A stretch of DNA of 64,000 bases from Takakia lepidozioides (GCA_030704615.1 CM060731.1:66278001-66342000), one strand, 5' to 3'; shown: positions 1-64,000, counted from the stretch's first letter. The notes: a model not told the origin generated them from the letters alone. Made by a program: numbers and translations.

Positions 1-2978
1 AGAGTAATTCCCAGTCTCATTCTCTGGATAGACAGGCAATGCACTAGTTGGAGAGATAAGGTGGTTACTGGGCTCAGAAAGATGCTGGCCCCTGCTAAGA
101 GAATTGAATTGCCAGGCAGCGGTTTGTTCATACTGCATCCCATTGGCAGACAGGTAGAGACTATGCTGACCTGGGTGGCCAGGGGAATTGACTGCCAATG
201 GAGGCAGTGACCAGGCCTGCTGTGGCACTTCCACTGACATGGAGGCTGGCATTTGCACTTGCTCCTTGGGCAAGCCTACAACTCTATGTGCAGGCGCTGA
301 AGACGGAGGGCAAGAGACTGAAGAAGAGGGTAGAGACAAAGTCAGCTTGCTAGGTTCAAGACTATAGTCAGGACGTGCTATGGCTCGCTTTACTTCCACT
401 TTCTTTCCTCGGAATGGTAGATAATGCCGCCGCACAGCAATATCAGCATGTTTGGGATCCTCAAACACCACATATCCAAAACCTCTGGACCGCATGGTCC
501 CATCATCATCAGTGCCACAGATAACCACAGCATCCACAACTTTGCCAAACTCTTGGTCAAAAAACTCCCACAGCTCCTCATACTGAATGAAGTGTGGCAG
601 ACCACCCACAAAAACCTTTCTGGCACCCATATTATCATCCCTCTTGTTGCTGCCCCTGGTTGAGACAAGAGTTTGGGACATGGGAGAACACACTGCAGTT
701 TTTACTACTGGCCGGATGCTTGAACATGCTGAAAATGAACCCTGCAGCTCTCCTGATCCATGCGCAAATGTACACTTGAGGCCATTTGGGCATTTTCCTG
801 TCTTTTCATGGTATGTACATAGCTTGGTCTTAAGGTTTCTCATGGCTTGATCACCTCCCTCTCCATTCCCTTTACCTGCTCCACAACTCATTTCTGAACT
901 ATCAATCCTATCGGCATTGACAAGAGTCATCCACTGAATGAGTGAAATGATATTTGCTTCCCCAAGAACAACCCTCATCAGATGCAAGAAACCAGCATAT
1001 GAGTCTTACATCTGAGGCAAATTCACTGTTCCTTTCCTTCGCCAACTTGCATTAAGGAACTCACCCTGTGCACACTCAAAAGATTTTTCATCTTGTGAAG
1101 AAGATAACAAAGGGGGGACAGACTGTAAAAATGGAGGAGACTGAAGCTGGTGTGAGAAACATACAGGTCCCAGTTGAGAAGTTATGGAGGTGCTCAAGGT
1201 AAACCAACCCTGACAATAACGACAGGGTTGTAAGTGTTCCTCTTCTTCATTTCTGAGATGACATACTTTGGTTGCACTGGCACTGGCTGCAAAAGACATT
1301 AGAAGTGAAAGGACGAATGCAAGAAACCTGGGGATGAAGCCTCAAAGATGGCAGAAAATTGGGAATCCACTCGAGGTTGAACAGGGGCAAGAGTAAGGGT
1401 TGCCAAAAGACTCTCCCAAGATTGCTCGGTAAAAGTTTTCTCCTCCTGCAACAATGCCCGCATCTCCAGTGAAGGAGCCAACTGCAAGGGTTTCTCGTTG
1501 CGGACACTAGCCACATTTCGATTTGCACCATGCTTCAGAAGCAACGCAGTGCAGAGCAAATGATTGTTCTTGACAGCGTAATGCAGGGGTGTCTCTTTTG
1601 TGGCTGCCATTACATTCACACACCCAGCATCCTTCTCCAAAATAAGTGAAAGAGCATCAAAATATCCATGCCCAGCTGCAGTGTGAACAGGAGTGGCTCC
1701 AAGCTTGTTCCCGGTCAACACATTAGCGCCTGCGTCCAGAAGGCTGGCAACAACACGCACATTGACATCCGATCTATTCGAAAGAGTGGCTTGCCGCAGA
1801 GCCCAATGCAGGGCAGTATTACCATCTCCATCACGCTCATTGACAGGGGCACCAGCATCAAGTAAAAGGCACACAAGGGTTTCATCATTGCCCTGAACAG
1901 CCTTTAGTAGAGGTGGCAGAAAGGGACTCTGAGAGTGTGCTGACAATCTTGGCCGAAATAAGAGCAAACATTCTAGAAGCTTTCTTGCAATCTCGCAGTT
2001 ACTGTATATACCCTTCCCCATGGCTGCACATTGGCCATTCAATGACATAGGCTGTGCTGGTCCCTCCAGCGCCCCTCCAAAATTTCGGGTTTTTCTAGTC
2101 TTAAAATCAACATCTTTGACTTCTGCTCCTGAAGCCACCTTCTCCCTAGACTTGCAGGCTACTTCTTCCCATTCACCTAAATCATTCATCGATCCAAGCC
2201 TTGAAAAACTATTACCCCATTTGCTGAAGTCTTTTAACTGCTCCCTATCAGAGGTGCTGCTTGTCCATTTATCCAAGATCTCACTGGACTCAATGTCTGA
2301 CCCAAGGGCGTTATCTGTTTCATCTGAACACTTTCTGTACAGAACACTGACTCCACCGGCCACTGCACCCCCTTCATCCTCTCCTACATAGGGTTTACAC
2401 TTGGAAGAATTTTCAGCAGGCTTATTTGCAGAGCAAGAAGTTGAGTGAACCAACGCCATCCCTAAGAGCAAATCCATCAGTGTTCCTCCTAGATTATCAT
2501 CAGGAGCACCTATCTTTTTCACAACGGAAGTCACTACACTACAATGAACCTTTTTGGCAATTCCATTTACTACGGTATCTACCTTCTTAGCCGCTGACTC
2601 CACTTGGTTAGTCACTACATTTACCACGGAATCAGTCTTTTTTTCAACCGAATTCACGAAAGAGCCTCTGGCGACCAGCAACAATGTAACAAATGGGGCC
2701 AGCTTCAATCCTCGTGCTAGCCTAAACGCAATTGGAACCAGCTGATCCTTGCATTTCTTCTCCAGAGATTGCAGAGATGTCAGATCTTTCTCCCGCAATC
2801 TCTCCACAATCACACTCGCAGGTGTGGCCAGATCCCACTTCAAATGCAGGCTGGTTTTCAGGAGCTCTTCCTCAAAGAGCCCTGCCATCTGCAAAGTTGC
2901 ATTTGGCTTCCGCACCATCTTCAATTCAACCCTGCTGCCACCTGTACCAGGCATTATTGAGTTGCTAAAGTCATGCAT
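1..2978 (-). pseudogene. Disrupted or split paralog of the ankyrin-CCCH-RRM gene, running off the left edge of the window
   Basis: ORF 1299..2993 (564 aa) aligns along its length with the N-terminal and ankyrin half of 6645..10055 (e.g. GNTALHWALRQAT, GATPVHTAAGHG, ETPLHYAVKNNH). TAA stops at 1299-1301 and 1006-1008, with frameshifts through CCCH1. Manual translation of about 930 down to 1 is open: NLKTKLCTYHEKTGKCPNGLKCTFAH (CCCH2) and RKVFVGGL...RGFGYVVF (RRM). Confidence 0.85.
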
Positions 2979-3520
2979 TAATATGGCATTCACGTAGGTC
3001 GCAAATAGATCTCACTATTTGTTAAGCCAGAAAAGCATCAAAAGAGAAAAAAGCACTCCGCAGACTAAATCTCCCTCCTATTGGGGCTTTTCTCTGCCTC
3101 CCACCCCGAGGCTAGAGTGCGTTTCCTGTGGCGCCTCTCCCACACCTCCCACCCCGAGGCCGGTCTCCATATCTGAGCACTGACTAGATGCATTCGCCGA
3201 CGGGATCCAGGTAGTCACCGAAACACACCGCCATGAGCATATTATCCATACACGCTGAAGATGGAGATCCAAGCGCTGATCCAAGTCTAATGAGAGTTCA
3301 CTTGCTACTCAGAATCATAACCTCGCCAGAAAAATGGAAGCTCCAGAAAGCTGTAATGCGTACCTTAAATGAAAAAATGGAAGCTCCACAACGCTACTCA
3401 TAGTGCGTACCTTGAAAGCAAATGGCAGCCCGATCTTGGGGCATCTCCACACCTCCCCGCTGCTCTGTCTCTCTCTGCCCGTCTCCAGTCTCGCGAGTCT
3501 CGCCACAGCTCACAGGCGGG

Positions 3521-3555
3521 GGGTTTAGGGCTTAGGGCTTAGGTTTAAGGTTTAG
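3521..3555 (-). promoter_or_regulatory. Telo-box-like (AAACCCTA/TAGGGTTT) degenerate repeats near the likely 5' end of the minus-strand paralog
   Basis: gggtttagggcttagggcttaggtttaaggtttag lies just upstream (minus-strand sense) of a GA-rich 5'UTR-like tract. Confidence 0.45.
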
Positions 3556-3689
3556 CGTCACACTGCCTCAATGGGATAAATGTTTCTTGTTATTAATTAT
3601 TAGTAAGTTGATTCTGTTGAATTGGGGGTATCTCTTCATTTATGCACACATTCATCCATCTCTTCAATTAAGTATTAAAATCGTCTTAT

Positions 3690-5130
3690 TAGGGACTCGG
3701 GGCGTCCTAATCGTAAAGGCAGGTGTGGCGGATTCTGCCACTTTTTCGGCCTAATTGGGCCACTCAGGGCAGAATCGGTAGGGATGATCGATTACGCACA
3801 GAGTACGGCAGACCTACCACTAAGGCCCATGTCATCAGCCATTAACCTCGCCCCGTTTATATCCTCTCCTGGGCTCTGAATCTGGGCAATCGATATGGGA
3901 TAATCGAAACTCAATCATATTGCGCCACGTAGCGGCGAGAATCCGCCACACCTGATTTTAACGCCAGTGAACGGGCCACGTTGGCCGACTCTGCCCTGTG
4001 CACGGCCATAGGGCTCGCCCTGACGAGCTCGCCCAAAGGCCGCTTTAGGGCAGAATCGGCCAAACACAGCCCGTTCTCTAGTACGAAAAGCGATTTGTTT
4101 TCGTTTTCTTTCGGCACATCTGCACAAAGGACCCCCCATGCTTTGTGAGCTTCAGACATAACGTCCCTCTCGGTGGATTGAACGCAGCACCACTTCCGAG
4201 GTGGTAAGTGCTACAACTTGGTTGTCCAACTTGCAAGTTGCGTCCCCACCGTCAACGGGGTCCACCACAGTTTATGACAGTCTGGGTCTCGGTAGTATGA
4301 TACCTTGCGGATTACCCGGCCACGTATATGCCACGTATATGCCATGTATATATACTGACATACAAACCTGCCCGCCCCACACTAGTAAAAAGTGTTGGGC
4401 GGATCTAAGCCTTTTTTTTTAATATCTGTCGGTTCCGGGTACTACCAATATGACAACACATATGCATCCGGTTCAGGAGTGAGATTTGCAAGGTATTGGC
4501 CGTAAATACGCCGGGTATTAGTGCAAAACCTGGACCCAAACCCTATCTCGGGTCGGATCTCTCAACTCTTCGTGAAAAGCTGGAAGTTGGGAGATCTGGT
4601 CTGATCTTTGACTTTCACCTGCTATAGCAGGTTGGTTTTGGCGATCACTCTGCCGAGGTCTCTTGTGTGCGTGAAGCATGTGTGGATGTGTGTGAAGCAC
4701 AAATGGTAGCTGGAGACCGGCAACACAACCTGCTCGTCGATGGGTGGCTACATGGATGGACCGGTCGCCAAGTCAACGGTTTAGCCCTTGGTCAAACACA
4801 TTTCAACAGTGATGTCATTGGAAACAGGCTCTTACACCAGGTAATGGAATTTTCCTTTTCATATTTTCATATCTGCCGGTTATGCATGTAACCCTGACAC
4901 TAAAAATGGCAGGTCGTTCCGGGTCCGGATACATTGATATCCGGGTTGATATCCTGATGACTCTATATCCGCCCAACACCGGTGAAACCCTAAAATTTGC
5001 TCACCTATTCGATATGTATCCACTTTTGTCTTTATACTCATCTAATTTTTTGCCCAGCCCTCGTTTAACTTGAAAGTAACCAGTTGACTGAGATCCGGTT
5101 TCTATAGTTGGGTTGGCTATATAAACCCAC
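3690..5130. mobile_element. Degenerate DNA-transposon/MITE-like remnants between the divergent paralogs
   Basis: Perfect 17-bp inverted repeat caggtgtggcggattct (3720-3736) / agaatccgccacacctg (3938-3954). Recurring agggcagaatcgg, AATCG and ACCCGG/GATATC motifs. No credible ORF. Confidence 0.35.
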
Positions 5131-6668
5131 CACCCTTTGTACGTTGCATTGAGCCATAACAATTCAAGGGCTAACATGCTGTAATCTCGATAAAATAATT
5201 TCTTATATTGATGACGCTCCAAAAAGTATTTCCAGTCAGTAGCTCTGTTGGATAGAGCACTCACTGGGTTGCACACCCACATGACTTTGGGTTCAAATCT
5301 TGCTACCTTTTCTGGGGTGGTATAATGTTCTTTCCCTTGGTGTCCGGGAGCTATCATTGCTCCGGAAGAGGTTATTTTCTCCTCTGACTATAAGGGGCCC
5401 AATTTGTACGCGGTCGCTCCGGGTCTTTCCCTTTGTTTAAGATTATAAAAAATTTACTATCCATTTACAATTTGTTTTTTCTTTAAGGAGCTCCTAGTAA
5501 ATAAGTCTAGTAAATTGACCTGCTCCTAGTAAATAAGTCTATTTTTTTTCTTAAAGAGGGGAAGTGGACCTCAGTAGAATTAATTAATTATTCAGATAAA
5601 TTTTACTAAAAATAAGTTCTGCCCTAATTATTCCAAATAAAGTAAGTGGCATATACCACTGGCCCCGCCTATGTCCCCGGTTCTTTTCTTCTTCTTCTTG
5701 TTCTTCTTCTCTTTTTTTTTAACAAGGAAACACCAGCCAGCAAATGGGCCTTGAGGGGGAAATAAACCCCCTTTCTGAGCCATGGAGGCATTAAGGGGCA
5801 GAGCCCCAGCCTGAGGGAAGAGAGACAGATGACAGGGTTTGATCCCCAGACCCACAGGCCAAGCTTACGGCTCTGTTGGTTTTTCTCTTTTCTTTTCTTT
5901 TTTTCTTTTTTTCTAAAATCTGCATTGATTTCTAGGAGATAGGCTTTCCACATAGGAGGTGCCAGCTGGCGAATTGCTTTGGCGAAATTGACCTAACTTG
6001 ACCAGTTTTATCCTTTTTTCTTCCTCCTTTTTAATCCAAACTGGGCCTTGAGGGAAGTTTCCCGAAGGAGGAAAAAACCAGCGTTAATCCAAGTTTCAAA
6101 AGGATAAAACAAAAGGGTCAGTGTTAATCTTTTCGTCGGCAAAAGTAAAAACTCTAACATGAATACCAAGAAGCTGTTGACTCGGTAACACAACACACAA
6201 CTACAGAGTGTTGTCTATCGGGACATGTTTTCATCTGTACTCGCGGCCTCTGTTCATCCATGGCCAGCGATTTTCGAGTACACGGATGGATGCGAAATAG
6301 GGGGGTTATGGAGGCGGATGGATGTCGGTAGCTCGACATCCGTCGTGTGCAGCGCAGGAGGGCGGCCATAGGAGCAGCGAGAGAGAGAGAGGGAGAGAGA
6401 CAGAGAGAGCTTGTTGTGGGACTGCGGTGAGCGTGCTGGGATTCTGAACCCTAATCTTCTCTGGATCTGTACAGCGTGAGCTTTGTGAGTGAGGAAGAAG
6501 TGGTCTGGTCCTAGAGCTGTGCAGAGATGCCCCAAGATCCGGCGCCCGTGTGGTATTCAGGTAAGCAAGGGGTAAATTCAGAAGCTGGGGATGCTAATGT
6601 ACGAGGGTGGGCGTGAGGGGATGACGAGTTGTGGTTTGTAAGGGTTGAAGGAAGGAAGAAGTAACATT

Positions 6669-9600
6669 ATGCATGGAACAGGTGGGAGTAAGGATGTATT
6701 GAGGAAGGGGCCGAAACAAGCTACAAGTGTGGTGGAGATGGCAGGGCGGCTTGAGGAAGAGCTTCTTAGCAGCAGACTGCATGTGAAGTGGGATCTGGAC
6801 ACACCAGCGAGTGTGATCGTCGAAAAATTGCGGGAGAAAGATTTGGCAGTGCTGCAATCTCTAGAGAAGAAATGCAAGGATCAGCTGGTTGCAATTGCCT
6901 TTAAGCTAGCTCGTGGCCTGAAGGTGGCCCCTTTCGTTGCATTGTTGTTGGTCGCCAGGAGTTCTGTTGTGAATTCGATTGAAAAAAAAACGGATTCCGC
7001 GGTGAATGGAGCGGCTAGGAAGTCGGATTCGGCTGGTACTTTGGTGGCTAAAAAGGCGGATGCTGTGGCAAATGTAGTGGCTAAACAAGCTGAGTCCTTC
7101 AGCTTTCCAGTGGCTAAGAAGGTAGATACCGTAGTAAATGGAGTGACTAAAAAGATTGACTCTACTGTGGTGAGTCTGGTTGGAAAAATGGTAGATGCTC
7201 CGGATGATTGTCTAGGGGGCACTCTGGTGGATTTGCTCTTAGGGATGGCGTTGGCACACTCAACTTCTTGCTCTTCAAGTAAGCTTGCTGAAAGACCTTC
7301 CAAGTGTAAATCTTATTTAAGAGAGGAGGGGGGGAATGCGTGGCCTGGTGAAGCCAGCGGCTTATACCGAAAGTGCTCAGCTGATGCAGATGAAGGGTTT
7401 GGCTTGGAGATTAAGCTAAATGACAGCCCGGGCGAATGGGAAGGCACTACCTCAGATAGCAAGGATTTAAAAGACTTTAGCAAATGGGATGAGAGCTTTT
7501 CAGGGCTTAAATCTTCAAAAGATTCAGGTGACTGGGAAGAAGTAACCTCAAAGTCTAGGAAGAAGTCTGGAGCAGAAGTTAAAGATGCGGATGGGAAGTG
7601 TGGGAGAACACCAAGTTTTGGAGGGGAGCAGGAGAGACCAACAAAGCCTATATCATTAGATGATAAATGTGCAGCGATGGGGATTGGTTTAGAGACAAAC
7701 TGCGAGATCGCAAGAAAGCTTCTAGAATGTTTGCTCATATTTGGCCCCAGATTGTCTGCACATGCCCAGAGTCCGTATTTGGCACCTCTTCTAAGGGCTG
7801 CTCAGGGCAATGATGAAACTCTCATTTGCCTTTTGCTGAATGCGGGCGCCCCAGTCAACGAGCGTGATGCAGATGGCAATACCGCACTCCATTGGGCCCT
7901 GCGGCAAGCCACTCCTGTGAATAAGCGGACTGTCAATGCACATGTTGTTACCAAACTACTGGATGCGGGTGCTAATGTATTGACTGGGAACAAGCTTGGA
8001 GCCACTCCTGTGCATACAGCAGCTGGACATGGACATTTTGAGGCTCTTTCACTTATTTTGGAGAAGGATGCTGGTGGTGTTAATGTAATGGCAGCCACAA
8101 AAGAGACACCCCTCCATTATGCAGTCAAGAACAACCACTTACTGTGTGCAGCTTTGCTTCTGAAGCATGGGGCAAATCGTAACGTGGCTAGTCTTCGAAA
8201 CCAGAAACCCTTGCAGTTGGCTCCCTCACTTGAGATGCGGGCATTGCTACTGGTGGATGACAAAACTCTTAGGGAGCAATCGTGGGAGAGTATTATGGCA
8301 TCCCTTGCTCTTGTCTCCTCCCAGTCATCTCCTCTGTTCTCCCTTGCCCCTCTTCAACCTCAATTTGAGTCCCAAATTTCTTGCATCTCCGAGACCTCAA
8401 CTCCAAGTTTCTTGCCTTCCTCCTCGCACTTCGCATCCCATCCTTCTTCTCAGGCTTGGCTTAACTCAAGGAGCACCAGCGCTCCTCAACTTGGCCCCTC
8501 ACCTTTATCACAATGGCTCCAGTCTCCCTCTCTTTCACCCTCTCCCCCTTCATTGTCAGCTTCTTCACAAGACGGAAACCCTTTTGACTGGTTGACTGCA
8601 CAATCCCAATTCATTAGTGGACGAGAGTTGGGGCAAGTTGGTGAAGGAAAGGATTCTGTCAACTTGCCTCAGTATAAGACTGTGATGTGTCGTTTTTTTG
8701 CATCTAACGAGGGTTGTGCATGGGGAAGTAAATGTCATTTTGCTCATTCAGGAGATGAACTTCTTAGTGCCGACAGGTTTGAGAGTTTAGACATGAGGGC
8801 TGCAGCTGGTCAAGGGGATGGAGATGGAGGTGATCAAGCTGTGAAAAACTTTAAGACCAAGCTATGTACACACTATGAAAAGACAGGAAAATGCCCACAC
8901 AGTTTGAAGTGTATGTTTGCGCATGGATCAGGAGAGCTGCGAGCATTTTCTTCATTTTCAAGCATCCGGCCAGTGGTAAAAAGTGAGGTGGGTACTTCGA
9001 CTTCCAACTCTCTTGGCTCAACTGGGAGCAATGACAAGAATGATGATGACATCAGTGCCAGAAAGGTTTTCGTGGGTGGTTTGCCACACTTCATTCAGTA
9101 TGAGGAGCTGTGGGAGTTTTTTGACCAAGAGTTTGGCAAAGTTGTGGATGCTGTGGTTATCTGTGGTGTTGACGCCGATGGAAATACCTGCTCAAGAGGT
9201 TTTGGGTTTGTGGTGTTTGAGGATCCCAAACATGCTGACATTGCTGTGCGGCGACATTATCTACCATTCCGGGGTAAGAAAGTGGAAGTTAAGCGAGCCA
9301 CAGCACGTGTTGACTATAATGATGATCCCAGCAAGCTGACCTCATCTCTATCTTCTTCTTCATTATCTCGCCCTGTCTCTTCAGGGTCTTCTCGTAGTGT
9401 TGTAGGCTTGTCTAAGCAGGAAGTGCCAGTTCCAACTCCCACGTCAGCGACTGTGCCGCAACAGGCCTGGTCATTACCTCCATTGGCAGTTGATTCTGGC
9501 CACTCACTTGGGAATGGGATCCAACCCTCTTCGGATAGGGTGCCGTTCTTTCGTGAACAGGGTGCTCCACAGTTTGACCCCTCTAATTCTGGCCAGTATT

Positions 9601-10055
9601 TTCCTGAACCCATTAATCACGTTATTTCTCAAAATATTGCACCACCTCTCTTTACAGCTAGTGGGACCAGTGATTTCTCTGCTCAGGATAGTGGCAACTG
9701 CTTTCCAAACTTTCGAAGCATCTTCCCTCAGAGTGCTCGGTCTCTAGACTCTGGTCTTTTATTGGACGCCAACCCTGTTTCCTTTTTAGAGCCTGTTGTT
9801 GGTCCTTCCTCACTCCATACCTACCCTTCTCCCCCCCTTCCCCCATCCATATCTGCCGCACACCCTTTTCCCCATAGTGCTGCATCCAATGGCAGCTCTT
9901 TTGACAGAATTGCTCCTCGCCCTTCAAGTCTTGACATCAACCACAAATCTCGGTCTCTCTTCAGCAATCCAGCTTCCTCCCTGTATCAATCATATGACAG
10001 TAATCAGGACAATGATGAAGAGCTTTCAAAGTTACTTGCGTTGCTGCAAGGATGA
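6669..10055 (+). CDS. Intronless ankyrin-repeat + two CCCH zinc fingers + RRM putative RNA-binding protein (about 1128 aa from ATG 6669; the ORF track starts at TTG 6645)
   Basis: Uninterrupted 3.4 kb ORF. Ankyrin repeats at about 7780-8240. Two C-x8-C-x5-C-x3-H fingers with TIS11-like lead-ins (YKTVMC..., FKTKLC...) at about 8670-8925. RRM with RNP2 KVFVGGL and RNP1 RGFGFVVF at about 9060-9300. Ser/Pro-rich low-complexity linker and tail. MHGTGGS matches the paralog's MPGTGGS, supporting the start. Confidence 0.92.
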   Translation: MHGTGGSKDVLRKGPKQATSVVEMAGRLEEELLSSRLHVKWDLDTPASVIVEKLREKDLAVLQSLEKKCKDQLVAIAFKLARGLKVAPFVALLLVARSSVVNSIEKKTDSAVNGAARKSDSAGTLVAKKADAVANVVAKQAESFSFPVAKKVDTVVNGVTKKIDSTVVSLVGKMVDAPDDCLGGTLVDLLLGMALAHSTSCSSSKLAERPSKCKSYLREEGGNAWPGEASGLYRKCSADADEGFGLEIKLNDSPGEWEGTTSDSKDLKDFSKWDESFSGLKSSKDSGDWEEVTSKSRKKSGAEVKDADGKCGRTPSFGGEQERPTKPISLDDKCAAMGIGLETNCEIARKLLECLLIFGPRLSAHAQSPYLAPLLRAAQGNDETLICLLLNAGAPVNERDADGNTALHWALRQATPVNKRTVNAHVVTKLLDAGANVLTGNKLGATPVHTAAGHGHFEALSLILEKDAGGVNVMAATKETPLHYAVKNNHLLCAALLLKHGANRNVASLRNQKPLQLAPSLEMRALLLVDDKTLREQSWESIMASLALVSSQSSPLFSLAPLQPQFESQISCISETSTPSFLPSSSHFASHPSSQAWLNSRSTSAPQLGPSPLSQWLQSPSLSPSPPSLSASSQDGNPFDWLTAQSQFISGRELGQVGEGKDSVNLPQYKTVMCRFFASNEGCAWGSKCHFAHSGDELLSADRFESLDMRAAAGQGDGDGGDQAVKNFKTKLCTHYEKTGKCPHSLKCMFAHGSGELRAFSSFSSIRPVVKSEVGTSTSNSLGSTGSNDKNDDDISARKVFVGGLPHFIQYEELWEFFDQEFGKVVDAVVICGVDADGNTCSRGFGFVVFEDPKHADIAVRRHYLPFRGKKVEVKRATARVDYNDDPSKLTSSLSSSSLSRPVSSGSSRSVVGLSKQEVPVPTPTSATVPQQAWSLPPLAVDSGHSLGNGIQPSSDRVPFFREQGAPQFDPSNSGQYFPEPINHVISQNIAPPLFTASGTSDFSAQDSGNCFPNFRSIFPQSARSLDSGLLLDANPVSFLEPVVGPSSLHTYPSPPLPPSISAAHPFPHSAASNGSSFDRIAPRPSSLDINHKSRSLFSNPASSLYQSYDSNQDNDEELSKLLALLQG

Positions 10056-10903
10056 ACCTGTCTAATCTTTCCAAATGAACTTACTTCTTGAGAGAACTAG
10101 TTTGTCTTCACGCATGGTAGGACTCGTAGTGCAGAGAATGTTAATTGTATGTACATTCATAAAATGTCCCTGTTCGAGTTTATTTTCAGTTCAGTGATGA
10201 CCAATAAAGAGGGGTCTGTGCTTGTAACCAATAAATAGCACTGTGGACGGTTCACCCGACATCATTGACTAAATTTTTTGTCACCCAAAGATCTTAATGA
10301 TGGATGCCTCGACTTGTCAGAAGATGAAAATGGCTGGATATTGTCTGCCAGTGTATTCAATCTTACTTATAAAACTTAGGTGACAGTCTATTCTTCCTGC
10401 ACCACATTAGAGGTCGCGGAGAAGAAGCTATATTCGTTTCTCTTTCTAAGCTTATGCAGTCCCATCATTTGCCCAAGATGTGTTCTTTGTTTGTAGTTTC
10501 TGCAGGGAGTGCGAGAATCGAGACACAGCGCCTATGGACAAGCCTTGTTGATTAGGGTAGAAGCCCCCATTGTGGTGAGGGTGGTGCACACATGACCACC
10601 ATGGTGTACCCATTTTTGGAGGGTATCCAAGCACTTTTTGGGCTGTGATAGGCCAATAAACTTATCCAAAGGGGAATGAACCATCTTATCCTTGCATTAG
10701 ACTCAAAATATAGCAGATGAACTCACTAAAAATTGTTCCAAAAAGTAGCTTGGACTTTAATGCTAGAAGTACGCATTTATGTGTACAACTACTTTACCAA
10801 TCGAAGTAATGGACCTTAACTTGAGAACTACCCATTCATTTGGGTCTACAACTACATAAAAGTTAAGATCACATATTCACTAGGGTCTTCGGCCCCCTTT
10901 TGG

Positions 10904-11003
10904 GGGCCCTACATTGACGCTAAATGTAGCTTGGCCCCTTTCGGGGTGGGCCCTACATTGACGCTAAATATAGCTTGGCCCCTTTCGGGGTGGGCCCTAC
11001 ATT
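10904..11003 (+). repeat. 44-bp tandem repeat, about 2.3 copies
   Basis: Unit gggccctacattgacgctaaat(g/a)tagcttggcccctttcggggt starts at 10904, 10948 and 10992. An inverted copy lies at 13017-13076. Confidence 0.9.
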
Positions 11004-11039
11004 AGGTGTACAAAGCTTATAATAAATTCTCAAGTTTGC

Positions 11040-13006
11040 TTACCATTGTCAAGTTTGAGAGTACTTGCACTGCCAAGTTAGTACGATGTGCCATGCAATG
11101 TATTCCCAAAGAGTGAGGGGCCATGCATCATGGATCTGTCCTGTTACTCCATTTCTCACCCCTTGAAAAACATTTACTCCATCAGCCCCAAAGCTCAATA
11201 GTTTGTCTCTAATGCGCTCTTGTGGCATGCGTCCACCTATCATGAGTGCTTCCATGATCTTCCTTGTGAGATTATCAGATCCTCCCCCCCCCCTCCATAA
11301 CTCTCTCTAGAGAAAGCAAGATAGGAGCACGCACCCAATTGTCGACAACAGCATGAACTGAAATCCATGATTGGTTGTCAACTGTTGAGACTTCATCACA
11401 AGTTAAAGCCACAAACTTAGCAGCCCCAATAACATCTCTTGTTGCTTCCATGACAGTGGTGTGCATATGTTCAGCCATTGACCACCCTATTGTATCATAC
11501 CAGTGCTTCTTTGGGTTTCTCGGAACATTCAGGAAATCAAAGAGCCTTTTACATGACTCATATTCTATCATAGGATGCCCCTGTTGGAGGATGTGAAACA
11601 CTGTGGCAAACTGAACTACCTTTCTTTTCCTTTCACCTGCCACTGCATTCGCTATTTGGGCTGATACTGACTCACGACTGCGGGAGGCCATCAACACCAC
11701 ATTTTTTGCATGCTTAGACTCTTTGGTGAAGTAGAAATCACATTTTTTTTATTGAAGTACCAGCAATCGCCCTGTCAGCCTTCCTACGCCCAACATGTTT
11801 TTGCAGGCTGTCCCACTTAGGAGCAAGGAGTTTCGCCTTCCCCTCTGCCTCTGTGCATACAGTACATTTTACAGTGTGAAGGATGCCATCGTTACCAAGA
11901 CATATCTCAGCCCATGGCAACCTTGCTGCCCAAGTATCCTGAAACTTCCTCGCTTTATTGTAACTACGCTTTTTGTTGTTCGTATGAGGTGTACTCGGCA
12001 GAACTACTGGTGGGTTGGCTGAATCACTCAAACAGATCACATCATCGGGAAGTTGCTCTACTTGACTCATCTGAACTGGCGTACAAGATGACGTTGAGGG
12101 CAAAGAGCCAGATGCTTCAGGATTTCTGCTGGAGTAGAAATAACGAAATTTGTATGACTGGGGTAGTTGAGGAGGCATTGTGATAGCAAGTAGGATAAGG
12201 CAAACACCACATTCAAGCTCTCAGACTTAGGCTGGGAGCTCGCCGTTCTTGGGAGAGTCAGCTTGGTCTTAGCAGGCTGAGTTTCAATCTCTACTCGCTC
12301 AGCTGCACCGTGGTGTTTCTCACAGACCAAATACAACACTTGCACATACATAACCTGAACTTTGATCTCTCTTATAATTTCTTGCTACACTAGTGTAAAA
12401 CAGAGAAATCAAGGGAAAGAGGGCCTGCGAATAACTTCCCTGTACTCAACATTGAATTAAATGGTATGGTGCAGCGCTTCCACTCCACCTCCATAACCAG
12501 CCCAAATCGCAGCCCATCCACTCGACGTTCATAACCACACCTGATCGCAGACCATCCACACCAGATCGCAGCCAATATCGTAGCCCAAGAAATCCTCCAT
12601 AACATAACTACCTGCATCTGTAACCCTAAACAGATCGCAGCTTATGAAGATTCTCTATAACAATTACATACACCCGTAATCCGTAAGTACTGGCGAAAAT
12701 TTGGAATGGAGGTGGCGAGAGGGACCCCGGAGGTTGAGAGCTTGGCTAAACGAAGGGTTGTGATGCGGCCGCCTAGGCGATAATGCATGGTCATGATGTG
12801 CCCCTTGGCGATAGGACATGAACCCACGTATGGTTAGGGTGGCGAATTGATGGGCCCATGATGGCGCGATTAGGCACGAGATATTCCATCAATGGCGCTT
12901 TATGGCGAATTTTAGGCATTTTGACCCCCCTAATTCCTTTGTACAAGTAGCCAGGGCATTTGCCACCTCGAAATTTGGCGATTTTTTTGCCAAAAAAAAC
13001 ACTCTG
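11040..13006 (-). mobile_element. Decayed hAT-superfamily transposon with frameshifted transposase fragments
   Basis: ORF pieces 11738..12178 (RKFQDTW..LPW..CTVC zinc-finger-like), 11275..11700 (AKFVALTCDEVSTVD) and 11049..11255 (SFGADGVNVFQG, followed by an HC.AH motif in a shifted frame). Terminus CAGAGTGTTTTTTTT on the minus strand at 13006, with GGCGA-rich subterminal motifs. Confidence 0.75.
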
Positions 13007-13016
13007 CTTCCAACGT

Positions 13017-13076
13017 CCAAGCTACATTTAGCGTCAATGTAGGGCCCACCCCGAAAGGGGCCAAGCTATATTTAGC
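13017..13076 (-). repeat. Inverted copy of the 44-bp repeat
   Basis: ccaagctacatttagcgtcaatgtagggcccaccccgaaaggggccaagctatatttagc is the reverse complement of the 10904 array unit. Confidence 0.9.
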
Positions 13077-13267
13077 TGATTACCTGCCCCTGTGAAGGAT
13101 TGCAATTTCAAGCACATTTTAAGAAAGCAAAGAAGACTTGGCAGGCGAAGTTAAGCTATTTTGCAGGGACAGAAGATGATCTATTGATTTAAAATATTCT
13201 GTACGTCTATTTTTAATTGTTCAATTCCTCGGCCACGACTTTCCACTAACAATGCAGTCGAAGCTTA

Positions 13268-13378
13268 GTTATCCTCATATGTCTCCTGAGCCACTTTTTT
13301 ACGAAGTTTTATTATAGCATCTATAATAGCTTCTGGTTTCGGAGGACAACCAGGTAAATAAATATCTACAGGAATACA
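13268..13378 (-). pseudogene. ndhK: Short plastid-derived ndhK fragment (probable NUPT)
   Basis: Translates to [35 protein letters not shown], the conserved C-terminal motif of NdhK/NuoB. AT-rich; the rest of the gene is absent. Confidence 0.8.
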
Positions 13379-13959
13379 TTTATGCACAGAAGGTTTCTGC
13401 AGGGTAGGTTTGGGCATGGCCATTTGCCTCTTCTTGTGTGCATGTTTGCTCAAAGGTTTTACACCTTGGAGAGTTCTCCATGCGATGAGGCAATTCAGCA
13501 ATGGAGAGCTACTCGGGCTTGCTACGCATTTGATGCTTAGAGGTGTTGGGCTGCAAAGGTTGTGTTAAATCCAAAGCACCATTTGAGTGTGCAAATGTAG
13601 ACATGGCTTGTTATGGTTCAATGTGTTTGAACTAATTCATATGGACAATATGAATACTAATCAGCCAGACCTCTTCTTTCCTTGAAGTCGGCATGTTATG
13701 ACACCCTCTTCCGTGGATCCATATCTGAACTGTTTGCATATGTTAGACACATTTGATGTCATTTTTGTTTTGTAAGTGTTTGTAAGTGCAGGTTCAATCC
13801 CCCCGCAACTCTATTCTTGTGTTTGGGTCAGAGTCCGTGAATAGATTTGTTTGCAGGTTAGAGTCTGTGAATGGATTTGTTTGCAGGTCAGTGTCTGTAT
13901 TTCTTCCAAGTTCTATTCGTCAGATTGCCCTCTTTTAAGGGTCTAGGGTGCCACACATT

Positions 13960-14217
13960 AGCAGCTTTGTAATTGAAAATCGCCATCCAAACCACAATTG
14001 ACCCTTGTTAATCGCCACATTATTTCACCACCTCTTCCAAAAAATTAGCCACCAAATGCTCCAAACAAATCAAATCATGTGCCATATTTACATATAATTT
14101 TTTTGCCTATAGCCACCAAAAAAAATGAGCCTGTTGATTGATTTCGCCTCATGAGCACTGGTTACATGAGACAGGTAGACTCGCCAGCTACATTACAAAA
14201 TCGAAAAAAAAAACACT
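13960..14217 (-). mobile_element. hAT-like MITE end fragment
   Basis: Ends in aaaaaaaaaacactg (reverse complement CAGTGTTTTTT) with several TCGCC/GCCA subterminal motifs like those at 12840-13006. Confidence 0.35.
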
Positions 14218-14730
14218 GGTTGGAAGTACACAATGACTTTGGATTCATTTGGGACTAAAACTAAAAGTGCTTGGACCCGGTATCCAATAGATGGCCCACT
14301 AGTTACCGGGGCACAAGTTGTGGTGTGGTTTCAGAGTTACATAGGCATAAGTTGGATGTCACCCATTATGACCAATCCAGCCGTAAGAGTGGGTACCTGG
14401 GTCAGCTAGTTAGTTAATGTGTTGGTACTTATGGCCTTTCGAGTCTTGAGGGAGGTTTGGGCAGCCGTGCTGCCCCGGGTGCGGCAGTTAAAAGGTGTAC
14501 GATGTCCAAACGGCAAGTGGTTGCCTTTCGGGTTGAAAGGGATGCCGTAAGTTACGCTTGCTTCCGCAATAGTCTTTTTTAGAGCTACTTCATCTTGTGG
14601 TGCACTGTATTTCCTTACAACACTAAGACATTTTGGAGCGATATTTAGAGACCAAAGTATAGGAAGTTGAGGCTATGTGTGTGGATGGGCTCACATAAAC
14701 GGCTCACGAATCGTCAGCCCTTCCCAACAC

Positions 14731-14976
14731 CAATGGACGTGGACATAGACCCTATAATTGCAGAGAAAATGTAGGGTCTATTTTTATTTTTATTTATTTA
14801 TTTTGTAGTCAATTCATGTTGCGTCAACGCAAATATAATTCTAGTTGATGGGGCTGCCCGACAACAATGGACGCAGACATAGACCCTATAATCACGGAGA
14901 GAATATAGGGTCTATTTTTTTTTTTGGTAGTCAAATCATGTTTGCGTCAACGCAGATATAAATCTAGTTGATGGGG
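14731..14976. repeat. Direct duplication of a roughly 115-bp unit with internal hairpins
   Basis: Copies at about 14731-14853 and 14865-14976. Each has an atagaccctata...tagggtctat stem and a ttgcgtcaacgca near-palindrome. Confidence 0.8.
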
Positions 14977-15212
14977 TTGATGTTTACTAAGGAAAAAAAC
15001 ATATATATATATATATATATATTTTAAATAGTTATTTTTCAGAGGTCAATTTTGCAATGATAGAGTGATCCACAATAGAGAATAAGCTTCTCATTGAACA
15101 ATATTGTCATCCTCAATGCCCGCGTGTGGCCGCGTGGCAGAGGGGTCGTGGATGTGGGAGCGCCCCTACCCGGCAAGCTAATCTGCTGGGGCCCACAATA
15201 TACACATATAAA

Positions 15213-15365
15213 GTTCTAGCGACGACAAAAGGTCGAGAGCTAGTTTAGCATAGAGCAGATATAGGGTGCCTTAGTGCCACGTCATCATCGCCACGTTTCG
15301 TAGCCATGTCATCAATGTTTTTAATCTGCCCGGATTGCCCGAAATGCCCGAAAATAACCGTGTCT
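15213..15365. repeat. Dispersed repeat with terminal hairpin, related to the copies at 50929 and 52111
   Basis: ttctagcgacgacaaaaggtcgagagctagtttagc...atagggtg matches ttctagtgacgactgaaggtcggagactagttt...atagggtg. Confidence 0.65.
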
Positions 15366-15499
15366 TGCAGCGCGGGAAACGACGATGATGCCCCAGCGTG
15401 GTTGAGCATGGAGGGGTGTCACACACCGATCTCAAAGGGAGAGCCAACATGCTGCACAACCTTTTTCACAGATAATAGAGAGAGGAGAAGCTCTGGAAT

Positions 15500-17720
15500 G
15501 AATACGTTCGGATTCATCCAAGAGGGCCGGAATTCAAGCTCCAGAGAGGTCCATGCTGCCATTGAAAGCTGGAATCGTGCCAACTATCATTCTGGACACT
15601 ACTGTGGAGAACATGTATGCCAAGTGTGAAGAATGCAAAGGCAGTGTTCGATAGTATGGCTTAGCGAAATTAGTCTCTTGGAATCTGATGGTCGCAGGGT
15701 TTTCCCAGCATGGATGTGGGATGGAGGCATTGGAGACTGTACGATGTGAAGAAGTTTGTCCATCGTGTGTGCTGCTTGTGTCTGTAGTCAAGTAATGTCG
15801 GATTGGTCTGTGTGAACCACCACGGTGCAGCTAAGCAGGCAGAGATTGAAACACGGCCTGCTAAGACCAAGCTGACTCTCCCAAGAACCTTCTAAACATC
15901 AGGAAGAATACCAAATCATGGTACTAACAGGAGCCAAGAGCCCACATGATTGGGTGTTTCCTAGAACAAATCTAGGCTGTCATTGTCAGCTGCTAGCAAC
16001 AATGACAAAGATGAATGTATGATTTGTGCAGAGGCATGGATAACTGAAGGAGAAGGGATAGAGTGTGGGTCCATATATCCAAGAGGGCCAGATTTCAAGC
16101 ACAAGATTACGTATGATTTCCTGTGGATCAATAGCTACAAGAAACCTGCATGCGTAGATGGTCAATTAAAGGCAGCAGCTGCAGCGGCACAGTTGATAAA
16201 ATCAGGCACCTCAACCCTGACCACAACTTCTGGAAGAGGATCAAGAGAGGGAGTCCACAATGCCTCTTCTGGCACTTTTGGGCATGCGAAGATGCTTTGT
16301 GAGGCAGGCAGACTGAAAGAGGCTCTACAGACTTTAAACCAAAGAAGAATTTCAGCAGATTCAGATACGTATGTCTGTCTCTTGTATAAGTGCATCAAGA
16401 TGAAAGGCCTTGAAGCTAGAAAGCAGGTGCACACAAGGGGTGAAGCCCATCCACATCACGTTCGTTTGTGTTTGCAATACGTGTGCAAGCCCTGGAAAAG
16501 GGGAAAGAGGTTCATGATGACATCGTCAAAGCTGGAATTGTACCAGATGTCATTCTAAACACTGCTCTGCTGGACATGTATGCCAAATGTGGAAAAGGGC
16601 AAAGAGGCCTACGGCGACATTGTTAGAGCTGGAATTGTACCCGATGTCATTCTGAACAATGCCCTCGTGGACATGTATGCCAAATGTTGGAGCATCGAGG
16701 ATGCGAAAGCAGTGTTCAACAATATGGTTGAATGAAATGTTGTGTCGTGGAATGCGATGTTTGCAGGGTATGCACAACAGGGGCGCGGGATGGAGGCTTT
16801 GGAGACGTGTGAGCAAATGATGGTGGAAGGGGTGAAGCCCGACCACATCATGTCTGTGCGTTTGCAAGCCTGGCAGCCCTGGGAAAGGGCAAAGAGGTGC
16901 ATGGTTGCATCGCAAAAGTTGGAATTGTACCAGATGTGATTCTGAACAATACCCATGTGGACATGTATGCAAAATGTGGGTGCGTCCAGGATGCGAAGGG
17001 AGTATTTGACATTATGGTTGAACAAGATTTGGTGTCGTGGAGTGCGATGATTGCAAGGTATGCATAGCAAGGGCGTGTGATGGAATCTTTGGAAACCTAT
17101 GAGCAAATGATGGGGGAAGGGGTGAAGCCCGACCACATCAAGTTTGTTTCCGTTTGCAATGCTTGTGCAAGCCTGGCAGCCCTGGAAAGGGCAAAGAGGT
17201 CCATGGTGACATCGTCAAAGCTGGAATTGTACACTGCCCTGGTGGATATGTGCACCCTGTGACAAAGCAGGTGCACACTCACATTATCATAAGTTGCTCA
17301 ATTTGTATGGTGTTCAACTGTTGCGGGCATCACCTTAGTAGTTTTGGAGCGACTGTTCCCACTGATAGTCAGGTGCCCGAGGAACTGGAACAGCTAAAAA
17401 AAGGTCTTAGTCGGAAAGGCTGGAGCCTCTTTGTTCATACAATCATACAGTATTCAAGACAACAATATATGATTGCAGGATCTGCTCAGCATGGTCATGG
17501 TCTTTTTAACTCTTTCAGCACATGCAAAGAGAAGGCATGAAGGCAGATAGTGTCTCCTTTATTAGTGTCCTCAACGCTTGTGCTGGCCCGGAGGCTCCTT
17601 GCCAGCATCATCAAAGCTGAATTTGAGTCAGATGTTGGACTCGGGAATGCCCTTGTCTCAAACTCTTTCAACAAATGCAAAGAGAGGGTGTGAAGCATGT
17701 CTAACAAGTATGGACATTCA
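15500..17720 (+). pseudogene. Decayed PLS-class PPR gene fragments
   Basis: Repeated LVDMYAKC, VSWNAM.AGYAQ.G.G and [23 protein letters not shown] motifs broken by stops and frameshifts. N-terminal leader plus the first repeat (MLCEAGRLKEAL...DSDTYVCLL) at 15983-16435. Confidence 0.85.
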
Positions 17721-17812
17721 CTTGTGGAGCATGTCTAGTGAGAACTATTCATTTTATAGAAGGTAATAATAGTTTTCCGTGGTAAGACATCTGGGGACAG
17801 TTTGTGGATGTA

Positions 17813-20800
17813 TCAGGTTCTTCTTTCTTTTGCTTTTCTAGCGGTTGGTTTTTCTTGAGAAGACAACCCAGATGTGGATTTGCGAAGGGCATCCAAAGGC
17901 TCACTTACCTCCTGCCCAATCACAACTACTCTTCTAGGCTTGATCCCGCTCATGGTTGATTTTGTGGTTGTGTACTCTTTAAGCTGCCTAGCAAGCAACA
18001 GTGAAATCCCCGACTGCACAAAACACCAACACAATGCATTATTTCTGTTACAAAAATTGAAAGCTTCTGCATGCAGTCGACTGCAGTATAAGAATGAAAC
18101 ACGGTAAGAGAAAGAAGAAAAGCATGTTTAGCATGAAGCTGAATTATGGCACGACCCAGAGGGCCTTCAATAGCACAGCTATAGAGACATACTCCAGTGA
18201 CATAACGTCGAGAGAAGGCCTTCGGTTCCAGAGGTCGCATCAAAAGTTCATGCAGGTCCTATGCACAACCCACACACACGAGTAAGGTCATACCATCCCA
18301 TGTTAGAGGAATAAAGCTCAGAGGGAAGTTTGCAAAAGTGAAATCTCTCTCTCCTCAGCTTGAGGGTGTAATAAATTTCTTTCTCCATCCAAAGCAGAGT
18401 TACTGCTTACCATCCATTAGTGTGCAAATTCCATTACATGCAGACCAGTATCACCATCAAGCACAGTTACATAACCATTTGGTTTTACACCATCAACGGC
18501 TTGTTGCCACACCATTGAGCTAAGTATAGATGCGGCCTAGTTACAGCTGGGAATGAGTTTGCCAAAGCAAAAAAATGGCCATAAGCCATTACCTGCTGAA
18601 GTTTTTGGACCTGCAGAAGGTCACGCTTCTCCAGGGTTAAGGGATTTGAGCCTCCCTCGTCGTCATCACTCTGCGGTACTTCTATGTCCAGCGCCTCCGC
18701 ATTGCGACTCAGCCAAGACTGCTTTGCTTTGGACTGTTACATCCAACACATCGAGACGAAAGAACTAAGTGTTTGACCATAAAGAATATAAAAGAAAGAG
18801 TAACTTGGAATCCATTGAAAGACTATTGAAGAAGCAGCGAAGGTTCAAAGACCTTTTCATGCCGGTACCATTTAGCACTAAGATTGCCTTTGCCAGGCTG
18901 CAGAAATAAGTGGATAAGAGGGGCCTTTGTTTCCCGAAAAACAAGAGAAGTGGGATAGATTACCCTGGTTATCAAGAGGGACCCAGGGAGAAAGAGAAAA
19001 ACCTGTGACTGTTTGCGCAGCAGTTTGTCTGCCTGAAGAGCCAGTGATACACGCTTCTGCACTGCCGGCATGTAGGCCACATTCACCGGGAAAGCTGGTA
19101 ATCCGGCAGTCTGCACTTTGCAACATATGACAGTATATTTAAAGTTAACCGTGGCACTGATGGACAGTAAACTCGTTCTGTCACTGCTGCCATCAGGGAA
19201 TTTTGAGAGAGAGAGAGAGAGAGAGTAGTCATGTCAAGACTAGAAAAGAAAGAATCTGATCAGATTATTTCTTTTACAAAAAAGACATCATCAGCCTTGT
19301 TAAAAGGCTCTATCAGTAAGTTCCAACACAAACCAGCAATGTAGAGATCACTATTATACAAAATCAGGTCTCAGGTTGAAAGAGGAAGGTCTTCCAATGA
19401 CCACAAACTGGACACAGGTTCAGGTAAGTTTCATGCCTAACTCGCTTTGTTCGGACATTCTTCGTGCTGCTAACAGGCCTAAGAAACTTCAGCCTCCAAG
19501 TCAGCTTCATCTAGCAGGGTCAGTTCTTCCTGCCTAATATTCAGATACTTGAAAATCTCCTCTACCTTGTCCGCCAGGACTAGTCCTGTTTAACAGGACG
19601 GTCATGCTTCCAAGAAAAAGAGTTGATCAACTTACATGGTTAGGCATGCGAATCAACTGACCCCACCATCTAACCTTATCATATCGAGAGCTCAAGGGTG
19701 GTACGCCAAACGGCCCCATTAGCTGTTCTAGAGAATGCTGACATGCTCTCCTTGAGCACCGAAAGCTGAATGGATTCTAAAGTTTTAGCATGGTTGGAGT
19801 TGCCAACCCACATGGCAGATGCGTATTCCAAGGTATCCAGGTTCGCATACAGGTTGTGCACCACCTCCACTTTTACATCCAGGAAGAAGACAAAGGTGGG
19901 GTTTCCTTCTTTTTTCCTCCCCTGAATAGTCTGGCTGGCTTAGGGTAAAGATATGGTTGACACAGCCTCTATTTCTCTGGAAGCCCACCTGACCTTCATG
20001 GACAACACTACTAGAGTCCAAACCAACCTCAAGACGGGCAGTTATTATCCTACAAAACAGCTTGCCAACTGTGCTAAGCAGTGTAATGTTCCCAGGCTCT
20101 TCTCTGTCGCATTATACAGATTGATGATGACACCCTCTTTCCAGCAAAAGGAGATCATTTCAGCCTTCCAAACAAGGTTAAAGAGGAGATCAGACAAAAT
20201 TCAAGATTTTCAGTGCTCCTACTTCATTCATTGGGAACACAGAACCCACCTTAGTAAGAGCATGACAGAGAGTGGAGTACTTGGGGCGATCTGAGGGTGA
20301 AACCAGGGCAATGGTGCATCCATCTGTGGAGGCACGTGCAGTTCTTCCACTTCTGTGCACGTACATCTGCAACACCACATATGATCTTAAACTAGTAATA
20401 AAATTCCCAAATACTTCTCTTCTTTCCTCTCCTCTCTGTCTGTATGTTCACACACTCTTGAGATACACAATGGCAAATGTGATGACACTGGATGGGAAAA
20501 TACCCTACACCTGGCTTGGGTATATTATTGCAAGACTATGGCTACCACAGTTGTTCTATTGGGGAAGTGTCTATTTACAATCTCTGTCTCCCTCTCTTGA
20601 TTCCTTAATTCCTAGGAATCAAATACCATCCATTGGAGTGAAACTTGTTACATAAAGTACCAGAGCCTGACACTGCAGGACTGAAACCAGGTTGCAGGAC
20701 CCAGCGCAACGCTGATATTAATTCGACCGCATATTTAAAGGTCAAGGAGTTAGAGTTTGTTGCTTTGACCTGTGTACCTCAGCAGAGTGGGGCAGCTGGT

Positions 20801-23800
20801 AGTGGATAACAGTGCGGACGCCTGCCACATCAAGACCTCTAGCTGCTACATCTGTTGCAACCATCACGGATCCTTCATTTGCACGGAAGTGATCCATTGC
20901 CTACACCAATGTACGCCAAGAACCCACGGCCAGAACTCATACATTTCAGTCTCTCATCTTGCTGTCCTATATTCTGAACCTCATTCAAAAGCCATGATTA
21001 CATCCTGAGCTGCCCAAAGCTTTCCAAGCGGAGTCCCTTACAGTTATGTTCTTTCAGATTCCTGTGTGACTCAATCTCCTCATTGGCTAAGGAGAGAATG
21101 TACTAACAAGACGTTTGCCGTAGCCTTGTGGCCATAGACCCCGCACCCAGTTTGGGCGGAACCAAAGGGAACAGATACTATCTTTGTGAAGGGCTCACTC
21201 TTTGGCTAGTAGCAGAGAGAATGTACTCTTAAAACGTTGTTTGCCACTAAGAAGAGAGAGAGAGAACCTACCTTTGTCAGGGGCTGACGCCGGTAGTAAG
21301 ACTTACATTAGAGAGAGAGAGAGAGATCATTCTTAAAAGCATCTCTGTATGTACCTACCGTTTCCTTGCTGTCGTAGGTGAAATACTGAGGAGAGATTTT
21401 GCTTGGTCCGAGGGTCTGCAAATTAAGATTGTCATACCCATGGAGACTACAAGAGGTATTGCTATGGCACCATGCTCATACAATGTGGTGGTCAGATCGC
21501 CCCAGCATGTAATTTGTATATGGTGCACAACCTTACTAGTTTCATCACCTTGAGGTGGAGCACACAATGAAATTGTACGAACACGATCCAGAGGGGCCAG
21601 ACAGGTCCCGCAAAATGTGTAGGTGGAAAGCAGTAAAATCTATTACTTTCACTGGTCAACGAATAAATGTAGTGAAATTCTATGAATTGTCATCTAAACA
21701 TACAAGCTACAAGAACTTGATGCTTGTATGCAAATGTCTTTATACATGGTAAAGGTGAAGTAACGTCAAAATCCAGAAGGGCCCTCACCCCTTTTCCTTA
21801 ACTCTGTTGAAAAGGTTTTAGTCTACTGTTCACATGGTGCGTCCCTGGAGGTTCACCATGTTGAGATTCTTGTCACTTGAAAATTTTGACAACTTCATGA
21901 CTACTTCCACAACTTAAAACAAATTTCAGAGAAGGAAATGACGGGGTAGAGGGAGACATTCAAAGAGTGAAGAGGACCAAGAGAGAGGAAGGTAACCAAC
22001 CTTGAGTCGCTGCTTCTGCTGCATTTGAGCATGCAGTGGCCACACTGGAACTTGCAAAAGTCGAAGTAGGGCTGAAACACGACGGAGTGCAGAAATGGAC
22101 GTACAAAACACAAGGGTACGCCCACACCCATGGATCTTCAAGACATAATACAAATATGCATCTTTCTCTTCCTCCCTACATCTGCCCCACCAAAGGATGG
22201 GAAACTTGTTATGGAATGCACAAAAGCTACAACTACAGATATTTTGCAAAATTAGCAATCACACAATCTTGTTTGAAAGGGGCAGATTCATACTCAATCA
22301 CAGATTCTTCCAGCTTTTTTGCAACAATGGTTTTCGTGGTGAGGTCAACAATAGCAGCTTTGTAGCTGACACCTGCTCTTTCTGACAGTGATGCCACTGA
22401 GTACTCATTCTTCCTTGCAGTCCCTCCCTTTTCTGTTTGGAATCCCTTCTTTAGCTTCTTCTTGAAGCCAGCGGGTAGAGCCAAGGTAGCCGAAAAGACG
22501 AGTGTCTGTCGCCTTATAGTCGACTTTCCAGCTACAGAGTTTTCAGCCTTTGACATACTGGTTCCTGATTCACGTTCTCCAAATTCTGATCCCTCACCAC
22601 CATCCTCAGTGCTGTTTGGCTCTTCAGTAACGTCTGACTCTGGTTCCATATCTGAGGATGTGGCCTTATGCCTTTTAGAGGCCTTGCTTGATTCTTGGGT
22701 ACGTGATGGAGTGTTGTGGTTCACAGCAGGAAGCATGTCAATGATTGATTGGAGCTCACGAAAATGGCCCCTTTCGACCATACGGTCTGCCTCGTCCAGG
22801 ACGAAAAATGAGAGAGACGACAGCTGCCCCCCAGCAACCATAGTATGCTCAGATACAAGCGTAAGAGACAAGGTAGACAATATGAATTGATGTCAATGAA
22901 GACAGCTACTGTCAGAAAAAACCATACTCTGACCACAAGGAACTCAGAAATTACACCGTAAGATCTAGGATACAACCCCGACCTACACTTCCAACGGTAA
23001 ATGCGAGAGTGGGTAGTGAGAAGTCAGTTCCAGACAGAGAAACTGAGATCAGTGAGACCCAGAAGATGAGAGGGGGAGGTGGAGGTGAGAGAAAAGAGAG
23101 AGGAAATCCCAGTGGACCAGAAAACCAAATCAGACCTCAAGCAGGTGATCTTCTCCACCACTCATAAGCTCCCATACCCGACCAGGCGTGCCAACCACGA
23201 TCTCAGGCTGCTGCTTCAACAGACGCTGTTGCTTCTGAGGAGCCATGCCCCCCACGATTGGCATCACTTTTATGTTTGTCCATTTTGCTACTGCTCTCAA
23301 GTGATCACAAACCTGTACCAAACCTGCAGACAGTTTAGCTTGAAGTCTCCCAAAGGTTCTCATTAGTGGTCTTACACCACTTCAGTAGCACTGAGCTGCA
23401 AAGTTCCATGTCACTCTGACAGCCAATCATTTTGACTTTTGGAGGTGAAGACTATCATTACCTCTGAGAGGGCTAGAGCAATGCAAAGTCAAGATCCTTA
23501 TGCCAATAGAGACAAAATTTCCTGCAAGTCTATCGCTGCCCCATCTCTTGTAATCATAAAGCAAGAGAGCTGTATATGAATCTGTCTATTTCGTCCTTTG
23601 GAAATTTTATTATGACAGCCTTCAGCAATGGTCACCCTCATGCAAACACACTCCAATGATGACAACTGAACACAACAGCAAATGATGGGATGAAAACAGA
23701 AAAGAGAGCCCGCCAAATTAACCTGCAATGCAAGCTCTCTGGTGGGGGTGACAACCAGGGCACGAAGAGGACGCCTGGTCCTAGATTCCTTGAGCTGTCC

Positions 23801-25623
23801 ACTGGCCTCTTTGAACCCATCATTTTCATAGGAGGGGCGCAATACTTTCTCTTGTTCATCGAGAAGCCGCTGCAAGATTGGAATGCCAAATGCAAGTGTC
23901 TTTCCGGACCCTGTTTCAGCTGCACCTATCACATCCTGTACTTCCCCATAAATAAGGCAAAGGCAATCCAATTAGGTCAGAGGCAAACGTGGAAACACCA
24001 CTTATGATGTCTTGACATCACTAATGTCATGGTATCAAGTCACAGGAACATAGTAGAGCAAGAGAAACCAAAGAAAAAATCCAAATCCCACATTCAGGGA
24101 GAGAGAGACAGGTGGACAGTATGTCTAAGAGAGACCCTTGTTCGACAACTTGACAAAGTTTTGTAGCATAGACTCTAACCCAAATTGCCATGCAGAAAAG
24201 GATGGAGGCGGGAAGGATCGGTGACAAGACTAGGAATGCGGTATAGCAAAAAGAGATACTAAGACCAGCTGCAGGTTGTGGAAACCAAACAAACCTTTCC
24301 TTGGTGAGCAGCAGCAGGAATGCATGCCTTCTGAATTGGAGTTGGATCCTGGAAGTGCAAGACAGACAATGCTTTCTCCAGTAATGGATGAAGCCTCAGC
24401 TCTGCCCATGCTGACATATCCATTGCCTCTATCTCTGACCCCAAATTAGGATTGCCTGACTCTACTGTTGCATCATCATCCACCCTTGCCATTTTGATCT
24501 CTTCGCATTTCTGCACATATCCATTCCCTGGAAACACCAGAATTTACTCCTTGCCCACAGTGTATCATGACCTTGTTCTTTCCGTCTTGCTATCCATGAC
24601 AAAGGAGAGGCGTACCCAACATGTCACTCAAACCTTACCTGAGCGTTGCTGTTTTGCAAGCTTTCGTGCCCGAGAACCTCTTTTGGCTTTCTTCTGTTTG
24701 CCAGCCCGGCCTGCTTTCCCTGCTGCTCCGGCTTTAATTGCACCCTCTTGGACGCCCTCAGAAACAGCAACTACTGGCTCCTCACCAACAGCCTCGGATT
24801 TATGCGCTTCTATCTCTAGTTTTGAGCCCCTTTTCAGTTTTGCTGGTTTGGGGGAGGATTCAGCAAACGGAAGAACAGACTCCACGAGAACTTCGCCACC
24901 ATCCAACTCCGATGCCTTCTTCGTGACTGAGGGACCTAACTCCACCAGGGCTGCATTGCTAGAGTCTGATGAAGACACTTTTCTACCTACCTTCCGTCTC
25001 TTCTTCGCCTCAGGTTTTGAGGGTTCATCAGTCACAGTGAGAGCAGACCCTAAGAGATTCCCACTTCTGCCAACATTTGCTCCAGGCCCTTCAAAGGCAT
25101 CGCCATCAATCTCTTCCAAAGACAAAAACCCTGTATGCAAAGAAGACGACAATCTAAGAGCAAGGACATTTTCACAAGACCAACCCTACCGAGGTCAGAT
25201 GGACCCAAAGAAGTAAGGAATCCAACCCTGTCCACCTTAAACCCTAAACCTTGGACACTCTCCGTGAATATGGCCGACATTATGAGACAGGAAATGAAGT
25301 AACGACCACCGAGTCTATGCTTCTCAAACTTTACCCGCCTTTCCCCACACTTCATCCTACTCTTTCTGACCCCTCACTAACAATAATTCGCAGTTAGACA
25401 TCGGCTACAATAAATCGTCATGTAAATTCCCATCATTCATGATACAGCGAACAATACCTCCTTCGTCGCTTCCAACCAGAATGGCGAGAGAGTCAGAGGG
25501 TGTGACATCCTTCCAGGCCAAATGGCTGCCCCACATAGGAGCTCGAGACCCCCCGGCATCAGTTTTCCGCTTTCTCTTCGCTTTGCTCTTGTTGAGCTCT
25601 CCTTCAGCCACCTCCTTCCCCAT
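17813..25623 (-). CDS. DEAD-box RNA helicase, DDX24/MAK5 (plant RH13) type; 13 exons: 25458-25623, 24639-25130, 24295-24527, 23723-23935, 23136-23312, 22294-22823, 22001-22181, 20778-20900, 20250-20366, 19003-19110, 18593-18733, 18193-18258, 17813-18013
   Basis: Q-motif PTPIQ, motif I AETGSGKT, Ia PTRELA, Ib [26 protein letters not shown] and the DDX24-typical motif [12 protein letters not shown]. All introns are GT..AG by manual reading. Acidic/Lys-rich insertions are typical of DDX24. Confidence 0.9.
19300..20200 (-). mobile_element. Degenerate LINE (reverse transcriptase) remnant in a helicase intron
   Basis: [20 protein letters not shown] (RT domain) and LEYASAMW. Shares a block with 32450-32700 (cagcctccaagtcagcttc.tctagcagggtcagttcttcctgcctaatattcag). 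Confidence 0.75.
21000..21290 (-). mobile_element. LINE 3'-end fragments of the same family
   Basis: tttgccgtagccttgtggccatagacccc at about 21115 recurs at about 31997 and 58315. Confidence 0.6.
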
Positions 25624-25691
25624 CCACCTTCACTTCACCCCCGACGATTTCCTCTCTTTCTCTCGAGATCGAGAAAGAGAACGGGAAAGAG

Positions 25692-25718
25692 AAACCCTAA
25701 ACCCGAAACCCTAAACCC
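25692..25718 (-). promoter_or_regulatory. Telo-box (AAACCCTA x2) about 70-95 bp upstream of the DDX24-type helicase start
   Basis: aaaccctaaacccgaaaccctaaaccc. Telo-boxes are typical of plant ribosome-biogenesis gene promoters and 5'UTRs. Confidence 0.6.
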
Positions 25719-25984
25719 CAGAATGCTCTCTTCTCTCCCTGCAGGCTCTGCGCCTCCTTGCTTTACTGTTAAGGTGATGGACTGTTAACGTGACTGTTTG
25801 TTAACGCTAATGATCTAGACGTTTGTTAACATATATTTGTAACCGTTTTTGTATTCCCGTTTGTTACCCTCGGATCTCATAAAATGGTGAGAGGCTCCAT
25901 TCATTATGACATGCTGGCGTTATGTCACCCCAATCCAGTCATCCCATCTGATGTCACCCCGCTCGTGGGGAGCGACTTAGGCGA

Positions 25985-26075
25985 GCTGAATGCTTGCACC
26001 ACACGAGCTTCACTGGAGAAGGGCACAAAGGTTCACGCAGACATCATCAAAGCTGGAAATTGCAGGGACACCTTC
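25985..26075 (+). pseudogene. Isolated PPR motif fragment
   Basis: LNACTTRASLEKGTKVHADIIKAG is an L-type PPR motif with no flanking repeats. Confidence 0.55.
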
Positions 26076-26590
26076 GTCTCTAAATGGGAGACAACTGTGC
26101 TGAAAATGCGTACAAGATGCAGGAAGGTCATTAAACTCGGAGAACATCGGTCTGTAATCTTCAAGGGTTACAACTTAGATCTTCCACTCACCTTGATCAT
26201 GAGTGAGGCTGCGAAACAAGCAGAATGCACCCAGAAAAGGCTTGGCATTTGTCGCTCATTTTATAAAGCAGTTTCTGTCATATCTGGGCTCATGTTTGCA
26301 TTTTCCCAGACAACGATAGAAGACCAGCTAGAGCTTTTCAGATTCCTTCCAGTGGGTTTAGGGCGCTCTAAGAACTGTGGAACACGATGAGTGCTCAGTA
26401 CAACAGATCGAAAAAGACTGGAGGCTCATCTATCTCCAACATGACATTGAGTTGCAGAAGGGAAGAGCCAGCAGTCAGTTTACCTTCCCAATACAGTTGC
26501 AACTATCTTCCACTGTTCTTTATTGCCTCTTTCAGGGTTGTCCATGCCAAAACCCCGCTTTTATAGTCATTGGCTCAAAATCTTCATCCG

Positions 26591-26623
<33 letters not shown>

Positions 26624-26781
26624 CTTCAATACGTCTGGGGAAGGCCCAAAGGACCCAAGGGACAAACCATACATCAGTTTCGGTACAGCTAAAAGGAGAG
26701 AGAGGGATGACATCAAAGTCAGCGTGCAATACGAAATGCTCCAGACTATGATTCACACAATTTTCCTCTCCTGTTCGGGCA

Positions 26782-27327
26782 CTATGGGGATTCTCCCCGC
26801 GCTGATCCCAACTCCCGCACATAATAGAAAAGCTCACCACGTGATCCTGCTAGTAGCTCACAAGTTTCATCACCATCAACAATTGCTAGGTGGTGGGGCA
26901 GCGCATTTTTTACCGCCACCATTGCCACTTCTATCTTCTCTCTCCAGTTTTTGATCTCCTCCAAAAGCGATGGCAATGCTGCATTGGCCGCAGCTAGTCT
27001 CCCCTCCAAAGACGCCATCTCGGCTGCCCATTTGTCTTCATCTTTCTCTCTCTCGTTTGCCCTGGCTGCATCCAACGCTGGACCTGCCTTTGATACATCG
27101 CCAATATGGGATTCTACAGGCCCGGCAGCTGGCTCCACCTGCTCCAAGTGTGACGTAAAGGATTCAACCCTCTTCTCTCTGTATGCCAACACTTTGGCAG
27201 CGAGATCTCGCACCTCCTTCTCCAGAGCCACAATTTCTGCCTCCTCTACCTCACTGTCTTCAGCAACCTCCTCGAGTTTTCCATCCAGTGGCAGGCCCTG
27301 TGCATCTTGCCCAGTCTTTTCTTGCAT
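26782..27327 (-). CDS. Small acidic coiled-coil protein (about 180 aa), uncharacterised; exact termini uncertain
   Basis: Open frame with protein-like composition and two heptad segments (EIVALEKEVRDLAAKVLAYRE; EMASLEGRLAAANAALPSLLEEIKNWREKIE). First in-frame ATG is at 27327. Confidence 0.6.
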   Translation of the reverse strand: MQEKTGQDAQGLPLDGKLEEVAEDSEVEEAEIVALEKEVRDLAAKVLAYREKRVESFTSHLEQVEPAAGPVESHIGDVSKAGPALDAARANEREKDEDKWAAEMASLEGRLAAANAALPSLLEEIKNWREKIEVAMVAVKNALPHHLAIVDGDETCELLAGSRGELFYYVRELGSARGESP

Positions 27328-29032
27328 TATCTCTTTGCTTCTGCTTCCCTCCAATCTAGTTTGGTGTCTCCCGAAGGAAGTTCACAAGAGAGAGAGAAGG
27401 CGGGAAATGGAGTACTGGGTTTGAAATGTTTTACATACCCCCATTGGCTTTGTTAGATGGTAACTGGGTGTATATATGATAAACAAGGTGATCACTGAAC
27501 TCTGTCTGCTTACTGTTCCGAGTTTCTAAGGGAGCCTTATTGCACTCAATCTTGTCTTGGAAGATTAAGCTGCTCTAGTTCAAGCAAACCCCTGTAGATC
27601 AGGAACTGAGAGATGTGAGAGAGTAGATTCCATGCTCTGCTGCTTCTGAAGCTTTTTTGAAAGATACAACTTCGGAGAACAGAGAGACCAGATTCAATGA
27701 AATCTAGTGGAGCTCGTCAAGCCTTCCTGCAGAGGTACAGATTGGGGTTTGTTGGGCATTTCGCAGGTAGGTCAACAGGTTAATGAGGATGCATTTTCCC
27801 CCTTGTTGACCCACTACTGACTGGGCTCGGGAAGATACATTAGGATGCACACAGGACTGGGTAAAGGATGCTACTTCTTGTTAGGTGCTGGACAACTCTT
27901 CATACTGCTTTATCTGTATGTATTCAGTGATCATCATATACGCTGCACAAGTTCTCACAGAGTCATCAAACTGCAAGTGCAGCCCAGCTCTGTGCACAGT
28001 TTCTCTGCAATAGAAGATTGCATGATTTACATACTCCAAAGAAACTCTGCTGCATCCCCATTTTGTTAGCACTACACAGAAAGCTGTGTTTAATTAGTAC
28101 AGTCCCAAGCCGATCACAGATGAACTACACTGCCAGTCACACCACGGCCAAACCAGCACTTTTAAGTCCAATATGAAAGGTTTTGGACTTATATACAAAA
28201 TCAAAGCTCGAGACAATTGGACATTTGAAGGAAGGTGGTGAGCAGCAGGAACACTGGGACGCAGACACTGCCATAGTATACAAACATGTTGACAGGTCAA
28301 ACAAATGCCCTTCTATATGCGCCATTTATTGCCAATATTAGGCAACATCCACACTGTTGATTAATCTGAGCACCTACGCATTGAAGTGTGCTTGCTGTCC
28401 ACTGCTCGGTCCCAAAAGGTGTCCATGGGGGCAGACATCAGCTTCCAACTGGTGATTCGTCTTGGCACATTTTCAAAAGAACGAGTCCAACAAGACTAGG
28501 ACTTTCAAGACCTCAAAAACAATACCCTAGTTACTCAGATTCACAGCCACACTAGTCCCTTGTCCCCATGCAAAACACACCCACATCAAATACACTCCAA
28601 ATAAGCAAGAGAGAGAATGTGCTAGTAAGATGTTTGCTGTAGAGAGAGAAAGAGAGGCATATAGTGAATCAATGAGAGTGACATCACTCTTTCACTCATT
28701 GACTGGTGAAATGCCGTGGCACAATGCCACACGTGAACTCTTGAGAGAGATGATGGAAGATGCTGCAGACATGGCAACCACTCACCTAACTGTCCTTAGA
28801 GCTAACCCTGGTACTCACAGACCAGAGGCCTCGCACGATTGGGACCCCGTATCTGAGGAAGACAGATGTCAAATATGGCCTCGAAAGTCCTCCTTTAAAA
28901 GCCTGTTAAAATTTTCCCTTACTCTTGTGCTAGAACACTGCCACCAAATTCCCCTGCAAGAGAGCAGACCATGAACCTTCAGCAGCTCCACACACGCGCA
29001 TGTCTTGAGGTATTCTGCTCCACCAGACCAAG

Positions 29033-32000
29033 TTACCGGCAGTATATGGTGCGGTCTATCTGTGGTGGAATTGATTTGATCTCAGTCCCCAGCTCTTGCT
29101 CAATTCGGTATCTGCATAAACCAGTGACATTCCTTCCCTTACAAAGCTGGATGTAGAATGGCACCACTTGACAATTTGACTAAGAAAAACAAAGATGGTC
29201 CAACCAGTATAAAATAGTGATGGCAACTCATCACTCGCTTGACAACTTTTGGCTTGCATCAAGAGATCATGATGGCCAACTTACAGGTTGAAACGGTCTT
29301 CGTAAGTGATCAGGTTTACTGCAAGTCCAAGATGACCAAACCTTCCTGAACGACCGACCTGAACCAAAAGAAAAGAAACACCATTTAGGAAGGACTGTGA
29401 CATCACAAACTATATTCATGAATTCTTATCCAGCAGTTTCTAAACCATTTCTTCCAAGTACAACTCCAGGTGCATCGCATCCTTAGTGCATTATTACACA
29501 CGACCCGCAATTTGGCAGCCAATCGAGCCTCTCCCTGAAGATAGTTCTGTCAAGCCTAACAATCAAAATTCACCAAGAGCAAATAAAATCTTGAGTCCAC
29601 GGCATACTCTGTGAAGATACGTTTCCGAATTCTTTGGGAAGTCAAAATTGATAACCACGTTCACAGCTTGGATATCTATTCCCCGTGTAAACAGATCTGC
29701 CACGAGCACACCCACCTGATCCCGTTAAACTCGTTTTTGCACGTACGGACTAGGAAAAAGGACCACAACCTTGCTATTGAGGAAATACAGGAAGATTGGA
29801 GCTGGGAGGCAGTACACTGGGTAGCTTCGTGGCCATAAATGTTCAAGTTGCAGAGAAGGCAGGAGTGCTATGCACATGGATAGAAGCAAACGACAAGCTG
29901 CCTACCACAGTTTGCGGCACATTAAGGTCCACCTTTGTCTTGCAACATTGTCCTAGTAAGTTGGAGCTCTAGATCTGCAGTCACCCTCCATAATACTAGT
30001 GCTTTATAAAGGAACTGATCCCATGACATGCATCCAAATTTCCATTATACCCACAATTAACAGCTCCAAACTGTGAGCCAGAAACACATCTCTCTGCATC
30101 TGAACCAAGGCTGAGCAGCCCTCCTTTGGAAGAGGCTGGCACACTCCTCCCTAAGCAGTACTGCAGATTGCATGCAGATGGTGGCATGCAATCTCTTGCA
30201 GAAGCAGTGATGGATAAAAACTAGTGTCATACCTGACTCACTTCACTTCTACCAGAAAAATGAAAGAAACAAAGGGACTTGCTAACGTCCAAGGGAAACT
30301 GGAAGGAGCTTGTGGGACAAAGGAAAATAGAAAACAAGATAGAAAAGTGAGGAAAGGTGGAGACAGGGAAGGTAGGCTGCTGAAGTTGATACCCGATGAG
30401 ACCAGGTTTCGGCAGGCCCCATTTCTGAAGTCATGAAATACTCTGTTTCGGTGTGACTGTAGCATCTTCGCATGGATATAGAAACACGAATATCCAAGCT
30501 CTGTAATCTTCTTAGCCAGCAGCTCCACTCGGTTCACCGAATTGCAAAAGATGATAGACTGGTTGATTTGCAGCTGTCAGGCAACCCTCATTCACAATTC
30601 AGGTTGCTTCTGATGTTATGTCTTCACTAAACTTGAAAAGCTGCACTGGATTCTGAAACAAGCATATTAAGCAGACCACACCAGGACTGCCCACACAGCA
30701 GTGCAGTAGCATGCTGCACCAGCCTCTTCATGGCAGAAAAGCTGAAAATCTCTGATGATTTTAAGCATTCAGAGCATGCATGGCATACTTGAAGTTACCA
30801 CGAGTGCCTAGAGAATAGCATAGAAAGACCTCATAAGTGATGCACAATACATGTCTGAGAATACTCACGAAGTCCCTACCTGAACAACTATTCTTTTCCA
30901 GTTCAGCAATAAGTGAACAACAAGAGTAGAAACCATAAGCATACCTTTGAGAACAATGTGTTGAGGCAGTGGATCTTCTGTCTCTCTTCAACAAATGCAT
31001 AATATTGGGTGATACCCTTCAGTGTCAAATCATCCATAAGGTTAATGATATAGGGCTTCCGTAAAAATCTGTCCTTGAATGACTTCACAGTCACTGGAAA
31101 TGTTGCTGAATAGAGCAATATCTGGCGGTTCTCTGGCAGGAACCCAATGAGTTGCTCCACCAGTGGCTGGAACTCTCGTGAGAGGAGCTTGTCAGCCTGC
31201 ACTTATACACATCCCAGTGGTGTCCAAAGCAGCAACCCATTAATAGGACAAAGTTAGAGCTGAGCTTCTCACAAAGATGCTGTGCCAATGTCTGCGAAGT
31301 GAATTAAACTAATAACAGGTGTAACTAGCCATATCCCTCTACATAGTGGTTCCTCCTACAGACCACACTTCTGGCTAACCCCAGCCAGGCTGGAATTGAA
31401 TCCACTCGAGCACATTAAACTAGCTGTGATCCGATTGCCACTATCACAAGTATTAGAGTGGAGGTACAGTTTTAGCCTTGATATAATTCTTCCTAGGATT
31501 GGTATCCACAATACCACCGCACTCACCTCGTCCATGACCAGCATGGTGCACTCTTGAAGGTTGCAGACACCCTTTTGCGCAAGGTCCAGGACACGCCCAG
31601 GCGTGCCTACCAGCAGGTGCACTGGTTGATACAAACGCATGATGTCGTCACGAAGGCTAGTGCCACCAGTGGTTACCATTATTTGAATGTTCAGATGCTT
31701 CGCTAGCTCCTTGCACACCTGTGATGTCTGCAGTGCTAGCTCCCTTGTCGGAACGAGCAGAAGAACTGCACCATTTCACATCACACCACAGAGAATGTGG
31801 GATGATACATTACATGCTTTCACAAGTTGTACAACATCCACCAGCTATCAACATGTCAAAGACATCTTCCACAGTAAAAATTTAAATCAATTGCAGCAAT
31901 ACCATGCAAAGCAGGAAATCGTCTTCACCAAACGCTTTCAAAAACCCTTTTGGTAATCAGACCAAGGAAGAAAACAAATGTACTCATAATAAGATGTTTG

Positions 32001-35000
32001 CAGTAGCCTTGAGGCCATAGAGACCGCACCAGGACCAGACACTAGCTTTGTGAGGGGCTCACTCCAGTAGTAGGACTTAACTTGATAGTTCAGGCTTTCC
32101 AGATTTCCTCTAGAAAGCCCTTCACACAAGCATCAATCTGCTGTGCATGAGCTGTCAAGCAATTACACCCCAAGAGGACAAGGGCTTTCAGCTCAGCCTC
32201 GAGATTTTGAACAGACGTGCAGGAACTATGTTCTTGATGGTCCTGAAGAGGGTCACTCTCTGACGAAAACACCCCGGACATTGTATCAGAAAATGGATAT
32301 TGACTTCATGCTGCCTGGACATCGGGCCTTGACAATCTCCTTGTCCTCTCTGCATCTGTTTATTGTTCAAAGGTAGACTCCCCGCCCTGAGTTTAGATTT
32401 CAGTGTAGTGCCGAGGGTAGGCAGGCCCTTGACTTAAGGTCCTCCCCTATGTCACAACCTGGACAAGTCCAGGAAAGTTTCATGCCTAACTTTGCCTTGT
32501 TCGGTCATTCTTTGTGCTTCCGAAATGGCCTTAGACAGTTTCAGCCTCCAAGTCAGCTTCGTCTAGCAGGGTCAGTTCTTCCTGCCTAATATTCAGGTAA
32601 TGTCCTCTACTTTTTCTGCCGGGACGGTCATGCTCCCAAGAAATGGAATCTATCAGCTTGGGTATCTGGTATTAGGCATGCGATTCAACTAAACCCATGT
32701 CAAACTGCCCCCTGTTCAAGATCCCCTCCTCCCTCCCCACGGTCATTGAAGGCTACCACCGGGCATTTGCTAATATTGGCTTCTAGCCTCCACAGGTACC
32801 TCTTTGCACAAACAATCAACTCCTGAAGACTGGATGTGGTATCCCCTAAGCAAGCAAAGTCATCTCCATATATACTCTTCGAACTGTCCTGTTTCTTTGT
32901 CATCCTAAGCAGCATTCTATGCGCTTCAAAGCCTTGACAAGTTACTTGCTTATGGCCATACTGCAGCAGTAAGGTGAGTGTACCTTCACCTCTTTCCTGC
33001 TCGTATCCCAAATCAGAAGAACAGCCATGACAGGTAGAGATATAGGGAGGCGTACTAGGTTAACCACTTAGGGCCACCGAGTCTCTCTGTTTACCCGTTC
33101 CATTCTGGTCACAATTTTTCAACAGAAAAACAGGACCAGGCAATTCCTGAGCGGTGTTACTAGAACCTAGTCACATTCAAAGAGAGAGAGAGAACATTAG
33201 CGCATGCTGGTGAAGCATCAACACCTTGAATAGCATTTTTATTTTGATCAATCTTCTCAATGGCCGGAATACTAAAAGCTGCTGTCTTCCCAGTCCCATT
33301 CTTCGCGCGGGCCAGAATGTCAATCCCTGTCAATGCAATTGGGATACTTTCTTCTTGTATTGGAGACGGCCGTTCAAACCCCTTCTCAAAAATGCCCATC
33401 AGCAGCTCTCGCTTTAAGAAGTAATCCTCAAATTCGTTTCCCTTGGTTGCTGTGACATCCTGTTATTCACCAAAAACTGAGGATGGACTCAAGTGACATC
33501 AACACATTCCTGAGATAGACAAACAGTTCAGGCTAATTCCTAGCGGCAGTTGAGGCCCTGCAGCGCTATCTGCCTGATAAACTAAAGCCACTTTTGTATA
33601 ATGTCTTCACTGTCAGGAGTCCCACCCACCCCTTTGGAGAACAATTACATCTTCCTATACAACTCGTCTATTGAGAAACTCGCTGCTAAGTTGGCTTGGG
33701 GCTTGTAACGAAATTCATTTTTCAGTTGCCTTGGATTGTACATGATCTGGACACATTCAAGTGATTCTGTATTGTTTGCAAGAAAGTCACGTGGAGCAAT
33801 ATACTGACAATTCAAATTTTTGGAAAATTAGGTGTGGCATTGTCCTGCGGTGCAAAATTCTAGAAGTTCCCCATACTGATCTTTCTCCTGCATACCTCAG
33901 TCTTGTAACGGGAATCAGCAGGGGGTAATTTGAGTTGAGATTTCCAGTCTTGAGAGCTGCAATGGACACCCAAAATTATACAATCAGTAACAAGCTCCAA
34001 CATGCCTCATGACTTGATAAATTTGCAATTGTAGCATAGTCAGCTGGAGTTTCAGCACTGAGCAGCTTAGTCTGGCTTCACATCCTCACACGAAACGCAA
34101 TGTACATACATTGCATGCCATAGGGACGACCTCCATATGCATGACACATCATAAGTATCCATTAACATAACCCTTTTTAAAGAACCAAAACATTGAACCC
34201 AGAGGAGAGTATACAGGTGTGTAGAATATTTGCTTAAGCATCAGTATCCCATGGGAAGTAGATCATGAGGATTCGAGTCATCTCCCCATAAGGGATCACT
34301 GTCACTATGTTTGCATGCTTATTCAGAGCGAGCTCAAAACCCTACTGCACGATTTGAAGACAAACTACACAGACTGATTAACAATGAAGACAGACTGCTT
34401 CAAGACAGTTGAGAGGGAGAGATTGGAGTGGGAAACAACATTTCACTTGATCTCAAGTCAGCAATGCTCACGGGTAGTGCTCACCAAAACACTTAAGGTA
34501 GCTTTACATGTGGGCGACAAATTGCAGAAATACATTTGTTTGAGTACATCAACATGCTGAGAAGAGTGTAGAAGACAGGCAACCTGATACCACATACTGA
34601 GAGAAGGCAAGCGGCAACCAAAAAGGGAAACAAAGATGGGATGAAGTAGAGGGGGTACTTAGAAATAAAAACAAAACTAATTTCGACTGCGACAGAAAGG
34701 CTCCGAGGTCATAAAGTTCCCACTCAGTAAATATACTTCTCCATACGCAACGAACTTAAAAAATAGAGGATCCAAGCTGTACAGGAAAGAAGGAAGATGC
34801 TGGCAAAGTGAGAAAGGTAAATGTGACGTGCAGAAAGAAATGGTCAATACACAGAAGGAGAAACAACACCAGATGCTCCCAGACAGAAGGTAAAACCCGA
34901 AAGACCGACAAACGCTGCTGGGCAAAGGGAAAGATGCAGAAAATGCATCAGTAGGCAAACACATTGACACACTGCAAGACTTTTGGAAGAGTGGCGCCCA

Positions 35001-35245
35001 TTCAGAGAAATATAGAACAGCAAAAACAGCCAGATGGAGGACAAGAGAAACAGATATGTCCTCGAAAACGAGGCTCCTGTAGATTCAAATGCGATTGCTT
35101 CAAACCACACTTGCCCTAACTTGGCCTACCAAAGAATAACTAGAACCAGACAGAGATGAAGAGCAGACTTGTTGTTGCGGGAGCTATTGGAGGGGGCCGC
35201 CCTGGATGAAGACGTTGGAGCAGGCCCGCCCCTAGGCGCGGCCAT
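29033..35245 (-). CDS. DEAD-box RNA helicase, DDX6/Dhh1 (plant RH6/RH8/RH12) type; 9 exons: 35169-35245, 33896-33956, 33225-33459, 31527-31765, 30945-31196, 30393-30573, 29608-29696, 29285-29358, 29033-29111
   Basis: [74 protein letters not shown] and a C-terminus [16 protein letters not shown] introns with consistent phase by manual reading. Confidence 0.93.
31980..32880 (-). mobile_element. 5'-truncated degenerate LINE in an intron of the DDX6-type helicase
   Basis: RT remnant YGDDFACL...LQELI...[10 protein letters not shown], plus 3'-end sequence shared with the 19.4, 21.1 and 58.3 kb copies. Confidence 0.75.
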
Positions 35246-36999
35246 TTGCGCGCCTCTCACGGCGATCGCTTGCTCAACCAGAGCCTACACACTGTTGCGT
35301 AGTCCCTTCCTCTCTTTCTCTGCTTCCTTCCTCTCTGCCAACCTGATTGCTAACCCTAAGTGCATCTCTCACTCCCTCCCGTGCCCCCGGAGCTGTAGCA
35401 AAGCCATAACTTAGTGCGAGGAAGCGAGCAAACGAGCGAGCGAGCGGGAGAGCGCAGGCCGAGTACTTACAGCAGCGCTCGTCTTCTCTCTTCTCTTCGC
35501 TCTGCTCCTCCCCACCATGCGGCAAACCGCGCGGACCCCGCCCACCGCGCGGTTTCCCCTTTGGGGTGGAACGTTGTGGGAACGCGTTCAGTAGAAGCAT
35601 GGGGAGGGGCCGCGAACAGCCGCGTGGCGCACAACGTGCCTGCGCAGGCGACCGACCAGCCGCCCGCGGGGGGGCCCACGGGCATCGTGCGCCCGACCCC
35701 GCTAGCCTGCCACGGCCCGTGCTGCGCACGGGTGCGTGTGTAAGACTTAGGAACAGAAGCGACTCGCGAGCTTTGAAAAGCTTGGATTCAATTTCATGGC
35801 TGTTGACCGTTGCTCAGAGACGAATCTAGACGAGGAAGATTACGGGGAATGATCCGGGCCCGAGTTTGTGAGATGTTTGTCCATTTCCAGTTGTGACACT
35901 TCTCGCGGTGTCATCAGTGTTGTTTGTGTAGGGATACGTTACAAGAGGGTTGGCTGCTTCTGTGCGTGGGTCCGGGGTTGAATGTTGGACTAGGTGTTAT
36001 GGAGGAAGGCATGGAGCATTCGTAGAAGGGAGGAAGAATGAGAGTGAGGAAGAAGATGTAGGTAGGTCTGCAGGGTGTTGGATTGTGAAAGAATGGCATC
36101 AGCTGGCAGAGGATCCGAGCGGCCCACATGATTGAATGGATGGAGTTGGCAGGCCGTTGACGTCAGGTCTGCTGCTTTTGATTGTCACATGTGGGGGACC
36201 CATTCACCCTTTCCACAGACTGCGGAACCCATGAAAGTTAGATCCTTGTCAAGGTCACCCAAATATTGTGAAGATTGGGCTTCATATGCGAAAAGGCCGG
36301 TGCAGAATGCGTGCAGCTTGTTGGATATGAGATTTGTGAGACCAGTGATGAGTCCTGTGTGGAGATTGCGTCCAACTCTCCCTAGGGGTTTGAAGCCGTG
36401 CGGATTGGAGTTTGTATGACGTGCATGAGGACAAGCAAAGGAAAGTCCTTCTTTATCCTTGTTATGTTTGCGACCACTGGCTTCTAGAGCCTTGCAAGTG
36501 ACGGAGTGTCTGAAGTCTGAAGTGATGAAAGCTGTGCGTTTGCAGGTTTATCTTGACATGTCAGGGAATTATTTCTCGACTTGGGTCATGCGGCCCCTTC
36601 ATTGGGAAAATGGATCACAATGCTGAGCGGTAATTTGATTGCTGTCAAAGTCCTTGACCGAGTCCCAAGCAGCTATAATTGATGGGATCTGTTGGAAGCT
36701 ACTTTTGAAGGCGCTTCTTGCAGCACTGGTGGTTTGTATGTGCAAATTTATAAATACCTCTGTGGTGAAAGGCAAGACAGCAGAGCCCTCTTGCAGGATA
36801 GAAAGGCAATACTGCAATGAACCTAGAGATCTTGTTAGCTATGTGATGTTTTACTGCAGATATACTGGAATGTAAGTAGACAAATGTGAACGTGTTGCCA
36901 AAACAAGCGTAAGTTATGGTGTCACTTGACCCCCAAGGGCTACAGTCCGGTGGGAAGATAGACAGACACGGGATGTAAGACAAGTTTAACTAGAGTTTC

Positions 37000-37285
37000 A
37001 TTCAGAGATTGTGGTGACTGTACAATCGACAAAACATGGTAAGGTAGGAAGTCTCAAACATCCATCTCCAGAACTTGTCTTTGCTGATTCTGGTTATATC
37101 TTAGATTTGGAGTTAGGGTGAAAAATAATCTGTCGACATAAGAGAGAATGCCCATGCATGAAATAAATTCACACACACAGCTCTTCGATTTCGAGGAATA
37201 GGAAGTTATGTTTCAGTAGTGCCTACCATCCTGACATAGATGCCCAGACAGAAAAGACGAACAGAACCTTGGATGGGCTTTCTGA
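37000..37285 (+). mobile_element. Ty3/gypsy integrase remnant
   Basis: agtagtgcctaccatcctgacatagatgcccagacagaaaagacgaacagaaccttg translates to SSAYHPDIDAQTEKTNRTL, close to the consensus S(T/S)AYHPQTDGQTERxNR. Confidence 0.6.
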
Positions 37286-37293
37286 TTACTTAA

Positions 37294-38465
37294 CCCTCAA
37301 GTGCCCAGACTCATTCTCACCCTCTCGTGGAAAAACATGACCCTGGCCCACAAAAACATTTTTATCTGGAAAATCTCAGTGTCCCTGTAAAACTGACCGT
37401 TGGAATTACTTCCCACCTACCCCACCTCCTGCCACAAAAAGTTTCATCAAATTCCAACTGCCAGATCAGAAGATTATAAAGTGTAGAGTGGGGACAAAAA
37501 AAACTCTTCACTAAGAAATAGGTGCCACAAAAAGCAGTTTTTTCCTCGTATTTGGGCAGTTTTAATTTCTCTTTTTTTGAGAGTCTCAAGAATGTTGTAC
37601 ACACATCCTCATAATTTTTCAGTTTTTTCTGAAATGTTCTCAAGTGGGCTCCTTTGTAGTGACAAATTGGGGGTCAAAATATGCCATTTTCTTTGGGCAG
37701 GCCAAAATATCTCTTCCTAAAATTATACAAACAAATTCAGCCGTTCAATTCCTAATCCCTCCGGTTGAAGTGTCATGAACATCCATGTGAGATCCCAAAA
37801 AAAGTTTGGGACCAATCGGTAATTGCCCTCACATCTTTAGGTTCCCTGCCCAAGACTTCAAATGGCACACCTAGGTTATAGCCTGCAGGCCTAGGATATT
37901 TGGAGCCATAGCCCAGAAGGGCAGGGGGTTTGGGAGCTCCTCTGGCTTACCCGGCCCTGCTTTCATGGGGGCCACTCCACTCTCAACCCTCTCAAACCCA
38001 GCCCTCGAGCTCTTCCGCCATCGTGGCTGCACTCCCTCCAGCCCGCCCTGCGTGGCGTTGGCCGGAGCTGCCATCGCCGTCGATTCAGGCTAGGGCCCAG
38101 GCCTGGGAATGCCCAGACCTGCGCGGGCGCCATGCCCCTGCCGGGCAATGGGTTTGGGGGAGCATGCCGCCCTAACCTTAATGGGGTAACTTTCAGTCAC
38201 CCTAACCTGACCGCACTTGCCATGTCAGCAACTTGGGCAGGTTAGGGGGGGCAATTTGGCCTCAAAAAGCTGAGTGTGCCCCCTTCCAATTGGTCCAGAC
38301 CCATACCCCTTCAGGCATTGACCAATTGGCCAATGCCATATGAAGGGGGACCCAATTTTCTATCGATTGAGCCCAGAAAATGCCCAATCAGCCTTAACCA
38401 CATGAAGTTATGGCTGGTTAAGCAAACCCAATCGACCCAGAATGGGTCGTTTGGGCACTTAAGGG
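37294..38465. mobile_element. Non-autonomous piggyBac-like element (1172 bp) with TTAA target-site duplication
   Basis: TTAA (37290-37293) + CCCTCAAGTGCCCAGAC ... GTTTGGGCACTTAAGGG + TTAA (38466-38469). The 17-bp TIRs have 2 mismatches and CCC/GGG termini. No transposase ORF inside. Confidence 0.8.
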
Positions 38466-39389
38466 TTAAGCACAGGATCAATTTGCTTGGCAAGTAGATT
38501 CAATGTTGTTAAATAATAGGTGCTCTTTCAATGAAATGGATTATTTTGTACAAGCTTGTTCTTATTTCTACCAAATTTATTTCTCAGTAGTAAACGGATG
38601 AGATGGATAATAATAAAAAACCCCATTGATCCTGCACCTTCGCCGGCAAGTTTCACAATTTTTACTTCCGTGTGATGTCACCATAATTGTTTTGAGATAT
38701 TGCGCATGAGGTAAAAACCCTCCCAAACAGCATCTGATGTCCATCATAGGTTCAACCACCGGTCCCCCCGGAAGTCCCATGTCTCCCTAGGGTCACTTTA
38801 GACTTTGGACCTGCGACCATGAAACCTCCCCGACCAATTTGGGTCCAAATCTTGGCCCCTAGATGCATGTTTGAAATATTAATATCCTAGGGACCAAAGT
38901 TGATGTGTGTAAAGGCCTTGACCAAGACCAAGAAAACCCAAAATGAGCCCTACATATCACCTTCCATCACATTCACCTTTTTCATTCAACCTTCAAGCTT
39001 GACTCTCACTGTGGTCATTAAAAATTATGTTTCCATGTTTATTCAAGGTCTAAGAAGGCCAACAATCTCCCCCCATAATCGCCACCTAGATGCCATATCA
39101 TTCCTAATTCTCTTTGGTCCCTACTGTAAAGCCAATATGACCGAGAAATGCCCTTGACCAAAAGAAGAGTCGTATTTTGAGTTGGTCTTGGTCCCTAGTC
39201 TAAAGTGGGTGGATACTATCGACCAAGAGGACAAACAGATCATAACATTGACATGTAACATACACTTATATAGCTTTGAACCCAGCCTTGCGCCCTAAAG
39301 TACAACAAATTACTGTTAGGTTTTTTTAATATCATTGCTCCAAGTTCATAAAAATTTCATAGAGGCATTACTACAAATCTAGAAAGTCC

Positions 39390-40460
39390 ATTTGCTAAGA
39401 AATTCATGAGATACATACATGGCAAGAGATACAATATGAGAAGCAGTCGAAGTTCAAGAATACTACCTCCAACAATTTTAGATCAATTTTGGACACAGTT
39501 ACAGCCAGCGGCAGCTTACCGTTCCTACCCAATTGACCGCAAACTAGGTCAAAAGAAAAAGGTGAGGGACAACGGTGTGGAAGCATGAGTGGGACAAGTT
39601 GGTAACCATAGCCAAGTTCCTTGACCAATATCATAGACCACAACTATAAACAAGTCTAAAGATGCCCATCTTGCCACAAACAACTGGTTGTCAATCACCC
39701 AAATACCTCTCACAAATAAAAATTTGCACGAATTTCAGTAGGAAATTTGAAATTTGAAACCCATTGTTGGGTTCTATAATTTAGCTCGAATATGTCGTGA
39801 TTTGACACATGTTTATACAGTGGGCAATCCATTAGCAAGTGATCCTCACACCCTGATACAAGTAAAATTTGCCCATATTCGGCTTCTCGCTCCACACCTT
39901 TTGTTCTCCTTTGTATGATAGCAAAAGACAACAGTTACTTTCCAATTTCTGAGCCACTAGATTAAAAATCCTTTATAGACAACATTTGGTTGTCACCATT
40001 TGGCTCGGAGACTAATATGCATTTGGGGAACTTCCCACCAAGTTTATTTCCATGAACTCAACATTGCATCATAGATCTTAGAAGTACAATATTTCTTGTC
40101 CTCGTCCTAAAACGCTTGGTTTCCTGCAACATAAATCTCGTATGTCTTTGTGGTTTTATCAATTAATAGTTGCACTACATCTGCTGAATTTGACCACTGG
40201 CCAATCATACGAGGTAGAACTTTCCATTCCTTAGTAACCAGGTTCCCAAAGGTAAGACAATTTGAGAATCTCTTCTCTTCCCTTAGATCCATACTTTTTG
40301 TCATGTTTAGGTACACAAGAGACCATCTGTCTGCCCACAAACAAACTTCAAGGTATGAAGAGGGGCATGGATTGATGGCATCATCTGCCATCGAGTTGTA
40401 CAAGCCGGGCCACTGGTCAAAGCATGTCTTCAATCCATACACTAATGGACGAAAGACATG
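39390..40460 (-). pseudogene. Decayed gene fragment resembling the C-terminal beta-propeller region of plant F-box proteins
   Basis: GNLVTKEWKVLPRM...VQLLIDKTTKTYEIYVAG resembles the (V)NPxTxxW+xLP and YK(V/I)xxAG patterns. Many stops; no F-box motif seen. Confidence 0.4.
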
Positions 40461-41242
40461 AAATGCTTACACACCAGCCCTTTTTTTTTTTCCATTTTGG
40501 CAAGGGCGCTCCAGTGGCGATATATTTTGGGGGGTGAGTGCAGAGGTGGCGACACGTCTTATGTCCACCTAGAATCCACCTAGCTACACATATGACAAAT
40601 ATTGTGCAATATGGCGAATTTTTCATAACTAAAGAATATTATGCAGGCGACACATGTCAAATTGAGGCAGAAATATTGGGCGAAATTCCCTTTTGTATTG
40701 TGGCAAACTGGCTACCATGAAAAAACCAAGGTAGCACTTCGGGCACCATTGCCCAAATTCATAGAGCAAAATGGCACCACTCATTCAAATGAAAAAACAT
40801 AGTCTCAGGCACCATAGCCTAATTTCAGACAGCAAACTGGCAGTATTGTCATAAGATAGAAACTGAAGGAGGTAGACACCATAGCCCACTTAAATGATAG
40901 TGGGCACTGGACAAACAAGTCCAAAATGCATCCGAGCCACCATGGCATGAATAGAGGAACAAGTCTAAATGCCCAATGTGAACCGAGGGAATCTCACTAT
41001 ACTTGCAGAAATGATGGAAACAAAAGGAGGAATCACCGTGATTGAGGTAGTTTTCTTTTTTTTTAAACATAATGGTTTTGAAAATAGATATTATCTCAAC
41101 AATTATTTTTTACCTCTCTCAAAAACTATTGTTGAGGTAATTTTCTTTTTAAAAAAACATAATGTTTGATATATGATAAAAGATAGCAGATATATTATAA
41201 TTTTTCTGCTCTATAGGCATAACAATTATCTAGGGTCGACTA

Positions 41243-41660
41243 TAACAGCACCCTCCTGGCGTCAAACCTCAGCACCTCGCGATTGAAGCAGGCGACACCA
41301 TCTCCTCGGGCAACGCAGCGTTCTAGCGACGGCCAGCCCCTCCACCCCGCTCTGTCTGGCGATCTGATGGTGGAGGGTGGTGCACAAAGCGAAATCTTGC
41401 TGCCCCCGGCGCGATGGGGCGCCAGCCCTTAGGCGCCGTGCCCCCCGTTCTTGCCAAGCATTAGATGGGGCCCTGGAGTTGAATGCAAGGGAGCCGGTTC
41501 AGCCAGCATGGACCCCTCGCCACCCCACGTCCACCCCCGCCTCCATCGCCCACACACCGCGCGGCACGCCCTCCCGTGCCTCATGTCCCGCTGCTAGGAC
41601 ATGAGACGTGCCCTCATGCATGGCCTCCATCCCCCATGCATGCCTTCATCCTCCCCATGC
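41243..41660 (+). repeat. GC-rich repeat, left arm of a long inverted pair with 49733-50160
   Basis: ccaagcattagatggggccctggagttgaatgc..gggagccggttca and tcatgtcccgctgc.aggacatgagacgtgccctc occur reverse-complemented at 49733-49980. Both arms begin taacagc(a)ccctcct. Confidence 0.8.
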
Positions 41661-42159
41661 TACATGGTATCCCAAGCATACATCATTCCCTCTTTCAAAA
41701 ATCATTCTAACATCTATTCAAATTTCAAATGGCAAATCTGAAGAAAGAATGGACGTTGGGATAATATATGCCACGTCGTCACATACACTGCCACCCAAAT
41801 CCAGGGTTTTGCTACCCTCATCGTGCATTTCCTCGTATATCAGTTCTATCCATGCCTTCCAAACGCGTCCCCACCTTGGCACTTTGCGTTCACCTTCCAT
41901 ATTGAATTGTGTTTGTACGTTGCCCACATATGTTGCATACCATTGTAAGTTGCAATCGTGTGGATGTCTGGCCCACCTGAAGAAGTTTGTGTTTGCATAG
42001 GGTACAATTTGTTGTTTGATGCATGAATTTCCATTGCAGCTATACATGCCCACAATCTGCCAGCAGAACAAAAGAGTAGGAGGTTTGTGTGAGGATAGGG
42101 CAGGGAAAGAAGATATGCGCAAACTCAGAAGGAGTTTGTTTTGAAAAAATCCCTAAGCG

Positions 42160-42781
42160 AGATGTGATCTCTTGGAATGCCATGATTGCAGGATTAGCTC
42201 GGCACGGGCAAAGTGAAGAGGCTTTTCGTTACTTCTGAAGTATGCAACAAGAAGGCTTGAAGCCCAACAATGTCACCTTCATGAGCATCCTCAATGCATG
42301 TGCCAGCCCCGCGGCTGTGGAACAGGGCGAGCGGGTCCATGCCGAAATCAAGACAGCTGGATTTGAGTCAGATCTCCAAGTAAGCAATGGCGCTCTTATC
42401 AGCATGTATTGCAAATGCAGGAGTATAGTGAATGCGCACCAAGTTTTTGACAATATGCATACACAAAATGTGATTTCATGGACTGCGATGATTGCAGGAC
42501 TAGCTGAGGAAGGGCATAGCGGAGAGGCAATTGAATACTTTCAACAAATGCAACAAACATGCGTGAAGCCCAACAAGGTCACCTTTATGAGCATCCTCAA
42601 AGCATGTGGCAGTCCAGCAGCTGTGGAACAGGGCAAGCATCTCCATGCGAGCATCATCAAGGCTGGATTTGAGTTAGATCTCCTTATGGGCACTGCCCTT
42701 GTCAGCATGTACTACAAGTGTGGGGATGTGGTGGGTGCAAGCCAAGTGTTTGACAAAATGGCCAGGCAAGATGTGATCTAA
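42160..42781 (+). pseudogene. PLS-class PPR fragment
   Basis: ORF 42242..42781 carries clear P-L-S motifs (EGLKPNNVTFMSILNACAS, ALISMYCKC, NVISWTAMIAG) and is truncated at both ends. Confidence 0.85.
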
Positions 42782-43049
42782 TGGAAACTTCAAAACGCCC
42801 ACAAGAATCTCCACGAGATTATCGACAAAGGAAGAGAAGTAAAAATTCCCACTACTAGCCACTAGATATAAGATTGATGCGGTGATAGGCATGCATATAT
42901 ATGTATGTAGGTGGGTCACCATATCGCAGTCAAGGGATGGATCCGTCAAGCCCTGGATCAATCTATGCAACTCATTCCCTAAACTTGGTGTCGATGTAAC
43001 GACTGGTGTACACATCATGTTATCTACTTCGTTTGGTCTAGCGTTGTGC

Positions 43050-43165
<116 letters not shown>

Positions 43166-43599
43166 TAATTCTATGGAAAGCGTGTCCCAATAACATCGGA
43201 TAGTGGGAACTTCCATTTATGATTCAGAGGAGTTTCTATGTAGGCTGACCAATAGGCATAGAACGAGCCTTGCAGGAGTTCTCATATCTTCACATTAGGG
43301 GCACATGCTTGGTAAGGTGAGGCTATCTTCATATGGTTGTGACAAGAGCTGCATGGTGAATATACGACATCTTGTCTTCAATGGCTTAGAGTAGTAACGA
43401 TTCGTTGTGCGTAGTGAATAAGTAGTTTACCATTGCTATCAGTAGGTTCTTCTTCCTTTTTGCAGGGCATCACAGTTGTCCGCTTTTGTTTGAATCAGGC
43501 CCATCCACTGTGACCACTTCTTTTAAAAGAAAGACCAGGAGATGGGGGCAACACGAACTTTTCTGGCATGAGTGGGGATGTGAGGACAGTATGTAAGGG

Positions 43600-46392
43600 C
43601 GGACAACTGAATGAGGCATGCACATTTTGAGCCAACAAGGCATTTTGGCAGAGTCCAATGCTTACATCAGTCTCTTGCAGGAGTGCTGAAAAGTCTAACA
43701 GAGGGAAAGCAGGTGCATGCCAACATTGTCCGAAGTGGCTTCCATCCAAACATCTTTCTGCTGAACACCCTTGTCAACATGTATGCAAAGTGCGGGAGCA
43801 TGAGGGATGCACGCCATATATTTGACAAAATGGCTGAACGAGATATGTTTACTTGGAATATAACGATAGCAGGATATGCCAAGCATAGGTGCAGTAGGGA
43901 GGCTTTTGAGATCTTTGAGCAAATGCAACGGGAAGGGGTGATGCCAGACAAGGTCACATTCATTTGTGTTGTCAACGCATGTGCCAACCTAACAGCCCTG
44001 GATAAGGCCAAAGAGGTCCATGCTCACATCATCAAAGCTCAGATTGACATGCCAGATTTTATTCTGCAAGTGTTCAATAATATGGTTCAACGAAATGTAG
44101 TCTCATGGAATGCAATGATCACAGGGTATGCTCAGCATGGGTGTGGTAGAGAGGCTTTGGAGATCTATAAGGAAATGATACATGAAGAGGTGATGTGGAC
44201 AGGGTCACATTTATTTGCATTCTCAATGCATGTGCCAACCTGGCAGCCCTGGAAAAGGGGAAAATGGTCCATGCTGACGTCATAAAAGTTGGGATTGGAC
44301 CAGATATCATTCTGGAGAGTGCCTTGGCGAACATGTATGCCAAATGTGGGAGCTTGAAGACTGCACGGAAAATGTTTGACAAAATGGCTCAAAGAGATGT
44401 GGTCTCATGGAATGTCATGGTCTCAGGATATGCCCAGCATGGGTCTGGTAAGGCTCCTTTGGAGATGTATGAGCAAATGAGATAGGAAGGGGTGAAGCCT
44501 GACAGAGTCACATACATTTGTGCTCTCAATGCATGAGCCAGTCTGGCAGCCCTAGAAAATGGCAAAGAGGTTCATGCTGGTGTTGATAAGGCCAGAATTC
44601 TTCCAGATATTCATCTAGAGAGCGCCCTTGTTGACATGTATGCCAAATGTGGGAGTATGAATTATGCACGCCAAGTATTTAACAGTATGGCTCAGCGAAA
44701 TGTGGTATCAGGGAGTGCAATGATAGCAGGATATGCTCAACATGGATATGGTAGGGAGGCATTTGAGATCTATGAGCAAATGATATGGGAAGGGGTGATG
44801 CCTGATAGGGTCACATTCACTTGCATTCTCAATGCCTGTGCCAGTCTGGGAGACCTGGAAAAGGGCAAAGAGGTGCATGTTGACATCATGAAAGCTGGAA
44901 TTGGGCTAGATTCCATTCTAGAGACTGCCCTGGTTAATATGTATGCCAAATGTGGGAGTATAAAGGATGCACGTCTAGTGTTTGACAGTATGGCGCAAAG
45001 AGATGTGGTGTCATGGAACGCCATGACTCAGGATTTGCACAGCATGGGTGTAGTAGCGAGGCCTTGGAGATCTATGAGCAAATGCTGCAGAAAGGAATGA
45101 GTTGCATTTCTCAATGCATGTGCCAACCTTGCAGCCTTGGAAAAGGGAAGAGAGGTCCATGCTGACATCAGCAAGGTGGGCATTGTGGCAGATACCATCC
45201 TAGAGAATGCCCTTGTTGACATGTATGTGAAGTCTGCACATGATTAGTTTAGCAAGGGCAATTCCAAAAGGCAACTGAATTCTGGCAGCGAATGCAACGA
45301 GAGGGCTTGAAGCCAAATGAGATCACCTATTTGAGCATCCTCAATTCATGTGCCAGCCCACTAGCCCTGGAATAGGGCAAGTGGCTTCATGCGGACATTG
45401 TTGAGGCCGGACTTGAGTCGGTTGGCCAGGTGGCCAATGCCCTTGTCACCATATATTGCAAGTGCAGGGATTTTCTAAATGCATGCCAAGTGTTTGACAA
45501 AATGCCCGAACGAGATGTGTTCTCATGGAGTGTGATCATTTCAGGGTCATCTTAGCAAGGAGGTGGTGCGCAAGCATTTGATTTCTATTGGCAAATGCAA
45601 CAAGAAGGTGTAAGCCTGACTAGATCACTTTCATTAGTATCCTTAGCGCATGCTCCAAGTTAGCAGTCTTGCATGAAGGGAGGAAGGTCCGTGACCACAT
45701 GGTGATCAATTCTGGATTTGAGTCAGGTGTCTCAGTGGGTACTACTCTTATTGTCATCTATGTCAAGTGCGGGAGTCTGGGGGTTGCAAGACAAGTGTTT
45801 GACAAAATTATTGGAAAGAACACAGTGTCATGGAATGCTATGATTGTAGGATATGCCCAGCATGGTTTCGGTATTTTGGCCCTAAAACTCTTTGAAGGGA
45901 TGCAACAGGAAGGGGTGAAACCGACCAACGTCACTTTTATTGGAATCCTCTCTGCATGCAGTCATGCGGGCCTACTAGATGAGGGTTGTCATTTCCCTTC
46001 TATGAATTAAGTTCATGGTATCACACCAACAGAGTTAACTATGGCTGCATGGTTGACCTTCTTGGCCATGTAGGGCCGTTGGATGAAGCAGAGGACTTTA
46101 TCAGCAACATGCCAATCAACCCTAGTGCTTCAGTGTGGGGGGCTTGCTTGGCACCTGCAGAATCCATGGCCATGTGGCGCTAGCAGAACAAGCTGCATGT
46201 CACATGTTCAAGTTAGAACTGGACAATGTTGCACTGTATGTGCTGCTTTCAAATGTCTATTCTATGGCTGGAAGATGGGGTGATGTAGCCAAGGTGAGAA
46301 AAGCAATGGAGGAGAGTGGTGTGAGAAAGAAGTTGGGGAAAAGCTGGATTGAGGTCAATCATAGGGTACACACATTTGTTTCAAGGGCATAG
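43600..46392 (+). pseudogene. Near full-length PLS-class PPR gene with E/E+ extension, disabled by many stops and frameshifts; no DYW domain visible
   Basis: Successive PLS triplets across ORFs 43611, 44195, 44636 and 45669, then ILSACSHAGLLDEG, YGCMVDLLG, LLGTCRIHG, YVLLSNVYSMAGRW and SWIEVNHRVHTF. Confidence 0.88.
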
Positions 46393-49300
46393 CTATTTTA
46401 GATACCCATCCTTATAGTAGGTGGGTGTACGATTGTCAACCCCCATTGTTCAATGTGGGAGGGAGAGATGGTAATGGACTCAGCAAGTGACTTGCTGCAC
46501 TGGCTCAACTGGCACATTAAATCTATTTTTTTGGCGGGATCATGCACCCATAAAAGGTTTTCAAGTGAATTATTTGACAAAAATGTAGCATGTCTGGTTT
46601 TCCTCGCTTCCACTGAGATATTATGCTTATGTTCATGATATGCATACAATGTCTTTGTCACTACCTAAGAGAGTCACTTATGGAATTCCATCCTCATAAG
46701 GATGTGAAGATGCCTAAGAACATACGTGGGGCTGCTCATGGCTTCGACTGGCATGCAACAGTCTCATGGACTGTTGCTCTAGGGCCTGCGATTGTCATAT
46801 GATAAAATCATGGAATGGATGCATGCATGATTGCTTTTACATGCAAGTTGGAGAGTCACTACAACTTTGGGATGAATGAACCGTACATAATGTATATTGG
46901 GAATGAATGAAGATAAGAAGTTATCATACTATGAATGAAAACACACACAGAAAGTATGAGTGCATATGTGCATATAGTGCCTGTACACTCATGTTGACTT
47001 GTGAATGTCGTGTGCAGACTGTGCTCTTCATTTCCAAGATGAGTTGTCTGATAGAATTGAAATATTGTTCTTTGCATCCCATGTTGCGTTTGCTGTTTGT
47101 TTTATAGGTTCATTGAAAGGACTTGTTGGAAATGATAAGTTTCATGTAGAGCAATGCCTAGCCCGGAATTGGTTTTGATATGCCCAATACATGGGCAACG
47201 TACTATTTGCAGTAAGAATGAAGTAGTCGAAATCCAAGGTTCTATTCTCTTCATAGCCATGGAATTAGACAGCCTGAATCTTGTCCCCTATCACTTAGAA
47301 GCTATGTACCACATTGTTGTCAAGCATGTTCAATAACTGGGGATGAGTATATGTATATGAGAGCTCAAGTACTCTGTAAATTCATTTCTCTCTTCAAAAT
47401 CCACCTTGCTTGTTTCTGCTGTCGCATTTCACGGGATGTTCCATCGTACCAAAGACTATGGTTTGTGGGTGAGGCAATGGATGTTGGATTAGTTGTGGAA
47501 ATGTTGTTGGACAAAAATTTATTGAACAGATACGCCAAGAGAAGTATTCGTGTGCACTATGTAGATATCCCCTTTTGAAGTCTCAGACACTTCATTGCAG
47601 CCGGAGAAGCACGGAGTAGGTGATGACCCACAAACAGAGGAAGAGTATTGGGGACATCCAAGCAGCAAACGTCACAACTCTCACTAGGCCGAGATCCCCT
47701 CCATGAAATTCCTATGCAGAATTCACGACTTCATGTCTCACATGAGATAGTTGCAGGAAACGTGGGGAATATGTGGCCAGATTCCAGGGAGAATGCACTA
47801 GCAAACATTGGTGGGAATGGGTCATGGATGACCACCATGCCAACAGCCAATGTCTTCAAGCAGTTTCAGGAAGCTCCCCTACAGGTAAATCTCATCCCAT
47901 TTTGGAACCCCAAATGAGTACCAAACCTACAACCAACATACATGTGACTGAAACCATTTGGCCCTACCTTAGGCTGGTTTGTTACTGGGGTTGAAGGGTC
48001 CAAGCATTGGCTTGATGAAAAAGATCGTGCTTTTACCTCTTGTTGCCACTCACGTCTGGGCATGAGGCAAGTCACCATGCACTATCACTGTTGGTTCCAA
48101 ACGCTACCAACGATGGCTCAAAGAGTTCAAAATGAGTTGGTATCTATAACATGGATTTATTGTAGTTGGCAGGGAAATTGCTGTGATACATAAATCAGTT
48201 ATCTGTGTTGGTCTGTAAGGCTTACTAGTCCCTTGGTCCCTGGTGACCATGGGGCTCGACTTGGAATTACATCAGCAATGCCATCACCAAATTTTCTTGC
48301 AATGACCTCCATGGGCAAGCTGCCAAAGAGCATACACCTTTGGAGGATTGTGAGAGACAGTGGATGACCATAGGTGCCTAATCAATGAGATGGAGTTCAG
48401 AGGAACACATTATGGAAATGGTGCATATGGAGACACAAATCAATTTTACATTTAATTAAGATTGGGAGTGCACATAGTTTGTATGAACAGATCATTTGTT
48501 GTCTCTGGGGTTGTCTTTCTTTTGCCAATGATTCACAGGAAGCTGAAGCAAGTGGCAATACCTTCTAGCAACTTTTTAAAAATTGCAGCCAGTTTTTCAG
48601 CTTCACATGTTTGAATCATCTTCTATAACAGAGTTTAACAGAGTTTTTCAGCTTTGACGCACCAAGTTCATGGACCCTTGCCCTCGTGTAGGCCTCGCAT
48701 ATGAGGGACTCGTATTCATCAATATCATATGTCTCGCGGTATTCCCTCCGGTTCTCTATCATTTTGCTCTCCTTCATCGTGATTGCTGCGTCTGCCAGCA
48801 CTTGTAGCAGCGTGAAAACCTACACAACCAATGCCTAGCATAAATCCTCAGCAAGATATAAATGATGCGAACTGTAATTGCATGCATAGCTGCAACTGAA
48901 CCCAACCCTAAACCTCTGACAATGGTGTGCATGTCATTTATCCTAAACCCTAAACCCCAAAACATCATGAATGGACTGCAGATAATATGAAATATGTCAA
49001 TATGGAGAGTGATTATGGACCAGAGTAGTGATCTAAGTTGTTATGGAAGGAAAACAAAACAATAGAACATATGTGCACGTCCCTGGAGTGAACCATTGAT
49101 TATGGAAAGTGATGCCCGAGGTCACCTTCAATTCTTGTAATACAACATCAAAAATTGCAAAGTCAGCAGCTTTATGCCTTACCAGTCTCCCCAGGTCCCG
49201 AAAGTATTAGCAAAGTAACAAACTCTTCACCTCAGCTCCATATGAAACCCACTCTTCACCTCAGCTACATGTAAAAGCTTGCATGAAGTGCCCAAAACTA

Positions 49301-49732
49301 GCAAAACAGGCCCACTTTTGCACTTTGCTAACTACTGTAGTGAGAAAATGAGACCTGAGTCACAATATGCAGATTTGTGAACCTATGCATTCAATATATG
49401 TGAAAGAACCAACAAAGAACGATTAGGTTTCGGATGCTCATTGCAAAACTCACTTACCCGCAAAGTATAACCTGGAGGAAGAGCAGAATGAAAATCCAGA
49501 GAAGACAAACGGACAAAGTCGATCGTTTTTGGAGCGATAATAAGGACCTGCACGCAAGAAACGTTTGGAGCGCAAGCATTGCAACCTCTGAACACGGCGA
49601 AACCATCTTGCATCGTAGCAGGATTGCCCACTGCTGTCCACAAATTCGACGTGCATGACGGGACGCGGTACACCAACACCAACAATAGCAGCGAAAGCGA
49701 GAGCTGGTACGTGTATTCTCCAATGGCATGTC

Positions 49733-50160
49733 CGGGGAGGATGAAGGCATGTATGGGGGAAGGAGGACGATGCCATGCATGAGGGCAGGATGGGAGGAGG
49801 GATGGGGATGCGGGAGAGGGCACGTCTCATGTCCTGGCAGCGGGACATGAGGCACGGGAGGGTGTGCCGCGCGGCTACAACCGCGCTCTATGCGGGCGAT
49901 GGAGGCGGGGGTGGGCGGGGGTGGCGGGGGGTTGAACCGGCTCCCTCGCATTCAACTCCGGGGCCCCATCTAATGCTTGGCCCCGTTCTCAGGCGAAAAC
50001 GCAAGGTTCCCTGGTGCTTTCGGCACAAGCTAGCCGGGGCTGCACCTCGTTTGGGCGATCAATTTAGATTTTGCCCCCGGAAATCGTAAAGGGGTGCTGC
50101 GGGCCTTTTTTTTTTGTGCTATTTTGCTTTTTTTTTTCGCCTAAAAAGGAGGGCTGTTAC
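49733..50160 (-). repeat. GC-rich repeat, right arm of the inverted pair with 41243-41660
   Basis: Reverse-complement similarity to the left arm; ends aggagggctgttac. Confidence 0.8.
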
Positions 50161-50928
50161 ACACCACGAGTTGCAACCGCATAGGCCTTGCAATAAGTAG
50201 AAGAGCAAAAGAGATAGCACCCGTTTGCAAACACACCTAAACCTACAAAACATTAAATATGGGCAAGAAGGCAACAACTATCTCCAACACTTACCCAAGC
50301 AACCGTTCCCACATAGAGGCTTTCATGTAGACCATCATGGCCATGGTGTATGGTGGCTGCAAGGCTTTGTGAGAAAGTCTCTTGAACAAACATACCCTTT
50401 TTTAGGACAAAAAAATAAATACATGTCAAAATTGGACCCAAGTTGTCTTCGTGTGGAATTAATGCTAAAACAATTCAAGCATCACACTTCAGTTTCAAAA
50501 TACCAAACATTGTTGTCTTTATATATATTCAGCACTAACCATCGTATCAGTAGCTTCGTTCTTAGGTGTTGATTACATATTTAAGCAATTATTAGTACTA
50601 GACATTCACAAGTACAACAATATGTTGGTACCTTTAATCAATATTGAAGTCCACAACAATTGTTTCAGCACAAATAGTACAATTAGGGTCCAAATTTGAG
50701 ATGTAAGACAATATTATTGTTATGAAAAATATGTGGTAGTTGTCTTCTTCGATAGGTCCACCTATTGACTTTCTTTTACCTCACGATTTACCCAAGTCCC
50801 ACTCCTTGTGAGAAAATCTTCTATGTTTTCTCCAACTCATGAAAAATGATGATGAAATTCTTACCAAATATATTAAGAGTATATTAAAAAAAATCATATA
50901 ATTACAAAGAAATACAATAACTGTAAAA

Positions 50929-53720
50929 TTCTAGTGACGACTGAAGGTCGGAGACTAGTTTAAGCGTAGTGCAGGAATAGGGTGTAATAGTACTACGTCA
51001 TCGTCGTCACGTTAGGTAGGCCACATCATCAACGTATATTTTTGAAACTGCCCAGACTGCCCCCCAAAAAAACCGAATTATGATTTTTATTTTTATTTAT
51101 TTTTATTTTTGGGTCAAATCTGCTCAAATATTACTTCTTCTCTTTCATTTGTTTCTTCACATATTCAATGTAAATTTTATAACAATTCTAAACATAATTT
51201 TGGTTTTGTGATAAGCACATTTTAATTTACTAATATTATAAGATAGTACATATAAATATGATAATGGTAATAGCTAATGAAATGTCAAGATCTTAATATT
51301 GAGTTTTTGTCTCTTGTCTACATTTTGGATAAAGTAAAATATAGATTTATTAATGTATTATAATTATACAACGATAAATTCAAAAACAATCATATTGAAA
51401 ATAAAATGAATAAATGCAACACCATTAATAAACCCAAAAAAATGTATTATTGCTAAAAAGGGAAAAAGAACACATAAATTCGAAAACTCTAAGAATAATG
51501 TACGAACTTAATGCATGCATGTGATCTCAGACATGATGCCGGTTTCCGGCATATCAAATCTTCCTCACCCCCTCTTGCAGATTGGAACGGGGTTACACTC
51601 GAGTGATGAGATGACACGGAATGAAGTGTAACTCCATTCAGTGTAATCCCCACTTGGAGTTACATTTGGTCTTGAAATTTAACTAAATCCAAATTAGGGA
51701 AATATAAAGAGTATTAGGAGTAGTTACACAAGACAGTAGGTGACATGAACCATAGAAGCCAAGGGTGACACTACCACTCATCATGAATCAAACCTTGCAT
51801 CTCATCGTCTCCATTACCATCACCTTACCAATATGCTGCTTACCACAGTTTGGCAATATCTTGCAAAGTATTCAATAGTGAATCCACGAAGGAAGAAGTT
51901 GGGAGGATTTGACGGGGCCAGCCAAAGGAGCCCATGCCACCTAAATCCGATGAATAAACCATCATATCGTATATGTGCATTAAGTTCTTATATTCTTCCT
52001 ATTGTTTTTTCGCATAAAATGTATTTCCAATCAAAATAAAATAAATGTTGAGCTTTTTGTAAAACTTTAATTTTGTTCCTAGAAATAATACGGAGCAACA
52101 CACAGCTCTAGTTTTAGTGACGACTGAAGGTTAGAAACAAATTTAGTGTAGAACAAGAATAGGGTGTCATCATCGTCAACCATGACGTCATCGCCATTAG
52201 ACAAGTGCCCGATTTTTTTTTAATTTTTATTTTTAAACTTTTGAAAATGTCTCTTGAGAATCTACTCTAATGTCGCTATCTTCATTTCTTTTTCTTCACT
52301 TCTTCAATGTAAATGTTAAGGGGCAGTGGAAATTTGGGAACTCTCCTCGACCTTTCTTCACGTTCACCGCAAAGAAAGCTTACAGTGCGCTTAAGCAACC
52401 CCTCTCTATGCCAAATGGAACACTAGATGGGGGCATGCTAATTTTGTGTTGGAAAACTACTGTATCTAGAAATTGATATGGGAAAAAAACAAGCCTGCAA
52501 AGCTCAGCGCCTTCTTATGGCAGATTGCCAATAGGATATTGAAAGTAGGACAGTTCTTGGCTTTCCAGGACGCAATTTTATGCAGATGTTGCTCGATTCA
52601 AACTATAGAAAGTCTGGAACACTGTCTCCTCTACTGTTTGACACCACTGGCAATCTGGCACTTGGTTCTGGCATTCTATCATCCCTGGGGATCGCCACCT
52701 CAAGGGCCCATTGCCCTGCTCCTCAATTACAATAAGAGAGAAAAAACAAAAGCCTCGGAATGCCCAGTTTATGAAACCCTTAGATCAGCTACCCTATTGC
52801 ACTTATGGAAAGCCAGATGTAAATGGTCCTTGGACTCTCACAACACCTCAGTCACAACAAATCCTTACTCAGGTTTTCTTTGACTTGACCATTGCTACCA
52901 AACACGCATGGGCTGAAATGTGTGCAGAAATCGTCAAAAAAGACCCCAACGTCAGTTTGCTCTCTTCAACACCTTTCAGGCGACCTGGGGAAGAGACAGA
53001 CTCATTTGCACATGCTCTGATTCAAGCTCATGCGAGTGGCCTTTAGGAATTCCCATCTCTTGGAGGCATCACTGGTCCTTCATCTTCAGCATCCCCGGAG
53101 TTTGACAAATCGGACATCAATTGGAAACATGTAAAGGTGGAATCTCGGGCACGGCTGCATTTTCATGGATAGACACCATCAATTCTGTTGCTTTCTCTAT
53201 ATCATAACCCCTGTCTTGGCTCATTCTTTGTGTTCAACCTAGGCTATCCTCTTACCCACGTAGAGCTCTCTAGTCTCGTCAGACTGCTACAGTCTACTTT
53301 GTCTTGCATCTTTCAATAGGAGCTCCTTACTGGCTTAAGTCTCTGATCACTTCCAGGTCATAGATTCGAGCTCTAGTCTCAAGCCTCATGTCAAGCATTC
53401 AGTCATAGTTCGCATGGTATCTCCAACACGGTTCTCGTGTGTTAAGCCTCATGGCAGCCTACAGGCATGTAAGGGTTTTAATTTTTTTCCCTGCAATAAT
53501 TATCAATAAAACTAACAAGGGCTCCAAACCCTTTCACCAAAAAAATAAAAAATAAAAAATAAAAATGTTATAACAATTCTAGATATAATTATGATAAAAC
53601 CACCAAAATAAACTCAATAGTTAAATGCCCAATTTTTTAATTACTAACCTGTTATGATAGACATAAATTAATAAATTATAAATATACATCAACAAACTCT
53701 ATAATAGATACTAAATGTAT
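50929..53720. repeat. Two copies (starting about 50929 and 52111) of an AT-rich hairpin-ended repeat; the second is interrupted by a LINE
   Basis: Both start tt(c/t)tagtgacgactgaaggt and share ...ttcaatgtaaat(t/g)ttataacaattcta.a.ataatt. Confidence 0.7.
52319..53562 (+). mobile_element. 5'-truncated L1-type LINE (zf-RVT region + 3'UTR + A-rich tail) with 8-bp TSD AAATGTTA
   Basis: IW...PAKLSAFLWQIANRIL...CRCC...ESLEHCLLYC...IW. AATAAA then an A-rich tail at about 53505-53562. aaatgtta at 52311-52318 and 53563-53570. The empty site can be rebuilt from the sister repeat at about 51165. Confidence 0.85.
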
Positions 53721-53789
53721 GTACATCTATTTAATCCTTGTATCTAAGAATTTAATTTTTACTTGTTAGGATTTGGATTGCATCGCTGT

Positions 53790-54150
53790 ATTATTCCCCC
53801 ATGACATATTTGAATCTGCTGAAATGCCTCCTTGGTTTAGAATCTGTAGAGCCTCTGTCAGGCTGCCTGCCGCACAAAGTATCTTCACATGCCCAGAAGT
53901 GCCAGAAGGGCATTGTGGACTCCCTCTCTTGATCCTCTAATTTCAAAAGCTGTGGTCATGGTTGAGGTGGTGCCGCTGCAGCTGTTGCCTTTAGTTGATC
54001 ATCTACCCATGCAGGTTTCTTGTAGGTACTGATCCACTTGGAATCAAGGTAATCTGGAGCTTGAAGTCCAGCCCTCTTGGATGAATCTGGACCCACACTC
54101 TATCCGTGCTCCTTCAGCTATCCATGCCTCTGCACAAATACTTCCATAGT
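53790..54150 (-). pseudogene. Copy of the PPR N-terminal leader and first repeat seen at about 16020-16370
   Basis: The reverse complement shares atttgtgcagaggcatggata.ctgaagga, ctacaagaaacctgcatg and agaggatcaagagagggagtccacaatgcc with 16020-16270. Confidence 0.8.
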
Positions 54151-54769
54151 TGGAAGTTATCTCCCGTGAATTTCTCAATATTCGTCACGTTCTTAGAATC
54201 TATCTTCACTGATGCCATTTCTTCCATCACCCTTACTTCTACAGAAAGAAAACCTCTCACACAGCATTAAGCGATTGTGGGCCCATAACCTATTGGAAAT
54301 ATTAATTTCACTGCTTGCTCATAGTTGTTTACAGAGTAGCCAGTAAGTTATGAAGAAGCTATCCAACACTATTGAAACACTAAGAAGTACGCGGCTTATC
54401 AATCTACAAGGCAATCCATGGAATCAATGATGCTCACACATCTGTAAGTAGAACTACACCACGCTATGGACACACATAAAACTAACTGAGTATCGTCTGC
54501 CACCCAAAAATACAAGTGCTACTAAGTGCGGGAGATCCAACTAGCTAGAGTTTCAAAATGTGACTGATTGGCATCTGTGATTGCGACTGCTCGGTGGATT
54601 GCCACCTATTTGCTGACTATGACTATTCGACTAGCATGGTCCAAATGTCAATGACGGACTGGATCTTCAATTTCAACACCTGTTACATGAGAACACATCA
54701 ATTGAATATCAGTAAATCTTGCACCTTGGATGCTTGCATAAGAAGTAATGTATGCATGAAGAACGATCA

Positions 54770-55042
54770 AGCACATGCCCGACCTCATTCATCTGCCCAG
54801 ACAACCTCTTTAGCTCAGCATGGATTTCCTCAATTTGTGGATGCAGTTCGTCATTTACAACCTCTGTTCTCCATCATCTTTCTCACCTTTGCTTCATCGT
54901 CCCACCTCCCAGCTGCATCATAGATGTTTGAGAGCAGCACATAGCTGGCTGCAGGGGGGTGTAGATCTGACTCAGGAAGGCCTTTTGTTGCACGCTCGGC
55001 TAGCTTCAAATCGGTGTGAACTCTACAGGCACCAAACAACAC
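54770..55042 (-). pseudogene. PPR C-terminal fragment (E domain and start of E+/DYW)
   Basis: LFGACRVH...SYVLLSNIYDAAGRWDDEAKVRKMMENRG, followed by QIEEIHAELKRLSGQMNEVGHVLD. Confidence 0.8.
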
Positions 55043-55278
55043 AGCTCCCTCTTCCCTGCAGGGTTCGCAGTCGTGGAGTCAAGCAACTCCCATGGGCCCA
55101 CCATAGTCGCGGGGACGACGGGCGGGCAGCCCGAAATGTTTGTTTTTTGAGCTCCTGTTAACAAACTGCCGCGCGGCAGTTTGTTAGCAGCCAAGTGCGG
55201 CCGCCGTCTAGTTTCATGCCAGACCTGCTAACCGGAGCGCTAGCTGCGGCCAGTGGCCTGCTAGCTAACCGGCAGGTG

Positions 55279-55279
<1 letters not shown>

Positions 55280-55312
<33 letters not shown>
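55280..55312 (+). repeat. Poly-G tract (33 G)
   Basis: Directly visible. Confidence 0.95.
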
Positions 55313-55314
<2 letters not shown>

Positions 55315-55939
55315 TTACACACAGGGCACACTTAAACGCTTCATTCAAGTTTTCTCTCTATAATGAATTAGTAACCACCAGTAATAATGAAAAGACAAAG
55401 CTCTTGATTCTCTTGGGATATGGTCTCGAGACTCGACCACAATCCATCTTGTTTCCCATCTTTGGCCCTAGGTCCTACACTGATCCTAATGCATGTGGAA
55501 GTCAGGATTGATGAGTTGACTTATGAGTCATGAATGGTCTCAATGTTCAATAGAACTTTATTGGATTTGTACTTGGGGGATGGAATGATGGAAGAGGGTA
55601 TTGAGATTCGAGACTCTTTAAGAGGGGTCTTTGAAGAATGTAAGGCAGAAACACCCAAATATGAGCGTGACCTTGAATGGACCCCTATTTTTGTGTATAA
55701 AAGTGACTTCATAGGTCCTTGAATGGATGGATAGAATCAAGTGATTTATTTAAGGTCTACCCCTGGGGGGTGCACTCCTCATTAAATGTACCAGCCACGT
55801 GCGTGCACAGGAGGGGGTATTTTAAACCCCCCCATGTACAACATTATACATACAGAGGGGGGTTTAAAACACCTTAAATATAATTTTACAGGAGGGGGTT
55901 GTTGAGTTTTAAGGGATAGTGTAGTGGTAAGAATGACGT

Positions 55940-57680
55940 TTACGCCGCGATGCACCGCGGGATCGAATCGCGGGATGGTCGTTTTGTTTGTTTGTTTGTT
56001 TTTTCGCTCCACGATCTTTCTCCCCTGACCTCCCGCGGCTTTCTCTTTTCTTTCTCGTCCTCTCCCGCTTTCGCCTTCCCTTCCGCGGGCTTTCTCTTTT
56101 CCCTCCTCTCCTCTCCCCTCCTCTCCACAGGGCATGGTAGGACAATGTGGTGAGGGCACCTTCTTCTTCGACCTATTTCAGTAAGCTCATTTCCCTTTGA
56201 ATGCCTTGCTGCATAGGCTCGTTGTTGTGCCTTCTGTGCTGAACCTACATTGTCCCGCAATGTGCTTTGAAGCTCATGAATTAGCATGATCTCTTCCTCC
56301 ATCATCATTCGCCTTGCTGCCTGGTCAACAGTGAGCTCCACTAGCTCCGCAATCTGTCGACACCTGTTGTTTTCTGGTTTTCCATGAATTACAATTATTC
56401 TCTGCCTCAATCTTCCGGTCATGTGTTCCACCAGATCGTCGGGCAGATCGTTGTATAGCGCCAGGTGCGCCCAACATCCTTTCTTTTGTGTCCAATGTCC
56501 ATAGATAAACACAGATGGCAGTTTCTCCGCTCCTCCGTATTCTTCCGTCACTGAGTGCAGCAATCGCGTTTGTAGTTCAGTTATAACTGCTGCCCCCCAT
56601 ACATTCTTCCCTTCACTGCACGTGGTGCTCATGCTTGACGTTTCATGGGTATGTTCTCCAGTGCTCGTCGTGTATGTTCTACTTTCGCCATTTGCCGTTG
56701 CATTTCCGCTTGTGAGATTTTGCCCTGCTTGCCTTCTCGTTCTTCCCTTGTGTAATTAGGCTCTTCACCAGTCTGAAAAATAATACCCTTCTGCCTTCAA
56801 ATGCACCTTTTCTTTACATCTTTCGGATCGTGTTTGAACCATGTTGATTCGGGACAGGTCTCTCTCCTCATTCACCATATGTCACAGCTCCTTGCCAACC
56901 AGCATCCCTCGGCAGATATTCCATGCTGCCATCATGTTGCTCCACTTACTCGTATCTTTAGTTGTAGTGACAGTTGCTTGGTTCGCCGTTGTGTTTGCAG
57001 CCCGAAGGTCATCCCACACCTGCTCAGCTGCTCTTCTGCTTACTGGGTACCCCTGTTGCGTTCTTGTGATCTCTAGCATATCCCAATTAGCAGTAAGTGA
57101 CCTCATTGCGCCTCCCTTCCTTTTGCACTTGCACTGTATTACCCTCCTTTCACATACAAAGACTATAGTTTCCTTCCCTTGCTTGTGTAATTGCTGATTT
57201 CTTCAAAAGAAAGTTGTTTCATTGCCCCTAAGCAACTCACTGTATCAGGCCTATTCTCCTCCTTATCATCCCTCGCCTTTTGGAAAATTCCAGCCATAAT
57301 TGAAAGGCAATTGGTTGCTGTACTTAACTGCACAAATGTTCCCCTTTCCGTTGGAATGAGTTGCACGTCATTTCCATGCTGACATACCCTTTCTTCTTCC
57401 TGCAGGATCCTTTGCCCAACCCTGTTATTTCTATCATTTGTGCCATCCTCTTGGCGTTTCCACAACCTCCCCTCATTGCCAGTGAAGTGTTTCCTTCTCT
57501 TCCCTTTGTCTTTAAAGACACTCCAATCTTAGCTGCAGTACCCTTCGCTGATTTCTTATTGCCTTTGACCTCATGTATGTTTTCAATCATGTTTGAAGGG
57601 TGATCACCTGCTGCCATATGCATGACTGTGTCCTTGACTGCTTCTCTTGTCTCAGTATGATGTTTAATTGTTGTCATGTC
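55940..57680 (-). pseudogene. Broken ORF chain of unknown, probably TE-borne, protein inside the TIR element
   Basis: Consecutive minus-strand ORFs 57324-57677, 57163-57465, 56882-57106 and 55940-56632 with protein-like composition. WGAAVITELQTRL is reminiscent of plant-mobile-domain motifs (weak). Confidence 0.35.
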
Positions 57681-57689
57681 AGGCCATGC

Positions 57690-60265
57690 TCAGCTGCACC
57701 GTGGTGTCTTCGTGGTGGTTTGGAGTGACTTTGCAGGTACTGCCGATGTGGCAGCAGGAAAGTACCCAAAAACAGATAACAGAGATGACGATAAGCTTTG
57801 GAATGAACACTTTTCTGACATGCAATTCAGAGTTGGAACTACTGTAATAAGTAGGGTTTGGGGTGTTTACTGAAAGAACTTCACGCCGTGAGTGTCAGCT
57901 GCTAAGAGCAAGGCTGAGGATGTATTCATGATTTGTACACAGGCAGGGATAGCTGAAGACCAGGGATAGAGGTCCAGATTCATCCAAGAGGGCCGGATTT
58001 CACACACAAGATTATGTCTGATTCCCTGTGGATCAATAGCTACAAGAAATCTGCCTGGGTAGACGGTCAACTGGAAACAGCAGCGGCAGCAATGGTTGTA
58101 GAGCAAGGACTACTGATAAAGGTACCTTCTTCAACACATTTGTGGTGAGGGCACCTTCTTCTTCGACCTATTTCAGCCTGTTTTTCCCTCTCATCAGACT
58201 CATTAGCTCATTGGGATGATCTGTGGTGGTTTGGAGTGACTTTGCAAGTTACTGCCGAGGTGGTAGCAGGAAAGTACACAAAAACAAATAACAAATTGTA
58301 CTCATAAGACGTTGTTTGCCGTAGCCTTGTGGCCATTGACCCCACGCACAGTTTGAGCGGGAACAAAAGGGACAGAACCTACCTCTGTCAAGGGCTGCTG
58401 TGTGTGATTTGCCCAAAAACTAGGCCTCAGGAGGGCCTAGGCTTTTGGCTTAGCCTCAAGACTTTCAAAGTTGGTAAACAGGGGTACAGGCACAATTCCC
58501 TTGATAGATTTGAAGAGAGCGTCTCTTTGGTGAGAGAACCCTGGACAGTGTATCAGAAAATGAATATTGTCTTCAGATTGCCCACACAATGGGAAATGCA
58601 CTCCCCCTTTCCTCTCTGCTTCTGTTTGCTGTTCAAAGGTAGGCTTCCTTCCCTGAGTTTAAATTTCAGTCTAGTGCCGAGAGTGGGTGGACCCTTGAGG
58701 TCATCCAAGATGTCCTCCCCCATGTCACTGACTAGAAACAAGTTCAGGGAAGTTTTTTGCCTAACTTCATTTTCATCAGACAATCTCATGGCAACAGACA
58801 TGGCTTTGGACACTACAGCCTCTAAGTCGGATTTATCCAACAGGGTCAAGACTTGTGGATCCAGGTCCAGGTCCTTGAGAATCTCTTCTACTCTGGTGTT
58901 GGGAAAACACCTTTTGATCTCAGTCCAAACCAGGAAGTGGTCAGAGGTACCAATATCAGTTCTGTCGATCAACACATTGGCACACTGGGGGAACAAATTT
59001 TTGTCCATTATGATATAGTCCACAATGGAACGTTCCCCAGTTTGGGATTTCTCACGAGTCCACTGCACTTGGTCACCTCTTGTCTTGTTATTCAAGGTCA
59101 AAAGCTGAAGCTCTTCCAGACAGTTAATTAACCGTCTGCCATTAGAATTCAGCTCGTCCTCACCAGAAGACCCAATGATATCGTCCTGATGGAGCCCTTT
59201 GCCCACTTGGGCATTGAAGTCACCCTGCAATAGCACCACAGAGATGAAGAGAAGCTTTGGAATGAGACACTTTTCTGACCCCAGTCAATGGTGGGACAAT
59301 GTGGGTGGATGGTCAACTGGAAACAGCAGCGGCAGCAGCGCAATTGATAGAGCAAGGCACTGCTGATGAAGGTACCTTCTTCAACACATTTCAGCCTGAG
59401 GGCACCTTCTGGTTTGACCTGTTTCAGCCTGTTTTTCCCTCTCATCAGACTCAGCCCTGAAGCATATGTATTGAATTCTGTAAGTTAGCTCGTTGGGTGG
59501 ATCTGCGGTGCTTTGGAGTGACTTTGCAAGTTACTGCCGAGGTGGCAGCATGACAGTACCTAAAAAAAGATAACAGAGATGGAGAGAAGCTTTCAAGGAA
59601 TGAATACTTTTCTGACCCCAGTCAGTGGTGGGACAATGTAGGAGATGGTCAACTGGAAATAGCAGCGGCAGCAGCGCAATTGATAGAACAAGGGACTGCT
59701 AATGAAGGTACCTTCTTCAACACATTTCAGCCTATTTTTCCCTGTTATCAGAGTCGTCCCTAAATTTCCAGATGGCCGGATTCCAAGCTCCAAATTACCT
59801 ATGATTCCATGTGGAAGGATAGCTACAAGAAACCTGCATGGGTAGATGGTCAACTGGAAGCCACTGTAGCACCTGCAGAGGCATGATGTACGCATTGTTA
59901 GTGTGGAGGGAGGGGTAGCTGTTGATGCAGGGAGAGGATCGTGGGTGCAAAATCATCTAAGAGGGCCAGATTTGGAGCAAGGAACAGCGCTGGCAGGAGT
60001 TCTATAAATATGATCCACAGCGGTGGGACAATATTGTCAACAAGGTGAGCTTTCTTCATGCAACATCGTAGGGAGTTTGACAAAACTTTGTATTTAAATA
60101 TGTTAGTGTGGAGGGAGGGCTAGCCGCTGATGCAAGGATGGACTGTGGGTTCAGGATCACCCAAGAGGGCTACCAGCAGTGGAAGTAGCAGCACTTGGTC
60201 AATAGCAGCAGCAAGAATTAGCAGCGTCAAACTCATCAATCAGGTACTTGCTTCTGTACACATTT
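57690..60265 (+). repeat. Scrambled tandem array of modules related to the PPR N-terminal leader
   Basis: ttggagtgactttgca x3 (about 57720, 58231, 59513). ggtcaactggaa x4 (about 58065, 59311, 59647, 59848). aagagggc x3. Homologous to 16000-16200 and 53950-54140. Confidence 0.8.
58294..59237 (-). mobile_element. Internally deleted LINE: AP-endonuclease fragment joined to the C-terminal/3' region, reverse transcriptase missing
   Basis: ORF 58553..59239 has GDFNAQVG, SIVDYII and SDHFLVW (APE motifs), running directly into TRLKFKLREGSLPLN (also seen at about 32380) and the family 3' end. It splits one array unit. Confidence 0.8.
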
Positions 60266-61202
60266 CATCCTCTTATCAACGTAGTCCCTGCTTGGACAGC
60301 CTATAGGGCTGTATAAAACATGACTTTGGAACCTTCTTTGACAACTTTATCAAAAGCAAATATTTTTTTTAATTAATTTGTTAGATTTTATTATGTTTTA
60401 AATGAATAAATTCGATATAATATAAAAACATACATATACATATTGGAGGGTTATTTTTAATGATGGAAAATGAGAATATACATACAGAAGGGGGTACTTT
60501 TTAAAAATTGTAAATTTTTGTATATTTACAGGAGGGGGTTTTATAATCTTCAAAAGTATGTACAGAGGGGATATAAATTATCCAAGGACCCGTATACAGG
60601 GGTTTTTTTTTATTAGGCGACGAACGCACGTGATACGCACAGTTTATAAAGAGTGCACCCCCCAGGGGTCTACCAATGGCCAGAATTACCTACAGTTAGG
60701 GTGGTTTTACAACTGAACGTGTACACATCCATGTACTTATTGGATTTATAACTGCACGGTTTTAATAGGGACACTTTCAACATCGAGGTCCAATGCAGTA
60801 GACGACGATCAGAAAACTGCCAGAACTGACGATCAAAAAACTGCCGGTACCCTAATGCATTGGTCTTGTCGAAATAGACTTGTCGAACGGCCTTGATAAG
60901 GAGACGAAACCATATGATAAAACCAAGCCATGTGGTGTATTTCCAGCGCGGGTGTAACATCTGGAAATTCATCTCGAATCCACAGAACAAGGGCCTAGAC
61001 CAGGACATTGACAACTATGTAAGGAAAAAAAGCCAGATAGTCGCAAAGAAAAAAATGTGACAACACGGAAGTGGCACTCGGCATCTTAAAGAACAATGGC
61101 AATGTGCACATGTACACCTTTTCCATAGACTCCAATACCACTCATGAATTTAAGTCAACGAGGAAGATGAAGGTAAGCTTACTTAGAGCCTTACTACCAA
61201 CT

Positions 61203-61410
61203 ACCTGCTTTACCCCCAGTGCAACGATACAAGCTCCCCACGAGCTCCTGCGTTAACCCCAATGTAGCGATACAAGGTCCCCGCGAGCACCTACTTTACC
61301 CCCAGTGCAACAATACAAGCTCCCCGCGAGCTCCTGCGTTAACCCCAATGTAGCGATACAAGGTCCTCGCGAGCACCTACTTTACCCCCAATGCAGCGAT
61401 ACAAGCTCCC
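61203..61410. repeat. Roughly 42-bp (84-bp dimer) tandem repeat, about 5 monomers
   Basis: tttacccccagtgcaac.atacaagctcccc.cgagctcctgcg alternates with ttaaccccaatgtagcgatacaaggtcc.cgcgagcacctac. Confidence 0.85.
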
Positions 61411-61649
61411 CAGGAATATCATGATCCCAGAACTGGGGGGGAGTTGAACCCCCCGATCTGCCCATTGTGCCCCCCCCCAAGCAGCAAGCATCACCCCCAA
61501 AAGCAGAACCACTACCGTGACTGTTGCACTGCTGCCCCGCCCCCACCCCCCTTCCCCAAAAGTGTGAAACCACCCAAACACAATGCTCCTACACCAATAC
61601 ACCCAGACCCCCATCACCTCCACAACCCTTCAACCAACATCAGCAGATC

Positions 61650-61830
61650 GACATGACCCCCACAGCCTGTGAACCATCAGCAACACACCCCCACATGACC
61701 AGCACTGCCCATGAACCAACAACAACACACCCCCATGACCCCAGAAGCCTCCACTGCCCATGAACCAACAGTAGTACACACCTATGACCCCGAGAAGCCT
61801 CCACTGCCCATCAACCAATACCAGCACACC
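61650..61830. repeat. Degenerate 42-50 bp tandem repeat
   Basis: atgacccc..agcctccactgcccatgaaccaaca repeated about 4 times. Confidence 0.7.
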
Positions 61831-62011
61831 CCCAGTACCCCTACAGCCACCACAGATCAGCGAGAAACACACCCCACGTCCCACGCACACACGCCATCCA
61901 CAGCCGATGCCAGCATACCTGCAATGCAATCCAACACAGCAGCGAACCCCCATCCACACAACCAATGCACACACACAAGGAAGAAGTAACCACTGAAAGG
62001 CCTAGCTGCAG

Positions 62012-63913
62012 TCACCTCGTGGCATGTCGGTGTGCCCCATTCCGACATGGGCCAAGGCACAAGTGGCTGCCATCACAGCCAGGGCAGTAATAGTGAGTAC
62101 GAACTTGACACACAACACACAAACGCCGCCTTGTCGTGTGAAGGCACTTATGCACAAACGTGCATTCCACATCCCCAGTGGTGTCCATGTTGTTAGTGCA
62201 GCAGCCCGCTGTCAATCCGTATGCCAAAACCAGATTGAATTCGAGATGTGTCATGACCGGGCGCCCCATCCTTCTCTCCATTGCAGAATGCAATATATAC
62301 GCATTCACCACTGTGGTATCCAGAAGAAAGAAAACCCCACGATGCCACCACTTCTTTGTGCGCAGTTGCAAGCTATACGCACCCCTCAGCTGGTCCTGCA
62401 CATCTACTCCTCGCATATACGTTTGGTATTGCACGTGAGCAGGCACGGATGACACAGACACTCTTTGGTTTCCCACAAAACGGTGTACAGTCACAGGAGA
62501 GGAAGGGCTGCATGTTGGCCCGGCTGCAGTGACAGTAAAAAAACCCCATTCTTCTCCCACCATAACAAAGCAGCCACCTCCCTTGAATCATGCATCCTGT
62601 ACCATGACTGCCCTTGCTTGACAGTCTTGGATTTCTTCATTTTCAGCAAAGAGGGAGGGAGACCCTTTCGGTTCAATCTGACTGTGCCAGTGGCCCAAGT
62701 GCCAAGCTTCGCCAAGTCATACAGAAGCTGACCAGAGGTAAAGTAATTGTCAGTGACAGTGATATGGCCCAAACCATGCAGCCCTTCAGTCAGCCGGCAA
62801 ACAACATCGTACCCTTCTCCCTTCCCACTTTTCTGCCTCTGGCCATCTGGCCCTCCTGCATTCTTACCAGAGTAAAAACAGAAATTGTAGACATATGAAG
62901 TCTCCGAGTCAGCAGTGGCCCACACCTTTATGCCCCACTTGCATGGTTTCTTAGGCATATACATCCTAATTGGACGACATCTCCCCTTCTAACGAATCAT
63001 GACCTCATCAACGGTCACCATTTTGTTTAGATTCCAAAGGCTTTTACACCTATCAACAATCTCATCACACACCCACATTAGCTTTCCAAGCTTGTCGTAA
63101 TTGCGATTTTTCCGATCCGCCACCAAAGTGGCGTTGTCAACAAGATGCAAACAGCGGAGGATGGCCTCGTACCTATCTCTCATCATCACTTTGCGGATGA
63201 CAGGACAAAAGAAGAATTGCTCCGAATGTTGCCAGTACAAGCGAGTTCGGGGTAGCTTCTTCATGCCCATGAAGACACAAATGCCAATCCAAGCCCTCAA
63301 CTCACGAACAGTGAGGCTCTTTCCACTTAGGCCCCCCACGAGTGCCCGCACCCAAAGCCTCACATGCATAACGATTGGACTCCCTACATATCCGTGCAAG
63401 CACATGTTGTCTCCAAAACAAACGAAAGAACCAAACAAGATGTGAGCCCTTTATATCTGGCAGGCAAGGACCAGGTACAGGGCCAGTAACAACACCTCTA
63501 TCAATTGCAAACTCAGAGCAAACATTGGACTCCCTAGTCACATGCTTGAATATCTTGACAAAATCGGCGGTTGGCTCCTCATTGCACTCCATGTCAATCC
63601 CATCATTCTCCTAGTTGCATTCATCGGCAGAGTCCCCCATGTAGCCATCGTCACCCTCAAAATCCTCATCCATGTCCGACGAGGCCTCATCATGCCCAAA
63701 ACTCCCATTAGTAGACCCCTCCCCAAAATTCACAGTACCCCGCCCAGCACCCCCAGTATTGGGATGCAACTCCCCCAAAGCCACCCGACCCACGGCCACC
63801 ATCCTCCCCGGACTCAGAGACCCGCCAACACACCCCACATTCACCGGCAGACCACCAGCCTCTCCCCCAATCCCAGAATTCACTCCATGACTAGTTTTTT
63901 TTCCTGATGACAC
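62012..63913 (-). mobile_element. Decayed piggyBac-superfamily transposase; the element continues past the window end
   Basis: Catalytic-triad motifs VTVDEVMI, VTDNYFTS and MRGVDVQDQ. YMPKKPCKWGIKVW, ATGTVRLNRKGLP, KKWWHR and VVNAYIL. C-terminal Cys-rich domain CVVC...YYCPGC...LC.GPC. In-frame TAG at 62989 and 63611; frameshifts near 62530 and 63320. Confidence 0.9.
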
Positions 63914-64000
63914 CCTTGGGAGGTGCTGTCACACTTGTAGGAAGAGACCTCTTTGCACGAGCCAAAACCTTCAGACGACTAACTGTTGGCATCGGGCCAA

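Follow-up and report, generated by a model that had tools for sequence, protein, structure and literature searches.

A probable Pack-type DNA transposon carrying PPR-leader pieces in Takakia lepidozioides, with a target site duplication that is exact at four lengths

We describe an element of about 4.9 kb in Takakia lepidozioides (positions 55760-60668), which is probably one insertion of a non-autonomous Pack-type cut-and-paste DNA transposon with terminal inverted repeats (TIRs) and a patchwork of foreign cargo. All positions are counted in the window, i.e., the whole 64-kb stretch of DNA that was analysed (CM060731.1:66278001-66342000). In some early land plants the set of PPR editing-factor genes has grown enormously, and DNA transposons that scatter pieces of PPR genes are a possible route to new N-termini, to pseudogenes and to sources of small RNAs. 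The element offers a clean example, where the PPR cargo is leader-only and where only dead fragments appear to be carried. A lesson of method has the greater weight: with a quasi-palindromic target, the length of the target site duplication (TSD), and hence the superfamily, is unreadable from one copy.

Structure of the element

The features of the element, together with a piggyBac MITE of the same window, are collected in Table 1. The perfect 18-bp TIRs that the preliminary description had reported are present, and sequence CCCCTGGGGGGTGCACTC has just 2 matches in the 64 kb when up to 3 mismatches are allowed, both of them at the element ends, as compared to 0.07 expected; no further TIR copy is present in the window at this threshold. 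Beyond the perfect TIR the inverted similarity of the two ends continues imperfectly, extending to 45-51 nt and taking in the inner CACGTGCGT. A metagenome scan with a 25-base composite TIR pattern gave 0 matches. With a 16-mer of the TIR, at least 119 metagenome matches were obtained, which are considered to be due to chance, none of them extending past about 20 nt. For the flanks, no paralogous empty site was found within the 64-kb window.

Table 1. Coordinates of the element's features and of a piggyBac MITE in the window
Feature	Position	Strand	Remarks
Left direct repeat GGTCTACC	55754-55761	.	8 nt; reaches with two bases into the TIR's CCCC
Left TIR CCCCTGGGGGGTGCACTC	55760-55777	+	perfect; 18 nt (4-bp reading) or 16 nt (8-bp reading)
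Inner inverted repeat CACGTGCGT, left	55796-55804	+	9 nt, 18 nt inward of the TIR
Left subterminal motif cluster	55807-55900	+	ACAGGAGGGGG-type motifs at 55807, 55852, 55888 (+) and 55827 (-)
Orphan open frame	55943-56755	-	271 codons; last ~65 low-complexity K/E/R/G from a CT-rich tract
PPR-leader unit 1	57680-58293	+	compared with the N-terminal leaders of PPR pseudogenes 15983 (+) and 54139 (-)
Internal LINE fragment	58297-59237	-	mid-endonuclease to upstream of RT; lacks 5' end, 3' end and poly-A
PPR-leader units 2 and 3	59238-59900	+	tandem, ~336-nt period, 91% identical to each other
Two more partial, diverged leader-type units	59896-60170	+	~205-nt period
Right subterminal unit	60476-60540	+	motifs at 60484, 60528 (+); runs in the same direction as the left-end unit
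Inner inverted repeat CACGTGCGT, right	60624-60632	-	9 nt; spacing to the TIR identical to the left end (18 nt)
Right TIR	60651-60668	-	perfect 18/18 inverted match to the left TIR
Right direct repeat GGTCTACC	60667-60674	.	8 nt, overlaps the TIR end
Genuine piggyBac MITE	37290-38469		TTAA on both sides; TIR CCCTYAAGTGCCCARAC, unlike the element's

It had also been claimed that the subterminal motifs lie mostly in the same orientation at both ends, and this is borne out by the motif ACAGRRGGGG, the 5 matches of which in the window (0.69 expected) share the + strand and keep to the 190 nt next to either element end, 3 of the 5 being no farther than 140 nt from the left one. Moreover, a subterminal unit of about 60 nt (left copy 55845-55900) is common to both ends in direct orientation, having a score of 48 versus 17.4 ± 2.1 for shuffled sequences.

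The cargo contains, as had been described, an array of PPR leaders, with at least 3 units similar to the leader at the N-terminus of PPR (pseudo)genes; of the PPR N-termini, only residues ~25-80 are matched. Unit 1, in which a PPR motif is absent, has 77-81% DNA identity and 63% protein identity (E 5e-16) to the leaders of the two pseudogenes given in Table 1. No parent PPR gene could be identified for the cargo, the PPR pseudogenes in the window being only 77-81% identical in DNA to the leader units. The deleted LINE of the preliminary description is also present, as an endonuclease fragment (Exo_endo_phos_2, E 3e-6, Pfam) from which both LINE ends are missing and around which there is no TSD. 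With neither of its ends present, the LINE piece cannot owe its position to target-primed retrotransposition alone.

The third component is an orphan frame near the left end, with 208 codons outside the low-complexity part, a length that is reached by 0.2% of 1000 shuffles. It has no homologues in Pfam, the ESM Atlas, a word search and 1.84 billion representative proteins, and its AF2 model has a pLDDT of 42. It is noted that spurious ORFs spanning the left terminus and a 230-aa ORF have no match in the protein collection, their own locus included, and that exact look-ups likewise gave nothing; as these ORFs do not match even themselves, the locus is absent from that collection. A transposase domain is not present in the interior, where Pfam, applied to all ORFs of at least about 80 aa, finds only the LINE endonuclease piece. 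At 55905-55975 there is a stretch that resembles a tRNA, but ARAGORN and Rfam do not recognise it.

Target site duplication

The longest direct repeat flanking the element is of 8 bp, and the TSD can be read exactly as 2, 4, 6 or 8 bp, i.e., as CT, TCTA, GTCTAC or GGTCTACC, while the 10-bp reading fails with 8 of the 10 bases matching. The four readings give TIRs of 19, 18, 17 and 16 nt, respectively, with the terminal bases being ACCC, CCCC, CCCT and CCTG. The target is the quasi-palindrome GGT-CT-ACC, and because of this quasi-palindromic character all four readings are exact. The preliminary description had given an exact 4-bp TSD and CCCC ends; it is true that TCTA flanks CCCC ends, but since the readings of 2, 6 and 8 bp are equally exact, neither the 4-bp TSD nor the CCCC ends can be taken as established. 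The signature that had appeared as a novel one, with 4 bp and CCCC, is thus one among four equally exact readings.

The readings of 4 and 8 bp can be compared by the coincidence that they would require. A true TSD of 4 bp would need the 2 outer bases on each side to match the end bases of the TIR by chance, with a probability of 1/256, whereas a true TSD of 8 bp would need only that its first two bases complement its last two, with a probability of 1/16. The 8-bp TSD GGTCTACC, with the termini CCTGG..., would then be the most parsimonious reading, that of 4 bp being 16-fold less so. The empty site before the insertion, as deduced, would read ...TTAAGGTCTACCAATGG....

Origin of the element

Because the element is bounded by TIRs and a TSD, has no transposase and has an interior of foreign pieces, its identity as a Pack-type non-autonomous TIR transposon, which had been proposed before, is supported; the patchwork consists of the PPR leaders, the LINE piece and the orphan frame. 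The features by which Pack-TYPE elements are known, namely TIRs with a flanking TSD, an interior free of transposase and fragments of host genes inside, are all found here, in a single copy in the window. A gene-scavenging transposon is an already known kind of element: the Pack-TYPE transposons include Pack-MULE, Pack-CACTA and Pack-hAT (PMC8903248, PMC6379663). Like these, the present element is non-autonomous, has TIR and TSD bounds and has an interior of shuffled and duplicated fragments, taken from host genes and from other DNA (PMC8903248, PMC6379663); unlike these, its gene cargo consists of PPR 5' leaders and not of complete sets of exons.

We propose the following pathway. The transposase would act in trans, coming from an autonomous relative that is not seen here, and would recognise the termini of 16-18 nt, with the inner CACGTGCGT repeats and the ACAGGAGGGGG subterminal motifs probably taking part. 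The interior would have been acquired as DNA: PPR genes would have given pieces of their 5' leaders and a LINE an internal piece, the orphan open frame being exon-like. The most likely route is template switching or gap repair, which has been proposed for the Pack-MULE and Pack-CACTA elements, and the cargo would have been tandemly duplicated after the acquisition. What is read as capture may in part be the decay, at a later time, of an element that was once larger. The 4.9-kb unit would have been excised and then inserted at GGT-CT-ACC, where the cut would be staggered about the central CT. Judged from the sequence, nothing indicates any function of the cargo, which seems to be made of dead fragments only.

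Another scenario can be considered, in which nothing was captured: the element was autonomous at first and its transposase was lost, while nested insertion and rearrangement brought in the PPR and LINE pieces at a later time. In this scenario the orphan frame of 271 codons near the left end could be the relic of the element's own gene, and the diverged, tandemly duplicated interior would also agree with it. However, the orphan frame resembles no transposase, nor any of the representative proteins searched, the LINE piece, having no TSD and no poly-A-bearing 3' end, does not represent a retrotransposition event, and the PPR-leader pieces have no mobility of their own. We consider the later entry of the pieces unlikely.

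Superfamily

The termini of the element fit no plant superfamily cleanly. The superfamily is not assignable from one copy, for which the stagger may be 2, 4, 6 or 8 bp. The termini are neither CACTA-like nor PIF-like. In the hAT superfamily, the consensus is a TIR starting with YARNG and a TSD of the pattern nTnnnnAn. The element has an exact 8-bp direct repeat, although TSDs of 2, 4 and 6 bp fit as well, and it resembles hAT in the short 16-nt TIRs, in short subterminal motifs that occur on either strand and in the typical size, but differs from it in that the TIR starts with CCTGG rather than YARNG and in that the 8-mer GGTCTACC, whose second base is G and whose seventh is C, does not fit nTnnnnAn. 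The Mutator-like elements, to which Pack-MULE belongs, have long TIRs and a TSD of 8-11 bp, usually 9. As compared with them, an 8-bp TSD is possible and one of 10 bp fails, while the TIR of the element is far shorter than that of a typical MULE.

It is also conceivable, though we regard it as having little likelihood, that the element belongs to another superfamily, i.e., Sola or Ginger1 with 4 bp, GingerRoot or an IS3EU-like one with 6 bp, or a 2-bp type. Every even reading of the TSD from 2 to 8 bp is exact, and clusters of Sola and Ginger are present in plants (PMC12973397). The TSD alternatives listed in the preliminary description were incomplete in this respect, leaving out Sola and Ginger1, both of which have 4-bp TSDs and are recorded in plants (PMC12973397). 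Note also that GingerRoot, which among plants occurs only in bryophytes and lycophytes, has mostly GC-rich TSDs of 6 bp and carries gene fragments (PMC6839031), and that a 6-bp TSD is one of the possible readings for the present element. By contrast, the ends of GingerRoot are TA...TA or TG...CA with TIRs of 100-150 bp (PMC6839031), whereas those of the element are CCC...GGG, with the perfect TIR being 18 nt long, or 17 nt in the 6-bp reading (~45-51 nt if imperfect pairing is included). Moreover, no remnant of an integrase-like or Sola-like protein was found inside the element.

The preliminary description had proposed a possibly undescribed gene-capturing, piggyBac-related family, and a piggyBac transposase is indeed present where it had been placed, about 1.3 kb away: its coding sequence (DDE_Tnp_1_7) begins 1.34 kb to the right of the element. 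This neighbour is a frameshifted pseudogene split over at least 3 overlapping frames, around which there is within the window no TIR matching that of the element, and which possibly has a TTAA-CCCC end of its own. When its piece 62494-62964 was used as the query, two fragments only were obtained, with 40% identity. The right junction also has an inverted match of 16 nt to 63705-63720, which falls within the piggyBac coding frame, has no extension and is judged to be due to chance (~0.07 expected).

The termini of piggyBac are of the form 5'-CCY...RGG-3', with short TIRs. This form fits the 4-bp (CCCC) and 6-bp (CCCT) readings of the element but neither the 8-bp (CCTG) nor the 2-bp (ACCC) reading. 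A gene-capturing piggyBac-related family having CCCC ends and a 4-bp stagger at the non-TTAA site TCTA would agree with the CCC- or CCCC-starting termini, with the TIR length of 18 nt, which is typical, and with the inner repeat behind a spacer, which recalls the terminal-plus-internal repeats of piggyBac. TCTA also retains the outer T and A, the pairing of which is singled out as required (PMC7351741), and piggyBac insertions at TTAG are on record (PMC3064801).

Against this, the TTAA that defines piggyBac, which is used "almost invariably" (PMC7351741), is absent from the flanks, TCTA deviating from it at both central positions, and the 4-bp TSD is one of four exact readings, 16-fold less parsimonious than that of 8 bp. 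In addition, the genuine piggyBac MITE in the window is flanked by TTAA and has a different TIR, CCCTYAAGTGCCCARAC. According to the Repbase rule, a non-autonomous element should have the same TSD length as a classified element and at most 1 mismatch to it at positions 1-11 (PMC4455052); with this MITE, the sole reference compared, the first 11 terminal bases of the element agree at 5 positions, which is outside the rule (PMC4455052). Thus, while the element is like piggyBac in the CCC-type termini of the 4- and 6-bp readings, its short TIRs, the possible 4-bp stagger and the piggyBac copy next door, it is unlike piggyBac in having no TTAA, in its termini differing from those of the MITE and in that no piggyBac transposase is linked to its TIRs, the adjoining one being broken. 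With the TSD ambiguous and TTAA absent, neither the piggyBac affiliation nor an undescribed superfamily is supported, and the piggyBac-related origin is improbable. If the termini belonged to a CCCC-ended piggyBac-type family with a transposase accepting any two bases in the centre (T-N-N-A) and mobilising Pack-type derivatives, which we would hardly expect, no earlier land-plant relative of piggyBac would be known to capture genes.

Finally, that the element is not a transposon and that its apparent TIRs and TSD come from an inverted repeat arisen by chance or from some local rearrangement, as its single copy in the window might suggest, is very improbable in view of the 18/18 inverted match, for which 0.07 are expected in the window even at up to 3 mismatches, the exact flanking repeat, the inner inverted repeat at identical spacing and the motif clusters confined to the ends.

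The element and its termini

The element at about 55760-60668 is a genuine, cleanly bounded, non-autonomous transposon with terminal inverted repeats (TIRs), known from one copy, and its interior is a patchwork of leader pieces of PPR genes (the N-terminal leader of these RNA-editing-factor genes), a LINE fragment and an orphan open frame. It is Pack-type, that is, of an already known kind of transposon. The left TIR (55760-55777, +) is CCCCTGGGGGGTGCACTC and its reverse complement is the right TIR (60651-60668). Even when as many as 3 mismatches are allowed, the 64-kb window contains just these 2 matches, where 0.07 are expected from shuffles, and the perfect 18-bp TIRs of the preliminary description thus stand as a unique pair in the window. 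Beyond the perfect TIR, an imperfect inverted similarity extends to 45-51 nt, and a second exact inverted repeat, CACGTGCGT, is present at both ends exactly 18 nt inward of the TIR. The motif ACAGRRGGGG has 5 exact matches in the window versus 0.69 expected, all 5 being on the + strand and at most 190 nt from the element ends (3 of them at most 140 nt from the left end), and one diverged copy is on the - strand at 55827. Moreover, local alignment gives a subterminal unit of ~60 nt in direct orientation (55845-55900 and 60476-60540) with a score of 48, as compared with 45 for the inverted termini and 17.4 ± 2.1 for shuffled sequence, and therefore the earlier remark that the subterminal motifs mostly share one orientation is correct.

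The patchwork interior

Pfam detects no transposase domain in any interior ORF, and its sole match inside the element is Exo_endo_phos_2 (E 3e-6, - strand ORF 58553-59239). The LINE fragment begins mid-endonuclease at the ...GDFN... motif and stops ~0.9 kb downstream, with the RT, the 3' end and any poly-A/T tract absent from it, and is 70% identical to the LINE copy at 32138-32574. Because the fragment is without both ends, target-primed retrotransposition alone cannot produce it.

On both sides of the LINE fragment there are PPR-leader units, all on the + strand. In the ORF at 15983 their similarity is confined to residues ~25-80 of the N-terminal leader (63% amino-acid identity, E 5e-16; DNA 77.5%), and they are likewise similar to this leader where it recurs at 54139-53971 (-). 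At both loci degenerate PPR repeats follow the leader, the Pfam PPR signal at 15983 being weak (E 0.05) and the PPR ORFs at 42-44 kb being solid; inside the element no PPR motif proper is found. The proposal of a Pack-type element with a chimeric interior of PPR leaders and a deleted LINE is therefore borne out. It is noted that the decayed PPR genes at 15983-17300 (+) and 54139-53800 (-) have in common the leader of which the element holds copies. Directly left of the insertion, at 54854-55042 (-), is another PPR piece, an E-motif fragment (Pfam E_motif, E 1e-11). Between the PPR-leader fragment and the upstream DNA there is an ORF at 52473-52883 (+) with a zf-RVT domain (E 4e-6), which forms the tail of a LINE/RT element; besides this tail, the window has LINE copies near 19.4-21.2 kb and near 31.9-32.6 kb.

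The left 1.8 kb of the element is pyrimidine-rich on the + strand. About 65 of the 271 codons of the orphan frame come from a CT-rich low-complexity tract, and the length of its other 208 codons is reached by 0.2% of 1000 dinucleotide shuffles. Its codon periodicity is weak (p = 0.057), its predicted fold is poor (pLDDT 42), and no relatives are found in Pfam, the ESM Atlas, a word search or 1.84 billion representative proteins. We treat the frame as an orphan exon-like relic. Of the broken chain of unknown ORFs proposed before, this frame is longer than in shuffled sequence, whereas the others are not. Just inward of the left subterminal region, a tRNA-like stretch (55905-55990, GGGATAGTGTAGTGG...GGGATCGAATC...) is followed by a T-rich run; it is recognized by neither ARAGORN nor Rfam and may represent a decayed part of a tRNA or SINE, i.e., further cargo.

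Features of the element and its surroundings (window coordinates)
Feature	Position	Strand	Basis or remark
piggyBac MITE, ~1.18 kb	37290-38469		TTAA both sides; TIR CCCTYAAGTGCCCARAC
Orphan open frame, 271 codons	55943-56755	-	ORF length versus shuffles
PPR-leader unit	57680-58293	+	similarity to leaders at 15983, 54139
LINE fragment	about 58297-59237	-	Pfam endonuclease match and window similarity
PPR-leader unit	59238-59572	+	91% identical to unit 59573-59900
PPR-leader unit	59573-59900	+	91% identical to unit 59238-59572
Two partial PPR-leader units	up to 60170	+	similarity
piggyBac transposase pseudogene	62012-63913	-	DDE_Tnp_1_7 over at least 3 overlapping frames

Target-site duplication and affiliation

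On the left, ...TTAAGGTCTA is followed by CCCC..., and on the right, ...GGGG is followed by TCTACCAATGG... Before the insertion the site read GGT-CT-ACC, a quasi-palindrome with its outer bases complementary to the TIR ends. Enumeration by script of the exact partitions between target-site duplication (TSD) and TIR gives four: CT with ACCCC... (perfect TIR of 19 nt), TCTA with CCCC... (18 nt), GTCTAC with CCCT... (17 nt) and GGTCTACC with CCTG... (16 nt). A 10-bp TSD fails and odd TSD lengths give asymmetric ends. Thus, with four exact partitions and one copy, the 4-bp TSD with CCCC ends claimed in the preliminary description is exact but is only one reading among four. Under a true 4-bp TSD, chance would have to make the four flanking bases identical to the end bases of the TIR (1/256), while under a true 8-bp TSD the first two TSD bases would have to complement the last two (1/16). 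Therefore, assuming no target preference, the 8-bp TSD, the longest direct repeat, would be more parsimonious than the 4-bp one by about 16 to 1 as estimated from the single copy.

In hAT elements the TIR starts with YARNG and the TSD has the pattern nTnnnnAn. The element is like hAT in its short TIR, its short subterminal motifs in both orientations and, among the possible readings, an 8-bp TSD, but its CCTGG termini and 8-mer do not fit these patterns. GingerRoot, which among plants occurs only in bryophytes and lycophytes, carries gene-fragment cargo and has a GC-rich 6-bp TSD and TIRs of 100-150 bp with termini TA...TA or TG...CA (PMC6839031). The element shares with it the gene fragments inside and, among the possible readings, a 6-bp TSD; by contrast, its TIR in that reading is 17 nt long and does not have such ends. 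Sola elements have a 4-bp TSD. So do Ginger elements, and both superfamilies, which occur in plants (PMC12973397), were missing from the alternatives listed before. Nothing in this copy points positively to a Sola1-like, IS3EU-like, short-TIR Mutator-like, CACTA or Helitron2-like origin.

The piggyBac transposase noted nearby is indeed present to the right of the element: at 62012-63438, three ORFs that overlap one another have DDE_Tnp_1_7 matches (E 1e-19, 2e-26 and 5e-8). piggyBac elements are uncommon in land plants. Since its coding is split over several frames, this transposase is a pseudogene; it retains an intact Cys-rich tail at the C terminus, its 5' end is beyond the window edge, and its 3' end is possibly at TTAACCCC, 61253 or 61339, within a tandem array. 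It is not enclosed by the element's TIRs, and its proximity is given little weight for the affiliation of the element. The array (61203-61417) has about 5 units of 43 nt in two alternating variants, one containing TTAACCCC, and beyond it come C/A-rich repeats with units of ~42-50 nt (61600-61850), in the DNA that separates the element from the piggyBac gene.

The piggyBac MITE in the window has 17-nt TIRs, CCCTCAAGTGCCCAGAC / CCCTTAAGTGCCCAAAC, with which, as the one in-window reference, the element termini agree at 5 of the first 11 positions. The Repbase rule for non-autonomous elements asks for equal TSD length and at most one mismatch over positions 1-11 (PMC4455052), and the agreement with this MITE falls short of it. 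Nor is the target TTAA, the 4-bp reading being TCTA. TTAA is used by piggyBac almost without exception (PMC7351741), and the documented exceptions reviewed here are single-base variants, e.g., TTAG (PMC3064801). It could be argued that the element is a relaxed piggyBac relative, as TCTA retains the outer T and A, the pairing of which is described as essential in the structural study of piggyBac (PMC7351741). However, with TTAA missing and termini unlike those of the genuine MITE, we consider this quite improbable, and the claim of a new piggyBac-related superfamily with a 4-bp TSD, that reading being one of four, is not supported.

Further copies and other genes in the window

Terminus-spanning and interior ORFs have no match in protein collections, the TIR gives only chance matches of 16-20 nt in metagenome scans, the piggyBac piece as query gives only distant fragments, and within the window there is no paralogous empty site for the element flanks. 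An inverted 15/16 match to the right junction AGGGGTCTACCAATGG at 63705-63720 was rejected: it lies inside the piggyBac coding frame and has no extension, about 0.07 such 16-nt matches being expected by chance in the 3.4-kb region. Elsewhere, the window contains two paralogous ankyrin-repeat genes, at 1302-2993 (-) and 6645-10052 (+), the longer of which also has CCCH zinc fingers and an RRM.
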